This document shows, one piece after another, positions 1 through 64,000 of a stretch of DNA of 64,000 nucleotides (positions are counted from its first letter, which is position 1; every line of letters starts with the position of its first letter). The position numbers and the translations under genes are program-made. The notes under the pieces were generated by a model. It ran no database searches. It worked only from the letters and a program-made list of their open reading frames with translations, and was not told where the DNA came from. The stretch comes from an uncultured Actinomycetota bacterium (GTDB taxonomy: Bacteria > Actinomycetota > Actinomycetes > Streptosporangiales > Streptosporangiaceae), in NCBI GenBank assembly GCA_963826515.1, contig CAWGXI010000005.1, positions 193,610 through 257,609 on the forward strand, in the 5' to 3' direction.

Positions 1-860
1 GCGAACTGGATGTTGCAGCCGCCGGTGTCCACCCCGACCGCGCGGATCACGGCGATCGCTACGTCACGCATGTGCTGGTACTCACGGTCGGTGAGGGTCA
101 TCGCGGGCGCTACGGTCACCGAGTCGCCGGTGTGCACGCCCATCGGGTCGATGTTCTCGATCGAGCAGACCACCACCACGTTGTCGTGGCGGTCGCGCAT
201 CAGCTCGAGCTCGAACTCCTTCCAGCCGAGGATCGATTCTTCGAGCAGCACCTCGGTGACCGGGCTCGCATCAAGGCCCGCGCCCGCGATCAGCCGCAGC
301 TCGTCCTGGCCCGCTGCGATGCCCGAGCCCGACCCGCCGAGTGTGTACGAGGGCCGCACGACGACGGGATAACCCAGTTCGGCGGCGGTGCGCAGGCACT
401 CGTCCATGGAGTGGCAAAGCTGGCTGCGTGGCACCTCGGCGCCGAGGGCGGTGACGATCTGCTTGAACCGCTCGCGGTCCTCCCCCGCCCGGATCGCGTC
501 GATCCTCGCGCCGATCAGCTCGACTCCGTACTCGCGAAGCACGCCGGAATCGTGCAGCGCGACGGCGCAGTTGAGCGCCGTCTGGCCGCCGAGCGTCGGC
601 AGCAGGGCGTCGGGCCGCTCCCGCTCGATCACCTTGGCCACGGTGTCCGGCGTCACCGGCTCGACGTACGTGGCGTCCGCGAACTCCGGATCTGTCATGA
701 TCGTCGCCGGGTTGGAGTTCACCAGGCTGACCCTGATGCCCTCCTGGCGGAGCACCCGGCAGGCCTGGGTGCCCGAATAGTCGAACTCGCAAGCCTGGCC
801 GATGACGATGGGGCCGGAGCCGATGACGAGGACCGAACGCAGGCCGGCGCGGCGCGGCAT
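1..860 (-). CDS. carB: carbamoyl-phosphate synthase large subunit, N-terminal part (continues past window start)
   Basis: Minus-strand reading from ATG at 860 gives [41 protein letters not shown]..., the canonical CarB N-terminus. ATGA overlap with the carA stop. Missing from the ORF track only because no stop lies inside the window. Confidence 0.9.
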
Positions 861-2362
861 CAGCGCCCGCCGTCCATCAGCTCGGCGAACCGGTCGAAAA
901 GCCCGATGGCGTCGTGCGGCCCGGGGGCCGCCTCCGGGTGATACTGGACGCTGAACGCCGGGCGGTCGATCAGCCGCAGCCCCTCCACCACGCCGTCGTT
1001 CAGGCAGGCGTGACTGACTTGGGCAGCGCCGTAAGGAGTCCTGAACGGCTGCGCGACAGGCATCGCCCAGGTCGGTGCGGAGCCAGCGCCGTGCGCCCTA
1101 CCGGCCCCGTCGGCATCTTCAGCCCAATTGGCCTCGTTCGCCCCACCGGGCCCGTCCGCATTTCCAGCCCAACTGGTCTCGTTCGCCACACCGGCGGCCC
1201 CACCGGATTCTCTAGCCTCACCAGCCGCAGCCTCACTAGCCGCGCTGGCATCGAGGAAGCCTGGCGGTGCGACCGCGAAGCCATGGTTGTGGCTTGTGAT
1301 GTGCACGCGGCCGGTGGCCAGATCCGCCACAGGCTGGTTCACGCCGCGGTGCCCGAATAGCAGCTTGTAGGTGCCGAGCCCGAGCGCGCGGCCGAGTATC
1401 TGGCTGCCCAGGCAGATACCGAACAGCGGGATCCGCTCATCGAGCACGCCGCGCATCGCTTCTAGGGCGTAACCGGCCGCGGCCGGGTCACCTGGCCCGT
1501 TGCTGAAGAAAACGCCGTCGGGCCGGACGGCCAGGATATCCGCAAGGGTGGCGGTCGCGGGAAGCACGTGAACCTCGCAGCCGCGTTCCGCCAGCTTGCG
1601 CGGTGTCATCGCCTTGATGCCGAGATCCACCGCGGCGACCCGGTATCTGGTAGCGGTGCCGCGCGGCGGCCGCACCTCGTAAGGCTCCCGCGTCGAGACC
1701 TCACGCGCCAGGTCGGCGCCTGCCATCGATGGGCTGGCCAAGACCCTTTGCAGCAGGGCGTCCGGGTGAGCCACGTCCGCGGCGTCCGCCGAAATCGCAG
1801 CTCGCATGGCGCCCTTGGCACGCAGATGCCTGGTGAGCGCACGGGTGCCCGTTATGGCGATGCCGGTGACGCCTTGGGCACGTAGTTCGTCGTCCAGGCT
1901 GCGTATCGCCCGCCAGCTGGATGCCACCCGCGCCGGTTCACGCACCACGTAGCCCGCGACCCAGATCCGCCGCGACTCGTTATCTTCGTCGTTGATTCCG
2001 GTGTTGCCTATGTGCGGCGCCGTCATCGCCACGATCTGCCGATGGTACGACGGGTCGGTCAGGGTCTCCTGGTAGCCGGTCATCGCTGTGTTGAAGACCA
2101 TCTCACCGAATGAGGCGCCGGCGGGCTGCACAGCCTGCACGGCGTGCGCAGCCTCCACGGCGTGCGCAGCCTCCACGGCGTGCGCAGCCTCCACGGCGTG
2201 CACGGAATGCCCAAGCTGTGCTGAACGCCCCGGCTGCACCGGCGGCACCGGCGGCACCGGCGGCACGGCGCCGAACGCGGTACCCCGCGCCGCCCAGCCA
2301 TCCTCGAGCACCAGGACGGCGGCCGGCCCGTTCACCTTGCCTCCTTCGCAGGACCATTCCAT
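860..2362 (-). CDS. carA: carbamoyl-phosphate synthase small (glutamine amidotransferase) subunit
   Basis: 500-aa ORF with CarA/GATase motifs ([36 protein letters not shown]). The more likely start is GTG 2335, 4 nt after GAAGGAGG. Carries in-frame repeat insertions. Confidence 0.9.
2135..2205. repeat. 18-bp tandem repeat (about 3.5 copies) encoding HAVEAA inside the carA 5' end
   Basis: gcctccacggcgtgcgca is repeated head to tail. A 9-bp ggcggcacc x3 (PPV) run follows at about 2238-2265. Confidence 0.85.
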
Positions 2363-2556
2363 GATCGTGGCGGATTCGCCGGCCCTGGAGCCTGTCGCAG
2401 GATCGCGGATTGGCTATGCGGGTTGCTACCCGCCGGTAGCTCGCCCCTTCGCCGTGGTTGTCGATCAAGCTCGAGTGCCTCCGCGGCAAGGTAGTGGGAC
2501 ATTCTCATGGTGACAGGAATTCCATCGCAGTCGGGGACTCGCGGGGGCCAGCTCAT
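2332..2556 (-). CDS. small hypothetical ORF between pyrC and carA (doubtful)
   Basis: 74-aa ORF. Its ATG overlaps the pyrC stop (ATGA) and its stop overlaps the candidate carA GTG start (GTGA). Mycobacteria have a small gene at this position. Third-position GC is much lower than in neighbouring genes. Confidence 0.3.
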
Positions 2557-4045
2557 GTCAGCTTCCCATCGAGAACGGAGGGCGATCCGCGCAGGAAGGT
2601 GGCGATCACCTGGCCGGGCAGAGCCATCCCAGCGAACGGGGTGTTACGGCTCTTTGACAGGGATGCGGATGGGTCCACCTGTGCGCGGGCAGACGGGTCG
2701 TACAGCGTCAGGCAGGCTGGAGCCCCGGCCCGAAGCGGCTGGCCATGTCCGGCCAGGCGCCCTATCAGGGCCGGGCGCACCGACATCCGATCCGCGACGC
2801 CGGGCCAGTCGAGCAGGCCGGTATCGACCATGGCCTCCTGAACAACGCGCAGCGCCGTCTCAAGCCCCGTCATCCCGAACGCCGCCACGGCCCACTCGGT
2901 TTCCTTGTCCTCCGCCGGATGCGGTGCGTGGTCGGTGGCTACGCAGTCGATGGTGCCGTCGGCGAGCGCAGCGCGTAGCGCCGTGACGTCCACGGTGGTC
3001 CGCAGCGGCGGGTTGACCTTGTATACCGGGTCGTAGCTCGTCGCGAGTTCGTCGGTTAGCAGCAGGTGGTGCGGCGTCACCTCGGCGGTGACCCGCCAGC
3101 CCTTGCTCTTGGCCCAGCGGATAATATCCACCGAACCCGCGGTGGATACATGGCAGATGTGCAGCCGTGAATCCACATGCGCGGCAAGCAGGCAGTCCCT
3201 GGCGATCACCGCCTCCTCCGCCACCGCTGGCCAGCCAGCCAGGCCCAGCTTTCCCGACATCTCGCCCTCGTTCAGCTGGGCCCCTTCTGTGAGCCTGGGT
3301 TCCTGCGCGTGCTGGGCTATCACACCGTCGAAAGCCTTGACGTATTCGAGCGCGCGGCGCATCAGTACCGCATCGGAGACGCACCGGCCGTCGTCGGAAA
3401 AGACCCGGACCCTCGCCGCCGAGTCTGCCATCGCGCCGAGCTCGGCAAGCTGGGCGCCGGCCAGGCCCTGGGTCACTGCGCCGACCGGGTAAACGTCGCA
3501 ATGACCGGCCTGGCCGCCGAGGCGCCATACCTGCTCGACCACGCCCGCGGTATCGGCGACCGGCTCGGTGTTGGCCATCGCGTGCACGGCCGTGAACCCG
3601 CCGAGCGCCGCGGCGGCGGTGCCCGTCGCGACGGTCTCGGCGTCTTCTCGGCCCGGCTCGCGCAGGTGCGTGTGCAGGTCGACAAGGCCAGGCAGCGCTA
3701 TCAGGCCATCCGCGTCGATCACCTCTGCGCCTGCCGCGCCAAGACCGCGGCCGGTCTCGGCGACCACGCCGTCACGGATGAGCAGATCTTCCCGCTCCCC
3801 GCCGGCCAGCCTGGCACCCCTGATCAGCCAGGTAGCCGCGGCGCGCCGCGGCCCGCCAGGTGTTTCGCCCGCGCCCAACGGCCCGGCCGCGCTGGCTGTC
3901 CCTGCCGCGCTGGCTGTCCCTGCCGCGCTGGCTGTCCCTGCCGCGCTGGCTGTCCCTGCCGCGCTGGCTGTCCCTGCCGCGCTGGCTGTCCCTGCCGCGC
4001 TGGCTGTCCCTGCCGCGCTGGCTGTGCGGCTCGCGCCCATTCCCG

Positions 4046-4049
<4 letters not shown>
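2553..4049 (-). CDS. pyrC: dihydroorotase
   Basis: 498-aa ORF with amidohydrolase/dihydroorotase motifs ([26 protein letters not shown]). GTGA overlap with the pyrB stop. N-terminus carries TASAAG x8. Confidence 0.92.
3886..4030. repeat. perfect 18-bp tandem repeat x8 (TASAAG) in the pyrC 5' end
   Basis: ccgcgctggctgtccctg is repeated eight times without a mismatch. Confidence 0.9.
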
Positions 4050-5795
<1,746 letters not shown>

Positions 5796-6069
5796 GCGTC
5801 ACGCTACCAGCACCGTCCGCGGCTTCGGGACAGCAACGCGGCGCACCCGCCTAAGGGCCGATACGGTCACAACGCTGCCGCAACGCGAAGCCCGGGACAT
5901 TTTAGAGACTCAACACACATTTCGGGCGGCCCGCCGGCCGGGCCGCATGGCCGACAACCGGACGAGAACCCTTGCTACATAGAGTTTTCCGGCGTGAACG
6001 GCCGAACTTGGACGGCCGCCGGACGGCATGGACAAAGAGCGAAGCTTCACCCAGTTTTTGCCGTTCGGC

Positions 6070-6126
6070 TTGACCTGGGCCCGCTCGCGGCTTACTGTCA
6101 CTGTCCGTAACCATTACCGTAAGTGA
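6070..6126 (+). promoter_or_regulatory. bldD promoter (TTGACC-N17-TACTGT) with two BldD boxes
   Basis: TTGACC at 6070-6075 and TACTGT at 6093-6098. tcacTGTCCgtaa (6098-6110) and ttacCGTAAgtga (6114-6126) both fit TNAC-N5-GTNA. Confidence 0.6.
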
Positions 6127-6149
6127 CGAGTGGCCGGGGGGCCGAGAAC

Positions 6150-6644
6150 ATGCCATCCGAGTACGCAAAGGCACTGGGCGCGCGGCTGCGCGCCATCCGC
6201 ACCCAGCAAGGCCTCTCCCTGCATGGGGTCGAGGAAAAGTCCCGCGGCCGGTGGAAGGCCGTAGTAGTCGGCTCCTACGAGCGCGGCGACAGGTCGGTAA
6301 CTGTCCAGAAGCTCGCCGAGCTTGCCGAATTCTACGGCGTGCCGGTATCTGAGCTGCTGCCTGGCGACGCCGCTCCGACGCCGCTTGCGCCGACGCCGAA
6401 GCTCGTCATCGACCTCGAGCGGATGATCGAGTTGCCCAAGGACAAGGCTGGTCCCCTGGCCCGTTATGTGGCCACCATCCAGAGCCAGCGGGGCGACTAC
6501 AACGGCAAGGTCCTTTCGATCCGTCAGGAGGACCTGCGCTCGCTGGCGGTCATCTACGACAAGTCCCCAACCGACCTCACCGAGGAGCTCATCAGCTGGG
6601 GTGTTCTCGACGCCGAGGCACGCCGCGCCGTCGAGGCTTTCTGA
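6150..6644 (+). CDS. bldD: developmental master regulator BldD (XRE-type HTH plus c-di-GMP-binding C-terminal domain)
   Basis: MPSEYAKALGARLRAIRTQQGLSLHGVEEKSRGRWKAVVVGSYERGDRSVTVQKLAELAEFYGVPVSELLPG... closely resembles my recollection of Streptomyces BldD. Located next to pyrR, as in Streptomyces. Confidence 0.9.
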   Translation: MPSEYAKALGARLRAIRTQQGLSLHGVEEKSRGRWKAVVVGSYERGDRSVTVQKLAELAEFYGVPVSELLPGDAAPTPLAPTPKLVIDLERMIELPKDKAGPLARYVATIQSQRGDYNGKVLSIRQEDLRSLAVIYDKSPTDLTEELISWGVLDAEARRAVEAF

Positions 6645-6648
6645 GGGT

Positions 6649-6883
6649 CCCAGGCCCGGCATCGGTTCCCCAGGCCCGGCATCGGTTCCCCAGGCCCGGC
6701 ATCGGTTCCCCAGGCCCGGCATCGGTTCCCCAGGCCCGGCATCGGTTCCCCAGGCCCGGCATCGGTTCCCCAGGCCCGGCATCGGTTCCCCAGGCCCGGC
6801 ATCGGTTCCCCAGGCCCGGCATCGGTTCCCCAGGCCCGGCATCGGTTCCCCAGGCCCGGCATCGGTTCCCCAGGCCCGGCATT
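6649..6883. repeat. perfect 20-bp tandem repeat, about 11.6 copies, directly after the bldD stop
   Basis: caggcccggcatcggttccc repeats three times per 60-nt line over four lines with no mismatch. Confidence 0.95.
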
Positions 6884-7142
6884 CCAGGACCCGGCCTGTC
6901 GCCGCACCAGGCCGTCCGGCATGAGGGCAGGCCGTCCGACCGCTCTGGCCCAGCGGGGGGCGCCCCAATCCGGTCGCATCAGGCCAAAGCAGTCGGCGCG
7001 TGCTGGCTCCGTGCCCGCCAGCCAGCAGGTCGCGGCCACACAGACCCGCCAGCCAGCCGGCCTCTGCCACACAGACCCGCCAGCCAGCCGGCCTCTGCCA
7101 CGCAGACCCTTACTGTTGTGCCGGGCTGCTCTTGGCGCCAAA

Positions 7143-7562
7143 TCAGGCGGCGAGCACCCCTAGAGTATCCTCGACGAGCCCGAGGAACGTCTCGGAATCC
7201 CGGAGCAAGTCGTCAGCCTCCCGTGCACTGACCGCCCGGGGAAGCCCCGCCTCCGCCGCCGCGCGTTTCGCGGCGCCCGCGGCAAAGAACGCCGCCCACT
7301 CGGCGAGCGCTGGTGCCACGCGCGGGAGAAGCTCCCAGACACTGCGCGGACCGCGCCGGCGCGGCCCGGCAGTGGGCTCCGCCCGCGCCGTCACCACCGC
7401 AGCGGCCGCGCGCAGCGCGGCCAGATGAGCGGCCACATACCGAGTGGCTGGCGCAGGCTCAGCAGCCGCCGCCGCGACGCCTTGGCGGGCCGACTCGAGC
7501 AGCGTCATGATCGACGGCGCCACCCGGGGCCGCTCTGGGCGCACTGTTGTGACTGCGTTCAT
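7143..7562 (-). CDS. SAV_6107-family HEPN domain protein
   Basis: 139 aa from the internal ATG: ...RYVAAHLAALRAAAAVVTARA...VWELLPRVAPALAEWAAFFAAGAAKRAAAEAG...VSAREADDLLRDSETFLGLVE. The upstream 250 aa of the 388-aa ORF are not protein-like. Confidence 0.7.
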   Translation of the reverse strand: MNAVTTVRPERPRVAPSIMTLLESARQGVAAAAAEPAPATRYVAAHLAALRAAAAVVTARAEPTAGPRRRGPRSVWELLPRVAPALAEWAAFFAAGAAKRAAAEAGLPRAVSAREADDLLRDSETFLGLVEDTLGVLAA

Positions 7563-7872
7563 CGCTGCTACCTCCCTACTCGTGCGGAGCGGTGGCCAGG
7601 CGAGGCGCTTCCCCTCGCCGCGCCTGGCCACCGCGCGGCTGCCCCGGGGGTATTGAGGCCGCCGCGCGGCTCCGCTGACTCTCATTCGAACACAAGTTCG
7701 ATGAGATGTCCAGCCGATAGCCGGACACGTGTTCGAAGTTACGCGGGAGGTGTGACATTTTCTGGTCCTCCCGGCGGCCTGCGCGTGGCCCGGCCATGCC
7801 TGTGCGCGCCGTGGCACGCGCGCTTGCGGCCTGGCGGCGCCCCCATTGCGATCTATTCCGAGATCATTTGAT

Positions 7873-7923
7873 CGTGGATGTACCGTCGCTGACGGTATGC
7901 GACCCGCGATGGCACATCCACGG
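7873..7923. repeat. degenerate copy of the 28-bp-arm palindrome found at 37431-37492
   Basis: cgtggatgtaccgtcgctgac-ggtatgc-gacccgcgatggcacatccacgg. The right arm matches about 30 of 34 nt of the 37.4-kb element. Confidence 0.7.
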
Positions 7924-8114
7924 TCACCACTGCAGGCACACGACGGCATCAAGATCGACTGTGGCTCCATAACATGTGCGGCGCCTAACTGCCACACCCA
8001 TCTGCCATCGCCGCGCCGGCCTCGGGCGCAAAACCGTGCCGGTCGTGCGCCGCCCGCGACCCCGGGCACCGGGTCGTCACAAACGCGACGTGAACGGCCA
8101 TCGAATCTGATGTC

Positions 8115-10586
8115 ATGACCTGTGAATGCAGCGGCAAGGGCCGCGCAGGGAGGCTGACTGGCGTGACCGGGCGGGTGGGCACGTTGCTCGGCGGCCGCTA
8201 CCGCCTCGGCGAGCCGATCGGGCGGGGCGGTATGGGCGCGGTGTGGCGTGCCACGGACATGGTGCTTGACCGCGATGTTGCGATCAAGATCTTGATGCTC
8301 CACGCCCACGATAATCCCGACGCGAGCGCACGCTTCCGCCGCGAAGCCCGCGTACTGGCCCGGCTGTCACACCCACGTCTCGGCGGTGTGCACGACTACG
8401 GTGAGGAGGAAGGCCGGGCCTTCATGGTGATGGAATTCCTCACCGGCGAGACCCTGCAGAACCGGCTTGGCCTGGTAGACCGGATACCCGCGGCCGAGGC
8501 AGCCGAGATCGCCGCCCAAGTGGCCGAAGGGCTGCACGCCGCTCATCAGGCGGGTGTGATCCACCGCGATGTCAAACCTGGCAACGTCATCCTTGCCGAG
8601 CAGGGCGTGAAGCTGGTGGATTTCGGGATCGCGCTCGGCGCGGGAGACGACCGGCTGACCGCGACAGGGACGCTCGTCGGCAGTGCGACGTATCTCGCAC
8701 CCGAACGCGGCGCGGGGCGGACAGCGACCCCGGCCTCGGATGTGTATTCACTTGCCGTCGTCCTTTACCACATGCTGGCGGGACAGCCGCCATTCGTGTC
8801 CGCCGACCCCGTCTACCTCGTCTCCGCCCATGCCCACGAGCCAGTTCCGCCATTGCCCGGCGACGTCCCCGGTGGCCTGGCCCAATGCTGCCTTGGCGCG
8901 ATGGAGAAGGATCCGGCGCTGCGGCCAGCCTCGGCGCTCGCGTTCGCTGCCAGGCTGCGTGAAGGAACCAGGCGCGGGCGGCACGCTCTGATGACCGATA
9001 GCGCGTTGCCGATGCAGTCCGCACTAAGCGGCGCGCTGCGGCCAGACGCGAGCGACACGACACGGCCGGCCGACACGACACGGCCGGCCGACGCCACATG
9101 GGCGTCAGGCGGACCGGCGCCACGCAACGCATACCCACCCATTGGCGTCCCGCGCAACGGAGGGTCACCCAGGGGAGCAGCCCTACCCGGCGCGGCCAGG
9201 CCACCAAACGGCGCACTCCCCTTCGCCGGACCCGGGCCGCACGCCGCAGCGCCTGCAGTCAATGGATCCGGGCATTCGACCGCGGCCCTGCCAGCCAGCC
9301 GATCCGGGCCGAGCGAACCTGGCACGCGCAATGGAATAGGCACGCAAAGCACACTCGAAAGAGCGGGCGAGCGGGGCGGCCCGGGGACCCAGGTCGGATA
9401 CGCAGACCAGACCTGGCCGCCGACTCAGGCCCTGCCCACAACCGAGCACTGGCCCGCGAGGCGGTCACGGCCGCGGCGCAGGTGGCTACCGGCTGCCGCG
9501 GCCGTTGCCGCGATCGTCGCGGGAACCTGGATCGCTATGGCGGCCGCGCGGGCGCCCGGGGCGCGGCACGCGGCGATGCCGAATGAGGCGTCTGCCCATG
9601 GTATGCACGACCACCCCGCCTCGCAGTCCCCGCTGCCCCCGGACTCGTCGCCCGCGACGCCCTGGGTGATCGCCGCGGGTACCCGGCAGGACCCTGGTCA
9701 GCCGCAGCCGCCACCCTTGCTTGCCCCGCCTGGTACCACGGTGCGGCTGGCGGAAACCCTGGTCAACAATGCGCAGGAACCCGTCACGAGCGCCACGCTT
9801 AACCTGTCCGCGCCGCAGGGGTGGACCGTCACACCCGAGTCCCCGCCGACCGTAGCGTCGGTACCAGCGGGCGGCAAGGCAACGGTTACGTGGCGTGTCA
9901 CCGTCCCGGCCCGCGCGAATCCCGGCCGGTTCAACCTAGTCGCCGCCGCCACCTGCCCGGCGGCCGCAGCCTGCGCGGCGGCCCATCTCACCGGCAGCGC
10001 CGTGGTCCCCCACGCCTCGTTCAGCCAGACCTTCGACAACGCGGGAATCGCGCCGCAAGCGGACGCCGCAGCGGCGAACCTGGACGGAACTGGGCACAGT
10101 TATCAGGCCGAGGCGCTCGCGGGCGCCGGATACCTGCCGGGCGGCGAGGTGGCACACGACGGCATTTCGTTCGAGTGGCCTGACGCACCGGCCGGTGCGC
10201 CGGACAACGTGGCGGCACAGGGCCAGACGTTCCTCATTTCCGCGACCGGCGCCGACCTGGCGTTCCTAGGTGCCGCGGACTTCGGCAGCGCGGGCGGTAA
10301 CGGGACAATCTTCTATCGGAACGGTACCCAGCAGTCGTTCCACCTCGCGATGGACGACTGGTGGACCAACCAGCCAACACCTGGCCAGGACGAGCTCGCG
10401 GTCACCACGGCACACCCAAACGGCCCCCCTGGCCAGCCGCCACTGACCGGTCCTCCGGTAGCGGTCTACTTCGCGTCTATCCCGCTTCAGCAGGACGCCG
10501 CCGTGGCGGCCGTCACGGTGCCCGCGGGGTCACTGCCCGCCAACGGGGTGCCTTGCCTGCACCTGTTCGCGGTCGCCGTGGGCTGA
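8115..10586 (+). CDS. Ser/Thr protein kinase with TM segment and extracellular NEW3-like / carbohydrate-enzyme accessory-like domains
   Basis: Hanks kinase motifs (GRGGMGAVWRA, VAIK, HRDVKPGN, DFG, APE), a Pro-rich linker, a TM segment (LPAAAAVAAIVAGTWIAMAAA), then LNLSAPQGWTVTPE...ATVTWRVTVP. Start could be GTG 8164. Confidence 0.85.
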   Translation: MTCECSGKGRAGRLTGVTGRVGTLLGGRYRLGEPIGRGGMGAVWRATDMVLDRDVAIKILMLHAHDNPDASARFRREARVLARLSHPRLGGVHDYGEEEGRAFMVMEFLTGETLQNRLGLVDRIPAAEAAEIAAQVAEGLHAAHQAGVIHRDVKPGNVILAEQGVKLVDFGIALGAGDDRLTATGTLVGSATYLAPERGAGRTATPASDVYSLAVVLYHMLAGQPPFVSADPVYLVSAHAHEPVPPLPGDVPGGLAQCCLGAMEKDPALRPASALAFAARLREGTRRGRHALMTDSALPMQSALSGALRPDASDTTRPADTTRPADATWASGGPAPRNAYPPIGVPRNGGSPRGAALPGAARPPNGALPFAGPGPHAAAPAVNGSGHSTAALPASRSGPSEPGTRNGIGTQSTLERAGERGGPGTQVGYADQTWPPTQALPTTEHWPARRSRPRRRWLPAAAAVAAIVAGTWIAMAAARAPGARHAAMPNEASAHGMHDHPASQSPLPPDSSPATPWVIAAGTRQDPGQPQPPPLLAPPGTTVRLAETLVNNAQEPVTSATLNLSAPQGWTVTPESPPTVASVPAGGKATVTWRVTVPARANPGRFNLVAAATCPAAAACAAAHLTGSAVVPHASFSQTFDNAGIAPQADAAAANLDGTGHSYQAEALAGAGYLPGGEVAHDGISFEWPDAPAGAPDNVAAQGQTFLISATGADLAFLGAADFGSAGGNGTIFYRNGTQQSFHLAMDDWWTNQPTPGQDELAVTTAHPNGPPGQPPLTGPPVAVYFASIPLQQDAAVAAVTVPAGSLPANGVPCLHLFAVAVG

Positions 10587-10657
10587 TCTTGTGCCGCGGT
10601 GCGAACCCTTAGGCACTGGGCCAAAGCACGCGTGATCGTCTCTGTAGGCTGGCCCGT

Positions 10658-11224
10658 GTGGCTCCACAGATCGATTGGCGGCAACTCGACACGGTCGCCT
10701 TCACCGCTCAACTTGAGGCGTGTTTGTCCGTTTACGCGGCCGCGATGAACCCGCCCGCCATCCAGCTTCCTGGCAGGCGATCCATAATGGAGCGGCACCT
10801 CGCCTATCCCCGCTTCCGCGGAGTCGCCGCGACAACCAGCGACGAGTCTGGCGCGATTATCGGCTTCGCCTACGGCTTCCACGGTGAGGCGGGACAGTGG
10901 TGGCATGATCTCGTCGTAGCCGCCGTCGCCACCACCGCTGGCCGCGGGCGCGCAGACACCTGGCTCGCCGACTCCTTCGAGATCGGCGAGGTACACGTGC
11001 GCCCGGAATATCAGGGCCACGGCGTCGGCCGGCGCATGATGCTCACTCTCACCGCCGACCGCACCGAGCGCACCGCCGTGCTGTCCACCCGCGACGCCGA
11101 TTCGCCCGCCCGGCACCTTTACCGCAAGCTCGGCTTCACCGACCTGCTCAGCCAGTTCCGCTTCCCTGGCGGACCTGAGCGTTACGCGGTGATGGGGGCG
11201 CCGCTGCCCCTCGCATCAGGCTGA
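10658..11224 (+). CDS. GNAT family N-acetyltransferase
   Basis: Acetyl-CoA binding motif [16 protein letters not shown] and [10 protein letters not shown]. Confidence 0.8.
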
Positions 11225-12139
11225 CGGCCGCGCGAGCGCCCGGTCCCGCAGGCCGAGCAACTGATAAATCTCCCTGGTGGCGGTCGACCGGTTGAGGGTA
11301 TAAAAGTGCAGGCCGGGGACACCCTCGTCGAGCAGGTGCTGGCACATGCCCGCCGCGAACTCCACCCCTATTTCCCTAACGGCTCCGCTGTCGTGCGCCA
11401 CCCCGCGAAGCCGTTCTGCTAGCTCGGGCGGGAACTTGGCGCCGGACAGCACCGCGGCCCGCTCGATCATTCGGACATTGGTAATCGGCATAATGCCCGC
11501 GATGATCGGAATGTCACAACCGAGCGCTGCGACCCGGTCGCGCAGTCGCAGGTAGTCCGCGACATAAAAGAACATCTGGGTGATCGCGAAGTCGGCGCCC
11601 GCACGGCACTTGCGGACGAAATAGTCGACATCTGTACCGAAATCTGGCGATCGCGGGTGCTTCTCAGGAAACGCCGCCACGCCGACGCAGAAATCACCGG
11701 ATGCCCTGATCAGACGAACGAGGTCAGCCGCATAGCTGAGGCCAGCCGGGTGGGGCACCCAGTCGGCGTTGGGGTCGCCTGGTGGGTCGCCGCGGAGCGC
11801 AAGCACATTGCGCACGCCCTCGGCAGCATATGAGCCGATGACATGCCGGAGTTCGGCTACAGAGTGATTGACCGCGGTGAAGTGCCCGACCGGGGTCAGG
11901 GTCGTTTCCGCCGCGATCCGGCCCGTTATCCGTACAGTGCGATCCCTCGTGGAACCACCGGCACCGTAAGTGACAGAAACGAACGTCGGCGCGAGCGCCT
12001 CGAGTTGCCGTATGGCCAGCCACAACTGGCGTTCGGCATCCTCCGTTTTGGGCGGCATGAACTCGAACGAGTAAGACTCGCCGCCGCCGGCGAGCAGCTC
12101 ACGTATCGTCGCAGCCCGGTGATTCGGTGCACGCACCAT
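11216..12139 (-). CDS. metF: methylenetetrahydrofolate reductase
   Basis: [38 protein letters not shown] motifs over the full 307 aa. Confidence 0.9.
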
Positions 12140-12169
12140 GCGGCAAGGCTAGCCGGGCGCCAGGCCGGA

Positions 12170-13513
12170 ATGCGAACCCGGTCACACTACTACCCGCCTC
12201 GCCGTCAGGCCATTGCCGCGATTAGCCTCGCGACCATGGCATTCCCGTCCGCGCACGACCCAGCAGGCCACCCGGCCGCTAGCCTGGCCGCCGGCAGCGC
12301 GGCCGGGCCGGGCGACGAAGGGCAGGACTGGCACGGCGGGGGTGGGCACAGCGGGGGTGGGCCGCGCGGCGATGGGCACGGCGTGGATCAGCGCAGCGTG
12401 GGTGGGCAGCGCGGGGGTGGGCACGGCGTGGATCGGCACAGCCGGGCTAGGCGCAGCGATGCCGGGCTCGAACGGATCACGGCCGGGGTGCAGCAGGCGC
12501 TCGACCGGTTCATTGAACGGCAACGGCCGGTTCTGCTGGCGGCGGGCGAGGAACTCCTGCCTGGACTTGCGGCGATCGAGTCGCTGCTCGCCGGAGGAAA
12601 GCGGCTGCGGCCCGCGTTCTGCTACTGGGGATGGCGCGGTGCGGGCGGCGACGACTGCCCGGAAATCATCGCTGCCGCCGCGGCGCTCGAACTCCTGCAC
12701 GCGAGCGCACTCGTCCATGACGACGTGATGGACGGCAGCGACACCCGGCGCGGCCAGCCGTCACTGCACCGCCGTTTCGCGGCCAGGCACGTAGGCTCGG
12801 GTTGGCATGGATCGGCGGACTCGTTCGGCGTCGGGGCCGCGATCCTCATGGGCGATCTGCTGCTGTCCTGGACCGACGAGATGTTCCACGCCAGTGGCCT
12901 GCCCGCTGCGGCGACGCAGCGCGGGCGGCGAGTGCTTTCCGTGATGGCGACCGAGGTCATAGCCGGGCAGTATCTCGACCTGCTCGAGCAGGTCAGCGGC
13001 GCTGGCACGGTCGCGTCTGCGCTGCGCGTCGCAAGTTACAAGTCCGCCAAGTACACGGTCGAGCGGCCATTGCACCTCGGTGCGGCGCTCGCCGCCGCAC
13101 CTGATTCCGTGACGCAGGCCTACACACGGTTCGGAATGCCGCTCGGCACCGCCTTCCAGCTTCGCGACGACGTGCTCGGCGTGTTCGGTGATCCCGTGCA
13201 GACCGGCAAGCCTGCCGGCGACGACCTGCGTGAGGGCAAGCGGACGGTGCTCGTCGCTACCACCTTCGCCAAGGCGAGCAGGGACGAGGCGGCGGCGCTC
13301 GGCAGACGCCTCGGGGATCCCAGGCTCGATCAGGCGGGGGTGACGGAGGCTCAGGAGATCATCCGCGGCACGGGCGCGCTACTCGCATGCGAGGAGCTGA
13401 TCGAGCGCTACCTATCCGCGGCACTGGCGGCACTGACAGATGCGCCGGTCACCGCTGAAGCCAAGGAGGCGCTCGCCGAGCTTGCGCTTGCCGCCACATC
13501 CAGAACCAAATAG
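12170..13513 (+). CDS. polyprenyl (geranylgeranyl) diphosphate synthase; start uncertain
   Basis: GKRLRPAF, first DDxxD (LVHDDVMD) and second DDxxD (QLRDDVLG) motifs. The ORF track start (11843) overlaps metF. Candidate starts are 12170, 12236 or a later GTG. The N-terminal region is repeat-rich. Confidence 0.8.
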   Translation: MRTRSHYYPPRRQAIAAISLATMAFPSAHDPAGHPAASLAAGSAAGPGDEGQDWHGGGGHSGGGPRGDGHGVDQRSVGGQRGGGHGVDRHSRARRSDAGLERITAGVQQALDRFIERQRPVLLAAGEELLPGLAAIESLLAGGKRLRPAFCYWGWRGAGGDDCPEIIAAAAALELLHASALVHDDVMDGSDTRRGQPSLHRRFAARHVGSGWHGSADSFGVGAAILMGDLLLSWTDEMFHASGLPAAATQRGRRVLSVMATEVIAGQYLDLLEQVSGAGTVASALRVASYKSAKYTVERPLHLGAALAAAPDSVTQAYTRFGMPLGTAFQLRDDVLGVFGDPVQTGKPAGDDLREGKRTVLVATTFAKASRDEAAALGRRLGDPRLDQAGVTEAQEIIRGTGALLACEELIERYLSAALAALTDAPVTAEAKEALAELALAATSRTK

Positions 13514-13765
13514 CTAGCGGTCTGCAAGAGGAGTCTCTTCTCTAGCTCTGTGGTGCACGACAACGCCCAGGCGGGCACCTCGCGGCGTTGTCGACGTCGC
13601 GCGTAGGAACCACGAAGCGTTCCTCGAGAACAAGCCTGACGGACTTGGACGCGGCGGACGAGACTGCGGACGAGGTTGCGGCGCGCTTGTATCCACTCGA
13701 GATGATCTCAGTAGCTTCCACGCTCGGAAGGGCAGATCCGGGCGTGATGTCCCGAGCAGGCCACA
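13511..13765. mobile_element. MITE-like structured repeat, family A copy 1 (partial)
   Basis: About 125 nt align with 40006-40130 (tagctagYggtctg...ctgtggtScacgacRacgccca.gcgggcacctcgcggcgttgtcg...ctcgaSRacaag). The first TAG is the stop of the polyprenyl synthase. The right TIR is missing. A family-B-like end occurs near 13740-13762. Confidence 0.6.
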
Positions 13766-14050
13766 CATGCTGGCCACAGCGTAAAGCGCCCGTTACGCTT
13801 CGTAATCGTTTCGCCTTCCCGGCCGGGCCGAATGGCCATAGTGTGTCCGGAAGCTCGCCATGATCCGTCGCTGTGTTAATTTTCCGGCGCTATCCGCGGG
13901 CTAGTTAACGCAAGAACGGATCATGAGCGAAGCTGGCGGTTGCCCCAGGAGATACCGTCGGCTGCGCCGTCAGCCAGGCGGCTCCGGCCGCGGAGAAGGG
14001 CCGGCCTCGCGTGTGCGTCGCTGCCCGTCACGGCACCGGTTGCCTGGCTG

Positions 14051-15205
14051 CTAACACGCCCGCTGAGAGGCCTTGTAACCCGCGGGCGGAACGCCGATCA
14101 GGTAGCTGCCGCCGCCTGGCTGGAGGTAGAGCGTGATGGTCCAGCGTGTGCACGCTAAGCGGTCCGGGCTGTCGGTCGGCGACTGATGGCTGGTGAACTC
14201 GACAATCGCGGCGAGGCGGCCCCCCGCTGTCGGAGCGAGGCCGATGAGGATGGCGCCGGAGTCCGTGGTGGAGCGGAATCCGGCCGCGAACCGCGGCGCA
14301 GTCTCGGCCCGCTGCATCCGCTGGCCGAGCAGGAGCCGGAAACGCTGATAGTCATGCACATTGATAGCGCTGAAATAGCTGGTGAGGAAGCTCGCCACCG
14401 ACGCAGCGGCCGGGTCGCGCACCGCGGCGGGGGCGACAGCGACGGTGGCGCGGCCAATCGGCGCGCTGGCCGGGGGCGGGTGCGCAGTGGTGTGCGCGGG
14501 TGTCGGGGTGAGTTTTGGTGGCGGCCGTGAGGACGACGTCTGCGGCCGGCTCGCCGTCGCGCTGTTCCTTGGCGCCGCCGTCGCGCTGTTCCTTGGCGCC
14601 GCCGTCGCGCTGTTCCTTGGCGCCGCCGTCGCGCTGTGGCTTGGTGCCGCGGCCGCACCGCGGCTGCTGCCCGCGGTCATTTTGAGGGCAAGCGCGGCTG
14701 CTCCTGCGCCAAGGAGCACGATCACAAGCAGCGTGATCGCGATCGTCCTTGGCCGGTGGCCAGGGGGGCCCGGAGGCTCGGGTTGCTGCCGCAGGTAGGC
14801 CTTTGGCGGTTGCTGGTCCTCCCACATCGGCGGTGCCGATTCCGGCCGCGGCACCGGGTCCTCCCAGATAGGCGCAGGCGATACCTGCGACTGCTGGTAC
14901 GGGTCGGCCGACGGCCACTCCCCCGCGTCCGATGGCCGCGCCTCAGCGCTGGGTGGCTGCGGGCCTCCCCATGCCTCGTGTTCCCACGCGCCGCTCTCAT
15001 GGCCCGGCGGGTATTCGTGACCGGAGGGGTATTCGTGACCGGAGGGGTATTCGTGACCGGGAGGATATTCGTGGCCGGGAGGATATTCGTGGCCGGAGGG
15101 ATATGCGGGGTCCGACAGCAATCCGGGGCCGGGGTCATCCCGGTCGCTGGCGGGCTCACCCTGAGAGGTTTCCCAGCCGCTGGAAGAAGGGTTCCAGTGG
15201 CTCAT
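14051..15205 (-). CDS. Pro-rich membrane-anchored hypothetical protein with several internal tandem repeats
   Basis: 384-aa ORF with good GC3. One TM segment (IAITLLVIVLLGAGAAALAL), YP(P/S)GHE x6, ATAAPRNS x3, and a folded-looking C-terminal domain. Confidence 0.6.
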   Translation of the reverse strand: MSHWNPSSSGWETSQGEPASDRDDPGPGLLSDPAYPSGHEYPPGHEYPPGHEYPSGHEYPSGHEYPPGHESGAWEHEAWGGPQPPSAEARPSDAGEWPSADPYQQSQVSPAPIWEDPVPRPESAPPMWEDQQPPKAYLRQQPEPPGPPGHRPRTIAITLLVIVLLGAGAAALALKMTAGSSRGAAAAPSHSATAAPRNSATAAPRNSATAAPRNSATASRPQTSSSRPPPKLTPTPAHTTAHPPPASAPIGRATVAVAPAAVRDPAAASVASFLTSYFSAINVHDYQRFRLLLGQRMQRAETAPRFAAGFRSTTDSGAILIGLAPTAGGRLAAIVEFTSHQSPTDSPDRLACTRWTITLYLQPGGGSYLIGVPPAGYKASQRAC

Positions 15206-15235
15206 GGGCCGTCCCGTTCCGCCTTCGCAGGCAAA

Positions 15236-15305
15236 CCTGTCGCTGCCGCTGGTCGCTGCCGCCGGTCGCTGCCGCCGGTCGCTGCCGCCCGTCGCTGCCG
15301 CCGGT
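15236..15305. repeat. 13-bp tandem repeat x5 (intergenic)
   Basis: ggtcgctgccgcc repeated just upstream of the 14051-15205 gene start. Confidence 0.8.
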
Positions 15306-15577
15306 CCGTGCTGGCTGCTGCCGGTCCGTCCTGGCCGCCGCTTATCTGCTGCGCGCCGAGGCGCGACAGGATATTGGCACTATAAGTCCTCAATCCGGGG
15401 CAAGGACGGGACAATCGCAAGCGATGAGGCTAACCAGGCAGTAGCAGCCTGGTTACCCCGCGACCAGCCCGCGACCATGAGAGGGCACCTATGCCGCTCC
15501 GGCTGGCGCGTATCCCCCCTGGGCGTTGTGTGCGTGTGCCTCACGACACCGTTGTCGTCGTGCGCGTCACGGGCGCG

Positions 15578-15700
15578 CCACACAGTGCTGCCGCCACACA
15601 GTGCTGCCGCCACACAGTGCTGCCGCCACACAGTGCTGCCGCCACACAGTGCTGCCGCCACACAGTGCTGCCGCCACACAGTGCTGCCGCCACACAGTGC
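15578..15700. repeat. perfect 16-bp tandem repeat, about 7.7 copies (intergenic)
   Basis: ccacacagtgctgccg repeated. The period is not a multiple of 3. Confidence 0.9.
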
Positions 15701-15836
15701 GACCGCGTGATGAGCCTTGCGCACGTCGCCGCTGGGCGCGCACATACAGCCGCTGGTACGCGCGTACATAGCTGGGTGCGCGTGCAAATAAACGTGTTGT
15801 GGCGTCGATCGCGATCGGCTTCTCGCCGGTTGTGGC

Positions 15837-16208
15837 TCAGAACGCGAGCGCCTGTGCCCTCCGGTTCACCTCGGTACGCCTGTTCGCCGCGATGGCCTGG
15901 ATCGGCGTACCTGGCAGCGACTCATCGGCGGTGAACAGCCAGCGCAACGCCTCCAGGTCGTCGAACCCGCAGTCGAAAAGCAGGGTGAGCGTACCGTGCA
16001 GGCCCTTCACCACCTGGTTGCCGTCGACGAAGGCGGCAGGCACCGCCAGAGTGCCGCACGGCCGGTTGACGCCGAGCAGCTTGTGGTCCCGCAGCATCTG
16101 CTTGACGCGTGCGCCGGGGACGGCAAGTTGCCTGGCGACCTCGGAAAGGGTCAGCCAGTCACCGACGTGAGCGTCGGTCTCAGGGTCTATCTGTGCCACG
16201 TATCCCAA
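15837..16208 (-). CDS. Rv2175c-like DNA-binding protein (PknL-substrate family)
   Basis: WLTLSEVARQLAVPGARVKQMLRDHKLLGV...VPAAFV... fits the Rv2175c family. Lies near a PknL-like kinase, as in mycobacteria. Confidence 0.8.
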   Translation of the reverse strand: MGYVAQIDPETDAHVGDWLTLSEVARQLAVPGARVKQMLRDHKLLGVNRPCGTLAVPAAFVDGNQVVKGLHGTLTLLFDCGFDDLEALRWLFTADESLPGTPIQAIAANRRTEVNRRAQALAF

Positions 16209-16264
16209 TTTCCCACGTCCTGCACGCAGTCAAACTCACTCATGGCAGCTGTCACCCCTGGTCC

Positions 16265-17449
16265 TCATGACGCCGTGATGACGGTATCGCGCACAGGGAC
16301 ATCCGGGTCCGCGAGCCGAACCTGATCCACCGGGGCGCCTGACGCGACAACACGGCGCCCCTGCGCGAGGTCGCGTGGGCGGTCCACGGCCAGCACCGCT
16401 GCCAGTCGGTCGCCCGCGAGCCAGCATGCGCTCCACCGCTGCCCGGCCGGATCGCCGCGCCATACCAGGCGGTCGGCGGCCTCGTAGTGGCCGACGTACT
16501 GCACCATCCGGCCGAATTGCTCTGACCAGAAGTACGGCACCGGATCATACACCTCGCTTTCGCCGAGCACGTTCGCCGCGACGACCTCCGGCGCGTGCAG
16601 CGCATTGTCCCAGTGCTCGACCCGCAGCCTGCGCCCGTACCTGCGAGACCAGAACGCGGCGCAGTCCCCGGCCGCGAACACGTCAGCCATCGAAGAACGC
16701 AACCCTTCGTCCACGGCGACGCCATTGTGTAGCCCGATGCCGCACTCGGTCAGCCACGCAACGGCAGGCCGGACGCCGACCGCGGTCACGACCTCGTCCG
16801 CGGCCAGATGCGAGCCCCCGGCCAGCACAAGACCGCCCGCATGCACGAAGTCCACGGCTGTGCCCAGCCGCAGGTCAACCCCGGCCTCCGCATACCAGCG
16901 CTGTGTCTGCGCACCCACCTGCGGGCCGATCGCCGCCGCCAGCGGCGCCTGCCCCGCCTCGACCACGGTGACCTGGCAACCGTGCGCCGCCGCGGCGGTG
17001 GCAAGCTCCGCGCCAATCCACCCGGCGCCGGCCACCGCGAGCCGCAGCCCGGGACGCAGCAGGCCGCGCAGCGACCGCGCGTCGTCGATGGTGCGCAGGA
17101 AACGCTGCGCCGCGTCGCCTGGAAGCGCCGCAGGGACCGCGCCGGTGGCCACGACAAGCCGGTCGAACGGGTGCGCGCCGCAGTCAGTGAGCAGCGCACC
17201 CTCAGCGAGGCCCACGGCCGTCTCGGCTACGCGGAACTCGACGCCGAGCGCGCCGAAATCGGCATCTAGCGTCGTGTCGTCGACCGCGCCCGCCAGCAGT
17301 TGCTTCGACAGCGGCGGCCGGTCGTACGGGGCATGCGGTTCCGCGCCGACCAGCGTGATGGCTCCGGCGTATCGCCTGCCGCGCAGCGCCTCGATGGTGC
17401 GCAGGCCCGCAAGCCCGCCTCCAGCCACAACGACCCGCGAGATGCTCAT
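16265..17449 (-). CDS. NAD(P)/FAD-dependent oxidoreductase (ferredoxin-reductase type)
   Basis: MSISRVVVAGGGLAGLRT (FAD GxGxxG), second dinucleotide fold VAGAGWIGAELA, VFAAGDCA. Internal ATG 17449 chosen over the ORF-track start 17632. Confidence 0.85.
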   Translation of the reverse strand: MSISRVVVAGGGLAGLRTIEALRGRRYAGAITLVGAEPHAPYDRPPLSKQLLAGAVDDTTLDADFGALGVEFRVAETAVGLAEGALLTDCGAHPFDRLVVATGAVPAALPGDAAQRFLRTIDDARSLRGLLRPGLRLAVAGAGWIGAELATAAAAHGCQVTVVEAGQAPLAAAIGPQVGAQTQRWYAEAGVDLRLGTAVDFVHAGGLVLAGGSHLAADEVVTAVGVRPAVAWLTECGIGLHNGVAVDEGLRSSMADVFAAGDCAAFWSRRYGRRLRVEHWDNALHAPEVVAANVLGESEVYDPVPYFWSEQFGRMVQYVGHYEAADRLVWRGDPAGQRWSACWLAGDRLAAVLAVDRPRDLAQGRRVVASGAPVDQVRLADPDVPVRDTVITAS

Positions 17450-17637
17450 TCGGCCTAAGTTAGAGCAACCGCTTTCTGCGACCCCAACGCGGAGCCTTCT
17501 GCACCATGATCCGCTATCGCAGGAATGGCCTGGCGGCGCCGCAGAGTCAGCGCTCGATCGCGGCTGGTCACTGCCTGGGTGGCTTCTGCACTTTGGCAGG
17601 GCGAAGCAGATGCGACTGTCCGTAGACTTCATCGCAA

Positions 17638-19871
17638 ATGGACGCGACGCTTGCGGACCCTCTCGTCGGGCGACTGCTCGACGGGCGCTACCGTGTCGAG
17701 TCCCGCATCGCTCGCGGCGGGATGGCCACGGTCTACGTCGCCACTGACACCCGGCTTGACCGGACGGTGGCGCTGAAGATCATGCACAGCGAACTGGCAG
17801 GCGACGCCGATTTCGTGCGCCGGTTCATCGGCGAGGCTAAATCGGTGGCGCGCCTTTCCCACCCCAACGTGGTCGCCGTCTTCGACCAGGGCAGCGATGG
17901 CGAGCAGGTGTACCTCGCCATGGAGTATGTGCCCGGCCGCAATCTGCGCGACCTGCTGAACGAGCGCGGGCGGCTCGGGCCTGCCGAGGCCCTCGACCTC
18001 ATGGTGCCTGTGCTCGCCGGCCTTGGCGCTGCGCATCAGGCGGGCTTCGTGCACAGGGACATCAAGCCGGAGAACGTGCTGATCACTGCCGACAACCGGG
18101 TCAAGGTCGTGGACTTTGGCCTGGCCCGCGCGGTCGCCGCGGCGCGCCATACCAACACCGGCATGCTCATCGGCACCGTCGCCTACCTGGCCCCCGAGCA
18201 GGTCTCGCGGGCATCGGCTGACGCCAGGAGCGACGTCTACGGGCCGGCGTCATGCTGTTCGAATTGGTGACAGGCCGTCAGCCGTACACGGGTGACACGC
18301 CGCTCGCTGTGGCGTACAAGCATGTGAACGAGACCGTCCCGGCGCCATCCAGTCTTGTCCCCGGGCTGGCCCCTGCTGTCGACGCGCTTGTGGCGTTGGC
18401 TACCAGCCGCGATCCCGGGCTGCGGCCGGGCGACGCGAGCCAGTTGCTGCGCGCTGTGTTCGACGCACGCAGGCAACTGCCGGGCGGGTCGGTCTTCGCT
18501 CCTGGCACCGAGATGCCGCTGACGGCCCAGCAGGGCCAGCACCTTGCGCAGGCATACCCGGGCCAGCCCGGACAGCAAGGGCCCTTCGCAGCGCCCTATG
18601 GCCTCGTGCCGCCGGTGGGCGTGCCACCTGCGTGGCCACAAGCAGAGCCACCAGCAGGGCTACCCGCAGGGCCACAAGCGGGGCTACCCGAAGGGCCACA
18701 AGCAGGGCCACCTGCGGGTTCACCCGCGGCGCCACCTCCCGCTGGCCCTCCGCAGGCCGGCGCCACCGCTCCGCAGCAATCCGCGATCCTCGGCGTGCCC
18801 GGCGTTCCAGGGGTGCCTGCGCTGCCGGCGTTCGGCCCGGGCCGTGGTGACAGGGCCAGCAGCGGCTTCGGCGCTGCCCCGCAGGCAGGCGGCGAGCACA
18901 CCGGATTCTCCGGGCAGCCGGGCGGACAGAACAAGACGCTGATCGTGTCACGCGACAGCGGTGGTCATCATGGGCCGCGCCGGCGTCGGAGCCTGGCCGA
19001 CTGGCTGTTCAGCCGCCGGGCGGCGTATCTGGCTGGCGCGCTCGCGGTTGTGCTTGTGGTCGGTTTCCTCGCCTGGTGGCAGACGTCGGGGCGGTACACG
19101 AGGGTGCCCGACGTGGCGGGTCTGGCCGCGCCAACGGCCGCCGCCGAGCTGCGAAACTTGGGGTTCAAAGTCACGATGGGCTCGCCGCAGGCGGACAACC
19201 AGGTGCCCAAGGGGGACGTGGCACGCACCCTGCCGGGCAGCGGCGGTCATGCGCTGAACGGGAGCGTCATCACCGTGATCTCGTCCGCGGGCCCGCGCAT
19301 GATCTCGGTGCCAAACGTGACGGGTCAGGCGGTCGCCGACGCCCAGAAGGCGCTCACCGCCGCAGGCCTGATACCTGGCGCCACGCAGCAGCAGACCTCG
19401 CCCACCGTCCCACAGGGCGAAGTGATCAGCACGGACCCTAACGGAGGGACGTCGTGGCCACAGACAAAGCCGGTCAAGCTCACGGTGAGCGCCGGCATTG
19501 GGCTGCCTGACTTCACCGGGCAGCCGAAGCAGGCCGCGGAACAGTGGCTGCAGCAGCACCAGTTGCAGGTGCAGGAGCAGTCACACCCGAGCGGCACCCA
19601 GCCAGCTGGGAACGTGATCAAGCAGAGCCCAGCCGCGGGCACCGCGGTCAGACAGGGCGAAGTGATCACACTCTCCATTTCGGCCGGTCCCCCTGTTGTC
19701 CAGATTCCCAGCGTGACCGGCATGCCCGTGCACGATGCCCGCAAGGAACTCCAACGGCTCGGTTTCCAGGTCAACGTCATCGGGTTCGGCCATGGCCGGG
19801 TACTCGTCTGCCAGCCGACCGGCCAGGCGCCCAAGGGCAGCACGATCACCCTGTTGGCCGGTCTGGGCTGA
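17638..19871 (+). pseudogene. PknL/PknB-like Ser/Thr kinase with four PASTA domains, interrupted by a 1-nt frameshift near 18240
   Basis: ORF 17638-18270 holds kinase subdomains I-VIII and ends ...SDVYGPASCCSNW*. ORF 18252-19871 continues in another frame with (AGV)MLFELVTGRQPY..., a TM segment and four PASTA repeats. One missing base in tacGGGcc restores the frame. Confidence 0.85.
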
Positions 19872-19925
19872 GTTGGCCGGTGACGGCCGAGTGGCCGGTG
19901 ACGGCCGAGTGGCCGGTGACGGGCC
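19872..19925. repeat. 18-bp tandem repeat x3 directly after the kinase stop
   Basis: gtggccggtgacggccga repeated. Confidence 0.8.
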
Positions 19926-19959
19926 ACAGCCAGCAAGGGGCCGTCTACCCTTGACGATC

Positions 19960-20820
19960 ATGCCGCATCTACCGATCGGCGCCCACGTGCCGGTGGCAGG
20001 CGGCCTCGCGGCCGCCGGTCTGCGGTACGCGGCCGAGGTGGGAGCCGAGGCGATCCAGGTGTTCGTCTCCAATCCGCGCGGCTGGGCGCTGGCACAGGGA
20101 AATCCTGCCGAGGATGCTGCCTTCACCCGCGGCACCGCCGGCCTGCCCGTCTTCGTGCACGCGTCCTACCTGGTCAACCTGGCCTCACCGGATCCGCAGA
20201 CGGCTGAGCTTTCTGTGGGGTCACTGCGGCACGCCGTCCGGCGGGGCGGCGAGATCGGCGCGCGTGGGGTGGTCGTACACACGGGATCGGCCGTGCGAGG
20301 AGATCCGGATGTGGCGCTGCGCCAGGTCAGGGAGCTGCTGCTGCCGCTGCTCGACGAGATCGGCGAGGCTGGCCCAGACGTGCTGCTCGAGTCGATGGCT
20401 GGCCACGGCCAGTTGCTCTGCGCAGCCGTCACCGACTTCGGCCCCTACCTCGACGCGCTCGACAGGCACCCGCGCGTGGCGATCTGCCTGGACACCTGTC
20501 ATGCCTACGCCGCCGGCCACGATCTGGGCGCGCCCGGGGGCGTGAGCGCGGTGCTCGACGCGCTGCACGGCGCCGCCGGGCCGGGCAGGCTGAAGCTGGT
20601 ACACGCCAACGACTCCAAGGACTCATTGGGTTCGCGGCGCGATAGACACGAGAACATCGGTGCCGGGCACATCGGCAGGGAGCCGTTCGGCGAATTGCTG
20701 CGCCACCCACTCACCGAGGGAGTCCCTTTCATCGTCGAGACTCCGGGCTCAGCTGCGGCGCACGCGCGCGACATCGCCACGCTCAAGAGACTCAGGGCCT
20801 GTCCTGTGGATCTTGGTTGA
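19960..20820 (+). CDS. nfo: deoxyribonuclease IV (endonuclease IV)
   Basis: MPHLPIGAHVPVAGGLA...IQVFVSNPRGW...VHASYLVNLASPD...HTG...LDTCHAYAAGHDL...HANDSK...RHENIG. Start at the internal ATG 19960. Confidence 0.9.
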   Translation: MPHLPIGAHVPVAGGLAAAGLRYAAEVGAEAIQVFVSNPRGWALAQGNPAEDAAFTRGTAGLPVFVHASYLVNLASPDPQTAELSVGSLRHAVRRGGEIGARGVVVHTGSAVRGDPDVALRQVRELLLPLLDEIGEAGPDVLLESMAGHGQLLCAAVTDFGPYLDALDRHPRVAICLDTCHAYAAGHDLGAPGGVSAVLDALHGAAGPGRLKLVHANDSKDSLGSRRDRHENIGAGHIGREPFGELLRHPLTEGVPFIVETPGSAAAHARDIATLKRLRACPVDLG

Positions 20821-20925
20821 TGCGGGCGGTGATCCAGGCGGCGACCCGGCAAGGCCCTGCTTGTTCTCGAGGAGCCGATAGTGGAGCGATCGGCGCCGTG
20901 CCGCCAAAGACCTGCGGGACGTCCT
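20795..20925. mobile_element. MITE-like structured repeat, family B copy 1
   Basis: About 90 percent identical by eye to 46235-46345 (gatcttggttgatgcgggcgg...ggcaaggccctgcttgttctcgaggagccgatagtgg...atcggcgcc...ctgcgggac). Overlaps the last codons and the stop of nfo. Confidence 0.7.
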
Positions 20926-21011
20926 CTTTGGGCGTGACGTGGCAGGGGACCGCCACGCCCGCGATGCCGGCGTAGCGCGAAGGCCGGCGCTGATGCGCTA
21001 AACTCAGTGCC

Positions 21012-21086
21012 GTGCGTCAGCAGTTTTGCTTTTGGTATGGCAACCGGCCCGAAGCCCGGACGGTCGCCCGCCAGACGCTGCACTGA
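21012..21086 (+). CDS. putative aromatic-amino-acid leader peptide (fM)RQQFCFWYGNRPEARTVARQTLH
   Basis: 24-codon GTG ORF with consecutive Phe-Cys-Phe-Trp-Tyr codons, 17 nt upstream of an intrinsic terminator and about 125 nt upstream of a DAHP synthase gene. No clear SD. Confidence 0.45.
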   Translation: MRQQFCFWYGNRPEARTVARQTLH

Positions 21087-21102
21087 CGGAGCGACGTGAC
21101 GG

Positions 21103-21134
21103 AAGCCCCGGGCCGGCTGGCCCGGGGCTTTTCC
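21103..21134 (+). terminator. intrinsic terminator / attenuator hairpin
   Basis: aagccccgggcc-ggct-ggcccggggctt forms a 12-bp GC-rich stem with a 4-nt loop, followed by ttccctttc. Confidence 0.7.
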
Positions 21135-21139
21135 CTTTC

Positions 21140-21206
21140 TAGGACCGCAAATTCGTAGGACCGGCAAATTCTAGGACCGGCAAACATTCCAGGACCGGCA
21201 GAGGAG
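21140..21206. repeat. four direct 16-19-nt repeats (T)AGGACCGGCAAA.. in the DAHP synthase 5' UTR
   Basis: taggaccgcaaattcg / taggaccggcaaattc / taggaccggcaaacattcc / aggaccggcagaggag. The last copy supplies the SD GAGGAG for the ATG at 21213. Confidence 0.8.
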
Positions 21207-21212
21207 ACCACC

Positions 21213-22256
21213 ATGGTCGTCGTCATGGCCCAGGAGGCAACCGCGGAGGACGTCGACGCGGTCGTCGAACTCGTGCGTACTTCGGGCGGCGAGGCATTCG
21301 TCAGCCGGGGCGTGTCCCGCACGATCGTCGGGCTGGTGGGCGATATCGAGCAGTTTCAGGCGCTGAACCTGCGCAACCTGCGCGGCGTGACCGACGTCAT
21401 CCGGATCTCGGTCCCTTTCAAGCTGGTGAGCAGGGAGAACCATCCGGACCGTTCGGTTGTCCGGGTCGGCGGCGTGCCGATAGGCCCGGACACGCTAACG
21501 GTCATCGCGGGCCCATGCGCGGTGGAGACTCCCCAGCAGGCGCTCGCCGCGGCGCAGATGGCGAAGGCCGCAGGCGCCGCACTGCTGCGCGGAGGCGCAT
21601 ACAAGCCCCGCACGTCTCCCTACGCGTTCCAGGGACTCGGCGAGAAGGGCCTGAAGATCCTCGCCGATGTGCGGGCGGAGACCGGGCTTCCCGTCGTGAC
21701 CGAGGTGGTCGACGCTAATGACGTCGAACTCGTGTCCAGTTACGCCGACATGCTCCAGATCGGCACCAGGAACATGCAGAACTTCGCGCTGCTGCAAGCC
21801 GCTGGGAGAGCAGGAAAACCGGTCATGCTCAAGCGCGGGATGAACGCCACCGTCGAGGAGTGGCTGATGGCCGCGGAGTACATCGCGCAGCGCGGCAACC
21901 TCGACATCGTGCTATGTGAGCGCGGTATCCGCACCTTCGAAACGGCCACGAGGAACACCCTGGACATCAGCGCGGTGCCGGTCGCGCAGCGGCTTTCCCA
22001 CCTGCCGGTCATCGTGGATCCGTCACACTCGGGCGGCCACCGCGAACTGGTGCTGCCGCTGTCAAGGGCGGCGATCGCGGTCGGCGCCGATGGGATCATC
22101 GTGGACGTCCACCCATTCCCGGAAACCGCGCTCTGCGACGGGGCGCAGGCGCTCGTCGGCGGCGACATCCGCGAGCTTGCCAGCGTCGCGCAGCATCTGC
22201 CGCCGATTGTCGGGCGCACCCTCACCCCCGCGCCGGAGCGGATTCCCGCAGGCTGA
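21213..22256 (+). CDS. 3-deoxy-7-phosphoheptulonate (DAHP) synthase, type I-beta with N-terminal ferredoxin-like regulatory domain
   Basis: 347 aa. About 80 aa of N-terminal ACT-like domain, then a KDSA/DAHPS I-beta core (IAGPCAVE, LRGGAYKPRTSPY.FQGLG, DPSH). Confidence 0.88.
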   Translation: MVVVMAQEATAEDVDAVVELVRTSGGEAFVSRGVSRTIVGLVGDIEQFQALNLRNLRGVTDVIRISVPFKLVSRENHPDRSVVRVGGVPIGPDTLTVIAGPCAVETPQQALAAAQMAKAAGAALLRGGAYKPRTSPYAFQGLGEKGLKILADVRAETGLPVVTEVVDANDVELVSSYADMLQIGTRNMQNFALLQAAGRAGKPVMLKRGMNATVEEWLMAAEYIAQRGNLDIVLCERGIRTFETATRNTLDISAVPVAQRLSHLPVIVDPSHSGGHRELVLPLSRAAIAVGADGIIVDVHPFPETALCDGAQALVGGDIRELASVAQHLPPIVGRTLTPAPERIPAG

Positions 22257-22259
22257 CCC

Positions 22260-23579
22260 TCAGCCCGCGTGGCACACCTGCACAGGCCGGTACTCCCGCG
22301 CCGTCGAGACCAGGCCGTCGACTAGTTCGTCCGCGCCGAGCCTGCGTTCGATCACACGCAGGTCGGCCGCATTCGCCTTGGTCTCGACCCGGCGCGGTGT
22401 GAGCAGGGTGCAGCAGTCCTCGTCGGGTAGCTCAGAGATGGCAAGCGTGCGGATGCGGCGCGCCTCGGTCATGATCTCGGTCTTGTCCCAGCCGATCAGC
22501 GGGCGCAGGATCGGCAACGCGACCGCGTCGTTGAGCGCAGTGATGTTCGCCAGGGTCTGGCTGCTCACCTGGCCCAGCGAATCACCAGTGACCAGCGCGG
22601 CAGCACCAAGCTTGGCGGCGAGCGCCTCGCCCGTCTTGAGCATGAGCCTGCGCTGCGCCATGATCTGCAGGCGCTCGGCGCCACTGGCCGCGACCCGCTG
22701 CTGCGTCTTGCCGAACGCCACCACGAACAGCCGGGACCGGCCCTGGAACTGGTCAAGTTCCCTGATCAGCGCGTATGCCTTGTAGATCGATTCCGGCCCG
22801 GTCAACGGCATGCCGGAGAAGTGCAGGAAGTCACAGCGAAGGCCACGCCGCATCATCCGGTATGCGGCCACGGGCGAGTCGATGCCACCCGACATCAGCA
22901 CAAGCGCGCGGCCGCTCATCCCGACCGGCAGACCACCCTGGCCGGGCATGGCACTGGTGAAGACGAACACCTCCTGCTGGTCGACCTCAACGAATACTTC
23001 TGTGTCGGGGTGGCTCAGGTCCACGCCAAGGCCGTGCGCCTGCCGAACCTGGGTGCCGATATACGCCGCCAGCTCGATTGATCGCATCTGGAAGCGCTTG
23101 TCTCTGCGCCGGGCCCGGATGGCAAAGGTGCCCGCCGCCCCGGCAGTGAGTTCCACCGCCGCGGCGGCGGCCGCGTCCGGGTCCTTCCTTACCCGCACCG
23201 CACGGTGAACCCGGACGATCCCCATGACCGAGCAGACCCGGCGCGCTACCGCGTCCACCGTCTCGACCAGGTCAGCCTGGCTGGCCGCGCCGCCACCGGC
23301 GGCCATTGCACCGGCCACCGGCGGCCGGAAAGGCGGCGGATTGCCCTGATCTTCAGGTGGGCGCCGTGCCTGGTTGACGCGCAGGACGATGACACCTTCG
23401 CGGCGCCACACATCGACATCCGCGCCGACATCACGCAGGGCGGCGCGGATGTTGTCGTACAGCATCCGCTCGAACCGCGGGCGGTTGCGCCCCTTCAGGA
23501 CGATCTCGCCGAGCTTGAGCAGGACGCATGGCTCGGCCAAGTCAGTGGCAGACACGACCATAGTGTGCCAGGTCCACAC
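22260..23579 (-). CDS. thiI: tRNA 4-thiouridine synthase ThiI
   Basis: THUMP-like N-terminus and PP-loop LMSGGIDSPVAAY. Contains a Gly/Ala/Pro-rich insertion. Confidence 0.88.
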   Translation of the reverse strand: MWTWHTMVVSATDLAEPCVLLKLGEIVLKGRNRPRFERMLYDNIRAALRDVGADVDVWRREGVIVLRVNQARRPPEDQGNPPPFRPPVAGAMAAGGGAASQADLVETVDAVARRVCSVMGIVRVHRAVRVRKDPDAAAAAAVELTAGAAGTFAIRARRRDKRFQMRSIELAAYIGTQVRQAHGLGVDLSHPDTEVFVEVDQQEVFVFTSAMPGQGGLPVGMSGRALVLMSGGIDSPVAAYRMMRRGLRCDFLHFSGMPLTGPESIYKAYALIRELDQFQGRSRLFVVAFGKTQQRVAASGAERLQIMAQRRLMLKTGEALAAKLGAAALVTGDSLGQVSSQTLANITALNDAVALPILRPLIGWDKTEIMTEARRIRTLAISELPDEDCCTLLTPRRVETKANAADLRVIERRLGADELVDGLVSTAREYRPVQVCHAG

Positions 23580-23713
23580 GGCAGATTTGGCCCGTACCGG
23601 CCCCGCAGCGCGCTGGCAGCAGGAGTTTCGGCCCGGCAGGACCGCGGCAGGGCCGCTCCCTGGAACGCGCGCCGCGCAGGCAGGCCATGGCGCATGTGCG
23701 GCAGCCGTTACGG

Positions 23714-24754
23714 CTATGTCCCGAAGAACACCTCGGCCTCGGCGTACAGCTCGGGGGGTACGAGCTTGAGCTCCTTGACCGCGTCTGCCAGCGGCACCCG
23801 GACGATGTCCGCGCCCCGCAGCGCGACCATCTTCCCGAAGTCGCCGTCGTGTACCGCGTCAATCGCATGGACACCGAACCGGGTGGCGAGCACGCGGTCG
23901 TAAGCCGTCGGCGTGCCGCCGCGCTGGATGTGCCCGAGGACCGCGCACCGCGCCTCGTTGCCTGTGCGCCTCTCGATCTCGTCGGCCAGGCGCTGCCCGA
24001 TGCCGCCGAGCCTGACGTGGCCGAACGAGTCGAGTTCCTGATCGGCAAGCTCCAGATCGGTGGTGGCCTGGTGCGCACCCTCGGCGACCACGACCATCGC
24101 CGCGTACCTGGCCTGGAACCTGCTCTCCACGTAGGCGACGACCTTGTCGATCTCGAAGGGGCGCTCCGGGATAAGGATCACGTTGGCGCCGCCCGCGAGC
24201 CCGGCGTGCAGCGCAATCCAGCCTGCGTGCCTGCCCATCACCTCGACGACCATGGCCCGGTGATGGCTCTCCGCGGTTGTGTGCAGCCGGTCGATCGCTT
24301 CCATGCAGATGTTGACGGCGGTGTCGAAGCCGAATGTGTAATCTGTTGCACCAAGATCGTTATCGATGGTCTTGGGCACCCCGATCACCTTCAGGCCCTG
24401 CTCGAACAGCCTGGCGGCCACGCCGAGCGTGTCCTCGCCGCCGATCGCGATCAGCGCGTCCACGCCGAGGCCTGCGATGTTGTCAGTGATCCGCTCCACT
24501 CCGGAGCGGCCGTCGCCGTTGGACTTGAGCGGGTTCGTCCTTGACGTGCCAAGAATCGTGCCGCCACGGGGCAGGATCCCGCGCACCGCCTGCACGTCGA
24601 GGGCGATGGTGTCACCCTCGAGCGGACCGCGCCACCCGTCGCGAAAGCCGACGAATTCATAGCCAAACTGCTGAACACCCTTGCGGACAATGGCACGGAT
24701 AACGGCATTCAGCCCAGGGCAGTCGCCGCCACCAGTGAGCACTCCCACTCGCAT
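23714..24754 (-). CDS. pfkA: 6-phosphofructokinase
   Basis: MRVGVLTGGGDCPGLNAVIR, IGGEDT, PKTIDND, MGRHAG motifs. Confidence 0.92.
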   Translation of the reverse strand: MRVGVLTGGGDCPGLNAVIRAIVRKGVQQFGYEFVGFRDGWRGPLEGDTIALDVQAVRGILPRGGTILGTSRTNPLKSNGDGRSGVERITDNIAGLGVDALIAIGGEDTLGVAARLFEQGLKVIGVPKTIDNDLGATDYTFGFDTAVNICMEAIDRLHTTAESHHRAMVVEVMGRHAGWIALHAGLAGGANVILIPERPFEIDKVVAYVESRFQARYAAMVVVAEGAHQATTDLELADQELDSFGHVRLGGIGQRLADEIERRTGNEARCAVLGHIQRGGTPTAYDRVLATRFGVHAIDAVHDGDFGKMVALRGADIVRVPLADAVKELKLVPPELYAEAEVFFGT

Positions 24755-24976
24755 CTTGATTCCTCTCGTCGCGCCGGATCGCCGGACACGGTCCCGCGGC
24801 CAACACTAGGGCATAGCATCGTGGTTCCTTCGCCGGCAAGGGGGTCCAGCTGGATCGTGGCAGGCGCCTGCTTATCCGGGAATGAGTGTGTAGCGGTGTC
24901 CTGCACGCGACGACGACAACGCCGCGAGCGGCATGGGCGCCGTTAGCGGCGGAGACGACCCCGATGCGACACACTG

Positions 24977-26452
24977 GTGCCCATGAGCGTCCTTGCCATC
25001 GATGCCGGCACCACCGGAGTCACCGCTCTCGTGGTCTCCGCCGAAGGAAAGATCCGCGGCCGCGGTTACGCGGAGTTTCGCCAGCACTATCCAGAGCCGG
25101 GCTGGGTCGAGCATCTGCCAGAGGGGATCTGGCAGGCGACGCTCTCCGCAGGCAGGCAAGCGCTGGCCGGCGGCGCGACCGTGCAGGCGGTCGGCATCAC
25201 CAACCAGCGCGAAACGCTGGTGGTCTGGGACCGTCGCACGCTGGCCGCCCCGCGCCGGGCGATCGTCTGGCAGGACCGCAGAACGGCTGCGCTGTGTGCC
25301 CGCCTGCGCGAGGCCGGGCACGAGCCGAGGGTGACAGAACTGACGGGATTGCGGCTCGACCCGTACTTCACGGCGACGAAACTTGCCTGGATCGCGGCGA
25401 ACGACGAGGCCACCTGGACTGCTATCACCGAAGGAACCGCGGTAGCCGGTACCGTCGACTCCTATCTCATCGCGCGGCTGACCGCCGGGCGCCGGCACGT
25501 TACCGACGCCTCCAACGCGTCGAGGACAATGCTGTACGACATCAGGACCGGGCAGTGGTCAGCCGAGCTTTGCGACCTTTTCGGCGTGCCGATGGGTGCG
25601 CTGCCCGAGGTGGTTCCGTCCTACGGGGTGGCGGGACAGGTCGATCCTGAGGAGTTCCTCGGACTCGACGTTCCGGTGGCAGGCATCGCAGGTGACCAGC
25701 AAGCGGCGCTGTTCGGCCAGGCATGCTTCGCGCCTGGCGACACCAAGTGCACGTACGGGACAGGCTCCTTCTTGCTCGTCAACACCGGCAAGTCAATCGT
25801 CACGCCCCGGTCGGGCCTGCTGTCCACGGTCGCCTGGCAGGAACCTGGCGGCGAGCTGACCTACGCGTTCGAAGGAGCGATCTTCGTCACCGGCGCGGCC
25901 GTCCAATGGCTGCGCGACGGTCTCGGCATCATCGACGTCGCACCGCAGACGGAGGCATTGGCTGGGACGGTCCCTGATAGCGGCGGTGTGGTATTCGTCC
26001 CGGCCCTGACCGGGCTCGGCGCGCCGGACTGGGACCCGGACGCGCGTGGCACGATCCTCGGCATCACCCGCGGAACCACGCGCGCGCACCTGGTCCGCGC
26101 CACGCTGGAGGCGATCGCGTTCGAAGTGCGGGACGTGTTCGACCTGATGACGGACGTGACCGGGCACGTGCCGGCGCGACTGAAGGCCGACGGCGGCGCG
26201 AGCGCCAACAACCTGCTCATGCAGATGCAGGCCGACCAGTTGCAGATCCCGGTGGACCGGCCGATGGTGGCGGAGACCACGGCAGTAGGCGCGGGCTTCC
26301 TCGCCGGCCTCGGCACGGGCATGTGGTCGTCGGCCGCTGAACTCGCAGGAACATGGCAGCTCGACCGCAGCTTTGAGGCTGGGCCCCGGGACCAGACCGG
26401 GCACGATCGCTGGCGGGATGCGGTGCGGCGGGCCAAGGGCTGGGCCAGATAA
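24977..26452 (+). CDS. glpK: glycerol kinase (FGGY family)
   Basis: LAIDAGTTGVT, GITNQRET.VVWD, YFTATKL.W, GDQQAALFGQ, full length. Confidence 0.88.
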   Translation: MPMSVLAIDAGTTGVTALVVSAEGKIRGRGYAEFRQHYPEPGWVEHLPEGIWQATLSAGRQALAGGATVQAVGITNQRETLVVWDRRTLAAPRRAIVWQDRRTAALCARLREAGHEPRVTELTGLRLDPYFTATKLAWIAANDEATWTAITEGTAVAGTVDSYLIARLTAGRRHVTDASNASRTMLYDIRTGQWSAELCDLFGVPMGALPEVVPSYGVAGQVDPEEFLGLDVPVAGIAGDQQAALFGQACFAPGDTKCTYGTGSFLLVNTGKSIVTPRSGLLSTVAWQEPGGELTYAFEGAIFVTGAAVQWLRDGLGIIDVAPQTEALAGTVPDSGGVVFVPALTGLGAPDWDPDARGTILGITRGTTRAHLVRATLEAIAFEVRDVFDLMTDVTGHVPARLKADGGASANNLLMQMQADQLQIPVDRPMVAETTAVGAGFLAGLGTGMWSSAAELAGTWQLDRSFEAGPRDQTGHDRWRDAVRRAKGWAR

Positions 26453-26804
26453 TCACCGCGCCCGATCCGCGGTAGCCAGGGCGGCCACCTTCGAGCAGGC
26501 TCGGATGTGAGCAGCTCGGCCCCGCAGGCCAGGGCTGGCTGCGCAGGCGGCAGCCGTTAAGACTGTATTGCCCCGGGGGGACGACCCCCCGGGATCCCCC
26601 GGCAGACTGTAGCGGCCCGCTCACTGCTGGATGAGAATCCGCCGATTCACGTATCAGGATCATGTTCGGTACCACCTCGCTTCGCGACGGCCGACCGGCC
26701 ACCCGCTTCTTTCGATGGCATGGCATCCGATCGGGCGAATCCCTCCGAATACGTGTTGACAGGACAGCTACCTGTCGACAGCACAGCGCCGGAGGGAGCA
26801 ATTC

Positions 26805-28046
26805 ATGGGGCGACATGTCGCCGTCATCGGCGGCGGCGTTGCGGGCCTGACGGCCGCGTATGTGCTGCAACGCTCGTGCGACGTGACGCTGTTCGAGGCC
26901 GATGACCGGGCGGGCGGTCACGCGCACACTCATGAGGTCGGCGGCCTTCGCGTGGATTCCGGCTTCATCGTGCACAACCCGCGGACCTATCCGCTGCTGA
27001 GCCGGCTCTTCGCTGAGCTGGGGGTGGCCACGCAGGACTGCCAGATGAGCATGTCGGTGCGGTGCGCCGGGTGCGGACTTGAATATGCGGGCGGGCGGGG
27101 GCCGCTCGGATTGCTCGGACGGCCGCACTCGGCGCTCCGCGCCAGTTACCTCCGGATGCTCACGGAGTTGCCTCGTTTCTACCGGGCCGCGCGGCAAGTG
27201 CTCGCCGACTCCGGCGACGACGTCACGCTCTCCCGCTTCCTCGCCGACGGCGGCTATTCGAGATACTTCATTGACCACTTCACAACGCCGCTTGTGGCCA
27301 CCGTGTGGTCGTGCGCGCCGGCCGAGGCAGGCCGCTATCCGGCGCGCTACCTGTTCGCTTTCCTCGCCAACCACGGCATGCTCGCGGTGCGTGGCTCGCC
27401 GCAGTGGCGGACGGTCACCGGTGGCAGCCGCGCCTACGTCGAGCGGGTCGAGAAGGAACTCACCGCGGTGCGGACCACCACGCCGGTCACGAGTCTGCGC
27501 CGGACGGAGGCCGGGGTGGAAATCCGCGACGACGCGGACACGACGTACTGTTTCGGCGCGGCCGTGGTCGCCACTCACGCGGACCAGGCACTTCGGCTGC
27601 TCGCGGCACCGACCGCGGCCGAACGCAGGGTGCTGGGCGCCTTCACTTACTCGCGCAACGAGACCATGCTGCACACCGACTCGTCCGCGCTTCCCCGCTC
27701 ACCAAGCGTCCGCGCATCGTGGAACTACCTGCAGCAGTCGTGTAACGAAGCCGGCGGCCAGGTGCGAGTGAGCTACGACATGACCAGGCTGCAGCAGCTG
27801 CCCGGACCGACCCGGTACGTGGTGACCCTGAACGGCGGAGAGTCGGTTGCCGCCGGCCGGGTGCTGGCCAGGATGGTCTACGAGCATCCGATCTTCACCC
27901 CCCAGGCGCTCGCGGCGCAGCGCAGGCTGCCAGAACTCAACGATGTTCGGATCGCCTACGCGGGCGCATATCACGGCTGGGGTTTCCACGAGGACGGCTG
28001 CCGGGCGGGGGCCGCCGCAGCGCGTGCGCTCGGGGGCACGTGGTGA
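26805..28046 (+). CDS. NAD(P)/FAD-dependent (amine-oxidase-like) oxidoreductase, first gene of the CFA-type operon
   Basis: MGRHVAVIGGGVAGLTAAYVL...EA..R.GGH dinucleotide fold. The stop overlaps the next gene start. Confidence 0.85.
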   Translation: MGRHVAVIGGGVAGLTAAYVLQRSCDVTLFEADDRAGGHAHTHEVGGLRVDSGFIVHNPRTYPLLSRLFAELGVATQDCQMSMSVRCAGCGLEYAGGRGPLGLLGRPHSALRASYLRMLTELPRFYRAARQVLADSGDDVTLSRFLADGGYSRYFIDHFTTPLVATVWSCAPAEAGRYPARYLFAFLANHGMLAVRGSPQWRTVTGGSRAYVERVEKELTAVRTTTPVTSLRRTEAGVEIRDDADTTYCFGAAVVATHADQALRLLAAPTAAERRVLGAFTYSRNETMLHTDSSALPRSPSVRASWNYLQQSCNEAGGQVRVSYDMTRLQQLPGPTRYVVTLNGGESVAAGRVLARMVYEHPIFTPQALAAQRRLPELNDVRIAYAGAYHGWGFHEDGCRAGAAAARALGGTW

Positions 28047-28960
28047 CCGCGCCCACCCTGTACGAATGCCGGGTCACGCACGTGCGAGCCGAGCCGATCA
28101 GAAACGCCTTCACCTATCCGATGCAGCTCTGGCTCACAGATCTCGACGATCTGCCGCGTGACCGGCCGCTCAGCGGAGCCTGCAGCCTCCGGCTGCGCGG
28201 CACCCGGCGGAGCGGCTTCCCGCGGCGCGGCTTCCCGCGGCGCGGCTTCCTGGCCAGGGATCATCTGGGCGATCCGGGCCTGAGCATCCGCGCCAACGTC
28301 GACCGCTTTCTTGCCAGCCGCGGCGTAAGCCTCGGCGGAGGCCACGTACTCATGCTCACCCAGCCGCGGGCTCTCGGTTACGTCTTCAACCCACTGACCG
28401 TCTACTGGTGCCACCGCGCCGACGGCGCACTCGCCGCCGTCATCGCCGAGGTGTGCAACACCCACGGTGAACGGCACTGCTACCTGCTACGCACCGACGA
28501 GCGGGGACGGGCACGGGTAGCCAAGGAGTTCTACGTCTCGCCGTTCTATCCGGTGGACGGAAGCTACCGGATGAGCCTGCCCACGCCGGGTGACCGGCTG
28601 AACCTGTCTGTGACGCTGCATCGCGCGGGCGAACGGCCGTTCGTTGCGACCGTGCGCGGTCATGCCGTCCCAGGCCAGCGTGTTCGCCCCTGGTCCACCG
28701 CCGCCGTCACGGCACGCATCCGACGCCAGGGCATCGGGCTTTATCTTCGCGGACTGCCTGTGTTGCCGCGGCCGGCGGCGAACGCACGGCCCGGCAGACG
28801 GTCCGGCAGACGGTCCGGCAGAAGGTCCGGCAGACAGCCTGAGACACGGCCTGAGACACGGCCGACGCACGGCCTGACGCACGGCCTGACGCACGGCCCG
28901 GCTCGCTGGCCGGCATACGGGAGGGAGTCTCTTGACTCAGATCACTGGTTACGGAACTAG
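28040..28960 (+). CDS. DUF1365 family protein
   Basis: LYECRVTHVRAEPIRNAFTYPMQLWLTDLDDLP...YVFNPLTVYWC...GERHCY is typical of DUF1365. The C-terminal tail is made of 12-bp repeats (GRRS x3, THGL x3), so the true end is uncertain. Confidence 0.8.
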   Translation: MVTAPTLYECRVTHVRAEPIRNAFTYPMQLWLTDLDDLPRDRPLSGACSLRLRGTRRSGFPRRGFPRRGFLARDHLGDPGLSIRANVDRFLASRGVSLGGGHVLMLTQPRALGYVFNPLTVYWCHRADGALAAVIAEVCNTHGERHCYLLRTDERGRARVAKEFYVSPFYPVDGSYRMSLPTPGDRLNLSVTLHRAGERPFVATVRGHAVPGQRVRPWSTAAVTARIRRQGIGLYLRGLPVLPRPAANARPGRRSGRRSGRRSGRQPETRPETRPTHGLTHGLTHGPARWPAYGRESLDSDHWLRN

Positions 28961-30320
28961 TCAGGGCGCCGGGCGGGTCGCCGGGCGGCGCACGGGTCAC
29001 GGCGCCGATGCCGGCGCGATCCGCAGCCGAGGCGATTGCGGCCCCAGCCGTGCACGGCACATCGACAGTGCCGGGCACGTCGACGCGGCACGCTGGCCCG
29101 ATGTCGCGGTTATTCCTGACAGCCGGGCGCGTGCCGCCGTGGCAAGCGCGCTGTTCCGCCGGGTTACCGCACGGCTGCCGGTTCGGGTGGTGACGGCGGA
29201 CGGGACGACAGGTGGTGGTGGCGAAGGCGCACCGGCGCTGCTGCTACATCGCCCTGGCGACTTCTACCGGCGCCTCGGCGCAGGTGGCCTGATCGGCTTG
29301 GGCGAGTCGTACATGGCGGGCGACTGGGACGCCGATGATCTGGCCGGCCTGCTGAGCGTCTTCGCGGCCCGGATGGCGACGCTCGTGCCCCGGCCCGCGC
29401 AGAAGCTGCGGCGGTGGTATGTGCCCCGGATGCCTGCCGCCGAGGACGGCACCCCCGATGGGGCGCGGCGGAACATCCAGCGCCACTACGACCTGTCCAA
29501 TGACCTGTTCGCGCTGTTCCTGGACGAGACCATGACCTACTCTGCGGCCGAGTTCGACGACCTCGGCGGATCCCTCGGCCCGCCGCTCGCCGAGGCCAAG
29601 GAGGACAGCTTGGCCCAGGCGCAGCGCCGGAAGATCGACCGGATCCTCGACCTCGCGGCGGTCGGCCCGGGCAGCCGGGTTCTCGAGATCGGAACCGGCT
29701 GGGGCGAACTGGCGATCAGGGCAGCCAGGCGTGGCGCACGCGTTGACTCGATCACGTTGTCGCAAGAACAGCGCGAGCTTGCGCAGGGCCGTGCCGCGCG
29801 GGCAGGTGTCGCGGGTCAGGTGGCGATCGACCTGCGAGACTACAGGGACGCCGCGGGGCGCTACGACGCAATCGTCAGCGTCGAGATGATCGAGGCGGTC
29901 GGGGACAGGTACTGGCCGGTGTTCTTCGCCACCCTCAATCGCCTTCTCGCGCCGCGCGGCCGCATCGGCCTGCAGGCGATCACCATGCCGCACGACAGAA
30001 TGCTCGCCACCCGCACCAGCTACACCTGGATTCACAAGTACATCTTTCCTGGTGGCGTCATCCCGTCGGCGATGGCCATCGAGCATGAGGCCGCCCGGGC
30101 GTCGCTGAGGGTGACCGCACGGCGCTCCCTCGGCCGGCACTACGCCAGGACGCTGCAACTATGGCGCGCGCGGTTCTGCCAGCACGCCAGCGACATCGAC
30201 AAGCTCGGCTTCGACGCGGTGTTCCGCCGCATGTGGACGTTCTATCTCGCCTACTCGGAGGCGGGTTTCCGGTCCGGATATCTCAACGTCCACCAGTTCG
30301 CGCTCGAGCACACGCCGTGA
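28932..30320 (+). CDS. cyclopropane-fatty-acyl-phospholipid synthase family SAM-dependent methyltransferase
   Basis: IQRHYDLSNDLFALFLDETMTYS, VLEIGTGWGELA, ...YIFPGG...; start uncertain (the track start is TTG). Confidence 0.88.
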   Translation: MTQITGYGTSQGAGRVAGRRTGHGADAGAIRSRGDCGPSRARHIDSAGHVDAARWPDVAVIPDSRARAAVASALFRRVTARLPVRVVTADGTTGGGGEGAPALLLHRPGDFYRRLGAGGLIGLGESYMAGDWDADDLAGLLSVFAARMATLVPRPAQKLRRWYVPRMPAAEDGTPDGARRNIQRHYDLSNDLFALFLDETMTYSAAEFDDLGGSLGPPLAEAKEDSLAQAQRRKIDRILDLAAVGPGSRVLEIGTGWGELAIRAARRGARVDSITLSQEQRELAQGRAARAGVAGQVAIDLRDYRDAAGRYDAIVSVEMIEAVGDRYWPVFFATLNRLLAPRGRIGLQAITMPHDRMLATRTSYTWIHKYIFPGGVIPSAMAIEHEAARASLRVTARRSLGRHYARTLQLWRARFCQHASDIDKLGFDAVFRRMWTFYLAYSEAGFRSGYLNVHQFALEHTP

Positions 30321-31772
30321 GCACCCCTGCGGCCCAGGCGCTCTGGCCGTTAATGGAGCAGGTTTTCCGCGGATCGCCCCCGGTACGGCTGCGCGCCTGG
30401 GACGGCAGCGAAGCGGGGGCCGGTCACGCCCCCACCGTCGTGCTGCGCTCGCGCCGCGCGCTCCGGTACCTGCTGTGGAGCCCGGCCGAGCTCGGCCTGG
30501 CACGCGCCTACGTTAGCGGCGACCCTCGACGTGGATGGTGACCTCGCCGAAGGGCTCAGGCGGTGCTGGCACGCGGTGCGCGAACGCGGCCTCAAGGGCG
30601 CCGGACTGCCGTGGCGGCAGCGGCTCGATGCCGGGAGGCTGGCGCTGCGGCTGGGCGTCGCAGGACCGCGGCCGCGCCCTCCGGCCGCAGAAGCCCGGCT
30701 GGCCGGGCGGTTGCACACGCGGGCCAGGGACCGCGCCGCGATCGCACACCACTACGACCTGTGCAACGACTTCTACGCACTCATCCTCGGCTCATCGATG
30801 GCGTACTCGTGCGCCTACTGGACAAGCGAGCCGCCCGGCTACGGCCTCGACGACGCCCAGCGCGACAAGCTAGCGCTGATCTGCCGCAAGCTCCGCCTCC
30901 AACCGGGCATGCGACTGCTCGACATCGGGTGCGGATGGGGATCTCTTGCTGTGCACGCCGCCCGCGCCCATGGCGCCCACGTAACCGCGGTGACGCTGTC
31001 CCGGCAGCAGGCCGCCCTCGCCCGGGCCAGGGCCGGCCAGCCGAAGACCGCGCAGGTGAAGGCCACGCCGGCCAAGACCGCAAAGATGACGGCCAACACG
31101 GCGCGGATGACGCCCGACACCGCGAAGATGATGGCCGACACCGCGAAGACGGCGGCCGACACCGCGAAGACGGCGGGTGCCGGCGCTGAAGATGGCAGCG
31201 TCGAGGTGCGCCTGCAGGACTACCGTGAGATGAGCGGCGGGCCCTACGACGCCATTGCCTCGATCGAGATGGGCGAGCATGTCGGGGCGGAAGGCTACGA
31301 GGCCTTCGCCCGCGGGATCCGCCGGCTGCTCCGCCCCGGCGGCCGGGTACTCATCCAGCAGATGTCACGGCGCACGGACACCGCGCCAGGCGGTGGCCCA
31401 TTCATCGAGACCTACATCGCGCCCGACATGCACATGCGGCCGCTGGGCGCCACGATCCAGTTGATCGAGGACGCCGGCCTTGAAGTGCGCGACGTGCAGA
31501 GCCTTCGAGAACACTACGTGCGCACCATCCGCGCCTGGCACGACGTCCTCGAACGTCAGTGGGATCAGGCGGTCGCGCTGATCGGCGAGGAGCAGGCGCG
31601 GGTGTGGCGGCTTTACCTGGCGGGCGGGGCGCTGGCCTTCGCGGAGGGGCGGATGGGCGTCGACCAGATCCTGGCAGTACGGCCACGAGCTGACGGCGAT
31701 CGCCGTTTGCCGGCGGTGCGCGGCAAGATGCCGGCCATGCCTGGTGACACTCCGCGGGTAAAGAGCCCGTGA
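30317..31772 (+). pseudogene. second CFA-synthase-family methyltransferase, frameshifted near 30518
   Basis: From GTG 30317 (GTGA overlap) the frame reads ...LRYLLWSPAELGLARAYVSGDPRRGW*. The next frame continues (L)DVDGDLAEGL...HHYDLCNDFYALILGSSMAYSCAYW...LLDIGCGWGSLA. An extra C in gaCCCtc explains the shift. Also carries a 50-aa (K/T)TA(K/D)-rich repeat insertion. Confidence 0.8.
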
Positions 31773-32557
31773 TGTTGGGCTGGTGCCTGGCCGCCAGCGC
31801 CGGGGTCGTTGCGGCCGTCATGGCGGCGACCTTCGCTATCGCCGTCGCGCAGAAGAAGCACCGGGTGATCGACGTCGCCTGGGGACTCGGTTTCGCCGCC
31901 GTCGCGCTTGCCGCGTACAGGATCTCCGCAGGCCACGGTGACGGCGGGCGGCGGTTGCTGGTCGCAACATTGACGGTGATCTGGGGCGTCCGCCTGGCGG
32001 CTCACATCGCCCGGCGCGCCTGGGGGCAAGGTGAAGATCCACGCTATGCGGAGTTGCTGAGCCGCGCCAAAGGCAGCCGCGATATCTACGCGCTACGGAC
32101 CGTGTATCTCACCCAGGGTGCCGTCATGTGGTTCGTCTCGCTGCCTGTACAGGTCGCGTGCTTCGAAAGGGCGCCACTTGGGCCGCTCGCCTGGCTAGGC
32201 ACTGCTGTGTGGCTGATTGGTTTCGGCTTCGAGGCGGCCGGTGACGCGCAACTCGCGCGTTTCAAGCATGACCCGGCGAACCGGAGCAAGGTTATGGATC
32301 GTGGGCTGTGGCACTATACCCGTCATCCAAATTACTTCGGTGATGCCTGCGTGTGGTGGGGCCTGTACCTCATTGCCTGCGACCATTGGACCGGTGCGCT
32401 CACTATCCTCTCGCCCGTGCTCATGACCTACTTCCTCGCTTTCGGCACAGGCAAGCCGCTGCTCGAGAAGGGAATGGCCAGCACGCGTCCTGGTTACGTC
32501 GAGTACGCGCGCCGTACCAGCGGGTTCTTCCCGCTCCCGCCAAGGAAGAGCACATAG
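31769..32557 (+). CDS. DUF1295 (steroid 5-alpha-reductase / ICMT-like) membrane protein
   Basis: Multi-TM protein with GLWHYTRHPNYFGDACVWWGLY. ATGA overlap with the upstream gene. Confidence 0.85.
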   Translation: MMLGWCLAASAGVVAAVMAATFAIAVAQKKHRVIDVAWGLGFAAVALAAYRISAGHGDGGRRLLVATLTVIWGVRLAAHIARRAWGQGEDPRYAELLSRAKGSRDIYALRTVYLTQGAVMWFVSLPVQVACFERAPLGPLAWLGTAVWLIGFGFEAAGDAQLARFKHDPANRSKVMDRGLWHYTRHPNYFGDACVWWGLYLIACDHWTGALTILSPVLMTYFLAFGTGKPLLEKGMASTRPGYVEYARRTSGFFPLPPRKST

Positions 32558-32655
32558 CCGACCGTCGTATTGACACGTCGAGCGCTGGCTACGCAGCCCC
32601 TGGCCGAACCGCACTGGGCTGCTGGCGGGCAGCTGGCCGGGCACAGCTCGCCCGC

Positions 32656-33612
32656 TCAGTCCAGATGGTGCCGCAGCCGCAGGTCCGCAGGGAAAGGCTC
32701 GAAGTAGGTCTGCTCGCCCAGGTACGTCATCGTCTCGCCGGCGGCATGATGGTGCAGCAGCGCGATCGGGACGCTGAGCGGAACCTCCCCGCGCCGGTAT
32801 CCCTCGAAAACGGCGCCGATGTCATCCCGCCTGACATCGTCAAGGGCCTCACTGATCTGGCTGAAGGCGTGCTGCAGGGCGTTGACGTGACGGCCGCGGG
32901 TGGCCCTGGCGGCCATTGCCTCGCTGAAGATGACGCTGTAGCCGGCCCGCAGCTTCTCCGGTGCCTGAGTACCGGCTGCTGCGACCAGCCGGCCTGCCTC
33001 GCGGTATCGGGCCGGGTCGTGTGCCAGCAGCTGCAGCTTGTGGCGGGCATGGAAAGCGATGAGGTCGGCCGACCGCCATGACTCAGCGAACAACAGCCGC
33101 AAGCGAGCGTGCGCGAAGATCCTCTCAATGAACTCCTCGCGCAGCCGCGCGTCGTTCAGCCGTCCGTCGTCTTCCACCGGAAGCAGCGGCGCAGCATCGG
33201 CGAACGCGGCGGCGAATAGGCCGCGCCCGCCACGATCGGTGACCTGATCATCGCGATACCGCTTGATGCCACGAAGGCCGCAGCTCGGGGACCCCGACTT
33301 GAACACGTATCCGTCGATGGCGGCAAGTTCGGCGCCGCGGCGGGCGGCAAGCGCTTGAACCGCCTCGGTGTGATCGGAGCTGCCGGCTCTGGACATGAGC
33401 CGGGTCCGACCACCCTCGGCAACCAGGCGCAGCGTCTCGCGCGGCGCGCCAAGTCCGATCTCGATCTCCGGGCAGACCGCTGCCCAGTCCACGTGGCGGC
33501 CAAGTTCGCGGGTGAGGAAGCGATCCCTGCTGTGTCCTCCGTTGAAGCGCACCGGGACGCCGAGCAGGCAACTGGACACACCCACCCTCGGTCTCACCGG
33601 CACCCCGTTCAC
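32656..33612 (-). CDS. DUF523 plus DUF1722 (YbgA-like) fusion protein
   Basis: VGVSSCLLGVPVRFNGGHS (DUF523) and C-terminal ...HARHKLQLLAHDPARYREAGRLVA... (DUF1722). The GTG start overlaps the sigma-factor stop (GTGA). Confidence 0.8.
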   Translation of the reverse strand: MNGVPVRPRVGVSSCLLGVPVRFNGGHSRDRFLTRELGRHVDWAAVCPEIEIGLGAPRETLRLVAEGGRTRLMSRAGSSDHTEAVQALAARRGAELAAIDGYVFKSGSPSCGLRGIKRYRDDQVTDRGGRGLFAAAFADAAPLLPVEDDGRLNDARLREEFIERIFAHARLRLLFAESWRSADLIAFHARHKLQLLAHDPARYREAGRLVAAAGTQAPEKLRAGYSVIFSEAMAARATRGRHVNALQHAFSQISEALDDVRRDDIGAVFEGYRRGEVPLSVPIALLHHHAAGETMTYLGEQTYFEPFPADLRLRHHLD

Positions 33613-34137
33613 GCAGCTAGCAACTCCCCCAGGCGCCGCAGCCCCCGCGCGGTCCTCGCCTTGATCGTACCCAGCGGGACGTCCAGGGACTCCGCGATCT
33701 CCCGTTGAGTGAGGTCACCGAAGTAGGCCAGCCTGATCGCCAGTTCCTGAGCCTGTGGCAGCACGGCGAGCGCCTGTCCCACATCGTGGGCCTGGTCAAT
33801 CCGGTCCGCCGCGGAGGGAACGGACGCGAGAGCCTGGCCCGAAAGCCTCGTCGAGCGGGAGGGTCACCCGGTGGCGGGCCCGAAGGTGGTCGATGGCCCG
33901 CATGCGGGCGATGCCAAGCACCCAGCCTTCGAGGCTGCGCGCAGGATCGTAGCGGTCACGGCACCGCCAAAGCTCGATGAGGACGATCTGGATCACGTCG
34001 TCGACGTCGTCAGGCGGTACGCGCCGGCGAAGGTACCGACGGAGCAGCGGGCAGAGCGCGGCAAAACACTCGGCTAGATCCGTCTCGTCACCGTGCGCAA
34101 GTTTCGCGCCGAGAGATCCATGTTCTGCGCCGTCCAT
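33609..34137 (-). pseudogene. ECF (group 4) sigma-70 factor, frameshifted between regions 2 and 4
   Basis: ORF 33796-34137 holds region 2 (DVDDVIQIVLIELWRCRDRYDP...LEGWVLGIARMRAIDHLR). Region 4 (LAVLPQAQELAIRLAYFGDLTQREIAESLDVPLGTIKARTARGLRRLGELLAA*) is in the +1 frame and ends at 33609. An extra G in ttcGGGcc (plus-strand ccc 33838-33840) explains the shift. Confidence 0.8.
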
Positions 34138-34489
34138 CGGGCCCCCTCGTGCCGGTGTGAGCGTTCGCGTCCCACACCGGAATAAAACACATCATGTCAC
34201 AACATGTATCGTCTCTACCTGCTACTTCTTAGAGGAAATCTACTCGAAAGTTATTCATTAGTGCAAGCCGCCCAGGACGGGATCTAGTTGTGACTTGCCA
34301 CACCGGCGGGTTGCGGACCGTGCCGGTTACCGGCAGCAAGGACCGCCTACCCGCCGGACGGCCATCCCGGTGCCCCGCTCGGTGCTGCGATCCCGCGGTG
34401 GCCGGCCACACCGCGAAGCGGCCCGGACCGGCCGCGAAGCGGCCCGGCAACCCGGCCGCGCGCGATTGCCGCCCGGCAACCGGCCGCAT

Positions 34490-34640
34490 GGGACGGGGCG
34501 CGGCAACCGGCCGCGCGGGGTGCGGGCGGGCAACCGGCCACGCCGGGTACGGGCGGGCAACCGGCCACGCCGGGTACGGGCGGGCAACCGGCCACGCCGG
34601 GTGCGGGCGGGCAACCGGCCACGCGGGTGCGGGCGGCGTG
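34490..34640. repeat. 27-bp tandem repeat, about 4-5 copies (intergenic)
   Basis: gggcgggcaaccggccacgccgggtac repeated, with degenerate flanking copies. Confidence 0.85.
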
Positions 34641-34689
34641 ACAGGTCACAGCTCAGCGCGCAGGGCGGTCAGCCGCGCTGTGCGCGCCG

Positions 34690-34752
34690 AAGCAGAGAGA
34701 AAGAGAAGCAGAGAAAGAGAAGCAGAGAAAAGAGAAGCAGAGAAAGAAGGGC
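34690..34752. repeat. A/G-rich 14-bp repeat tract (polypurine/polypyrimidine)
   Basis: aagcagagagaaagagaagcagagaaagagaagcagagaaaagagaagcagagaaagaaggg. Purine runs of 13-16 nt are separated by single C. Extreme composition outlier for this window. Confidence 0.9.
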
Positions 34753-34753
34753 C

Positions 34754-35770
34754 TCAGCCTGCGCCGAGAGCCATCATGACGGCGTTGACCGCGTCGGAAA
34801 GGGTCTGCACGGTCTCGATCCCCGACGGCATCTGGTGGCGGTTCCAGCCCGGGCCGCCGACGATCACCTGGATCGCCGGACGCAGGGCTGGCAGATCGGC
34901 CAATGGCTCCGCTGCACCGGTCGCTGTGGTCTGCGACCACAAGAAAACGGCCACAGGACCGAGCCGGCGGACTGCGTCCGCAAGTGCGTGGTAGGGGACC
35001 CTGGCGCCGAGCACGCGAGTGGCGGCATGCCTTTTGGCAAGGGCCGCGGCGAGCGCGTACAGCGCCAAGGTGTGCTGTTCCTCCGGGGCGCAGGCGAGCA
35101 GTACCGGGCGCGCGTTGACTGCTTCGCCCGGCCGGGTGGCGACGGCGGAAAGCGTGGCAAGTGCGGACCAGGTGAGCAGATGTTCGATCTCGACGCAGCG
35201 CCCACTTGACGAATAACGTTCGCCGAGCCCGGTAAGGACAGGGACCAGCATGTTGTCCCAGGTCCAGACGACACCCCGGCGGCGAAGTGCGGCCCGGATT
35301 AGTTCCCGGGTGGTTGGCTCGTCCATGGCCATCGCCGCGCGGGACAGCGCGCGCGCCTCCGCCGTCGCACCGGGCACCGCCAGCCGGTTCCCGCCGGAAC
35401 CGGCCGCCTGACGACGCCTCCTTGGCAGGGGCACGCCTATGCCGGGCACGCCTGTGCCAGTACGCGGCCGCCCAGTCACGGGTGACCCAGGCACCGGTGA
35501 CCCAGGCACCGGTGACCCAGGCACCGGTGCGCCCAGGCCGGCCTCGAGGGCCGTGCGCGCCGCCTCCGCTGGCGGGAGACCATTCAGGATCAGGCGATGC
35601 ATTATTTCGAGCCGGGCTACGTCAACGGCGTCGTAGCGACGGTGGTGTCCCTCGCTACGCCGGCTAGGCCCGATTCCGTAGCGGCGGTCCCAGGTACGCA
35701 GCGTGGACGTGGCCACGCCGAGGCGCCGCGCGACCGCGCCCACACCGAACCCGGGGCTGGCGCTCTCCAT
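34754..35770 (-). CDS. MerR-family regulator with C-terminal cobalamin-binding-type domain (LitR/CarH-like)
   Basis: N-terminal MerR HTH (VGAVARRLGVATSTLRTWDRRYG...HRRY). C-terminal W...IEH helix-bundle motif, PEEQHTLAL (E-x-H type B12 ligand motif) and VIVGGPG. A GSPVP x4 linker repeat. Start at internal ATG 35770 (track start 35824). Confidence 0.75.
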   Translation of the reverse strand: MESASPGFGVGAVARRLGVATSTLRTWDRRYGIGPSRRSEGHHRRYDAVDVARLEIMHRLILNGLPPAEAARTALEAGLGAPVPGSPVPGSPVPGSPVTGRPRTGTGVPGIGVPLPRRRRQAAGSGGNRLAVPGATAEARALSRAAMAMDEPTTRELIRAALRRRGVVWTWDNMLVPVLTGLGERYSSSGRCVEIEHLLTWSALATLSAVATRPGEAVNARPVLLACAPEEQHTLALYALAAALAKRHAATRVLGARVPYHALADAVRRLGPVAVFLWSQTTATGAAEPLADLPALRPAIQVIVGGPGWNRHQMPSGIETVQTLSDAVNAVMMALGAG

Positions 35771-35957
35771 GACCTCCCCAGTGAAGAACCTGCTCTCACA
35801 ATTCTTGCGGAAATGATCAAGCAAACGGTTGCATCCCGCGACCGACGCTACAAATCAGCTGATTCACTCGCACGCAGGTCTGCCGAATCGACGCCCCGGC
35901 CGAGACGGGCACCGCCACGATCAAGAACACCGCTGACCACGCCGACGTGCAGCATGG

Positions 35958-37244
35958 CTACCAGCGGAACCCGGCCACCATGACGTGGCCGCGAGCGCCC
36001 GCCAACGGGTTGAAATACGAGAGGACTAACTCGGTCCGCGTGCTGAGCTCCGGATGCCCGATTATCGCGCGGCAGAAGTTCGCGTAGCCACCACCCACCC
36101 GGCACGGGACGCGCCCGGATCTGATCCGTCGCCAGGGGCCGGCCGGTGCCCGCGACTCGTACACGGTGAAGCCGCCACCGATGTCTGTCTGCTCGACGAG
36201 GATGAACTGGCGCCCCGCAGCAGAGAAGTCGGCCACGCTCACGGCGGACGGTCTCGCTCCGGCGATGATCGATGTCGCCGCAGCGGCGTCAGGCGTCCAC
36301 GGGCCCAATGAGCCGCCGATCCACCATTGGTAGCGAAACGGATCGGCCCAATCGAGCGGGCTGGCGGCCACCCGCGCTTCGAACACCGTCCCCGTTGCGC
36401 ATCTTCCGAATGCCAGATCCGTGCACGTGGGGCCGAACAGGTACAGATAAGGACCGGAGAAGACCGGCGAGCCAAGCAGCTTGGCTGACGCCGCGATGCT
36501 GAGATCAACACTGGCGAACACCGTTACCTCGTTGCTCAGCGTGCCCGTGGCGGGATCGTATTCGACCAGGCCGAAGCCCTCGGGCAGGAAGCCGCCTGCT
36601 CCACTCAGCACGCAGTAGTTGTTGAAAGCGATGAGCAGGTCATTCGACGACGGCATCCGGGTGACCCCGCTGACCCACGACGTGGCGTAACCGCCGCCGT
36701 AGCCACAAGGCAGGCCGGTCAATGTGACGAGCCCGGTGGGTGCGGGCAGGAATGGTGCAGGTCCGCGACTGCCGGGCACTGCGCCGTTCGCGGTGCCCGG
36801 CGTCGTGCCCGGCGCGCCAAGCTCGCTCAGCCGACCTGGCACGCGTACCGCCGCGCCCGGCCGCGCTACGGTTGGACTCACCGCGGCCGTCGAACCACTG
36901 ATGAACTGCTTGAGCGCCCAGCTGAGGTGGCCGCTCGCGTCCGGCTTGCGTACGTACACGGGCGTATCGCAGAACAACCAGAGGCTGCGCCGTGGGCTGG
37001 CCGGCAGCGGCTGGCTATAACCACAATCGCGGGCCAGGCTGGCGTCACCCGAGCGCTCAAACCGGGACATGACCTGGACAGGCGCCAGCGTGCCGGGCTT
37101 GCTCCGCGGGCCGCAGGACGTCGGCACCGCGAGCAGCACCGCGACGAGTATGACCAGGACCAGACGGCGGCCGGGACTGCCGCCCGGACGGCAGCGACGC
37201 CAGCACAGAAGTGGGCGGCCGGTCCCGGGGTGAGGCACCGTCAT
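35958..37244 (-). CDS. putative lipoprotein / secreted hypothetical protein
   Basis: 428 aa. Signal peptide with lipobox (LLAVPTSC). High GC3. ATGA coupling to the upstream small HTH gene. No family recognised with confidence. Confidence 0.65.
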   Translation of the reverse strand: MTVPHPGTGRPLLCWRRCRPGGSPGRRLVLVILVAVLLAVPTSCGPRSKPGTLAPVQVMSRFERSGDASLARDCGYSQPLPASPRRSLWLFCDTPVYVRKPDASGHLSWALKQFISGSTAAVSPTVARPGAAVRVPGRLSELGAPGTTPGTANGAVPGSRGPAPFLPAPTGLVTLTGLPCGYGGGYATSWVSGVTRMPSSNDLLIAFNNYCVLSGAGGFLPEGFGLVEYDPATGTLSNEVTVFASVDLSIAASAKLLGSPVFSGPYLYLFGPTCTDLAFGRCATGTVFEARVAASPLDWADPFRYQWWIGGSLGPWTPDAAAATSIIAGARPSAVSVADFSAAGRQFILVEQTDIGGGFTVYESRAPAGPWRRIRSGRVPCRVGGGYANFCRAIIGHPELSTRTELVLSYFNPLAGARGHVMVAGFRW

Positions 37245-37450
37245 GGGCAGCCAGTGTCGTCCAGGCCCGGCTCGATCGCGTACCCGACCAGGTCTACGCG
37301 ATTGTGCAGTTGCAGCTTGCCGCGCGTGTTCTGCACGTGGTTCTGGACGGTCAGGTGCGGCAACGCAAGGCGCTGTGCCATCTGCTTATGGGACACGCTT
37401 TTCGCGACCATCCGCACGCGCACCTGTCCCGGTGACCCGGGATGTGCCAT
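37241..37450 (-). CDS. small stand-alone LuxR/GerE-type HTH protein (69 aa)
   Basis: ...SPGQVRVRMVAKSVSHKQMAQRLALPHLTVQNHVQNTRGKLQLHNRVDLVGYAIEPGL matches the GerE/LuxR C-terminal HTH. Its stop overlaps the ATG of the next gene. The ATG at 37450 lies inside the palindrome (the track ORF extends to GTG 37516). Confidence 0.5.
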   Translation of the reverse strand: MAHPGSPGQVRVRMVAKSVSHKQMAQRLALPHLTVQNHVQNTRGKLQLHNRVDLVGYAIEPGLDDTGCP

Positions 37451-37492
37451 CGCGGGTCGTATATGACCCGCGATGGCACATCCCGGGTCACC
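37431..37492. repeat. perfect inverted repeat, 28-bp arms and 6-nt spacer
   Basis: ggtgacccgggatgtgccatcgcgggtc gtatat gacccgcgatggcacatcccgggtcacc. The arms are exact reverse complements. Confidence 0.95.
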
Positions 37493-37632
37493 AGCCACGT
37501 CACTACTCCTGGTCACGGGCGGCCGCCTCGCTCCTGGCCGTCTCGCCGCCGGCCGGCCCGGCCCCGGCTATGTTGCCCTCAGCGCCGGGCGTGACCGCGT
37601 CGCTCGCCGCGCCGGGACTACTGTCACTGGGC

Positions 37633-38355
37633 TCACTCCCCGCCGGGTCCGCTCACGGCCGCCTGGCGCTTACGTGCAGCCTGAAGCTCCGCCTTGGCCT
37701 GCTGAGCGTACTTGTCCACGTACTCCTGCCCGGATAGCTCCATGAGCGCGTACATGATCTCGTCGGTGACCGCCCGGAGGACCATGCGGTCCGATTCCAT
37801 GTCGTAGTAGCGGGAGAAGTCGAGAGCCTCGCCAAACCGTACCCCCGGGCGGATCCGCAGGTTGGGCCAGACCCGACCCGGAGGCTGCATCTCGAAGGTG
37901 CCCACCATCGCGGCGGGGACCACGGGGGCACGGCCTTCGAGTGCGAGCCTGGCGACGCCGGTCTTGCCCCGGTAGAGCCTGCCGTCAGGCGAGCGCGTGC
38001 CCTCAGGGTAGATGCCGAGCACCTTTCCCTCCGCGAGCACCCGCAGTCCCGTGCGCAGTGAACGCTCACTCGCCAGCCCGCCACCGCGGTCAACCGGGAT
38101 CTGGCCGATGCCACGGAAGAACGCCTTGCTCACGATGCCCTTGAGCCCAGAACCTGTGAAGTACTCAGCTTTGGCGAGGAAGATCACCTTCCGCGGCAGC
38201 GGCAGCGGCCCGAAGAAGTGGTCGGAAAAGGACAGGTGGTTGCTCGCCACGATCGCCGGGCCCTCGCGAGGGAGGTTCTCTGTTCCCTCTGCCCACGGTC
38301 GGAAGACGATCCTGAGGATCGGCCTCAAGATCACTTTCACCAGCCCGTAGAACAA
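37633..38355 (-). CDS. plsC: 1-acyl-sn-glycerol-3-phosphate acyltransferase
   Basis: NHLSFSDH (HX4D) and YPEGTRS motifs. Confidence 0.88.
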   Translation of the reverse strand: MFYGLVKVILRPILRIVFRPWAEGTENLPREGPAIVASNHLSFSDHFFGPLPLPRKVIFLAKAEYFTGSGLKGIVSKAFFRGIGQIPVDRGGGLASERSLRTGLRVLAEGKVLGIYPEGTRSPDGRLYRGKTGVARLALEGRAPVVPAAMVGTFEMQPPGRVWPNLRIRPGVRFGEALDFSRYYDMESDRMVLRAVTDEIMYALMELSGQEYVDKYAQQAKAELQAARKRQAAVSGPGGE

Positions 38356-38524
38356 CCCGGCCTCCTCACCGTGGAACCACCCGTCTGCATCTTGCCACCA
38401 GGGACGTGGCAGTTCCTACCTGTGCCAGGCGCACACGTTGTCACGCGCCGCCCGCCCCCGTCGCGTGAATGATCCTCGCATGCGACGATGCCAGTCAGGT
38501 GATGTGCGAAAGCGAGGGATACCC

Positions 38525-39283
38525 ATGCCCGTCATGCCTGACGCCGAGCCGTACTCCCATGATGGCGGGCCGGTGGGCGCCCTGCTATGCCACGGATTTA
38601 CCGGGTCGCCGCAGTCAATGCGCCCGTGGGCCGAGTACCTCGCGAGCGCCGGGCTGAGCGTGTCCCTGCCCAGACTGCCCGGTCACGGGACCACCTGGCA
38701 GGAAATGGCCCGTACCCGGTGGGAGGACTGGTATGCCGAGGTCGACCGCGCGTTCGAGGGACTGGCCAGGCGGGCAAGCGAGGTCTTCGTGATGGGCTTG
38801 TCCCTCGGCGCGTGCCTGGCGCTACGGCTCGCCGAGGTGCACGGAGACGAGGTCAGCGGCCTCGTGCTGGTCAACCCGTCCATCGTCGCGGACAGCCGCC
38901 TATTCGCGCTCGCCCCCGTCATGAAGTACGTCGTGCCGTCGCTGAAGGGCATCGCGAGCGACATCAAGAAGGAAGGCTCGCCCGAACTCGCGTATGACCG
39001 GGTGCCGGTGAAGGCGGCCGCGAGCCTGCCGCACCTGTGGAGCCTGACCAGAGGTGGGCTCGGCAAGGTCACGCAGCCGGTGCTCGTCTACAAGAGTCCC
39101 GAGGATCATGTGGTTGGACCGGCAAGCCTGGCGGCGCTGCGAAGCGGCCTGCCCCCAAGCCAGCTCACGGTCAGGACCTGCGACAACAGCTATCATGTCG
39201 CGACGCTCGACAATGACGCACCGGCCATCTTCGAGGGAAGCGTGGAGTTCGTACGCGCGCACAGCCATGCCGGGAAGGAGTGA
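38525..39283 (+). CDS. alpha/beta hydrolase (carboxylesterase / monoacylglycerol-lipase-like)
   Basis: LLCHGFTGSPQSMRPWA, nucleophile elbow VMGLSLGA. Start at internal ATG 38525. Confidence 0.85.
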   Translation: MPVMPDAEPYSHDGGPVGALLCHGFTGSPQSMRPWAEYLASAGLSVSLPRLPGHGTTWQEMARTRWEDWYAEVDRAFEGLARRASEVFVMGLSLGACLALRLAEVHGDEVSGLVLVNPSIVADSRLFALAPVMKYVVPSLKGIASDIKKEGSPELAYDRVPVKAAASLPHLWSLTRGGLGKVTQPVLVYKSPEDHVVGPASLAALRSGLPPSQLTVRTCDNSYHVATLDNDAPAIFEGSVEFVRAHSHAGKE

Positions 39284-39287
39284 GCGG

Positions 39288-39785
39288 GTGGACGAGCCGG
39301 ACACGGCCGGGCGTGAGCACGACGAGGAAGAAATCTGGCGCGATCTCGTATCGCGGTTCGACGATCCTGCGGCGGACGAGGAAGCTGCGGAAGCCGCGCC
39401 TTGGCCGGCCGAGGAGAACGTGGATGCCAAGTTGTTCGGCACCCGTGTGATCAAACCGGCCGATCCTGACGCCCGCGCGGACGAACCGGCGGCAGCTCAG
39501 CCGGACGAGCCGGCGACCGCAGAACCCGACGACGCCGACGAGCATTACATCCCGCCGCCTCCGCCGCCACTGCCGCAACTCGACAGCGTCACCAAGGGCG
39601 CCTGGCTAGCCCTCTTCGGCGGCCCGGCATACCTGCTTGTCGCCACGATCGCCGGCTGGACGATTCCCGCCTGGGCGGCCTTTTGCGGGGTGGCCGCGTT
39701 CGTTGGCGGTTTCGTCACCCTCGTGCTGCGCATGAGCGACGAGGACCGCGACGAGTCGGGTCCTGACGACGGTGCCGTCGTGTAG
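39288..39785 (+). CDS. acidic N-terminus / two-TM membrane protein (hypothetical)
   Basis: GTG start just after the upstream stop. DE-rich N-terminal half, then AWLALFGGPAYLLVATIAGW..AWAAFCGVAAFVGGFVTLVL. Confidence 0.6.
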   Translation: MDEPDTAGREHDEEEIWRDLVSRFDDPAADEEAAEAAPWPAEENVDAKLFGTRVIKPADPDARADEPAAAQPDEPATAEPDDADEHYIPPPPPPLPQLDSVTKGAWLALFGGPAYLLVATIAGWTIPAWAAFCGVAAFVGGFVTLVLRMSDEDRDESGPDDGAVV

Positions 39786-39877
39786 GACTGTCTCAGGAAA
39801 AGCCAGCCAAGATGCTTAACGGCTGCCGCGTGGCGCGCCGACCGCGAGTTGCTGATCAGGCTTGGGCCGGAGGGCAG

Positions 39878-40009
39878 GGCATGTCCAGCAGATCTTTGGC
39901 TGCGACGACAGCGTCGTGCCGAATAGCCCCCTATCGGCTTCTCGAGAACAAGCGGGGCCTGCCGGATCGCCTGGAGCACCGCCCGCATCCACCGGGATCT
40001 ACGCCCTAG
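39878..40009. mobile_element. MITE-like structured repeat, family B copy 3 (opposite orientation)
   Basis: ggcatgtccagcagatctttgg...gccgaatagccccctatcggcttctcgagaacaagcggggcctgccgg...ccgcccgcatccaccgggatc...ccctag aligns with the reverse complement of 46219-46359. Confidence 0.7.
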
Positions 40010-40190
40010 CTAGTGGTCTGTCAGAGGAGTCTCTTCGGCGCTGTGGTCCACGACGACGCCCATGCGGGCACCTCGCGGCGTTGTCGTCGTCGCGCGTAGC
40101 ACCAGCGAAGCGCTCGTCGAGGACAAGCACCGCCTTGCGATGCACCCACCTGGACGCCGTTCGCTCAAAGGACCTCTGACAGACCACTAG
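40006..40190. mobile_element. MITE-like structured repeat, family A copy 2 (complete, with 18-bp terminal inverted repeats)
   Basis: ctagtggtctgtcagagg at 40010-40027 and cctctgacagaccactag at 40173-40190 are exact reverse complements. An internal conserved hairpin cgacgacgcc..ggcgttgtcg is present. The right-end CTAG contains the glk TAG stop. Confidence 0.75.
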
Positions 40191-41128
40191 CGGCGGGCGA
40201 GGTCTGCGGCACCGACGAAACCCGCGTCGGGGCCGAGCTCTGCCAGCAGGATCTGCGCGGGCATGCGGTGGCCGCGGCCGGCCAGCGAGTTCTCGAAGCT
40301 GGTCCTGGCGGGATCGAGCAGCAGGTCACCAGCCTCTGACACGCCCCCGCCGATGACGAAGCAGCCCGGGTCAAGGATGGCGGCCAGATCGGCCATGCCA
40401 TAGCCGAGCCACGATCCCACGATGTCGAAGCAGCGCAACGCCGCGGGATCTCCCTCCGCGGCCGCCCGGGTGATCTCGGGCCCGGAGATCCCCTCCGGCC
40501 TGCCGCCACCGAGTTGCAGCAGGCGCGTCGCCGCTCCTGGAGACCTCCGAGCGAACTCGCGCGCCTCGGCCATGAGCGCGTTGCCGCTCGCGTACTGCTC
40601 CCAGCAGCCGCGGTTGCCGCACCCGCACATGCGGCCGTCAGGCACGACACGGTAGTGGCCGGGTTCGCCGCCCATCCCCCAGTGGCCGCGGTACAGCTGG
40701 CCGCCAATGACGATGCCGCAGCCAATACCGGTGCCGACGGTGAGCAGGATCACGTAGCCCTCACCGCGCGCGGCCCCAAACCTGGTCTCGGCCCAGACCG
40801 TCGCGTTGGCGTCGTTCTCCACCACGACTGCAATCCCGAGGCGGTCTTCCACGGCCTTCTTGACCGGCTCGTCACGCCAGCCAAGATTCGGCGCGAACCC
40901 GACGCAGGCGCGGGCCTCGTCGACAAAGCCAGCGACGCCAAGGCCGACCGCGTCGACGACATGACGGCTACATAGCTCGGTGACGACCTCGCTGATCGTG
41001 GTGACCGTCTGCACTGGATCACTCGAAGGCGTCGGCCGCCGCAGCTTCTCGACGATTTTTCCTCGCTCGTCTACCACTCCGGCCGCGACCTTGGTACCGC
41101 CGACATCGATACCTATGGTCAGGCTCAC
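40187..41128 (-). CDS. glk: ROK-family glucokinase
   Basis: SLTIGIDVGGTKVAAGVVDE, ROK signature and CGCGNRGCWE zinc motif. GTG 41128 chosen over the track start 41227. Confidence 0.9.
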   Translation of the reverse strand: MSLTIGIDVGGTKVAAGVVDERGKIVEKLRRPTPSSDPVQTVTTISEVVTELCSRHVVDAVGLGVAGFVDEARACVGFAPNLGWRDEPVKKAVEDRLGIAVVVENDANATVWAETRFGAARGEGYVILLTVGTGIGCGIVIGGQLYRGHWGMGGEPGHYRVVPDGRMCGCGNRGCWEQYASGNALMAEAREFARRSPGAATRLLQLGGGRPEGISGPEITRAAAEGDPAALRCFDIVGSWLGYGMADLAAILDPGCFVIGGGVSEAGDLLLDPARTSFENSLAGRGHRMPAQILLAELGPDAGFVGAADLARR

Positions 41129-41129
41129 C

Positions 41130-41645
41130 TCAGGTCTGTTGCCCGTTCTGGGACGGTGGCATGTCAGGGGGCGGCGCCTGGCCGGGGCGCGCGGAAGGTT
41201 TCTGCGGCGCGGGCGGCGGCGCTGCACCGGCCGGCGCGGCGGGTTCCTGCCGCACAGCCGTGCGGGTTGCTGGGGGTGGCGCCGCGGCCTGCGGTGGCGG
41301 CGAGGGTGGCGCGCTATCTTGCGGCCCCGGGATCCGGGAGATTGCCGCGTCGACTGCGGTCACCACGTCATGCGCGGCCGACATCAGCGCCCCGGCGGTC
41401 TCGCCAACGCGGCCGGCGAGGTCGGGGTTCGAGTCGCGGGCCATGCGGATCGCTCGGCACACCGGGCACCACGCGCACTCGGGCGCATAGCCGGCGGCCG
41501 AATCCACGGGCTCGGTGGTGGCGGTCTCCCACACGTCGCCCCTCTCGCCGCGGAAGGTTCTGCCGACCTGTCCGGCGACCTGCTGGCCGACGCTGCGTGC
41601 GCCCGCGATGGCGATCCGCCGCTGAAGGTCGTCGAGCCACGTCAT
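41130..41645 (-). CDS. SCO2127-like conserved actinobacterial protein (DUF5304-type)
   Basis: Located immediately upstream of glk, as in Streptomyces. CAWCPVCRAIRMAR motif and a Pro-rich C-terminal tail. Confidence 0.65.
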   Translation of the reverse strand: MTWLDDLQRRIAIAGARSVGQQVAGQVGRTFRGERGDVWETATTEPVDSAAGYAPECAWCPVCRAIRMARDSNPDLAGRVGETAGALMSAAHDVVTAVDAAISRIPGPQDSAPPSPPPQAAAPPPATRTAVRQEPAAPAGAAPPPAPQKPSARPGQAPPPDMPPSQNGQQT

Positions 41646-42091
41646 CGGGCGTCTCCCAGGTTCTCGGTATACCTCTTCAGGCCGTTGAGCGCCTGATCGA
41701 CAATCATATTTATCGCCTTGCGCTTGATTATTCCGAGCATCGGGATCCGGAGGTTCATGGTGAGGTTATAGGTGACCTCGGTGCCAGCGTCATGATCGGC
41801 CAGCAAGTAGTCGCCGTGCAGTGCGGATAGCATCGTTGTCGGCTTGGTGAGTTCCCAGCTCGACCGGACGTCGGTGTCCCAGTTGTAGGCGAGCACAAGA
41901 GTGTCCTTGATGAAGCCGGCGTCCACGACCATACGCACCTGCCGCGCGCGCCCATCATCGCCCGGCTCGGTCACCTCGACGGAGCGGAACGAGCCGGCCC
42001 AGTTCGGGTAGGCGTCGAAGTCAGCGATGACCGCCATCACGGTTTCCCGCGGCGCCCCGATCACCGTGCTCGAGCTTGCTATTTCTGCCAT
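41642..42091 (-). CDS. SRPBCC (polyketide cyclase/dehydrase-like) family protein
   Basis: MAEIASSSTVIGAPRETVMAVIADFDAYPNWAGSFRSVEV... Start at the internal ATG 42091. Confidence 0.8.
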   Translation of the reverse strand: MAEIASSSTVIGAPRETVMAVIADFDAYPNWAGSFRSVEVTEPGDDGRARQVRMVVDAGFIKDTLVLAYNWDTDVRSSWELTKPTTMLSALHGDYLLADHDAGTEVTYNLTMNLRIPMLGIIKRKAINMIVDQALNGLKRYTENLGDAR

Positions 42092-42903
42092 CGGCGCGCC
42101 CTTCTCCCGTCCGTAGCCCTGTCCGGAGCGTACCCCGACCACTCGAGTACGTAAGGCGTCTGCGTGGCACGGAAATGACCGACGTTGACGCACTCAGTGG
42201 TGCCGACCCTCGCCCGGGCGGCGAGTGGCTGGTGCACGTGCCCGAACAGCACGTACTTCGGCCTGGTTTCCTTGATCGCCTCAAGCAGCGCCTCGCTGCC
42301 GCGTTCAAGCCGCCGCGCCACCGTGTCGTAGAGAAGCTCGGGAATAGCCGGCGGAATATGAGCGCACAGCACATCGACCTTCCCTACCGCCGCCACCTTG
42401 GCGGCGTAGGCGTCATCGTCGACCTCGTTCGGCGTGCGGTAGGGCGAACGCAGGCCGCCGCCGACGAAGCCGAACGTCCATCCATCAAGCTCGATCCGCT
42501 CACCGTCGAGGACCCGATGGCCTGGTCGCAGGTGGTCCTGCCACATGCGAGGGATATCGACATTCCCGTAGGTAAGGTAGGCGGGCTCTGGTAGGGCGGC
42601 GAAGAGCTCGGCGTACTGACGGCCCGCGGCGGCCTCGACATGCTTTGCCGGGTCACTGCCGAGCGTCGCCCACAGCCCCTTGGAAAGCACCCGCGCCTCG
42701 TCGAATCGCCGCGCCGTGCGCAGCGCGATGAACTCACGCGCCTTCTCCTCGCCGAACAGGTCCGCGAAGATACCTTGCCCATGGTCAGCGTAGTCAACGA
42801 ACAAGAGCAAGTCGCCGAGGCAGAAGAGCGCATCGGCACCGTCACCTGACCGGGCGAGGGCCTCGGATCTGCCGTGCACATCGCTCACCACGTGGACCCG
42901 CAT
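42079..42903 (-). CDS. metallophosphoesterase
   Basis: MRVHVVSDVHG, GDLL, GNVD, FGHVH motifs. Confidence 0.85.
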   Translation of the reverse strand: MRVHVVSDVHGRSEALARSGDGADALFCLGDLLLFVDYADHGQGIFADLFGEEKAREFIALRTARRFDEARVLSKGLWATLGSDPAKHVEAAAGRQYAELFAALPEPAYLTYGNVDIPRMWQDHLRPGHRVLDGERIELDGWTFGFVGGGLRSPYRTPNEVDDDAYAAKVAAVGKVDVLCAHIPPAIPELLYDTVARRLERGSEALLEAIKETRPKYVLFGHVHQPLAARARVGTTECVNVGHFRATQTPYVLEWSGYAPDRATDGRRARRWQK

Positions 42904-43101
42904 GATGACACTCTAGGAGGCCGCGCGCATACTGACGGGCGGCGCTGGCGGGTAGTGCCATACTCGCGGCCCTGTTTCCGCGTTCCCACGCTGCCGCCGG
43001 GCCGACGTGCGGCCAGCCCGGTACTACCGGTCAGTAGCTAGTCGCGATACGGTCCATTGCAGGCTGTCATGCAGCCCGACAGGATGTGACAAGGAGACGT
43101 C

Positions 43102-44901
43102 GTGCGCGAATACAGCACACCGACCCTGGTGGAGATCCCAGGATCGGCCAACCTCACCGATATCGTGTTCAAGCGGGCGGCCGAAGCGCCAGACACCGTC
43201 GCGCTGCGCCGCAAGGTCGGCCGCGGCTGGCGTGATGTGACCGCTGGCGAGTTCCACCGCGACGTCGTGGCGACCGCCAAGGGCCTGGTCGCGGCGGGGA
43301 TCGAACCCGGCGACCGGGTCGCGCTGATGTCCCGCACCAGGTACGAGTGGACCCAGATCGACTACGCGATCCTGTCCGCAGGCGCGGTGTGCGTGCCGAT
43401 CTACGACACGTCCTCGGCCGAGCAGGTCGCGTGGATCCTTTCCGACTCGGGAGCCAAGGGCGTCTTCGTAGAGACCCCTGCGCACGAGGCCACGGTCGCC
43501 GACGTCAGGGACAAGGTCGCGGACCTCGGCCAGGTCTGGCAGATCGACGCTGGAGCGCTCGGTGAGCTCGCCGCCGCGGGCGCCGACATTTCTGACGAGG
43601 AGATAGCTAAGCGCCGCGGATCACGCGGCGCCGCCGACATCGCCACGATCATTTACACCTCAGGCACCACCGGCAGGCCCAGAGGCTGCGAGCTAACGAA
43701 CGGCAACTTGCTCTCCGACGCGCGCAACGCGTTCGAGGGTGCGCTGGCCGAGGCGTTCGACGTCGTCGGCGGGTCGACGCTGCTGTTCCTGCCGCTCGCG
43801 CACTCGTTTGCGCGAATCATCCAAGTGGGCTGCGTGCAGTCCGCGACGATTCTCGGCCACACGCCCGACATCGCCAATGTTCAGCCCGATCTCGCCTCGT
43901 ACCGGCCGACCTTCATCCTGGCGGTGCCGCGGGTCTTCGAGAAGGTGTACAACTCCGCCGTGGCGCAGGCGGCGGAAAGCCCGGTCAAGAAGCGGATCTT
44001 CGGGTTCGCCGCCGACACCGCCGTCGCCTACAGCAAGGCACTGGACAGCGGCGGCCCGGGCCTGCCGCTCCGGCTTCAGCGTGGCCTGGCCGACCGGCTG
44101 GTATATGGGAAGCTTCGGGCGGCGGTCGGCGGGCATGTCCGGTACTCGGTGTCCGGGGGCGCCGCGCTCGGCGAAAGGCTCGGCCACTTCTTCCGCGGGG
44201 CCGGCATCACAATCCTCGAGGGCTACGGACTTACCGAGACCAGCCCTGCGGCGACGGTGAACCGGCCTAGCCGGAACAAGATCGGCACCGTCGGCCTTCC
44301 GCTACCTGGCGTCGCCGTCAGGATCGCCGACGACGGCGAGATTCTGATCCGGGGAGCGATCATCTTCGCCGGCTACTGGCACAACAAGCCGGCCACGGCC
44401 GAGGTGATCGACAAGAGCGGCTGGTTCCACACCGGCGACCTCGGGGAGCTTGACGACCAGGGCTTCCTGCGCATCACGGGCCGCAAGAAGGAAATCATCG
44501 TGACCGCCGCGGGCAAGAACGTCGCTCCTGCCATGCTCGAGGACCGGATTCGCGCTCATCCGCTGATCAGCCAGTGCATTGTCGTCGGCGACGGCAGGCC
44601 GTACATCGCCTGCCTGGTGACGCTGGACGAGGAGGCGCTCGAGCAGTGGAAGGAGAAGCACGGCAGACCCGCCGGCGCGACCCTCGCCGGCCTCAGGGAC
44701 GACCCCGAGCTCGTGGCCGAGATTCAGGCAGCAATAGACGATGCCAACAAGGCGGTGTCCCGGGCCGAGTCGATCAGGCGGTTCCGCGTGCTCGGCACAG
44801 ACTTCACCGAGGCCGGCGGCCACCTCACCCCCAAGCTGAGCGTGCGAAGGTACCTCGTGACGAAGGATTTCGCGACCGAAATCGACGCGCTCTACTCGTA
44901 A
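43102..44901 (+). CDS. long-chain fatty-acid-CoA ligase (FadD15-like AMP-binding enzyme)
   Basis: AMP-binding signature IIYTSGTTGRPRG, GYGLTETS, TGD...GRKK. SD AAGGAG upstream of the GTG start. Confidence 0.88.
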   Translation: MREYSTPTLVEIPGSANLTDIVFKRAAEAPDTVALRRKVGRGWRDVTAGEFHRDVVATAKGLVAAGIEPGDRVALMSRTRYEWTQIDYAILSAGAVCVPIYDTSSAEQVAWILSDSGAKGVFVETPAHEATVADVRDKVADLGQVWQIDAGALGELAAAGADISDEEIAKRRGSRGAADIATIIYTSGTTGRPRGCELTNGNLLSDARNAFEGALAEAFDVVGGSTLLFLPLAHSFARIIQVGCVQSATILGHTPDIANVQPDLASYRPTFILAVPRVFEKVYNSAVAQAAESPVKKRIFGFAADTAVAYSKALDSGGPGLPLRLQRGLADRLVYGKLRAAVGGHVRYSVSGGAALGERLGHFFRGAGITILEGYGLTETSPAATVNRPSRNKIGTVGLPLPGVAVRIADDGEILIRGAIIFAGYWHNKPATAEVIDKSGWFHTGDLGELDDQGFLRITGRKKEIIVTAAGKNVAPAMLEDRIRAHPLISQCIVVGDGRPYIACLVTLDEEALEQWKEKHGRPAGATLAGLRDDPELVAEIQAAIDDANKAVSRAESIRRFRVLGTDFTEAGGHLTPKLSVRRYLVTKDFATEIDALYS

Positions 44902-44911
44902 GAGCCTGCTC

Positions 44912-46054
44912 CTAAGCGGGCTGGTCGCCTGACAACACGGCCGCAAGGCGTTCTGCGACGAGGTCCCAGCGCCACTCGGCCGCCACCCAGCCGCGGCCCT
45001 TTCTCCCCATGGCCGCGGCGCGCTCGGTATCGCTGAGCAGTTGGATGAGCGGGCCGGCCACCGCTGTGGCCGACCTGCCGTCCACCACGAAGCCGGTCTG
45101 ACCGCGGAGCACGGCGTCAGGGGCGCCGCCAGAGTCACCGGCGACGACGGGCAAGCCGGACGCCGACGCCTCCAGGTAGACGATGCCGAGCCCTTCCACG
45201 TCAAGGCCGCGCCTGCGGGTGCGGCAAGGCATGGCGAACACATCACCGGCGTCGTAATACGCCGGCAGGTCCCGCCAGGGCACCGAGCCGGCGAACGTGA
45301 TCGAAGGTTTCACGCGGAGCCGTTCGGCTAGATTCTCCAGCGCCGCCCGATACCTTCCGCCGCCGACGATGAGCAGCGCCGCATCGCCGATTGCGGCCCG
45401 TACCTGCGGCCAGGCGCGGATCAGCGTGTCCTGCCCCTTACGCGGGACAAGCCGCGACACGCACACGACGACCGGGCGCCCGGCCAGGCCAAGCCGCTCC
45501 CGCACGGCGGCGCCGCCGCTTCCCGGCCGGAACTCGGTGACGTCGACGCCGGGCGCGAGGCGGATCATGCGGGCCGCCGCGGCCGGTGACAATGCCATCG
45601 CGAGCCGGGCACGGAAGTAGTCGCCGAGGTAGGTGACCACGTCGACCTCGTCACCGATCCTGTGCAGCAGTTGCCGCGCGCCCGGCAGCATGGCCCACCC
45701 GGCCTCGTGGCCATGCGTCACTGCCACGCACCGCTTGATCCCCGCGCGGCGAAGCCCAGGGGCGAGCAGGCCGAGTGGTGCCGCCGCACCGAACAGCACG
45801 GTGTCGCAGCCGTATGCCTTGACGATTTCCTGCGCCCGGCGGAGGACGCCAGGGACGGGCAGCATTAGCGAGCCGCGATGCCGGATGACGGGGAACGGCT
45901 GTCTCGCGTCGAAGGCCGCCGCACCCTCCCATCCCGGGGCATACACGACGACGGAGTCAGGCGGCCGCGCGGTGACGAGCGCGTGCACGAACGACTGGAT
46001 GCCGCCCTGTCTTGGCGGGTAGTCGTTGGTGACCACTAGGGTCTTCGGCACCAC
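44912..46054 (-). CDS. GT4 glycosyltransferase (PimB-like mannosyltransferase)
   Basis: Syntenic with Rv2188c. C-terminal EGLGIVYLEASASGLPVVAGDSGG (E-x7-E) motif. Confidence 0.85.
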   Translation of the reverse strand: MVPKTLVVTNDYPPRQGGIQSFVHALVTARPPDSVVVYAPGWEGAAAFDARQPFPVIRHRGSLMLPVPGVLRRAQEIVKAYGCDTVLFGAAAPLGLLAPGLRRAGIKRCVAVTHGHEAGWAMLPGARQLLHRIGDEVDVVTYLGDYFRARLAMALSPAAAARMIRLAPGVDVTEFRPGSGGAAVRERLGLAGRPVVVCVSRLVPRKGQDTLIRAWPQVRAAIGDAALLIVGGGRYRAALENLAERLRVKPSITFAGSVPWRDLPAYYDAGDVFAMPCRTRRRGLDVEGLGIVYLEASASGLPVVAGDSGGAPDAVLRGQTGFVVDGRSATAVAGPLIQLLSDTERAAAMGRKGRGWVAAEWRWDLVAERLAAVLSGDQPA

Positions 46055-46218
46055 GATCGGAAATCCTCAGTCAGCCGGCACGGCAATGATTGCCGGTTCC
46101 CGGGGCGCACGGGATACCGCATCCGATCATGGGCGACTCGTCAGCTCCGCCGCTCCACCAGGGTGACGTCACTGTGGCGGAGCGGCGGAGTAACCACGAG
46201 GTGTCAGCGGCCGATCCG

Positions 46219-46359
46219 CTAGGGGATGTCCCGTTGATCTCGGTGGATGCGGGCGGCGCGCCAGGCGGCGACCGGCAAGGCCCTGCTTGTTCTCGAGGAG
46301 CCGATAGTGGAACTATCGGCGCCGCCAAGGATCTGCGGGACACGCCCCGCAGGCCTAGG
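46219..46359. mobile_element. MITE-like structured repeat, family B copy 2 (complete, imperfect TIRs with CTAGG ends)
   Basis: Left end ctaggggatgtcccgttgatc and right end gatctgcgggacacgccccgcaggcctagg form imperfect inverted termini. Central hairpin ccgatagt-gga-actatcgg next to cttgttctcgag. Confidence 0.7.
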
Positions 46360-46457
46360 AAGCTGCTGAATAAGCCTGTTCTCGATCAAGGAGCAGCCCG
46401 CTGACCTGCGTCTTTGCTGCGCCGATGGCAGTAATTTGGGTGTTGTTCAGCACGCTC

Positions 46458-47511
46458 CTAGGGCCGGGCGGCGCCGTTGAAGGTCTGTGTGTACCAGGAC
46501 ATGTCCATCGAGATCTCTTCGACGTTCTCGCCTGGCTGCGGTGCGTCGACGATCATGTTGTTACCGACGTACATCGCGACATGACCTTCTCCGTCGTAGT
46601 ACACAAGGTCCCCTGGCTGGATGCTCGCGGTCGGAATATGCGGGAGCGCCGCCCACTGGGCATAGGTCGTACGCGGGATCTGCACGCCCGCGTTCGCCCA
46701 CGCGGTCATCACGAGTCCCGAGCAGTCAAAGCCGTCGGGGCCGGTGCCGCCCCATACGTACGGTTTGCCGATCTGGGCCATGGCGAAAGCCACCGCCGTG
46801 CGAGCCGCGCCGGTAGCCGGGCCCTTGTAGACGATGCCGCCACCGCCGCCACCGGCACCACCGCCGCCTGACGAGCCGCCAGTGCCGCCGCCGCCCGTGC
46901 CCGACGGCGCCGGTGCGGTGAGCTTGTTCAGCTTGGCCTGGTTCTTGGACACGAGCTTCTTGAGCCGCTCGTACTGTGCCTGCTTGCTCTTTTTCAGCTG
47001 GCTGATCGCGGCGGTCGCGCGTGTCTGCCTGCTGGCCCGACTGGATCACCGCATTCGCGGCACTGACATATGCGGCCAACTGCGCGCGCCTGTCCGTGGA
47101 CAAGTGGTTGAGCAGGGCCGCCTGGTCGAGGACTACCTGGGGGTTGTCGCTGGTGAGTATCGCGCTGACTGAGTTGAGGCTGCCTTGCTTGTACGCGGCG
47201 GAGGCAATCTGCGCGACGGCGGCGCGCGTCGTGCTGAGGTTCTGCCTGTCCTCGCCGAGCTTGCGGTCGATCATCTTCAGCTTGGCGGTCGCTGACTTCA
47301 GATCGGCGATCGACTGGTCGTACTCCTGCGAGACGGCGTCAAGCTGCGACATTAGCTTGCTGATCTCGGCCCGTACCTGGCTCGCGGTCGGATTTGGTGT
47401 GGCGCTTGCCGCCCCACCGAAGGCGATGAACGCACCGGCGAGCGCGACGCCGGTGATGGTTGCGACGCCTCGACGTAGCCTGGAGGCGTTTCCTGCCGGG
47501 TGCGCACCCAC
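46458..47511 (-). pseudogene. secreted NlpC/P60 peptidoglycan endopeptidase with coiled-coil N-domain (RipA/RipC-like), frameshifted near 47036
   Basis: ORF 46726-47601 holds the signal peptide and coiled coil. ORF 46458-46952 holds the NlpC/P60 core (GKPYVWGGTGPDGFDCSGLV...GHVAMYVG). The frames join in tcGGGcc. The real start is probably GTG 47511, downstream of the riboswitch. Confidence 0.8.
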
Positions 47512-47524
47512 GTATGTGACACGC

Positions 47525-47735
47525 TCCTTCTCCCACGCGCCGCCTACCGGGTGAGCTGACGGGTTCGGGCGGTGGAAGACGCGCCCTACGGGTACGGCCA
47601 TTAGATGACCGCTCCCGATTCACCCCTGGAGGAACAGACCCGGCGGCACGCGCCACTGGGTTGTACGGTCTCCTCCGGCGGTTCCCCGGCTCCAACGCCG
47701 ACGGTGCGGCGATGAGGACTCGGCGGGAGCCCATT
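47525..47735 (-). promoter_or_regulatory. ydaO/yuaA-type cyclic-di-AMP riboswitch
   Basis: The minus-strand leader contains CUCCCGCCGAGUCC...GGAGCCGGGGAACC...CAGGGGUGAAUCGGGAGCG...CGCCCGAACCCGUCAGCUCACCCGGUAGGCG. These are the conserved ydaO blocks in the right order, ending just before the SD and GTG of an NlpC/P60 gene. Confidence 0.8.
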
Positions 47736-47780
47736 ACTGCCGCCACGATGACAGCTGAAAAGTAATGTGGCTCGGGCGGA

Positions 47781-47809
47781 GACATTAGTGAAGATCACGA
47801 ACCGTTTCA
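47781..47809 (-). promoter_or_regulatory. sigma-70-type promoter for the riboswitch-NlpC/P60 transcript
   Basis: Minus strand TTGAAA-N17-TAATGT in a locally AT-richer patch about 45 nt upstream of the riboswitch. Confidence 0.5.
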
Positions 47810-48060
47810 ACCACTTCGGACAGACTCGCCCGGCGTGTCGCAATCTGTGTGAAGCCCGGCGCTGACAACGGCCGCCATGCCGCCGTAGCTGTAGCAGCCG
47901 CCGGCGCTGAACGGTTCCTTTCGGTTCAGGGGCCGCCGTGTGACCTGCGGTTCAAGTCCGTCACGTCCGCGGGCATCCTCACGTCCGCGGGCACCCGCAC
48001 CGCCGCGGCACCGTCACGTCCGCGGGCACCCGCACCGCCGCGGCACCGTCACCGCCGCGC

Positions 48061-48357
48061 GCACCCTCGCCACCGCACGGGCACCCTCGCCACCGCACGG
48101 GCACCCTCGTCACCGGACGGGCACCCTCGTCACCGGACGGGCACCCTCGTCACCGGACGGGCACCCTCGTCACCGGACGGGCACCCTCGTCACCGCACGG
48201 GCACCCTCGCCACCGCACGGGCACCCTCGCCACCGCACGGGCACCCTCGCCACCGCACGGGCACCCTCGCCACCGCACGGGCACCCTCGCCACCGCACGG
48301 GCACCCTCGCCACCGCACGGGCACCCTCGCCACCGCACGGGCACCCTCGCCACCGCA
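48061..48357. repeat. 20-bp tandem repeat, about 15 copies in two sequence variants (intergenic)
   Basis: gcaccctcgccaccgcacgg, with a block of gcaccctcgtcaccggacgg variants. A 36-bp duplication lies just upstream (47965-48060). Confidence 0.95.
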
Positions 48358-48366
48358 GGCCACGAT

Positions 48367-48549
48367 TCAGGATGCGTGCGCGTCGGGGAAGGCAAGCCGC
48401 AGCGGCGGCACCATCCCGGCATCTGCGAGCGTGCGGAGTGCGCGCCTTTCCGGTTCGTCAATCTCGACCTCGACGCTCAACAGCGCGCCAACGACACAAT
48501 CCTTGCAGGCGATTTCACGCATCTCGCACCGGTCACAGTCGATCAGCAT
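48367..48549 (-). CDS. small conserved Cys-containing hypothetical protein (60 aa)
   Basis: MLIDCDRCEMREIACKDCVVGALL...; GGAGGGA lies 6 nt before ATG 48549. High GC3. Confidence 0.55.
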   Translation of the reverse strand: MLIDCDRCEMREIACKDCVVGALLSVEVEIDEPERRALRTLADAGMVPPLRLAFPDAHAS

Positions 48550-49174
48550 GGCCACTCCCTCCAGCTCGTGATCCCGCGTGCCGGAACCACGGGTAGACGT
48601 TAGAAGGAGGCACCGACATTTCCCTGTGCGGCCATGTCAGCCGGGCCACCCTGGCACGTGCTTGCATCAGTGTGAACTAACAGCACCAGAGGGGTGCCTG
48701 TGGCCCTTGCCCGACGATGCCGTCTGGCACACGATGGCCCATTGTGTGTCAAATTTGGCGCCCAATGGGCCATCGTGTGTCACCGCGAGCCCTCGCCCGA
48801 GCGGAAATAACGGCCCATCGGTGTGGCTCTGGCGGAGGGAGTTGAAATGCCTGCTGCGGACGCGGCTTGGTGGCAGCCGTGTCGCGGATAAACGTGCCGC
48901 GGTCGGCGGATTCGTCGTTATGGATGGAACTCGCCCACCATTGGGCACGGGCATTGCGGCGGCCGCATATTGGCTGGCAACGCTCAGGCATCATGGGCGT
49001 CGCTGTTACTTAGGAACAACATCGCGTCGATCAGCACAGGGACAACGCCATGGCGGCCACGCCAGGGGCGCCATCCCAATGCCGTCATGCCGAGGGCCAC
49101 GGGAGGTAACTCCAGACGAGCCGCACCCACCGGCCAGCGTGTGCTGCGGGAAGCGAGATCACGGCACCCAGCAC

Positions 49175-49345
49175 CGGCGCCACACCGGGCGAGCGGCACC
49201 CAGCCGACGCCACCCCCGGCGCCACACCGGGCAAGCGGCACCCAGCCGACGCCACCCCCGGCGCCACACCGGGCGAGCGGCACCCAGCCGACGCCACCCC
49301 CGGCGCCACACCGGGCAAGCGGCACCCAGCCGACGCCCACCCCCG
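49175..49345. repeat. 42-bp tandem repeat x4
   Basis: gccacaccgggcRagcggcacccagccgacgccacccccggc repeated. Alternate copies differ by one base. Confidence 0.9.
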
Positions 49346-49382
49346 GCGTCGCCGGTACAGGCACGAATCTAACGGCGATGCG

Positions 49383-49613
49383 CTAGCCGGGCCTCGCGAC
49401 GAGTTCCACGGTCTCTGCGGTATCGCACCAACGGCAGCGGACCTGCTCGACCGTCTCCGCGAGCACTTGGCACTCCTCGACCTTCGGCTCTCCCGACAGG
49501 TCCTGGTGCACGTACTCACGGGAACGGACCGTTCTGGTGACGTCGAACCTTGTCAGGTTGCCGCAGCGGGTGCAGCGCCACCGTGTCTGCCCGGTGGGCC
49601 AAGACACGCCCAT
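49383..49613 (-). CDS. small zinc-ribbon-like conserved protein (76 aa)
   Basis: MGVSWPTGQTRWRCTRCGNLTRFDV...VRCRWCDTAETVELV has two CxxC pairs. Internal ATG 49613; the ORF upstream of it runs through a 16-bp repeat. Confidence 0.6.
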   Translation of the reverse strand: MGVSWPTGQTRWRCTRCGNLTRFDVTRTVRSREYVHQDLSGEPKVEECQVLAETVEQVRCRWCDTAETVELVARPG

Positions 49614-49764
49614 GGAATCCCTCCTGGAGATCGAGGCCACTCGGCTCGCGGACCGCACAAGGCCGCGCCCCCTCCGAGGCCTGCCGGGCGCTCCGCTCGC
49701 CCTGCGCCTAGCCCCGGGGTAGGCGCAGGGAGCGCCGAGCGCACACCGCAAAGCGTGCACCGCA

Positions 49765-49828
49765 CGGAGCAAGCAGAGCGCGGAGCAAGCAGAGCGCGGA
49801 GCAAGCAGAACGCGGAGCAAGCAGAACG
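49765..49828. repeat. 16-bp tandem repeat x4
   Basis: cggagcaagcagaRcg repeated. Confidence 0.85.
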
Positions 49829-49865
49829 CGCATGCCCTGCCAAGCGTACGGGGCGCTGCTTCATG

Positions 49866-51413
49866 TCACACGGGGATTACACCGCGTTTGCGCGCCGGCG
49901 GCGCCAACTGCTTTTTTTCCGAGATCTTCAGGCCGCGGATAATGTGCCCCCGGGTATCGGCGGGGTCAACGATGTCGTCGATGAACGCTTGCTTGGCCGT
50001 GAGGTAGGGATCGATCTGGGCGCGCACGGTCGCGAGCAGGTCCTGCCGCAGGTCGTCCCGGGGCGCACCGGCGTCCGCGGCGGCAAGCTGACGGCGGAAC
50101 AGGATATTGACCGCACCCTCCGGTCCCATGATCGAGATCTCGGCAGTCGGCCAGCCTACGATGTAGTCGGCCTCATACTGGCGGCCGCCCATGACGTAAT
50201 AACCGGCCCCGTAGGCCTTGCGCAGGATGACCGTAACCTTCGGCACGGTAGCGCACGAGATGTTGTGGAGGAACTTGGCACCGTGCCGCAGGATGCCCCG
50301 GTGCTCCACCTCACGGCCGACGACGAAGCCTGGCACGTCGACGAGGAAGACGAGCGGTATCCCGAACGCGTCGCAAATGTTGATGAACTTGGCCGCCTTG
50401 TCCGCCTCGTCCACGGCAATGGCGCCCGCCCGGATCATGGGCTGAGACGCCACGATGCCCACGGGACGGCCCGCGAATCTTGCGAAACCCGTGATGAGGG
50501 CCCTGGCCCAGTCCGCCTTGAGCGGGAAGAATTCGCCGTCATCGGCGATTTCCTTGATCACACGGCGCATGTCGTACGCCTTGCGGAGGTTGGCGGGCAC
50601 GATCTCGTACAGCCTCTCTGAGCGTCGGTCCGGCGGATCGGAAACGGGCCTGACCGGCAGCGGGTCGCCGTAGCGCGAGGGCATGAAAGACAGGTACGCG
50701 CGGACCAGGCGGAGGCATTCCGCGTCGTCGGCGGCCTCGGCGTCCGCCACGCCGGAGATCTTGGCGTGCACGGCCGAGCCGCCCATCTCCTCCTCCGTGA
50801 GTTCTTCCCCTGTAGCGGCGCGCACAAGGTGGACACCGGCGAGGGCCATCGACGACGTGCCCTTCACCATGGGGACGAAATCGCACAGCGCCGGCACGTA
50901 CCCGGTCCCCGCGCTGCAGTGCCCGAGCACAGCACCTACCTGCGGCACGACCCCGCTCATCTGGCTCATCTCACGGAACAAATCACCGGTGCCGCCGAAC
51001 GCGCCGACCGCCTCGTTAACCCGCCCGCCTGCGGAATCGAGCAGGTAAACGACGGGATACCCATGGCGGACGGCTAGCTCACGGGTCCGCGCGGCCTTAC
51101 GTTCGCCGTGCACGCCCATCGACCCGGCGAGGACGGTGAAATCGTAGGCAATGACCGCCGCTCTGCGGCCGTCGATCTCGCCGGTGCCGGTGACGACCCC
51201 GTCCGCCCACGTACGGCGCCCGGATGTCTGCGGTGTGTCGGCCGCCTGGGCCAGCATGCCGACCTCGGAGAATGTCCCCACGTCGAAAAGAAGGCCCAGA
51301 CGTTCCCTGACGGTCAGCTTGCCGAGCCCGTGCTGGCGTTCGACCAGCTTGTCGCCACCCATCCCGAGCGCATCGGCCTTCCGCTCAGCCAGATCGCGCG
51401 CCAGTTCGCGCAT
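49866..51413 (-). CDS. acyl-CoA carboxylase carboxyltransferase (beta) subunit
   Basis: 515 aa from ATG 51413. Carboxyl-transferase N and C domains (AYDFTVLAGSMG, ...VDVPGF..G...E..GI.RHGAK). The 300-aa N-terminal extension in the ORF track is not protein-like. Confidence 0.88.
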   Translation of the reverse strand: MRELARDLAERKADALGMGGDKLVERQHGLGKLTVRERLGLLFDVGTFSEVGMLAQAADTPQTSGRRTWADGVVTGTGEIDGRRAAVIAYDFTVLAGSMGVHGERKAARTRELAVRHGYPVVYLLDSAGGRVNEAVGAFGGTGDLFREMSQMSGVVPQVGAVLGHCSAGTGYVPALCDFVPMVKGTSSMALAGVHLVRAATGEELTEEEMGGSAVHAKISGVADAEAADDAECLRLVRAYLSFMPSRYGDPLPVRPVSDPPDRRSERLYEIVPANLRKAYDMRRVIKEIADDGEFFPLKADWARALITGFARFAGRPVGIVASQPMIRAGAIAVDEADKAAKFINICDAFGIPLVFLVDVPGFVVGREVEHRGILRHGAKFLHNISCATVPKVTVILRKAYGAGYYVMGGRQYEADYIVGWPTAEISIMGPEGAVNILFRRQLAAADAGAPRDDLRQDLLATVRAQIDPYLTAKQAFIDDIVDPADTRGHIIRGLKISEKKQLAPPARKRGVIPV

Positions 51414-51711
51414 GGCGGCCGCGCCGTCTGCGGCACCGTCTGCGGCACCGTCTGATGCCCGTCTCGCCTGGGCGCCCACTAACCCTCCCGCGATACCGAA
51501 TGAGATTCGATGTGTCGTACGGTACCCCCCGCGCGCCAGCACCCCCCGCATCCCGCTGCGCCTCGCTGGCCCCGCACTCTGCCTCGCGCCGTGCCTGCGC
51601 TGCCCCCCGTGCCGGCCCCATACTCTGCCTCGCGCTGCCCTCACCTTGAGGCGGCGACATCCGGCGGGCGGCGTCTCCGTATTGTCGGTACCAGGGCCTA
51701 TCGTCGGCAGC

Positions 51712-53268
51712 GTGACGACCTCCAGTGGCGTGCCGGAAGCTCGCAGTGACGGCGCGCGCGAGACGCCAGCCCAGACCGATTCGGCGGAGCCGGGTGAGAT
51801 ACCGCTTGAACCATGCCTCAGCCTGGTGCAGGGAGCCCTCGACGGACTGGCCCGCCCGCTGGCGGAAACAGAATTCGTGGTCGTCGATCTGGAGACGACG
51901 GGCGGCTCTCCGGCCGACGCTGCGATCACAGAAATTGGCGCGGTGCGTACCCGCCAGGACGGCCGCAGCGGGACGGACGCGCCAGGCAGTGAATTCGCCA
52001 CCCTGGTCAACCCGGGCCGTGCCATACCTCCGCACGTCGCCACGCTGACCGGAATAACAGATGCCCTCGTAGCCGCCGCTCCCCGGGCCGAGGAGGTCCT
52101 ACCGCGGTTCATTGAGTTCGCGGCCGGATCCGTGCTTGTCGCGCACAATGCGCCCTTCGACATCGGCTTCCTCAAGGCGGCGTGTGCGCGACACAGCCTC
52201 ACCTGGCCCGCGCTTCCCACACTGGACACCGCGGCGCTGGCTAGGCGGATGCTCACGACCGACGAGGTCAATGACTGCCGGCTCGGCACGCTCGCCGACT
52301 TCTTCGCCGCAACCACACGGCCATGCCATCGCGCACTTGACGACGCCCATGCGACGACCGCCGTATTTCATGGCCTCCTAGACCGGCTCGAGCGCCGCGG
52401 CGTGCACACGCTCGAGGCGCTTCGTGGTTTCGGCCTGCCGCCAGCGCCTGAGCGGCGGCGGATGCGCCTGCTCACCGCCGCCATCCCCCGTACACCCGGG
52501 GTATGCATGTTCATCGGGGCGGACGGGCAGGTGCTGCACGTCGTACGCAGCTCAGATATGCACGCACGTGCCTGCGGCTACTTCGCCGCAGCCGAGGCTC
52601 GCCGTGAGATTCGCGAAATGATCAGCAAGACGGCCCGGATCCTGCCGCTCGGCTGCGCAACGGCGCTCGAAGCCGAAGTCGCGGAGATCCGGCTGATCGC
52701 CGTGCACCGGCCGCCGCTCGGCACGGGACGGCAGTTGCGCGGCGACGGGGCCGATACCACGGGCGCCGCGCGCCGGGTCCGCACCGCACCACCCGGCGGC
52801 CCAGCGCACGGCGGCCCAGCGCACGGCGGCCCAGCGCACGGCGGCCCAGCGCACGGCGGCCCAGCGCACGGCGGCCCAGCGCACGGCGGCCCAGCGCACG
52901 GCGGCGCTGACAGTCCGGGCGGGGACACGCCTGACCGCGCCGTTCGGCTCCAGCCGCTCGCGGCGGCCCGATGCGTGGTCGCGGCCCGGCCGCGCTTCGC
53001 TGGCGGATGGGATGTGGCATGGATCGGAAACGGGCTGCTTGAAGCCACTGCGGTGCTACCGCCGGGTGCCATGCCAGCAGCATGCGAGCGAGCCCATAAA
53101 ACGGGCAGCCTGCCCGGCCAGGTAATGCCGTGCGCCGCCCCCCCGGCGTCGCCCGGCACCGCCGGAGCAGGGAGCGCCGAGACTGCCTGCCTGGTGAGCT
53201 GGCTGGAGTCACCCGGCGTTCGGCTCATCAGAGTAGAAGGCACCTGGTGCTCGCGGGTCCCGCGGTAA
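51712..53268 (+). CDS. DEDD 3'-5' exonuclease (Pol III epsilon-like) fused to a GIY-YIG-like domain (Rv2191-like)
   Basis: Exo motifs FVVVDLETTG, VAHNAPFDIGFL, HRALDDA; then PGVCMFIGADGQVLHVVRSSDM... A GGPAH x7 repeat follows. GTG 51712 chosen; the C-terminal third is low complexity. Confidence 0.8.
   Translation: MTTSSGVPEARSDGARETPAQTDSAEPGEIPLEPCLSLVQGALDGLARPLAETEFVVVDLETTGGSPADAAITEIGAVRTRQDGRSGTDAPGSEFATLVNPGRAIPPHVATLTGITDALVAAAPRAEEVLPRFIEFAAGSVLVAHNAPFDIGFLKAACARHSLTWPALPTLDTAALARRMLTTDEVNDCRLGTLADFFAATTRPCHRALDDAHATTAVFHGLLDRLERRGVHTLEALRGFGLPPAPERRRMRLLTAAIPRTPGVCMFIGADGQVLHVVRSSDMHARACGYFAAAEARREIREMISKTARILPLGCATALEAEVAEIRLIAVHRPPLGTGRQLRGDGADTTGAARRVRTAPPGGPAHGGPAHGGPAHGGPAHGGPAHGGPAHGGPAHGGADSPGGDTPDRAVRLQPLAAARCVVAARPRFAGGWDVAWIGNGLLEATAVLPPGAMPAACERAHKTGSLPGQVMPCAAPPASPGTAGAGSAETACLVSWLESPGVRLIRVEGTWCSRVPR
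52795..52899. repeat. perfect 15-bp tandem repeat x7 (GGPAH) inside the exonuclease gene
   Basis: ggcggcccagcgcac repeated seven times. Confidence 0.9.
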
Positions 53269-53496
53269 GCGAGTCGGATAACCTACCGCTGTCGCCACGC
53301 GAGAATGCGGCCGCCTGCTGGGCGGGTGCTGCCCGGCGGGTGCTGCCCGGCGCCCCGGGGTGGGCACTGCCCAGCAGACGCTGCCCAGCACACGCTGCAC
53401 AGCAGACGCCGCAACCAGGCGACGGCGAGGCAGCCGGTCGCTATGGACGCGGCGGCCACACAGGATTCCGCCGGATGGTGCCGTAGGAGGCAGAAA

Positions 53497-53790
53497 GTGG
53501 TCACCGCGATCGTTCTCATCCGCACCGAGGTCCAGCGCATACCCGAGGTCGCCGCCGAGATCGCACAGTTCCCCCACGTCAGCGAGGTCTACTCGGTGAC
53601 GGGCGAGTTCGACCTCGTCGCGATGGTACGGGTCCGCGCACACGAGGACCTCGCCGACGTCATCCCCGGGGGACTCAACATGGTGCCCGGCGTCACGCAC
53701 ACGGAGACCCACGTGGCGTTCCGCACGTATTCACGGCACGACCTCGAGGCCGCGTTCGCACTCGGCTTCACCGACGGGGCAGAAGGCTGA
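53497..53790 (+). CDS. small Lrp/AsnC ligand-binding-domain protein
   Basis: VVTAIVLIRTEVQRIPEVAAEIAQFPHVSEVYSVTGEFDLVAMVRV... GTG start 7 nt after AGGAGG. Confidence 0.8.
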   Translation: MVTAIVLIRTEVQRIPEVAAEIAQFPHVSEVYSVTGEFDLVAMVRVRAHEDLADVIPGGLNMVPGVTHTETHVAFRTYSRHDLEAAFALGFTDGAEG

Positions 53791-53841
53791 ATCTGGGCTC
53801 GATCCGGTGATCAGCGGCTCGCCGGGATCTCCGAGGGCGGT

Positions 53842-54936
53842 TCAGGCACTCGCGGCAAGCCGCTGCGTTACAAGCACCCAGCGGCTGAGCAGCGCTTCTG
53901 CGGCTCCCGAGTCGACGGCGGCGCGGGCGCGGGCATAACCGTCACGCAGTGACCCGGTCAGCGCATCCGCGCCTGGCACTCCCGCGTCGGCGGCCAGAGC
54001 CGCCGACGCGTTCAGCAGCACCGCGTCACGAACTGGCCCAGGCTCGCCGCCGAGCACCGCGCGCGCCACGGCCGCGTTGTGCGCCGCGTCACCGCCTTTC
54101 AGGTCAGCGGGCTCGGCCCGGGCGATGCCAAGGTCGGCCGGGTCGAGCAGAACCTCGCTGAACTGCGCCTCCTGGCCAGGCTGAACAACCCACACCCGCG
54201 ATGTCGTCGTCGTGGTGAGCTCGTCGAGGCCATCGCTGCCATGGAACACAAGCGCTGAACACCCGCGCCCGGCGAGGACCCCGGCTATGACCTCGCACAT
54301 TCCCGCGTCCGCCACCCCGACCGCGAGCGCCTGCGGCCGGGCGGGGTTGGCCACCGGGCCGAGGAAGTTGAACGCCGTCGGCACGCCCAGTTCGCTCCGC
54401 GCGGTGGCCGCGTGACGCAGCGCAGGATGGTAGAGCGGCGCGAACAGGAACACGATCCCCGTTTCCTCCGCCACCTGCTCGGTCAGGGCAGGGGGCAGAT
54501 CGATGACCACGCCGAGCGCTTCGAGCACATCTGCGGCGCCGCACGCCGATGACGCGGCGCGGTTGCCGTGTTTGGCCATCTTGGCGCCCGCAGCCGCCGC
54601 GACGATCGCGCCCATCGTGGAGATGTTCACCGTCCGTGCCCCGTCGCCACCTGTCCCGACAAGATCGGTGATCCGGCCCGGGATCCGCAGCGGCAGCGCG
54701 TGATCGAGCATGGCCTGCGCGAGGCCGGTCATCTCGGCGGCCGTCTCACCCTTCGCACGCAGCGCCACGCCAAAGCCCGCGATCTGCACGGCGGTGGCCG
54801 CGCCGGTCATGATCTCGTTCATCGCCCAGGCGGCCTCCGCCGTCGTGAGCGACTGACCCTTCACAAGGGCACCAATCAGGGCCGGCCACGTAGTCCTGGC
54901 ATCCATGACGCCACCTTCGGAGTCGTTAGGGATCAT
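53842..54936 (-). CDS. trpD: anthranilate phosphoribosyltransferase
   Basis: DLVGTGGDG, NISTMGAIV, KHGNRAASS, PALRH motifs. Start may be ATG 54906. Confidence 0.92.
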   Translation of the reverse strand: MIPNDSEGGVMDARTTWPALIGALVKGQSLTTAEAAWAMNEIMTGAATAVQIAGFGVALRAKGETAAEMTGLAQAMLDHALPLRIPGRITDLVGTGGDGARTVNISTMGAIVAAAAGAKMAKHGNRAASSACGAADVLEALGVVIDLPPALTEQVAEETGIVFLFAPLYHPALRHAATARSELGVPTAFNFLGPVANPARPQALAVGVADAGMCEVIAGVLAGRGCSALVFHGSDGLDELTTTTTSRVWVVQPGQEAQFSEVLLDPADLGIARAEPADLKGGDAAHNAAVARAVLGGEPGPVRDAVLLNASAALAADAGVPGADALTGSLRDGYARARAAVDSGAAEALLSRWVLVTQRLAASA

Positions 54937-55006
54937 GGGTCGCGGTACCGGTCCGGTGCGGAAGCGACCGCGCGAGCGGGTGCGTTCCAGCCTGCGGCCC
55001 GCACCT

Positions 55007-55561
55007 TCACGCTTGCGTAAGCGCGGCGCGGTGGCGCATCAGGCCGGCCAGCGCGGCCGCTAGTGCCGGGGGATCAATGGGGTGGCTGACCACGGAATCG
55101 GCGCCGCTCCAGGTGGCCAGCCAGCCGTCGTCAACCCGGCCGATCACCAAGAGCACAGGCGGGCAGTTGTAGATCTCGTCCTTGGCCTGCCTGCACACGC
55201 CCATCCCGCCGGCGGGCTGCGCCTCACCGTCGAGAACCATGATGTCGATCCCGCCCGCGTCGAGGCGGCTGAAGAGCCCCGGCTCAGTCGCGCACTCGAT
55301 CAGCTCGGCCGGCGGGACATCAGGCGCGGGCCTGCGCCCGATGGCGATCCGGATCGCAGCGCGGGTACCGCCGTCATGGCTATAGACGAGGACCCTCATC
55401 GCCTTTTCTCGCGGCGGGTCGTGCGAGGAGCCGTGCGGTTCGTGCGACGAGCCCGGCGGTTCCTGCGACGAGCCCGGCGGTTCCTGCGACGAGCCCGGCG
55501 GTTCCTGCGACGAGCCGGGCGGGATCTGCTGTGCCTGCGACGATTCGTCGGTACTGCTCAT
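55007..55561 (-). CDS. CheY/receiver-like conserved protein with PPGSSQE repeat N-terminus
   Basis: C-terminal 130 aa ([17 protein letters not shown]...[21 protein letters not shown]...PVLLVIGR) look receiver-like. Alternative start ATG 55399 would exclude the 21-bp x4 repeat. Confidence 0.6.
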
Positions 55562-55700
55562 GTGTTCGTCCATTGGTTGGCGGCTGCGTGAGCAACAGGG
55601 TGCGGTCACGGTGTACGCAAGGATGCTAGCCGCCCCCGATCGCGGTTGCCTGACGCGAGTACGGGGGGCGCGCGAAACAGAGCCGCCTGGTATCGCAATA

Positions 55701-56366
55701 ATGGCCCACGTGACGACAGTAACCAGGGCCGAGACGGCGCCACGCGCGCCGTCCCCGTATCGGCCCAACCTCGTCAGCGTGGGCACCATCATCTGGCTGT
55801 CCTCCGAGCTCATGTTCTTCGCGGCCCTGTTCGCGATGTACTTCACGGTGCGCTCGGTCACCAAGGGGGCAGGGGGTGTCTGGCCCGGGGCCCATCTGAA
55901 CAAGCCGTTCGCGTCCATCAACACGACGGTCCTCGTGCTGTCCAGCGTCACCTGCCAGATGGGCGTGTTCGCGGTCGAGCGCGGCAAGATCAGGCGCAGC
56001 GGCCCGCTGCTTCGGCCCGCGTTCTGGAAACTGAGCTGGGGCCTGCGCGAGTGGTACGTACTTTCGTTCCTGATGGGGCTTTTCTTCATCTGCGGCCAGG
56101 CGTACGAATATCACGACCTGGTCACAAAAGAGGGCGTTACTCTGTCGTCGAGCGGCTACGGTTCGGTGTTCTACCTCACCACCGGTTTCCACTTCCTGCA
56201 CGTGACCGGCGGGCTGATCGCGTTCCTCTTCATCCTCGGACGCACGTTCGCCGCAAAACGCTTCACCTATGAGCAGCAGATCAGCGCCATCGTCGTTTCG
56301 TATTACTGGCACTTTGTCGACGTGGTGTGGATCGGCCTCTTCGCCACTATCTATCTCATCCACTGA
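55701..56366 (+). CDS. ctaE: cytochrome c oxidase subunit III
   Basis: MAHVTT...[18 protein letters not shown]...[11 protein letters not shown]...[10 protein letters not shown]. Internal ATG 55701. Confidence 0.9.
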
Positions 56367-56403
56367 GCTATCTCATCCACTGAGCCATCTCATCCACTGA
56401 GCG
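56353..56403. repeat. 17-bp tandem repeat x3 spanning the ctaE stop codon
   Basis: atctcatccactgagc(t/c/g) x3. The first copy holds the ctaE TGA. Confidence 0.85.
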
Positions 56404-56418
56404 GAGACAGGGACAGCA

Positions 56419-57219
56419 GTGAGCTGGATCACCGCGCGGCGACGGCACCCGGCGGCCGGGTATGCCATCGTTCTTCTCGGGCTCGTGCTCGTCGGCGTGG
56501 TTTACGCGGCACTCGCCGGGCACCGTGCCGCGGCGGCGGGCGTTCCCCCGGGTTACAGCGGGGAGGACGTCGCGAAGGGCAGGCAGTTGTTCGGGCAGGA
56601 ATGCGCAACCTGCCACGGCCTGAACGCCGAGGGCAGCAGCAGGGGTCCCAGCCTCATCGGCGTCGGAGCCGCGGCTGTCGACTTCCAGGTCAGTACTGGC
56701 CGGATGCCTGCCAAAGAGCAGGGCGCACAGGTGCCACAGAAGCCGCGGACCCTGAACGCGGCGCAGACTCGCGCGCTCGCCGCCTACATCGCCTCGCTGG
56801 GGGGCGGCCCAGCGGTCCCGACCGCGGCTGAGGTCAATACCTCCGGCGCCGACGTCGGGCTTGGCCAGCAGATCTTCGTCGCGGAGTGCGCGCAATGCCA
56901 CAACTTCAGCGGCGCCGGCGGTGCGCTGACCTATGGCAAATACGCCCCCGCCCTCACCACGGCGACTCCGACGCAGATCTACGAAGCGATGCTGACCGGC
57001 CCGCAGTCGATGCCGGTCTTCAACGGCACAACCATCACACCGAGCGAGAAGCGGGACATCATCAAGTACATCACGCAGACCCGGGCTGAGCCCAATCCGG
57101 GCGGATTCAGCCTGGGCCGCGTCGGACCGGTCACCGAAGGTCTCGTCGGCTGGCTTTTCGGCCTGGGCCTGGTGATCTTGGCCGCCATGTGGATCACTGC
57201 GAAGCAGCGTGAGCAATGA
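56419..57219 (+). CDS. qcrC: cytochrome bc1 complex dihaem cytochrome c subunit
   Basis: Two CxxCH motifs (CATCHG, CAQCHN), an N-terminal and a C-terminal TM segment. Confidence 0.92.
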   Translation: MSWITARRRHPAAGYAIVLLGLVLVGVVYAALAGHRAAAAGVPPGYSGEDVAKGRQLFGQECATCHGLNAEGSSRGPSLIGVGAAAVDFQVSTGRMPAKEQGAQVPQKPRTLNAAQTRALAAYIASLGGGPAVPTAAEVNTSGADVGLGQQIFVAECAQCHNFSGAGGALTYGKYAPALTTATPTQIYEAMLTGPQSMPVFNGTTITPSEKRDIIKYITQTRAEPNPGGFSLGRVGPVTEGLVGWLFGLGLVILAAMWITAKQREQ

Positions 57220-58304
57220 CTGAACACGACAACCAGCACGAAGGCCTGCGGGGCGGCCAGGCGAGCGAAGCCAGCCCTGCCAGAGCGCGCCGGCGCCGTG
57301 TGATCGGCACGCCCCCGCCCGCGGCGGCGCGACGGCTGCTCGGCGACGGCGGTCCTGGCGACCGGCCCGCGGCGCCGGCCAAGCAGCGTGAACTGCCTGC
57401 CGAGCTGCCCAACCCCGAGCGAGCGAAGCGCGCCGAGCGGATTGTGGCGCTGTTCTTCATGATCTCCTTGCTGGCCAGCGCAGCGTTCGTCGCCTCCTAC
57501 GTGATCTTCCAGGTTCACTCGGTCGACAAGGTCCTCAGGTCCAATCTCGGGCTCGGCCTGTCTATGACGGTCGCGTTCCTAGCCCTCGGGGCTGGCGCCA
57601 CGATCTGGGTCCGGCACCTGATGCCACACGTCGAGCTGACCGAGGAGCGCAAGCCGCTGGCCTCGTCGGAGCAGGACCGTGCGGCGTTCGCTGAGACGTT
57701 CGAGGAGGGCGCCGGGGCGAGCCAGTTCGTCAAGCGGCCGCTGCTGCGGCGGAGCCTGCTGGCCGCGTCAACGGCGCTGGCGATCGCTCCCCTGGTGCTG
57801 CTGCGCGACCTGGGCCCGTTGCCCAGACAGAAGCTGCGGTACACCGCGTGGCGGAAGGGCAGCCGGGTGGTTGTGCTGGGAACTAACAGACCGCTCAGGC
57901 CCGCCGACTTCGCCTCGCCCGGCGGGATCATCACTGTGGTTCCTGAGGGAATCGGCAACGACCTCGACGCGCTGGCAAAAGCGGCTGTGCTTATTATCAA
58001 GTTCAGGCCGGAGGAACTTCTGCCGCCAACCGTTATGAACTGGACCGTTGATGGGATCGTCGCGTACTCCAAGATCTGCACACACGTCGGCTGCCCCGCC
58101 GCCCTGTATGAGCACACGACGCATCACATCCTGTGCCCGTGCCATCAATCAACGTTCGACGCGCAGCGCGGCGCCAAGGTGCTCTTCGGCCCGGCACCAC
58201 GGCCGCTGCCGCAATTGCCGATCACTGTCAACGCCGAGGGATACCTCGTGGCGCAGAGCGATTTCCATGAGCCGGTCGGCCCGAGTTTCTGGGAGATGGG
58301 ATGA
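57216..58304 (+). CDS. qcrA: cytochrome bc1 complex Rieske iron-sulfur subunit
   Basis: CTHVGCP ... CPCHQSTF Rieske motifs. ATGA overlap with qcrC. Confidence 0.92.
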   Translation: MTEHDNQHEGLRGGQASEASPARARRRRVIGTPPPAAARRLLGDGGPGDRPAAPAKQRELPAELPNPERAKRAERIVALFFMISLLASAAFVASYVIFQVHSVDKVLRSNLGLGLSMTVAFLALGAGATIWVRHLMPHVELTEERKPLASSEQDRAAFAETFEEGAGASQFVKRPLLRRSLLAASTALAIAPLVLLRDLGPLPRQKLRYTAWRKGSRVVVLGTNRPLRPADFASPGGIITVVPEGIGNDLDALAKAAVLIIKFRPEELLPPTVMNWTVDGIVAYSKICTHVGCPAALYEHTTHHILCPCHQSTFDAQRGAKVLFGPAPRPLPQLPITVNAEGYLVAQSDFHEPVGPSFWEMG

Positions 58305-59977
58305 GCGCTGACAAGGCACTGGCCGGCGTCGGGGGGTACCTGGACGACCGCCTCCGTGGCGCCAAGTCAGTGCGCAACCTGCTCAAGAAGATCTTCCCCG
58401 ACCACTGGACCTTCCTGCTCGGGGAGATAGCGCTCTACTCGTTCATCATCCTGCTGCTCACCGGAACGTTCCTCACGCTGTTCTTCAAGCCGAGCATGAC
58501 CGACGTCATCTACCACGGCTCCTACACGAAGCTGAACGGCGTGCACATGAGCCAGGCCTACGCCTCGACGCTGAACATCAGCTTCGACGTTCGCGGCGGC
58601 CTGCTGATGCGCCAGATCCACCACTGGGCGGCCATCCTGTTCCTCGCCGCGATCATGGTGCACATGCTGCGGATCTTCTTCACCGGCGCGTTCCGCAAGC
58701 CGCGCGAGTTCAACTGGCTGATCGGCGTCACCCTGCTCGCCCTCGGTATCGTGGAAGGATTCGCCGGCTACTCCCTTCCTGATGACCTGCTCTCCGGCAC
58801 CGGGCTGCGGATCCTGGAGGGAGTGCTGCTGTCGATCCCGATCGTCGGCACGTACATCAGCTTCTTCGTCTTCGGTGGCCAGTTCCCTGGGAACGACCTG
58901 ATCCCCCGGCTCTACATCGTGCACGTGCTGCTGTTGCCTGCAATCATCCTGGCGCTGGTGAGCGTGCACCTGTTCCTCATGTTCCACCAGAAGCACACCC
59001 AGATGCCCGGCAAGGGGCGCACGGACCGGAACGTAGTGGGCGCGCCGACGTATCCGTATTTCATGGCGAAGACGGGAGCGTTCTTCTTCTTCGTCTTCGC
59101 GGCATGCGCCGGGCTCTCCACGTTCGCCCAGATCAACCCGATCTGGCTATTCGGTCCCTACAACCCCGCAGCGATCTCGGCGGGTTCGCAGCCCGACTTT
59201 TACATGGGCTGGCTGGAGGGCGCGCTGCGGATGATGCCAGCGTGGCAGATCAACTTCTTGGGCCACGGCCTCGCACTGAGCGTCTTCATAGCCGGGCTTC
59301 TCGTCCTCGGGGTGCTGATAACGGGTCTGGCCATGTACCCGTTCCTCGAGCAATGGGTCACCGGGGATAAACGGGAGCACCATGTCCTTGACCGGCCGCG
59401 TGACGCGCCGACCCGGACGGCCATCGGCGTGGGCGGTGTCACCTTCTACGGCGTGCTGTGGCTGATCGGCGGCAACGACCTCATCGCCCGCTACTTCGAC
59501 ATCCAGCTCTACTGGACGACGTGGTTCGGCAGGGTCCTGGTAATCGTCGGGCCGATCATCGCCTACATCCTGACCAAACGGATCTGCCTGGGCCTGCAGC
59601 GCAAGGACCGCGCGCTCCTGGAGCACGGCGTCGAGAGCGGCATCATCGTGATGAAGCCGACCGGCGAGTTCGTCGAGGTCACCCGTCCGCTAACTGAGGA
59701 AGCCAGCGCCGTCCTCACCAGCAGGAAGGAGCCGCTGAGGCTGCCGGCTGGTCAGGGGGCGGACGAGAACGGCGTGCCTGCCCCCGGGACCCGTGGCGTC
59801 ATGGGCAAACTCCGGGTCAGGCTGAACCACGTGTTCGCCGAGGAGATCCCCCTGCCGGACGGGCACGGAGGTAACGGGCACGGCAACGGCCACCGCGAGC
59901 TCCCCGGCGGCGCCGAGGAACCGCGGGCGCTGCCGGAGGGATCATCCGAGCAGTCGGAGCCAACCGGCCGCCCGTGA
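58301..59977 (+). CDS. qcrB: cytochrome bc1 complex cytochrome b subunit
   Basis: Multi-TM protein with haem-ligand His pairs (RQIHHWAA, ...HVLLLP). ATGA overlap with qcrA. Confidence 0.92.
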   Translation: MSADKALAGVGGYLDDRLRGAKSVRNLLKKIFPDHWTFLLGEIALYSFIILLLTGTFLTLFFKPSMTDVIYHGSYTKLNGVHMSQAYASTLNISFDVRGGLLMRQIHHWAAILFLAAIMVHMLRIFFTGAFRKPREFNWLIGVTLLALGIVEGFAGYSLPDDLLSGTGLRILEGVLLSIPIVGTYISFFVFGGQFPGNDLIPRLYIVHVLLLPAIILALVSVHLFLMFHQKHTQMPGKGRTDRNVVGAPTYPYFMAKTGAFFFFVFAACAGLSTFAQINPIWLFGPYNPAAISAGSQPDFYMGWLEGALRMMPAWQINFLGHGLALSVFIAGLLVLGVLITGLAMYPFLEQWVTGDKREHHVLDRPRDAPTRTAIGVGGVTFYGVLWLIGGNDLIARYFDIQLYWTTWFGRVLVIVGPIIAYILTKRICLGLQRKDRALLEHGVESGIIVMKPTGEFVEVTRPLTEEASAVLTSRKEPLRLPAGQGADENGVPAPGTRGVMGKLRVRLNHVFAEEIPLPDGHGGNGHGNGHRELPGGAEEPRALPEGSSEQSEPTGRP

Positions 59978-60087
59978 CCGCCCCACAGCCATAACGGCTG
60001 CCGCGGCGGCGTGCGGCTCATACCGCCGGGTCACCCGAGGTGCGGGTCACCCGGGCACCGGGACCTGAGCACCGGGACTGCGCACCG

Positions 60088-61521
60088 TCATCTGAGCGCC
60101 GCCGCGGTTGACGTTGGGCTCGCCGGCGGCGCGGCGGCCGATCGCTCGGGTGCGGATCGCTCAGCAGGCGATGACACAGAAGAGGACGGCTCGGGAGTGG
60201 ACGACGCCGCGGCCGCGCCAGGCTCCGCCGAGTTCGCCGCCGGCGCGGTCAGCGCACCGGGCATGGCGAAGTAACTGCCGTCCCCTGCTGCCACCATGGC
60301 CTCTTTCAGCGCGCTTCCCTTGACCAGTTTCTTCCACGGCAGGAACCAGATGGTCCAGCCGTCGCCCAAGGTTCCCCGCACCGGGCTCCCAACGATGGTG
60401 ACCGGGTCGCCGCGGTCGGCGTGGTCGTAGTACCAGGCTGCGTATCCAGGCGCCAGATTCACGCAGCCGTGGCTGACGTTCGTGAAACCCTGCTCGCCGA
60501 CCGACCACGGCGCGCTGTGTATATAGTCGCCGCTCCAGGTGAACCTGACCGAGTCATAGACGAGCTCGTTGTAATAGCCAGGGTCACCGCGACAGACACC
60601 GAAACTGCACGAGTCCATGTCGACCGGGTTGCCCTTCTCGATAGTCAGGTACCTGCCATCCGGCGTGTCGTCGCCGGGCTGACCGGTGCTGATGGGCCAG
60701 TCGAATCGAAGCTTGCCGTTGACCCATACCCTCATCCGGTGACTCCTCGTGCTCGCCACCGTTACCAGCGACTCGCCGACGTTGAAGTGCCGCGACAGAT
60801 TGGCCGCACCGTACATTCCATTCGCGCCGCGTACACCGGCGAGATGGGCGGTGAAGCGCACCTTGTCGTGGACCGGCCAGTACTTCTTCGGCCTGAACCA
60901 CACAGTCTTGTCGTCGAGCCAGTACCAAGCCCCCACCACCGGCTTGCTGCTTCGCAGTGTGAAGGACCGCTCTACCTGCGCCTTGTCATGGATCGACCGG
61001 TTGAACGTCACCATGATCGGCATGCCGACGCCCACGGTTTCGCCCGGCGCCATGTCGACGGAGGCGGTAAACGTTCTCGCGGGCGCGGAGGTGCGGAACG
61101 TCGAATGCTCCGTGGACGACCTGCCGCGCGGGCCGGCCGCCGTCGCGGTCACCGCGTACGTCTGCGGCGAGGCGAGCGCCCAGGTGCTGTGCCAGGTCGT
61201 GCCGCTGGGGTTGAGGTAGCCAGCCACCTGGTTCCCGTTGGTGTTCTCGACGGTTACGCCGGTCAGGCGACCCCCGGATGCGCTGACCAGGACGCCCAGA
61301 TCGGGCCGGTCATCGACGGAACCCTGGCCTGGAATGATCATGACCTGCACAGGTCTTGGCTGTCTCGCCGCGGCCCTGCCGCCCTGACAGGCCGTGGACA
61401 TGACCGATGACACAGCCAGCATGGCTACCGGAGCCAGCCAGGCCCGGCGGCACCCACGCCGCCCCGCCATCGTCTTAATACTCCCCCGCATGCTCAACCT
61501 CCCCCAGGTGGCACGCCACAC
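60088..61521 (-). CDS. L,D-transpeptidase (YkuD domain) lipoprotein
   Basis: IHSAPWSVGEQGFTNVSHGCVNL catalytic motif, Ig-like N-domains, lipobox SVMSTAC. The start may be a downstream ATG. Confidence 0.85.
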   Translation of the reverse strand: MWRATWGRLSMRGSIKTMAGRRGCRRAWLAPVAMLAVSSVMSTACQGGRAAARQPRPVQVMIIPGQGSVDDRPDLGVLVSASGGRLTGVTVENTNGNQVAGYLNPSGTTWHSTWALASPQTYAVTATAAGPRGRSSTEHSTFRTSAPARTFTASVDMAPGETVGVGMPIMVTFNRSIHDKAQVERSFTLRSSKPVVGAWYWLDDKTVWFRPKKYWPVHDKVRFTAHLAGVRGANGMYGAANLSRHFNVGESLVTVASTRSHRMRVWVNGKLRFDWPISTGQPGDDTPDGRYLTIEKGNPVDMDSCSFGVCRGDPGYYNELVYDSVRFTWSGDYIHSAPWSVGEQGFTNVSHGCVNLAPGYAAWYYDHADRGDPVTIVGSPVRGTLGDGWTIWFLPWKKLVKGSALKEAMVAAGDGSYFAMPGALTAPAANSAEPGAAAASSTPEPSSSVSSPAERSAPERSAAAPPASPTSTAAALR

Positions 61522-61631
61522 TCATTCCCGCAGTAGCAGCGAGATAACGTTAAGTAGGGGGTTGATCGCGCCTTGGGCAGGCAAGGATTCGTTAACGTTA
61601 CTGAATCATGAAACCGAGCAGGGGCGCGGGC

Positions 61632-62030
61632 TCAGTGCGCGTACTGGCCCCTGTAGTACTCAAACACGAACCCGATCGAGGACAGCAGCACGGCCAGCAT
61701 CCCGATCAGGAAGAGCCACCAGCCGATCGCCAGCCCAAACGCCGCGAGGGCAGCCGACAGGCCGGTGAACAGCGGCCACCAGCTATGCGGGCTGAAGAAC
61801 CCGATTTCGCCTGCGCCCTCGCTGATCTCGGCGTCCGGATTATCTTCGGGTCGCGTCCGCGGCAGGCGCCGGCCGGTGAAGAGCAGGTAGAAGCCGCTCA
61901 GGAAGGCGAGGCCGACCGAGATGCCGAGGGCGGTCGTTCCGGCCGGGTCATAGGACGTGAACCAGTAGATAGCACCCACGACCGCGAAGAACGCCGCAGA
62001 CAGCAAGAACAGGAAACCTTCGACCTTCAT
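61632..62030 (-). CDS. ctaF: cytochrome c oxidase subunit IV
   Basis: MKVEGFLFLLSAAFFAVVGAIYW..., four TM segments, located downstream of ctaD. Confidence 0.88.
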   Translation of the reverse strand: MKVEGFLFLLSAAFFAVVGAIYWFTSYDPAGTTALGISVGLAFLSGFYLLFTGRRLPRTRPEDNPDAEISEGAGEIGFFSPHSWWPLFTGLSAALAAFGLAIGWWLFLIGMLAVLLSSIGFVFEYYRGQYAH

Positions 62031-62065
62031 CTGTTACCTCGCGGAAAAAGCTGATTCGGTGTCAC

Positions 62066-63757
62066 CTACTCGACCGCCGGCCGAGTAGTACCAGCGGGTT
62101 GTACCGGACGGCCTGCACGCACGTGCGGATGATGCAGATCGAACGCGGGCCGCTCGGAGCGAATCCGCGGTATGCGGGTGAAGTTATGCCGAGGCGGCGG
62201 GCAGCTGGTGGCCCACTCCAGTGAGTTCCCGAAACCCCATGGGTCGTCCACGGTCACCGTTTCGCCATGCCGCGAGGTAATGTACACGTTCCAGAGGAAG
62301 AACAGCGTCGACGCGCCGAGGACGAACGAGCTTACCGAGGAGATCTCGTTCAGGCCAGTGAAGCCCGCATTCGCGGGGTACGTCGCATAGCGGCGCGGCA
62401 TCCCCTCCACGCCCAGCCAGTGCTGCACGAGGAACGTACCGTGAAAGCCGAAGAACAAGGTCCAGAACTGCCACTTCCCGAGCGTCTCGTTCAGCATCTT
62501 GCCGGTCATCTTCGGCCACCAGAAGTAGAAGCCGGCGAACATGGCGAACACCACGGTGCCGAACAGCACGTAGTGGAAGTGCGCGACGACGAAGTAGGAG
62601 TCACTCACCGCGAAGTCAAGCGGCGGTGACGCGAGGATAACGCCGGTGAGGCCGCCGAAAAGGAATGTGACAAGGAACCCGAGCGCGAACAGCATTGAGG
62701 TCTCGAATGTCAACTGGCCGCGCCATATCGTGCCTGCCCAGTTGAAGAACTTCACCCCGGTGGGTATCGCGATCAGGAACGTCATGAACGAGAAGAACGG
62801 CAGCAGCACCGCGCCCGTGGTGAACATGTGGTGCGCCCACACGGTCATCGAAAGACCCGCGATCGCGATCGTCGCGGCGACCAGGCTCTTGTAGCCGAAC
62901 AGCGGCTTACGGGCGAAAACGGGCAGCACCTCAGTGATGATGCCGAAGAATGGCAAGGCGACGATATAGACCTCTGGATGCCCGAAGAACCAGAACAGAT
63001 GCTGCCAGAGGATCGCGCCACCGTCGGCCGAGTCGAATACCCGCGCGCCGAGCTTGCGGTCAATCTCGAGCACGAGCAGTGCCGCCGCGAGCACGGGGAA
63101 CGCCAGCAGTACCAGCATGCTGGTGAGCAGGATGTTCCAGGTGAAGATGGGCATGCGGAACATGGTCATGCCAGGCGCGCGCATGCAGAAGATCGTGGTA
63201 ATGAAATTGACGCCGCCGAGGATCGTGCCGAACCCGGACAGCACGAGGCCCATGACCCACATGTCACCGCCGATGCCCGGCGAATAGACGGCGCTGGTCA
63301 ACGGAGAATAGGCGTACCAGCCGAACTCGGCCGCGCCGCCGGGGGCGATGAAGCTGAAGAGCAGAATGAGCCCGCCGAACAAGAACAGATAGTAGCTGAA
63401 CAAGTTCAGCCGGGGAAACGCGACGTCGGGCGACCCGATCTGGAGCGGCACAAGCTCGTTCGCGAAGCCGACGAACAGCGGCGTGGCGAACAGCAGCAGC
63501 ATGATCGTGCCGTGCATGGTGAAGAGCTCGTTGTACTGCTGATCCGAGACCAGGTGCTGATTCGGCCGCATCAGCTGGGCTCGCATGATCATCGCCATGA
63601 TGCCGGCGGCGAGGAAGAAGAAGAACGAGGTGATCAGGTACATGTGACCGATCACCTTGTGATCGGTCGACGACGCCCACGCCGCGATTATCGAACCCTT
63701 CCGCGCGGGGGGCGGTGCCTCCTCGGTTCCCGGGACCGGTTGCTGCGTGGTAGTCAC
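62066..63757 (-). CDS. ctaD: cytochrome c oxidase subunit I
   Basis: [30 protein letters not shown] haem-copper oxidase motifs. Confidence 0.95.
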
Positions 63758-64000
63758 TGTGCACTCCCAGCTTGTGCCTTCTGAGCTGCCTGCTGAGTGG
63801 CTATGTATTGCTGGAACTCCTGCTTGCTGACGACCTTTACGGTGAACAGCATCTCACTGTGGTACAAGCCGCACAGCTCCGAGCACCGGCCAGCGAAAGT
63901 TCCCGTCGCGGTCGTGGTGATCTGGAAGTGGTTCGGATGGCCAGGCACCACGTCCCGCTTGAAAAGGAAGGCGGGGACCCAGAACGAATGAATCACGTCA
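63754..64000 (-). CDS. ctaC: cytochrome c oxidase subunit II, C-terminal part (continues past window end)
   Basis: IHSFWVP...[14 protein letters not shown] CuA motif. The stop overlaps the ctaD start. Confidence 0.9.

Follow-up and report, generated by a model that had tools for sequence, protein, structure and literature searches.

A LitR/CarH-type regulator and a LitS-like ECF sigma factor beside a lipid-modification operon in an actinomycete: a candidate light-responsive cascade

The LitR-LitS pair of Streptomyces combines a MerR/B12-type regulator with an adjoining ECF sigma factor, and targets carotenoid (crt) genes. The promoter consensus of sigma-LitS, established in Streptomyces, is GCATCCR-N15-CVGAAD (PMC11519972). 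Here, we analysed a related locus in a 64-kb stretch of actinomycete DNA, hereafter named the window. As in Streptomyces, a MerR/B12-type LitR adjoins an ECF sigma gene, no anti-sigma is visible, and a promoter matches the sigma-LitS consensus exactly. However, litR and the sigma gene are divergent in Streptomyces but co-directional here, and the apparent targets in the window are a lipid-modification operon and a gene for RudS instead of crt genes.

With regard to its content, the operon resembles the SigK-RskA regulon, represented in M. tuberculosis by Rv0449c-Rv0446c-sigK-rskA, which includes an FAD amine oxidase, one or more CFA-synthase-like genes and a DUF1295 gene. The promoter motif is also shared (CCATCC/GCATCC-N15-17-CGAAT). 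In that regulon, control is exerted by a membrane anti-sigma factor, whereas RskA is absent here and control apparently passes through the upstream B12 regulator. A further point of comparison is the sigmaE-ChrR system of Rhodobacter sphaeroides, as its RpoE is the nearest solved structure to the sigma factor of the window (2q1z, E 6e-22), and UfaD-, UfaO- and methylase-like genes are common to both. The Rhodobacter system responds to singlet oxygen. Pfam revealed no ChrR zinc/cupin anti-sigma at the locus analysed here, where the signal is presumably light perceived through B12 and not singlet oxygen.

In Pseudomonas, LitR-family regulators control phrB, an FAD oxidoreductase gene, ufaM and RudS (PMC9758184; PMC11417400). 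This light-responsive set of targets is similar to the genes found here, but the class II LitR proteins concerned (PplR/PmlR, together with LOV proteins) lack the Rossmann B12 domain and need a LOV partner. They also repress sigma-70 promoters directly, with no ECF sigma, and their operator, TGTACA-N12-TGTACA, differs from the 17-nt box described below.

Every component of the locus is already known, but the combination of a B12-type LitR, a sigma factor devoid of anti-sigma and a lipid operon appears to be undescribed in the literature searched. The initial annotation of this DNA had regarded the wiring as new to actinomycetes, which seems correct for the LitR/sigma/operon combination but not for the control of such an operon by an ECF sigma factor, already known in actinomycetes from the SigK-RskA regulon (PMC7509140). 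Its core reading, a B12 photoregulator and a LitS-like sigma factor tied to a lipid operon, is supported by the promoter, the recurrent linkage and the CarH-like model of the regulator. We assign a probability of roughly 55% to a two-step light cascade, in which LitR and B12 would control the sigma factor and RudS, and the sigma factor would in turn control the UfaD/UfaO/UfaM-like operon.

The lipid operon, its promoter and its genomic neighbours

The operon consists of five genes on the forward strand. The first one codes for an FAD-dependent amine-oxidase-like oxidoreductase of the UfaD/Rv0449c type (26805-28046; Pfam PF01593 2.6e-23, PF13450 and PF01266), homologues of which, with some 65% identity, occur widely among Actinobacteria. 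It is followed by genes for a UfaO-like DUF1365 protein with a low-complexity repeat tail at its C-terminus (28040-28960; PF07103 4.5e-61), the CFA-synthase-family SAM methyltransferase CMAS1 (28932-30320; Pfam CMAS 3.5e-83), a second methyltransferase of this family, CMAS2 (30316-31772), and a DUF1295 membrane protein (31769-32557; PF06966 1.6e-74). CMAS1 is UfaM/UfaA1-like; its start codon is uncertain, and the protein stays under the cut-offs of the NCBIfam models for CFA synthase. The true start of CMAS2 is the GTG at 30316, which overlaps the CMAS1 stop. The stop/start overlaps throughout the operon, already pointed out in the initial annotation, were confirmed from the sequence, and the Pfam families of all eight genes of the locus agree with those given there.

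In the furan-fatty-acid pathway of Rhodobacter, UfaD is the FAD enzyme, UfaO contains DUF1365, and UfaM is a CFA-type methylase; the likeness previously drawn between the two gene sets holds at this domain level (PMC7380195). The likely products of the operon are membrane lipids with methylated or furan acyl chains. The ORFs of the window scanned with Pfam include neither crt genes nor a photolyase or anti-sigma gene, in agreement with the absence of anti-sigma and crt genes noted earlier. Likewise, none of the genes called around the locus in the three closest relatives (L081-L083) matched a crt family.

A predicted ECF promoter of the LitS/SigK type, GCATCCG-N15-CCGAAT, is located on the forward strand at 26723-26750 and ends 55 bp before the ATG of the FAD oxidoreductase gene. 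It is the sole exact match to the sigma-LitS consensus in the window, where 0.06 would be expected, and a relaxed pattern again retrieved this site only. Furthermore, L081, L082 and L083 all conserve this promoter, in the equivalent position. The predicted 5' UTR of the operon carries a 19-bp tandem repeat with a TGTyGACA palindrome per unit (26750-26787, forward strand; detected with TRF), present in two copies in the window, one in L082 and L083, and three in L081. We infer that the LitS-like sigma factor encoded nearby reads this promoter. At the same time, the LitS and SigK motifs are practically identical, and since the motif is common to SigK-type sigmas, another sigma factor encoded elsewhere in the genome could also read it.

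The linkage between LitR/sigma and the operon, whose conservation was surveyed among related genomes, recurs in seven of them, in two layouts. In the three closest relatives, litR is followed by the sigma gene, and in L081 and L082 also by RudS, these genes facing the operon. An Actinocorallia locus (L007) has the same genes in a co-directional arrangement. In L002 and L003, the sigma gene is missing, and the box that follows litR stands directly before the operon or before RudS and the operon. In sister genera, the genes for photolyase (phr), LitR, sigma and RudS occur together, with divergent ECF-type promoters (CAACC-N17-CGAA) between phr and litR, which suggests that the same type of sigma factor serves the photolyase in these genera.

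This distribution also bears on another explanation, according to which the operon is part of a SigK-RskA-type regulon for redox or envelope stress and is read by a SigK encoded elsewhere, while LitR, sigma and RudS form a separate light module whose proximity reflects shared ancestry or cross-talk. Indeed, in Streptomyces tsukubensis and Spirillospora the neighbours of the same five-gene operon are a fasciclin gene and an ECF sigma gene with an RskA anti-sigma. The motif CCATCC-N16/17-CGAA occurs upstream of the operon, of the fasciclin gene and of sigK in S. tsukubensis, and a CAACC variant is found before the operon in Spirillospora. The sigK gene of M. tuberculosis controls its own expression through the Rv0449c promoter, and the conservation of SigK sites extends across Actinobacteria (PMC7509140), which, together with the near-identity of the two motifs, is consistent with such an assignment. 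However, neither a SigK-type second sigma nor RskA is present in the 64-kb window, and in the clade formed with L081-L083 the operon always adjoins LitR and sigma. Moreover, its positions in Actinocorallia, behind LitR, sigma and RudS or straight after the post-litR box without a sigma gene, are hard to explain without LitR control. We consider this separate-regulon explanation unlikely.

The sigma factor, RudS and two frameshifts

The LitS-like ECF sigma gene (33609-34137, reverse strand) is split into two ORFs, corresponding to region 2 (33796-34137; Pfam Sigma70_r2) and region 4 (33609-33830; Pfam Sigma70_r4). The cause is one inserted nucleotide at about 33835, in the linker between the two regions, compared with the intact gene of three relatives. 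The protein comprises 175 aa in L081 and L082, and 190 aa in L083, which lacks RudS. It shares 55-58% identity with the LitR-adjoining sigmas of Thermomonosporaceae, and 29-33% with the RskA-paired SigK-type sigmas of L084 and L086. The adjacency of litR and sigma is kept in more than 20 loci, the window itself having the frameshifted gene.

The sigma stop is coupled to the start of the next gene through GTGA, as had been reported and as is visible in the sequence. This gene (32656-33612, reverse strand) codes for a RudS-type fusion of TudS/DUF523 and DUF1722 (PF04463 9.9e-34 and PF08349 5.3e-31), the N-terminal domain of which has three Cys in its translation (C15, C47 and C111); no RskA-type anti-sigma gene (zf-HC2/RskA in Pfam) follows the sigma gene. 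YbgA-like proteins correspond to RudS, a tRNA s4U desulfidase, and RudS genes have been reported in LitR-controlled light operons (PMC11417400). The protein encoded here has the same TudS and DUF1722 fusion and the same setting in a light-regulator cluster as the tRNA 4-thiouridine desulfidase RudS, but is distinguished by the translational coupling of its gene to that of an ECF sigma factor.

A 1-nt insertion also interrupts CMAS2 (an extra C at about 30523, seen against L081), where the Pfam CMAS match falls in two stretches (1.2e-74 for 30531-31772). The frame translations agree, and tblastn with the CMAS2 proteins of Spirillospora and Streptomyces gave matches in two frames. If both frameshifts were real, the cascade would be dead in this strain. 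The locus would then be a decaying remnant, with sigma and CMAS2 as true pseudogenes and the operon silent or otherwise expressed, a picture favoured by the two single-base insertions relative to three relatives and by an in-frame repeat insertion (31036-31170) that splits the CMAS2 domain. On the other hand, each frameshift insertion adds one base to a short homopolymer (CC to CCC, G to GG), a type of error typical of consensus sequences from long reads. Moreover, the L081 assembly, 95% identical to the window, has different single-base indels of its own, with litR and CMAS genes called truncated or split, and the rest of the locus consists of intact, conserved genes. Because both genes are intact in three close relatives, the frameshifts are most likely assembly errors, and we hold a decayed locus to be quite improbable.

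The regulator and its candidate operator

The regulator gene (34754-35770, reverse strand) codes for a protein in which Pfam and modelling delineate a MerR HTH, a disordered repeat linker, a four-helix bundle and a Rossmann B12-binding domain. Translation starts at the ATG at 35770; a TTG at 35824 was rejected as the start. The HTH (Pfam MerR_1 1e-14, MerR 1.9e-9) aligns with the DNA-binding domain of Thermus thermophilus CarH (TtCarH). In the C-terminal part, Pfam B12-binding_2 reaches 25.5 bits (cut-off 23), and B12-binding 30.4 bits, slightly under its cut-off of 32.1. A profile match to TtCarH (3whp/5c8d, E 1.5e-25) spans both domains and aligns the EH pair and the lower-ligand His. The AF2 model has a pLDDT of 86 overall and above 90 in the cobalamin-binding part, and its top Foldseek hits are all TtCarH (E 5e-15), with a TM of about 0.8 for the cobalamin-binding domain. 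The CarH-like B12 fold proposed for this protein is therefore borne out by profile, model and structural search, all of which point to TtCarH.

Domain order, fold, His lower ligand and EH pair are common to TtCarH and the regulator, but identity is 24-28%, a W is replaced by Y and a G by A, and the long disordered linker is particular to the latter. E197, H198 and H234 (numbering of the 339-residue query) are invariant across 29 sequences. The lower-ligand motif is EEQHTLA, with Ala in place of the Gly of ExHxxG; most relatives have Pro at this position. As for the W..IEH motif quoted in the initial annotation, the EH is indeed invariant, but the W cited is not the tryptophan of the CarH Wx9EH motif (W131 in TtCarH), a position occupied here by Y and across the family by Y, F, H, W, N, V, Q or A. 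On the basis of its sequence and model, the regulator is a CarH/LitR-type MerR/B12 protein, and presumably binds B12 and is sensitive to light. That it is not a photoreceptor, but reports B12 availability or acts without cofactor like LitR of classes II-V, the input of the cascade being other than B12-sensed light, is less probable still: the variable W131 position, the replaced Gly, the existence of several LitR classes that do not use B12 (PMC9758184) and the housekeeping whiB/groEL/guaB context of more distant family members lend it some weight, but the invariant lower-ligand His and EH pair, the two B12 sub-domains modelled confidently and matching TtCarH, and the classic light-response partner genes of sister genera (photolyase, RudS) argue against it.

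A candidate LitR operator, the 17-nt box AATGAATAACTTTCGAG (34259 down to 34243, reverse strand; 34237-34266 with its flanking hexamers), is located some 100 bp before the ATG of the sigma gene. The hexamers, a -35-like TTGCAC and a -10-like TAGATT, are both weak, and a generic sigma-70 scan gave no site at threshold anywhere in 26300-36000. Downstream of litR, 22 loci contain the box with 0-5 mismatches, compared with typically 7-9 in control segments; the gene behind it varies between genomes (sigma, RudS or the FAD oxidoreductase operon). We infer that it is the LitR operator. Its sequence is unrelated to the CarH operator, but it can be divided into two direct repeats of 11 bp, which is also the periodicity of the CarH operator.

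Between litR and sigma, the spacer ranges from about 200 to 620 bp across four related genomes; in the window, TRF detected GC-rich 27-bp tandem repeats (34475-34636) and CT-rich repeats (34689-34747) in it. Upstream of litR, a weak ECF-type promoter candidate, GCAACCG-N15-CCGCAA (35805-35832, reverse strand), was read from the sequence, with two mismatches to the LitS consensus. A homologous site in Thermomonosporaceae, GGTTGCAACC...CGAA, belongs to the divergent promoter pair between phr and litR.

The proposed cascade and its implications

In the two-step light cascade, LitR carrying adenosyl-B12 would occupy the conserved box within the sigma-rudS promoter in the dark and keep this bicistron off. 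Blue-green light would photolyse the cofactor, upon which LitR would release DNA or turn into an activator, and the sigma factor would be produced together with RudS, the predicted tRNA 4-thiouridine desulfidase. With no anti-sigma present, sigma activity would be set by transcription alone. The sigma factor would then guide RNA polymerase to GCATCCG-N15-CCGAAT before the convergent operon, whose products (FAD desaturase-like, DUF1365, two CFA-type methylases and DUF1295) would probably modify membrane lipids in a way that protects against photo-oxidation. Light would thus probably switch on membrane-lipid protection instead of pigment synthesis.

The stimulus of the SigK regulon has been described as obscure (PMC9861118), and the present locus offers a testable hypothesis for the purpose of its conserved lipid operon. 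Tentatively, we can propose that a sigma factor of the SigK/RpoE lineage, having lost its anti-sigma and become gated by transcription from a B12 photoreceptor, took over the lipid operon of the SigK regulon. With RudS added, and in sister genera also photolyase, the result would be a regulon for pigment-free photoprotection. If true, the ancestral role of the Rv0449c-Rv0446c-type operon would be photo-oxidative protection through methylated or furan fatty acids, and the signal logic of SigK-RskA could be traced to the same origin. LitR-LitS of Streptomyces, SigK-RskA of mycobacteria and sigmaE-ChrR of Rhodobacter would then be joined as one evolutionary series with interchangeable input modules. 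Actinocorallia and Actinomadura species are cultured carriers of the same promoter and box, in which the hypothesis can be tested. Finally, the box, LitR and the sigma/promoter pair could widen the LitR-LitS optogenetic toolkit already used in Streptomyces.

Gene content and gene models

According to Pfam, the lipid operon on the plus strand codes for an FAD amine-oxidase-like oxidoreductase (26805-28046), a DUF1365 protein (28040-28960), two methyltransferases of the CFA-synthase family, namely, CMAS1 (28932-30320) and CMAS2 (30316/30531-31772), and a DUF1295 protein (31769-32557), the genes being joined by stop/start overlaps. Convergent with it on the minus strand lie the genes of RudS, a TudS/DUF523 and DUF1722 fusion (32656-33612), of an ECF sigma factor (33609-34137), and of the MerR regulator LitR with both cobalamin-binding sub-domains (34754-35770). 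In the sequence, GTGA forms the overlap between the sigma stop and the RudS start, and the G+C content of the region is about 69%. All of these identities, proposed in the initial annotation, were confirmed by Pfam, but its gene models had to be amended. Both sigma and CMAS2 are each read in two frames, the true start of CMAS2 is the GTG at 30316, which overlaps the CMAS1 stop, and LitR starts at the ATG at 35770, preceded by a GGGGAGG ribosome site.

The window was aligned to L081, L082 and L083, its three closest relatives among public assemblies, in which LitR shows about 75-97% identity to the window protein. The alignment placed one extra base at ~33835 in the sigma gene, the intact form of which codes for 175 residues in L081 and L082, and 190 in L083; together with frame translations, it placed one extra C at ~30523 in CMAS2. 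Since both insertions extend short homopolymers, and since litR and the CMAS genes of L081, about 95% identical in DNA, show single-base indels distinct from those of the window, the frameshifts are more likely assembly errors of the long-read consensus type than marks of pseudogenes. In L081, litR and the methylase genes are called truncated or split.

Pfam analysis of 30 ORFs detected neither crt genes nor an anti-sigma gene in the window, as had been proposed. The same analysis, along with tblastn searches using an Actinomadura photolyase and SigK-type sigmas, found no photolyase and no second SigK-type sigma in the window. The remainder corresponds to core chromosome, with pyr genes, PknB-like kinases, DAHP synthase, ThiI, PFK, GlpK, trpD, qcrB and ctaD, and the hairpin between the convergent operons is no better than in shuffled sequence (z -1.4). 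Upstream of litR, a minus-strand gene (35958-37244) codes for a 428-residue protein whose only match, to DUF4185, is weak and falls short of the cut-off (23 bits), at the position occupied by the photolyase gene in sister genera. ThiI (22260-23579, minus strand; TIGR00342, 305 bits), which makes tRNA 4-thiouridine, is encoded about 9 kb from RudS, which removes the same modification, and synteny is alike in L082; this proximity may be coincidental.

The LitR regulator and its conserved neighbourhood

Thermus CarH (3whp, 5c8d) aligns with a 29-member profile of the family over both the DNA-binding and B12 domains, with an E-value of 1.5e-25. The AlphaFold model of the window LitR has a mean pLDDT of 86, exceeding 90 in the C-terminal half, and TtCarH accounts for all of its best PDB matches (E 5e-15), with a TM-score of about 0.8 for the cobalamin-binding domain, so that the C-terminal domain models as the B12 binder originally suggested. 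Throughout the family, both the His aligned with the lower ligand of CarH and the Glu-His pair in the helical bundle are invariant. However, B12 binding is graded no higher than plausible, because the Trp of the Wx9EH motif, a position that varies across the family, is replaced by Tyr in the window LitR, and the Gly of ExHxxG by Ala.

In a neighbour-joining tree of LitR-like proteins, the window clade (the window and its three closest relatives) grouped clearly neither with the Thermomonosporaceae nor with the whiB-context group. More distant MerR/B12 proteins from Nanopelagicales and other MAGs (43-50% identical; L090 2166-5758 and L091 4427-9705) are found with groES-groEL, a divergent whiB-like gene, a TPR protein, a GerE-type response regulator and guaB, and look like a separate, widespread paralogue family in a conserved housekeeping context. 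The canonical Streptomyces litR-litS-crt cluster was not recovered from the plasmid collection, where other LitR-like contexts were met. Plasmid pKVP1 of Streptomyces viridifaciens (L089, 5019-9978) carries cryptochrome/photolyase and DUF4383 genes divergent from an ECF sigma gene, whose product shares 52% identity with the SigK type; DUF427, DUF6480 and MerR/B12 regulator genes come next. This represents another Streptomyces LitR-like regulator with sigma and photolyase.

Examination of 80 genome loci encoding LitR-like proteins revealed litR followed by a sigma gene of the window type in about 17 of them, from Thermomonosporaceae and related taxa. RudS follows the sigma gene in 12 of these, and a photolyase gene, apparently full-length in 10 cases, diverges from litR in 11. 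Between phr and litR, a palindrome, GGTTGCAACC, is present near 9860-9930 in L001, L004, L007, L019, L028, L032 and L049, and appears to provide a -35 element common to a pair of divergent promoters of the ECF type (CAACC-N17-CGAA). Photolyase and litR are thus probably both targets of the same sigma type. RudS itself, a YbgA-like fusion, was characterised in 2024 as a tRNA 4-thiouridine desulfidase, and its genes have already been noted in LitR-controlled light operons (PMC11417400).

With regard to the lipid operon, it is adjacent to the LitR unit and convergent with it in all four window-clade genomes, and adjacent and co-directional in three Actinocorallia species; in one of the latter, the interval from RudS to the operon contains a CATCC-N16-CGAAT site. 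Among cultured carriers, Actinocorallia longicatena JCM 9377 has LitR, sigma, RudS and the operon, and Actinomadura species have phr with LitR, sigma and RudS. The linkage proposed from the window is thus conserved, and the recurrence of these parts in two layouts, wired in three different ways, argues for a functional link rather than chance.

Candidate promoters, the box downstream of litR and repeats

The recognition consensus of Streptomyces griseus sigma-LitS was reported in 2024 as GCATCCR-N15-CVGAAD (PMC11519972). The whole window, with both strands considered, contains a single exact match, GCATCCGATCGGGCGAATCCCTCCGAAT, with 0.06 expected; it lies on the operon strand (26723-26750), ends 55 bp before the first ATG, and is kept at the same position in L081, L082 and L083. 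No other single finding speaks as strongly for transcription of the operon by an ECF sigma of this specificity. A weaker ECF-type site, GCAACCG-N15-CCGCAA, is located upstream of litR (35832-35805).

Downstream of litR, a 17-nt box with the consensus TATGAACAAGTTTTGAA is found in 22 loci from Actinomadura, Actinocorallia, Spirillospora, Nonomuraea and the window clade, with 0-5 mismatches, against typically 7-9 in control segments from the same loci. In the window, it reads AATGAATAACTTTCGAG (34259 down to 34243, minus strand) and lies between TTGCAC and TAGATT, 18 nt apart; a generic sigma-70 scan gave no promoter at threshold, TTGCAC-N18-TAGATT being only a weak match. The box accompanies litR regardless of the next gene. 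In most genomes this is sigma and in A. libanotica and A. bangladeshensis it is RudS, whereas in A. aurantiaca JCM 8201, which has no sigma there, the FAD-oxidoreductase operon itself comes next. The box is partly palindromic, and two direct repeats of 11 bp can be made out in it. An ECF promoter at this place was rejected, the TGAAC...CGATT spacing of about 11 nt being too short, and we infer that the box is a candidate LitR operator.

The operon 5' UTR contains a 19-bp tandem repeat (26750-26787), each unit of which includes a TGTyGACA palindrome similar to the TGTACA half-sites in class II LitR operators of Pseudomonas. Because the copy number is 1, 2 or 3 among four close relatives, a conserved two-site operator was rejected, but a single palindrome may still matter, and the repeat could be a second, direct LitR site. 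Genes under class II LitR control in Pseudomonas include phrB, an FAD oxidoreductase gene, ufaM and their neighbours (PMC9758184).

Short tandem repeats are abundant at the locus. The litR-sigma spacer, which ranges from ~200 to 620 bp among relatives, harbours 27-bp and CT-rich repeats (34475-34747), and in-frame repeats are also seen in the linker of LitR (PGSPV, 35471-35538), the DUF1365 tail (RRSG and THGL, 28786-28898) and the CMAS2 methyltransferase domain (31036-31170).

A putative light-response route and its relation to SigK and sigmaE systems

In the dark, LitR bound to AdoB12, its putative ligand, would sit on the box and either block or fail to activate the sigma-rudS promoter. In the light, LitR would be released, and sigma and RudS made. 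Since no anti-sigma is present, sigma would then act directly on GCATCCG-N15-CCGAAT, switching on the operon and, presumably, formation of its lipid product. The weaker site upstream of litR may give feedback. In this scheme, the components, their conservation and the match to the promoter consensus come from the sequence analysis, and the ligand, the response to light, the identity of the operator, the sigma that reads the promoter and the lipid product are inferred.

Among solved structures, the sigma is closest to RpoE of R. sphaeroides (2q1z, E 6e-22), which is the sigmaE of the ChrR system, and next closest to M. tuberculosis SigK. Comparison with the Rhodobacter sigmaE regulon, made in the initial annotation, is right at the domain level, because this regulon comprises UfaD (an FAD enzyme), UfaO (DUF1365) and the methylase UfaM, leading to methylated furan fatty acids (PMC7380195). 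The nearer known analogue is the actinobacterial SigK regulon. Elsewhere in Actinobacteria, namely, in Spirillospora and Streptomyces tsukubensis, the same five-gene operon is found next to a fasciclin gene and to an ECF sigma paired with an RskA anti-sigma. This arrangement is that of the SigK-RskA regulon of M. tuberculosis, in which the Rv0449c promoter serves for autoregulation of sigK (PMC7509140). The SigK promoter motif was taken from the present loci; CCATCC-N16/17-CGAA sites precede the operon, fasciclin gene and sigma in S. tsukubensis, and a CAACC variant precedes the operon in Spirillospora. In a comparison based on L004, L011, L041, L081-L083, L084, L086 and L049_sig2, the window-type sigma shares 29-33% identity with the SigK-type sigmas that are paired with RskA in L084 and L086, and 55-58% with LitR-adjacent sigmas of other genera. 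Both sigma systems are co-located in Actinomadura hibisca (L049, 8562-18574), where only about 5 kb separate the cluster of phr, LitR, a LitS-like sigma and RudS from a SigK-type sigma and a fasciclin gene, and a CATCC...CGAAT site occurs at 15727.

Every component of the module has a published precedent, which limits the novelty initially claimed to the combination: a B12-type LitR with a sigma of LitS/SigK specificity devoid of anti-sigma and, in place of crt genes, a SigK-type lipid operon plus RudS were not found together in the searchable literature. The main value of the locus is that it links the LitR-LitS, SigK-RskA and sigmaE-ChrR systems, and suggests a photoprotective role for the lipid operon of the SigK regulon, the stimulus of which has been described as obscure (PMC9861118).

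What the first reader, a model, noticed from the sequence alone, without database searches (positions are those of the whole stretch)
37241..37516. Perfect 28-bp-arm palindrome burying the start codon of a stand-alone GerE/LuxR HTH gene
The 62-nt element (arms exactly complementary, 6-nt loop) contains the only ATG (37450) that yields a complete four-helix GerE-type HTH. In the mRNA this AUG sits in the 3' arm of a 28-bp helix with no exposed SD. The small gene is ATGA-coupled to a 428-aa lipoprotein gene. The element could be a DNA operator for the HTH dimer (autoregulation), an RNA translational lock or thermosensor, or the terminator of the upstream plsC gene. It might also be a mobile palindromic insertion that truncated a longer LuxR regulator. 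A degenerate copy exists at 7873-7923.
Basis: partly seen in the sequence, partly recalled or inferred. Interest (0 to 1): 0.65.

Follow-up and report, generated by a model that had tools for sequence, protein, structure and literature searches.

The report
Palindromic repeat inside a dead regulator gene
The perfect 62-base palindrome is real, but it is one copy of a scattered family of hairpin-forming repeats lodged at the edge of a decaying regulator-gene fragment, and it is missing or partly deleted in near-identical strains, so it is not a switch built for that small gene.

Summary
The palindrome at 37431-37492 (28-nt perfect arms, 6-nt loop) is confirmed and far beyond chance. The gene reading does not hold.

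- **The ORF is a relic.** It keeps only the last 54 residues of a NarL/LuxR-type response regulator. A distant relative has plsC, a histidine kinase, a response regulator and pfkA at this position. Here the kinase, the receiver domain and the start of the HTH domain are gone. Pfam GerE covers positions 12-57 of 57. dN/dS is about 0.8, against 0.2 for plsC.
- **The palindrome is polymorphic.** Close strains carry the same relic with 55 nt of the palindrome missing or with a 70-nt deletion that removes most of it. The ORF is then 91, 56 or 69 aa.
- **The palindrome is a dispersed repeat.** Copies lie in unrelated flanks in this window (7869-7928), in related soil metagenome contigs and in JGI contigs. 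Each arm is itself a 25-nt imperfect palindrome, giving a 25-6-25 layout. A second family with the same skeleton lies at 48726-48781. The 6-nt spacer occurs in both orientations in identical flanks, and arm changes are compensated.

Best reading: a REPIN/REP-like non-autonomous repeat. Burial of the AUG is incidental. How it moves is inferred, not shown.

The parts
37431..37492 (.). 62-nt palindrome: two inverted 28-nt arms around the 6-nt spacer GTATAT.
   Evidence: DNA hairpin -41.6 kcal/mol, z = -14.
37434..37458 (.). Unit 1: a 25-nt imperfect palindrome, GACCCGgGATG-tgc-CATCgCGGGTC.
   Evidence: a single arm folds at -8.4 kcal/mol.
37465..37489 (.). Unit 2: the exact reverse complement of unit 1.
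37256..37417 (-). Relic of the C-terminal HTH domain of a NarL/LuxR-type response regulator (residues 175-228 of the reconstructed relative, 72% identity).
   Evidence: tblastn E = 2e-25, no receiver-domain remnant; GerE positions 12-57 of 57; dN/dS 0.78.
37241..37516 (-). The 91-aa ORF as listed. Residues 9-29 are simply the translated palindrome. The N-terminus differs in every allele (91, 69 or 56 aa).
37441..37495 (.). 55 nt absent in the L003 and run X5 allele. This is either an empty site or a collapse of the palindrome.
   Evidence: alignment A1; joint 37440 to 37496.
37452..37521 (.). 70 nt absent in the L002 and runs X1, X2, X4 allele. It removes the loop, one arm, 7 nt of the other arm and 29 nt of flank, and keeps 21 nt of that other arm.
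   Evidence: (joint 37451 to 37522 in three runs).
37633..38355 (-). plsC-type acyltransferase gene. Its stop codon lies 140 nt upstream of the palindrome on the minus strand.
35958..37244 (-). 428-aa ORF with an N-terminal signal-like hydrophobic stretch and a weak DUF4185 match. Its ATG overlaps the relic's TGA.
7869..7928 (.). Degenerate copy of the same family. The right unit is intact and the left unit is decayed. It lies in non-coding DNA upstream of a Ser/Thr kinase gene.
   Evidence: and (71.7 bits; this copy was part of the model's training set).
48726..48781 (.). Second family with the same 25-6-25 layout and the shared skeleton GACnnnnRATG-n3-CATYnnnnGTC.
   Evidence: (at least 5 further copies in runs X1-X4).

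Best explanation
The palindrome is one copy of a dispersed, non-coding, hairpin-forming repeat family. Its anatomy matches a REPIN, which is a doublet of REP units. Two 25-nt units, each an imperfect palindrome, lie in inverted orientation around a 6-nt spacer.

This copy sits at the 5' edge of a decaying fragment of a NarL-type response-regulator gene. By synteny that gene is the counterpart of Streptomyces macR, downstream of plsC. The kinase gene and the receiver domain have been lost.

The small 'GerE gene' is that fragment. Its apparent N-terminus is the translated palindrome, so burial of the AUG is a by-product of where the repeat lies.

**Shown**
- The family occurs in several unrelated flanks.
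- The locus is polymorphic: full palindrome, 55 nt missing, or 70 nt missing.
- The two arms change together.
- The spacer occurs in both orientations in identical flanks.
- The ORF is truncated and evolves almost neutrally.

**Inferred**
- The element spreads, and is lost, through single-strand hairpin or cruciform intermediates, as REPINs do with a RAYT-type transposase.
- Being a long perfect palindrome, it provokes deletions.
- It probably took part in the deletion that removed the kinase and receiver genes.

Any effect on the plsC-to-lipoprotein transcript, such as a pause, a processing barrier or a block to translation of the relic, would be incidental.
For: **Family and spread**
- Exact-arm scans found full palindromes in two other contexts (L006/L008/L010/L011, and L016/L020) and a single-arm copy in L004/L014/L015 at the same position as L016.
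- Laying the 74-nt element on runs X1-X4 gives several further contigs in other flanks with full-length matches of 58-64 nt, at the organism's depth.
- A second family with the same skeleton lies at 48726-48781. It also has at least 5 further copies in those runs.
- A model built from these copies finds exactly the three it was trained on in the 64-kb window and nothing else above 15.4 bits.

**Anatomy**
- Each arm is itself an imperfect palindrome.
- Every doublet found has the same unit order.
- Spacer length is fixed at 6 nt while its sequence varies.

**Concerted arms**
- Four pairs are changed on both sides, three of them in this copy.

**Flip-flop spacer**
- Identical flanks carry spacer CTCTAT in L006, L010 and L011, and ATAGAG in L008 and L021. 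L021 is a k141 assembly.

**Polymorphism at this locus**
- Three alleles are seen.

**Relic status of the ORF**
- GerE match covers only positions 12-57 of 57.
- No receiver-domain remnant is detectable.
- Relatives show plsC, histidine kinase, response regulator and pfkA in that order.
- dN/dS is 0.78 for the relic and 0.20 for plsC.

**Match to REPIN features** as described in PMC3337134.
Against: - No RAYT or other transposase is present in the window, and the genome is not available. The mobilising enzyme is therefore hypothetical.
- Copy number looks modest: several contigs per family in low-coverage assemblies, against tens to hundreds for classical REPINs.
- The 6-nt spacer is much shorter than in described REPINs.
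- The direction of the 55-nt difference is unresolved. The 'empty' allele keeps GGAGACCCGG. That could be the element's own terminus, which would mean a collapse. It could also be the regulator's ancestral R-E-T codons, which would mean a true empty site.
- No clean insertion signature was found.
- No transcript data exist.
- The dN/dS estimate rests on only 10 substitutions.
Confidence: 0.65

Rival explanations
1. It is a classical MITE, a cut-down insertion sequence reduced to its two terminal inverted repeats and moved in trans by a DDE transposase.
For: - It has perfect terminal inverted repeats and is small.
- Copies are dispersed.
- In L006 the imperfect inverted symmetry extends to about 148 nt.
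- An IS66-like transposase ORF lies about 1.2 kb from the copy in L010 (family assigned by my reading of the translation, not by a profile search).
Against: - No clean target-site duplication appears at any copy (reading).
- The most conserved part is the inner end of each arm next to the spacer, not the outer termini.
- Each arm is an internal palindrome, which DDE terminal repeats need not be.
- No parent IS with these ends was found in the window, in plasmids or in phages.
Confidence: 0.12
2. It is a family of protein-binding sites. Two 25-bp dyad operators lie 31 bp apart centre to centre, on the same face of the helix. They would be bound by a regulator or architectural protein, possibly the HTH fragment itself (autoregulation).
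For: - The half-site GACCCGsGATG occurs four times in dyad arrangement, with about three helical turns between unit centres.
- One copy lies in non-coding DNA upstream of a Ser/Thr kinase gene, possibly a promoter region.
- The copy upstream of a radical-SAM gene is kept at the same position in two lineages.
Against: - Identity of roughly 90% over about 56 nt between unrelated loci, plus homology extending beyond the core in L006 and L020, is more than operators normally share.
- The two 28-nt arms are complementary at the asymmetric positions too. A dimer site does not require that.
- The element is absent or partly deleted in near-identical strains.
- The local HTH is a truncated fragment evolving near neutrally, and the other copies have no GerE gene nearby.
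Confidence: 0.12
3. It is an RNA device. The 28-bp helix hides the AUG at 37450 and any SD, acting as a translational lock or thermosensor for the small HTH protein and, by ATGA coupling, for the lipoprotein gene.
For: - The geometry is as described. The AUG is in the 3' arm, and the predicted mRNA fold keeps the helix (z = -7.8).
- The ATGA overlap is real.
Against: - From general knowledge, RNA thermometers use weak, mismatched stems. A perfect 28-bp G+C-rich helix would not melt at physiological temperature.
- The helix is missing or broken in close relatives, whose ORFs start elsewhere.
- The same helix occurs in non-coding contexts.
- The protein it would control is a fragment.
Confidence: 0.03
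4. It is the transcription terminator or 3'-end stabiliser of plsC, a hairpin without a U-tract as is common in high-G+C actinomycetes.
For: - It lies 140 nt downstream of the plsC stop on the same strand and forms a very stable stem.
- REP-type hairpins are known to take on such roles secondarily (PMC3337134).
Against: - No U-tract follows the stem.
- The allele lacking 55 nt of the palindrome shows it is dispensable for plsC.
- Other copies lie upstream of genes.
- This would be an incidental effect. It does not explain the family.
Confidence: 0.08

Closest known systems
REPINs (REP doublets forming hairpins) of Pseudomonas and enterobacteria, mobilised by RAYT transposases (PMC3337134, PMC3116915)
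   Same: - Two short imperfect palindromes lie in inverted orientation around a spacer and form a long hairpin.
- They are dispersed and extragenic, with several sequence families in one genome.
- Spacer sequence is variable.
- Half-decayed 'singlets' occur beside well-kept doublets.
- Population variants exist with the centre removed.
   Different: - The spacer is only 6 nt, against tens of nt in described REPINs.
- Apparent copy number is low.
- The host is an uncultured high-G+C actinomycete.
- No RAYT has been seen, and the conserved GTAG-type 5' motif was not identified.
- Membership is therefore not established. The claim is only that it works like one.
Bacterial MITEs (reviews PMC3184786, PMC10969869)
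   Same: Small, non-coding, with inverted-repeat ends, multi-copy, intergenic or intragenic, and able to add peptide segments to ORFs.
   Different: No target-site duplication and no matching parent IS were found. Conservation is highest next to the central spacer rather than at the outer ends.
MacR (SCO2120), the NarL-type response regulator of the MacRS two-component system of Streptomyces coelicolor (PMC9739842)
   Same: - A relative (L001) has plsC, a histidine kinase with DUF5931, a NarL-type response regulator and pfkA in that order.
- From memory, that is the SCO2122-SCO2119 arrangement.
- The window's ORF aligns to the last 54 residues of that regulator (72% identity).
   Different: Here the kinase, the receiver domain and the first part of the HTH domain are missing. 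pfkA lies about 12 kb away, at 23714-24805. The ORF is a relic, not a member in working order.
GerE and other stand-alone LuxR-type HTH proteins
   Same: Small size, with an HTH of the GerE Pfam family (32 bits, cut-off 23.5).
   Different: The domain is N-terminally truncated (model positions 1-11 absent). The start codon is not conserved and dN/dS is about 0.8.

Membership tests
REP / REPIN | The unit is a short (20-40 nt) imperfect palindrome. | tested here: met
   The 25-nt unit GACCCGsGATG-n3-CATCsCGGGTC pairs at 10 of 11 positions. A single arm folds at -8.4 kcal/mol.
REP / REPIN | Two units lie in inverted orientation around a spacer and form a long hairpin. | tested here: met
   The layout is 25-6-25. 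The arms are 28/28 complementary, with -41.6 kcal/mol as DNA. The same unit order is seen in every doublet found.
REP / REPIN | Many dispersed, mostly extragenic copies in one genome. | tested here: inconclusive
   There are three superfamily copies in 64 kb. Several further contexts per family appear in runs X1-X4. The whole genome is not available, so copy number is unknown.
REP / REPIN | A cognate single-copy RAYT (Y1 HUH transposase) gene flanked by the units. | not testable with these tools
   The Pfam scans of 45 window ORFs gave no transposase or Y1_Tnp match. The rest of the genome is not in hand.
REP / REPIN | Doublets are better conserved than singlets, and excisions are seen in populations. 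| tested here: inconclusive
   W2 and L004 each have one intact and one decayed unit. That is biased by searching with an exact arm. Alleles missing 55 and 70 nt exist, but their direction and mechanism are unresolved.
MITE | Terminal inverted repeats flanked by a target-site duplication. | tested here: not met
   The inverted repeats are there. No clean direct repeat flanks any copy. At this copy there is only an imperfect 11-12-nt repeat that is itself palindromic.
MITE | A parent insertion sequence with the same ends. | tested here: inconclusive
   None was found in the window, in plasmids or in phages. Genome-wide this could not be tested.
Intrinsic terminator | A G+C-rich stem-loop followed by a U-tract just after a gene. 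| tested here: not met
   The stem is there, 140 nt after the plsC stop. The tail is GGGACAGGUG, and no site was called here.
Stand-alone GerE/LuxR HTH regulator | A complete GerE domain (four helices). | tested here: not met
   The Pfam match covers positions 12-57 of 57. There is an 11-residue gap against full domains. The AF2 model has pLDDT 55 and only two helices.
Stand-alone GerE/LuxR HTH regulator | Conserved start and length, and purifying selection among close relatives. | tested here: not met
   The ORF is 91, 69 or 56 aa in three alleles. dN/dS is 0.78 against L003, and 3 non-synonymous to 0 synonymous changes against L002. plsC gives 0.20 (counts are small).
NarL-family response regulator (MacR-like) | A receiver domain followed by a GerE-type output domain. 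| tested here: not met
   tblastn finds only regulator residues 175-228 and nothing of the receiver domain.
RNA thermometer / translational lock | A start region sequestered in a meltable helix that is conserved with the gene. | tested here: not met
   Sequestration is geometrically true. However, the helix is 28 perfect pairs, and it is absent or broken in relatives.

The most novel reading that the evidence does not exclude
The 25-6-25 nested palindromes, of which at least two sequence families share the skeleton GACnnnnRATG-n3-CATYnnnnGTC, could be the substrates of an undescribed hairpin- or cruciform-specific DNA-processing system in actinomycetes. This would be a REPIN-RAYT analogue. It would keep the arms perfectly paired, flip the 6-nt spacer, and drive local gene loss, such as the deletion of the macRS-like two-component system whose edge this copy marks.
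Probability: 0.2. Interest if true: 0.55.

Novelty: new member of a known kind. Interest (0 to 1): 0.3.

Why it matters
- **Annotation.** The 'small LuxR regulator with a buried start codon' should be recorded as a pseudogene fragment plus a repeat element, not as a regulatory device.
- **Palindrome instability.** The locus shows a long perfect palindrome caught in three allelic states in nearly identical wild strains. That is a natural example of palindrome instability.
- **Possible new repeat family.** The repeat family has no Rfam match and no sequence match in the literature library, so it appears undescribed. If a cognate enzyme exists in these soil actinomycetes, it would extend REPIN-type biology to a phylum where I know of no described case. 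That last point rests on my own knowledge; the literature searches here found none.

Tried and rejected
**Searches that gave nothing useful**
- Rfam gave only sub-threshold microRNA-hairpin look-alikes.
- BLAST of the element against plasmids and phages gave no match.
- A scan of IMG/VR with a 16-mer gave only chance hits inside coding DNA, and none was palindromic.
- A literature search for the arm sequence found nothing relevant.
- Searches for RAYT or REP in Actinobacteria found nothing.
- No RNA runs hold this locus.
- A protein search with the three reading frames of the palindrome, meant to harvest spurious ORFs over other copies, gave only 3 hits. One of them, P0007, is a new context.
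- The representative-genome scan found only one related copy and did not contain the source genome.

**Leads rejected after a test**
- Remnants of the receiver domain or the kinase between plsC and the palindrome: none found.
- The shared 'MTRSS' start of the window ORF and of P0003-P0005 is chance. The Ser codons differ (AGT against TCN). In the relatives that peptide is an out-of-frame read of the regulator linker in an assembly with many frameshifts.
- Homology between this copy's flanks and the extended arms of L006 is spurious. The left flank is regulator-derived coding sequence.

**Resemblances considered by eye and dropped** (recalled from memory, not tested)
- BldD box, NrdR boxes and dif/Xer sites.
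- The TraB recognition repeat GACCCGGA of Streptomyces plasmids. The half-site resembles it, but those repeats are direct arrays on plasmids.
- A junction of abutted IS ends.

Full report
**1. The observation**

- The sequence at 37431-37492 is GGTGACCCGGGATGTGCCATCGCGGGTC-GTATAT-GACCCGCGATGGCACATCCCGGGTCACC. It has 28 perfectly complementary bases per arm and a 6-nt loop.
- Shuffled sequence never gives a comparable match. As single-stranded DNA it folds at -41.6 kcal/mol, z = -14.
- On the minus strand it lies inside ORF 37241-37516 (91 aa, GTG start). The ATG at 37450 is in the 3' arm. The ORF's TGA overlaps the ATG of a 428-aa ORF.
- A degenerate copy is at 7869-7928.
- So the physical description is right.

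**2. The 'gene' is a fragment**

- Pfam GerE matches residues 35-80 only, which is model positions 12-57 of 57.
- The best non-identical homologues (P0003-P0005) contain the full PQLTDRETEVLRLVAKG start of the domain. The window ORF lacks 11 of those residues and has palindrome-encoded sequence there instead.
- P0005 sits in locus L001, where the gene order is acyltransferase (plsC), histidine kinase (DUF5931 plus HATPase), response regulator and pfkA. In that frameshift-ridden assembly the 100-aa 'protein' is only the C-terminal piece of a normal NarL-type response regulator.
- From memory, this is the arrangement around macRS (SCO2120/2121) in Streptomyces coelicolor. The gene names are confirmed in PMC9739842.
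- tblastn of the reconstructed regulator on the window finds residues 175-228 only (37256-37417, 72% identity). It finds no trace of the receiver domain or the kinase.
- The window itself is conserved actinomycete core chromosome: carAB, pyrB, bldD, Ser/Thr kinases, aroG, thiI, plsC, glk, fadD, trpD, ctaE, qcrCAB and ctaD. pfkA now lies 12 kb away at 23714-24805, and there is no transposase.
- Between the window and two close relatives, the 56 relic codons collected 5 non-synonymous and 2 synonymous changes (dN/dS 0.78) and 3 non-synonymous and 0 synonymous changes. plsC next door gives 0.20. The numbers are small but consistent with little or no constraint on the protein sequence.
- An AF2 model is poor (pLDDT 55) and shows only the two HTH helices.

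**3. The palindrome is polymorphic at this locus**

- L003 is an ENA metagenome contig, 93-97% identical to the window. It has the same plsC-relic junction but lacks 55 nt, reading ...GGCTGGAGACCCGGACAGG.... A Logan contig of run X5, made with a different assembler, shows the same joint, 37440 to 37496.
- L002 and contigs of runs X1, X2 and X4 are 99.5% identical to the window. They lack 70 nt (37452-37521). They keep 21 nt of one arm, including this copy's private CCCGGG variant.
- The ORF is therefore 91, 56 or 69 aa, with three different N-termini.
- The 70-nt deletion is clearly derived from the full form.
- The direction of the 55-nt difference is open. The remaining GGAGACCCGG may be the element's own terminus, since the family consensus terminus is GAGACC. 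It may instead be the regulator's ancestral GGGAGACC (R-E-T) codons.
- None of the runs I laid shows the full palindrome at this locus.

**4. The palindrome belongs to a dispersed family**

- An exact 19-mer of the arm finds full palindromes in JGI and other metagenome contigs in two further contexts. One is L006/L008/L010/L011. The other is L016/L020.
- It also finds a copy with one decayed arm in L004/L014/L015. That copy sits at the same position as the L016 copy, between a sigma-factor gene and a radical-SAM gene.
- Laying the 74-nt element on runs X1-X4 shows several more contigs with full-length matches in other flanks, at about the organism's depth.
- There are no matches in plasmids, phages or viral contigs, and no Rfam family.

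**5. Anatomy of the element**

- Each arm is itself an imperfect palindrome, GACCCGsGATG-n3-CATCsCGGGTC. The element is therefore a 25-6-25 doublet of inverted units.
- A second palindrome at 48726-48781 has different letters but the same skeleton, GACnnnnRATG-n3-CATYnnnnGTC, and an A+T-rich 6-nt spacer. It too has at least 5 more copies in runs X1-X4.
- A covariance model built from both families finds only these three training copies in the window.
- Spacer length is constant while its sequence varies: GTATAT, CTCTAT, CTCAGA.
- In one and the same flanks the spacer occurs in both orientations. It reads CTCTAT in L006, L010 and L011 and ATAGAG in L008 and L021.
- Where this copy differs from the family (CCCGGG for CCGTGG, T for A near the end), both arms differ in the complementary way. 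Four pairs are changed on both sides in six sequences.
- No clean target-site duplication is seen at any copy.

**6. Interpretation**

- These features match what Bertels and Rainey describe for REPINs: inverted doublets of imperfectly palindromic REP units, variable spacers, several families per genome, decaying singlets, and central excisions in populations (PMC3337134).
- I therefore read the element as a REPIN/REP-like non-autonomous repeat.
- Membership is not established. No RAYT is in the window and the genome is unavailable. Copy number looks low and the spacer is unusually short.
- The element lies within about 6-14 nt of the point where regulator homology begins. In L016 and L020 the left flank changes exactly at the palindrome. 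Both facts suggest that these palindromes mark or promote rearrangements. That is inference.
- The operator and RNA-lock ideas fail on three counts: polymorphism, the unrelated contexts of other copies, and the relic status of the ORF.
- A terminator-like effect on plsC read-through is possible but incidental, since there is no U-tract.
- The relic may persist as an open frame only because its translation is coupled by ATGA to the downstream 428-aa gene. That is untested.

**7. Verdict**

The finding is a real and striking sequence feature with an ordinary explanation. It is a member of an apparently undescribed family of a known kind of repeat, sitting in a gene relic. Interest is modest.

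Noticed in passing
window 48726-48781: A second nested palindrome (25-6-25, spacer AAATTT) with the same skeleton as the one studied but different letters. It has at least 5 further copies in other flanks in runs X1-X4. One 1367-nt contig of X1 appears to carry a copy resembling the studied palindrome and a copy of this second type about 240 nt apart.
   Followed up: partly
window 3882-4025, 6649-6882, 15576-15700, 48061-48357, 49174-49348, 52794-52905 and others: The window is unusually rich in perfect or near-perfect short-period tandem repeats (periods 15-42 nt, up to about 15 copies at 98-100% identity), which by the ORF map look to lie mostly between genes. TRF returned 42 rows for 64 kb.
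   Followed up: no
L006/L010/L011 versus L008/L021 (e.g. L006 1196-1201): The 6-nt spacer of the same palindrome in the same flanks occurs in both orientations (CTCTAT and ATAGAG) in independent assemblies. This is a flip-flop polymorphism.
   Followed up: partly
L016 14322-14365 versus L020 131-174: The two contigs share the right flank (the 3' end of an ECF-type sigma factor gene) at 99.5% identity but have unrelated left flanks starting at the edge of the palindrome. This is either a rearrangement breakpoint or an assembly branch at the repeat.
   Followed up: no
window 17626-18270 and 18222-19871 (+): A Ser/Thr kinase domain that stops at Pfam position 182 of 263 is followed, in another frame and with an overlap, by an ORF with four PASTA domains. 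It looks like a frameshifted PknB-type kinase gene or a sequencing error.
   Followed up: no
window 23714-37244: In relative L001, pfkA directly follows the response regulator. Here pfkA (23714-24805) lies about 12 kb from the relic. The DNA between holds a FGGY kinase, an amine oxidase, two cyclopropane-fatty-acid-synthase-like genes, DUF1295, a 2-thiouracil desulfurase-like gene, a MerR/B12-binding (CarH/LitR-like) regulator and the 428-aa putative lipoprotein.
   Followed up: partly
window 37496-37510 (-): AGGAG, then 7 nt, then an in-frame GTG (37498) lies 4 nt upstream of the hairpin. It is a better-looking ribosome site than any in front of the ATG at 37450, yet it would also be blocked by the helix.
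   Followed up: no
L001 1462-4303: The plsC, kinase and regulator genes of this public contig are broken into several frames (a 565-aa fusion plus 125, 130 and 100-aa pieces). This is probably long-read indel error. It created the misleading '100-aa LuxR' database proteins P0003-P0005.
   Followed up: partly

Follow-up and report, generated by a model that had tools for sequence, protein, structure and literature searches.

Two non-autonomous elements, probably of the IS630/Tc1-mariner type, stacked at CTAG sites behind a glucokinase gene of an uncultured Streptosporangiaceae bacterium

The spacer behind the glucokinase gene glk in an uncultured Streptosporangiaceae genome is occupied by two abutting repeats, A2 and B3, which are very probably (about 0.85) non-autonomous MITEs of the IS630/Tc1-mariner type, stacked there by successive insertions. 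Both are short and non-coding, carry terminal inverted repeats and belong to families with dispersed copies, unrelated flanks and pairs of filled and empty sites in related genomes. Their description as non-autonomous, MITE-like elements in an earlier note, made from the sequence of this DNA, is, therefore, borne out by the census, the sharp ends and the empty sites. The assignment to IS630/Tc1-mariner draws on the TA duplication read from the ends of family B, the preference for CTAG and, for the candidate partner of family A only, a transposase with HTH and DDE_3 domains.

The window, that is, the whole stretch of 64,000 nucleotides that was analysed, corresponds to C5:193610-257609 of G000, an assembly of 18 contigs, 6.9 Mb and 68.7% G+C. 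A coverage profile of the glk spacer, which separates two convergent genes (Table 1), against the rest of this genome showed that it is nearly all repeated DNA, with about 110 other copies of the right end of B3 and 17-30 of A2 (40010-40190). The ORF at its left edge is conserved in all genus relatives, with orthologues seen in G004, G005, G002 and G001. The family C repeat that follows it is not a MITE, and it occupies the same place in G001 and G002.

Table 1. Features of the glk spacer (window coordinates) and insertions in G000 that have an empty counterpart in a relative (contig coordinates)
Feature	Position	Strand	Basis or counterpart
ORF, 243 aa, no Pfam match, ending ...DDGAVV and stop; left edge of the spacer	39054-39785	+	
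glk spacer, 405 nt	39786-40190		
Family C short interspersed repeat AAGATNCTTAACGGCTGCCGCGTGGCGCGCC	39808-39846		at most 39 other copies by coverage profile; 64 BLAST matches
B3, probable MITE, short form of family B; body 39877-40006	39875-40008	+	alignment with 30 other copies
B3-A2 junction: G 40009, target base after the TA of B3; C 40010, target base; TA 40011-40012, left TA copy of A2	40009-40012		read from the sequence, assigned by the TA-duplication model
A2, probable MITE, full-length family A; body 175 nt	40013-40187	+	inverted repeat and full-length copies with sharp ends
Right TA copy of A2 (40188-40189) and target G (40190)	40188-40190		read from the sequence
glk, ROK-family glucokinase, 346 aa	40187-41227	-	PF00480 263.7 bits, PF02685 35.7 bits
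Family A insertion	C18:200425		empty in G001, 96% flank identity
Family A insertion	C12:174273		empty in G003 and G006
Family A insertion	C12:451716		empty in G004
Family B insertion	C10:754792		empty in G001
Family B insertions	C5:446986, C12:149672, C10:241583, C12:62735		empty in G004

The terminal inverted repeats of A2, put at an exact 18 bp in the earlier note, are present and one nucleotide longer: the arms 40009-40027 and 40173-40191 (19 nt) are 100% complementary and lie 145 nt apart. The 18-mer CTAGTGGTCTGTCAGAGG, of which 0.06 chance matches are expected in the window, stands at both ends, and the body runs from GTGGTCTGTCAGAGG to CCTCTGACAGACCAC. The whole of A2 folds as one long imperfect hairpin, with energies of -93.5 kcal/mol on the plus strand (z -6.4) and -106.7 kcal/mol on the minus strand (z -7.3). 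As claimed earlier, the glk stop lies in the right CTAG of A2; by the ORF coordinates, it is the complement of 40187-40189, that is, the flanking TA and the last base of A2 read on the minus strand.

B3 runs from its left tip GGGCATGTCCAGCAGATCT to GGGATCTACGCCC and carries the 'long' core variant CTCGAGAACAAG, with an HMM match at 39912-40003. Its earlier span of 39878-40009 has to be redrawn: the left tip starts further left, at 39877, after a CA (39875-39876) into which the left TA has degenerated, and the body ends at 40006, followed by the right TA (40007-40008). The two elements do lie back to back, with B3 ending in ...ACGCCCTAG at 40009 and A2 starting with CTAGTGG at 40010, but they do not share a single CTAG, as had been proposed; together with 40006-40008, the junction reads CTAGCTAG, which is two adjacent CTAGs.

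This arrangement is not confined to the assembly. Among four soil-metagenome runs examined, a Logan contig spans positions 39500-40074 without a difference, across B3 and into A2, though the run in which the locus holds best may be the window's own source sample, so that this support for the assembly is not fully independent. Logan contigs break within the repeats, where the k-mer depth climbs from about 7 to 45-310. The short-read contigs from soil-metagenome DNA contained no empty-site or excision variant of the glk locus.

A census of this genome by BLAST and nhmmer placed family A at 25 loci, with 15 full-length copies, and family B at 148, with 41. Together, they amount to 173 loci and 22.7 kb (0.33% of the genome), so that the earlier extrapolation to hundreds of copies was about right. 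Full-length members of family A measure 181-185 bp, share 85-96% identity and have sharp ends with perfect tips of 18 nt, whereas family B, with tips of about 22 nt, comprises a full-length form of about 185-195 bp and a shorter one, B3 included, of about 137-141 bp. In alignments that included 40-nt flanks, the similarity within family A stopped exactly at CTAGTGGTCTGTCAGAGG...CCTCTGACAGACCACTAG; in family B, it stopped at CTAGGGCGTGTCCCGYAGATCT...AGATCTRCGGGACACGCCCTAG, with sharp ends in 30 or more copies. The flanks were unrelated in both families, the copies lie on 10 or more contigs, and many are truncated. Exact matches to the A tip in a species-representative collection came almost only from soil MAGs labelled Streptosporangiaceae or uncultured Actinomycetota.

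Joined flanks of 37 copies were searched against six genomes of the same genus; many of them matched across the junction, and 18 of the matching places were retrieved. In eight clean pairs (Table 1) and at the glk site, one CTAG in the relative stands at the position of CTAG-element-CTAG in this genome, with flank identities of 84-96%; some other sites carry an element in G000 and G001 alike. The flanks vary from copy to copy, and related genomes differ in which sites are filled; the copies of A and B, therefore, arose by insertion and not by local segmental duplication, the outcome that the earlier note had named as its refutation.

The glk locus itself illustrates this polymorphism. In G004, which is 92% identical there, the site is empty, the spacer measures 40 nt and reads ...GTTCG-CTAG-CGGCGGGCGAGG, and the gene ends with the same stop; the single CTAG at this empty site indicates that the CTAG at the glk stop is native. 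G002 and G005 have TGA as the glk stop and no elements in the spacer. An orthologue of B3 is present in G001 and absent from G004, G002 and G005. In G001, which is 98% identical at this locus, the family C motif and the B3 orthologue are followed by TA-GTGGTCTGTCAGACCAC-TA, in which GTGGTCTGTCAGACCAC is a 17-nt remnant of A tips, then by a frameshifted 1.7-kb IS4/IS1634-like element and finally by a B-like end at the glk stop. The glk spacer is a hot spot of nested insertions that varies between near-identical genomes.

The ends of family B are informative about the target. On the left, 26 copies have the tetranucleotide CTAG and 8 have TTAG; on the right, 21 have CTAG and 10 have CTAA. Single copies combine TTAG...CTAG, CTAG...CTAA or TTAG...CTAA, never TTAG...TTAG. 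The ends thus follow YTAG...CTAR, with two outer bases that vary independently of each other. A duplication of 3 or 4 bp would demand identical outer bases at both ends; their independence argues that the outer bases derive from the target, that only TA is duplicated and that the element proper is G...C. The intact ends of family A are nearly all CTAG and are compatible with duplication of either TA or CTAG. CTAG ends were found in 21 of the 30 ends scored among full-length copies of family A and in 47 of 82 for family B. The B ends indicate a TA duplication and a preferred CTAG target, which is the signature of IS630/Tc1-mariner elements. The CTAG targeting proposed earlier, hence, stands as a preference, given the single CTAG of the empty sites, but the asymmetry of the B ends makes TA, not CTAG, the duplicated sequence.

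As the earlier note supposed, CTAG is rare: it is the most under-represented palindromic tetranucleotide in this genome, with 4,963 copies and an observed/expected ratio of 0.70 under a second-order model and of about 0.25 from base composition. With G as the first and C as the last base of the body, insertion at the TA rebuilds CTAG on both sides. An insertion into a C-TAG stop, as at glk, consequently leaves the stop and the protein unchanged, and every resident element offers two fresh targets, which accounts for back-to-back and nested elements. Of the 18 long A copies, four lie directly against a B copy, and in two of these, A sits exactly within the terminal CTAG of B. Truly shared CTAG junctions occur in this genome at C18:200425 and C10:292183. 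Two IS630 elements likewise share one CTAG at C5:66891-66894, a pair that recurs on C9, and in G025 the terminal CTAG of an IS630 element also serves a MITE.

It had also been suggested that CTAG often coincides with TAG stops. Scoring an end as overlapping a stop where 60 open codons lay upstream with GC3 of at least 0.82 and GC2 of at most 0.62, we found such overlap for 14 of 190 intact element ends (7.4%), compared with 245 of the 4,963 CTAGs (4.9%). The coincidence is real, but its enrichment over expectation is only marginal, and a special preference for stop codons is not supported by these figures. Overlap with a stop codon is a side effect of the distribution of CTAG.

The mechanism that we envisage starts from a glk spacer of about 40 nt, as in G004, which successive insertions of non-autonomous transposons would have built up to 405 nt. 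A transposase acting in trans would recognise tips of roughly 12-18 nt and excise the element, which would then integrate at a TA, preferably inside 5'-CTAG-3', and duplicate that TA. The G...C body would rebuild CTAG on both sides, sparing the stop codon and creating new targets.

Which transposase this might be was pursued through the insertion sequences of G000 and its relatives. This genome has 29 matches to DDE_3 (IS630-type) and 51 to DDE_Tnp_1. All its intact IS630 copies end in CTAGTG or CTAGGG, and none has A or B tips. Pairs of A tips or of B tips spaced 0.6-5 kb apart around a resident autonomous partner were not found in this genome, the three B pairs considered as a possible parent being separate MITEs.

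Screening the DDE_3 loci of six related genomes yielded a candidate partner for family A, an intact IS630-family element of 1,178 bp that is present in G001 in two copies with 99.2% identity. Its 372-aa transposase matches HTH_32/29/23 and DDE_3 (NF033545, 286.6 bits against a cut-off of 100; PF13358, 72.9 bits), and its stop codon consists of the flanking TA plus G. The right end, CTAGTGGTCTGTAAGACC, agrees with the A tip over its first 12 nt and at 15 of 18 positions overall, while the left end, CTAGTGTTCTGACGCGTG, agrees at only 12 of 18. Tips of the A-like MITEs of G006 and G124, CTAGTGGTCTGTAAGAGG, come nearer to the right end of the G001 element than the A tip does. The match is limited to the right end, and the interior of A is unrelated to the G001 element, which shows that A is not its simple deletion derivative. 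We consider this type of element the most likely driver of family A on the strength of its end, and the G001 transposase in particular would mobilise A in trans. The G000 copy of the element (C5:339538-340739) is a pseudogene with a replaced internal segment and a premature stop; for that reason, family A is probably stranded in this genome, or would need to borrow the transposase of another element.

For family B, the idea of a transposase with matching ends, which family A bears out to the extent just described, found no counterpart, as no cognate element turned up among the IS elements compared in this genome. The 1.7-kb IS4/IS1634-like element beside glk in G001 was considered as a parent and discarded, both for the ends of its G000 relatives (CTAGCCTGACTTTCC), which are unrelated, and for the position of the B-like end by glk in G001, which lies outside the 1.7-kb element. 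Elements of about 990 bp from the IS5 family and other DDE_Tnp_1 elements were also set aside as B partners, their ends being different.

This gap in the evidence lends some room to the proposal that the elements, B above all, are MITEs of another family that favours CTAG, such as the IS5 group, IS1380-type elements with a 4-bp YTAR/CTAG duplication or the IS427/IS1031 group. B tips begin with GGG, like many ends of the IS5 family; this genome has members of the IS5 family, about 990 bp long, whose ends are GAGGGCATCTGATC; and several DDE_Tnp_1 and IS4-like elements in G000 (IS4/IS1634-like among them) end in CTAG. Since non-IS630 elements also end this way, CTAG ends alone are not diagnostic, and for B, it is the TA duplication that points to IS630. 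The combinations of B ends, which never include TTAG...TTAG, contradict a duplication of 3 or 4 bp. Moreover, one IS630 element of this genome has an end that starts with GGGG (CTAGGGGTCC), and B shares a homologous body both with A and with MITEs that have IS630-matching tips. An origin from a different family is, in our view, improbable. Far less credible again is a spread as REP/REPIN-like palindromes by a RAYT (Y1) transposase, or by plain local segmental duplication. This genome is rich in other hairpin repeats, and A and B are palindromic, as REPINs would be. REPINs, however, lack target duplications, while A and B combine terminal inverted repeats and a TA duplication with precise empty sites, and A tips match an IS630 end. 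Local duplication is at odds with copies scattered over 10 or more contigs in unrelated flanks. Non-autonomous elements of the IS630/Tc1-mariner type are, thus, the reading that we retain for both A2 and B3.

Inside their different tips, A and B are homologous. They share a fold-back core of roughly 95 nt, which in A2 extends over about 40055-40158 (match of the core model at C5:233664-233767), within a common body of the form TCCAGG..GCAAGGCGG...apical hairpin...GCGACGACGACA..GC.GCGAGG..CC.GG. The motif ctcgaSRacaag, noted earlier in both families, is indeed over-represented in the window, where CTCGASRACAAG has six matches with one mismatch allowed against 0.99 expected (the A2 version, GTCGAGGACAAG, has one mismatch). 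It is not a separate signal but a variant segment of 9-12 nt within the shared core. Among copies longer than 120 nt, 16 of family A have the segment and two have the short form CTCCTCCTCCGCC; in family B, these numbers are 33 and 38. Both tip classes, therefore, carry cores with and without TCGAGRACAAG in this genome, which indicates exchange between the two families.

The core also occurs under other tips. These are CTAGTGCCGCGACTG in G019; CTAGTGTCCTGCGTCGGA in G028, which over its first 15 nt is the same as an end of a G000 IS630 element; CTAGTGTCGCGTGTCGGA in G025, where an IS630 element that ends in CTAGTGTCCTGCGCC lies alongside; and AGGGGGTATCCCGTGGGTCT in G026. In an alignment of seven families, a single long fold-back was retained, and 20 of its 50 consensus pairs showed compensatory changes. 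A covariance model of 95 positions found the core in at least 7 of 301 sampled Actinomycetota genomes (4 of 199 sampled genera), counts that are lower bounds since 14 candidates per genome were scored. Four of the core-bearing genomes, 7-10 Mb in size, belong to one genus and have B-like tips, such as CTAGGGCGTGTCCGGCGGATC. All 44 core matches in G000 lie inside A or B. The possibility that the core is a fragment of an IS630 element was examined by comparing four variants of the core with 35 transposase loci by BLAST, which returned neighbouring MITEs only.

A body shared under different tips is the one point that goes beyond the routine. Compatible with the MITE reading is the suggestion, which we consider unlikely on balance, that the core is a functional structured nucleic acid merely carried by transposon tips, either as an RNA hairpin acting to terminate or stabilise transcripts in the space between convergent genes or as a single-stranded-DNA signal, in which case the glk copy would be kept because it is useful. 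The recurrence of the core in A, in B and in MITEs with other tips in other genera agrees with such a role, as does its detection across Actinomycetota; core columns are also slightly better conserved than tips among copies. The compensatory changes point the same way, but covariation of the two arms is expected in any fold-back element, from its construction or through intrastrand repair. The purine-strand RNA of A2, which would be the strand in the glk transcript, folds better than its complement (energies above), yet a U-tract terminator is lacking. B copies downstream of gene 3' ends are biased in orientation (43:22, p 0.0125) in one of several tests, for which genes were called crudely from GC3. 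Other observations speak against a function: the core has no Rfam match, G004, G002 and G005 manage with the glk site empty, and many copies are truncated. At gathering thresholds, the only Rfam match in the window was a c-di-AMP riboswitch located elsewhere, and a permissive scan of the spacer returned weak matches resembling miRNA precursors, as a generic long hairpin would. Neither a promoter nor an IHF site was evident at A2/B3. The long hairpin may influence transcripts of glk or of its neighbour.

We give slightly less credence still to the more specific proposal that the core of about 95 nt is an autonomous, selected and strand-specific module (RNA or single-stranded DNA) that has repeatedly swapped IS630-type tips to suit the resident transposase. 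Its parts would be an outer helix, a CAAGGCG/CAACGC junction, GGAGGAGGAG over GACGACGAC, where tandem G.A pairs can form, and an apical hairpin whose stem changes are compensated. If this were true, copies located just after stops would act on transcript 3' ends between close-packed genes, and if the core is functional, the elements would act as carriers of a regulatory hairpin and spread it.

For A2 and B3 as stacked MITEs, several practical consequences follow. For annotation, the insertions explain the growth of the spacer from 40 to 405 nt and the location of a stop codon inside a repeat. They also account for the intergenic breaks in short-read assemblies of these soil actinomycetes, the repeat k-mer depth being 15-45 times that of the flanks. 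For the biology of mobile DNA, the locus offers a clean natural example of a 'safe-landing' logic, in which stops are restored and the next targets created, with stacks of elements behind genes as the outcome. Presence/absence polymorphism between genomes that are 98% identical at the glk 3' end could be used for strain markers.

Our search of the literature found no description of these families or of IS630 MITEs in actinomycetes, and the plasmid collection contained no match to A or B. Among the systems that invite comparison, the Stowaway MITEs of plants are driven by Tc1/mariner elements, duplicate TA, share only their tips with an autonomous mariner-like element and are cross-mobilised in trans. 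Unlike A and B, they are eukaryotic and have no CTAG context, and a core conserved across families is, to our knowledge, not a feature of theirs. We likewise know of no cognate transposase for the Correia elements (NEMIS) of Neisseria. These resemble A and B as TA-flanked MITEs with inverted-repeat tips and with length variants that arise through an internal segment (PMC2229807), and effects of their hairpin transcripts on adjacent mRNAs have been described (PMC2229807). Their sequences are unrelated to ours, and A and B show no evident IHF site or promoter of the kind.

The studied family members IS630 of Shigella sonnei and ISY100 of Synechocystis display the same TA duplication and CTAG preference as A and B: for IS630, a preference for the TA of 5'-CTAG-3' is cited in PMC2170065 (Tenzen & Ohtsubo 1991), and for ISY100, the duplication of TA is described in vitro (PMC2170065). 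The HTH and DDE_3 architecture of this family was found in the candidate partner of A, whereas A2 and B3 have no coding content and need a transposase supplied in trans. RUP of S. pneumoniae is a MITE attributed to IS630-Spn1 (Oggioni & Claverys 1999; reviewed in PMC2229807). RUP is, like A and B, non-coding, 100-200 bp long and present in about 100 copies, with tips like the ends of an IS630-family element, insertion at TA with TA at its termini, transcripts that would form long stem-loops and a tendency to land in or beside mobile elements. It has no sequence similarity to A and B, which differ from it in their high-G+C actinomycete host, their strong CTAG preference, their two tip classes on one core and an A tip that matches one end of a candidate that is decayed in G000. 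RUP with IS630-Spn1 is the closest described system, and A and B are new families of a well-known kind.

The spacer downstream of the glucokinase gene glk also holds a third short repeat, family C, which was found in 64 places across the Streptosporangiaceae genome under study (G000). A G+C-rich hairpin (GGGGGTTCCGGGGGG..CCCCCCGGGCTGGC) often comes after it, and in some places copies are arrayed in tandem, repeating about every 77 nt. Insertions of the MITE family B use the TTAA/CTAA of this repeat as a target (C5:55549).

In G000 a 1.93-kb IS4/IS1634-like element has inverted ends of 31 nt starting with CTAGCCTGACTTTCC, and other DDE_Tnp_1 elements end in CTAGCACCAAAGCC, CTAGATCGATGACC and CTAGTATTACAGTC; several transposase families of this genome thus use targets of the CTAG type. 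Two distinct IS630-family elements, of 1,706 bp and 1,232 bp, adjoin back to back with one CTAG in common. Within the window, other A and B copies were located, together with a degenerate match to the fold-back core shared by both families, which was missing from the copies listed in the earlier note. The sole Rfam family within the window is a c-di-AMP (ydaO-type) riboswitch.

Features in and around the window (positions in the window unless a contig is named)
Feature	Location	Strand	Remark
Family C repeat	39808-39846		AAGATNCTTAACGGCTGCCGCGTGGCGCGCC
Family C repeat, example loci	G000 C2:481649-482150; C12:866318-866666; C18:67516-67867
A copy	13515-13636	+	right-truncated
B copy	20794-20927	-
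B copy	46219-46323	-
Core-only match	24844-24942	-	degenerate
Riboswitch	47525-47735	-	64 bits vs gathering score 38
IS630-IS630 composite	G000 C5:65189-68122; C9:101976-104910		two occurrences in genome; first outside window
IS4/IS1634-like element, 1.93 kb	G000 C6:~296865-298790; C16:~738331-740258
Mini-A	G000 C2:523029; C3:618872; L036 2491-2511		L036: G001 glk locus
IS4/IS1634-like transposase element	L036 2512-4233 (G001:C12)		frameshifted; between A remnant and glk

Exact 18-nt A tips were also present on contigs of a Thermomicrobiales MAG (L081 and L089) and an Acidobacteriaceae MAG (L097). Their occurrence on contigs binned to unrelated phyla could reflect either horizontal spread or binning contamination.

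In the sister genome G001, the IS4/IS1634-like insertion makes the glk 3' region structurally different from that of G000, despite 98% identity between the glk 3' ends. The A remnant beside it is a mini-A, a 17-nt sequence (TA-GTGGTCTGT(A/C)AGACCAC-TA) composed of two 8-nt A tips and nothing else. Mini-A sequences may be remnants of full A elements that lost their hairpin by deletion; at 17 nt they are too long to be normal Tc1/mariner excision footprints.
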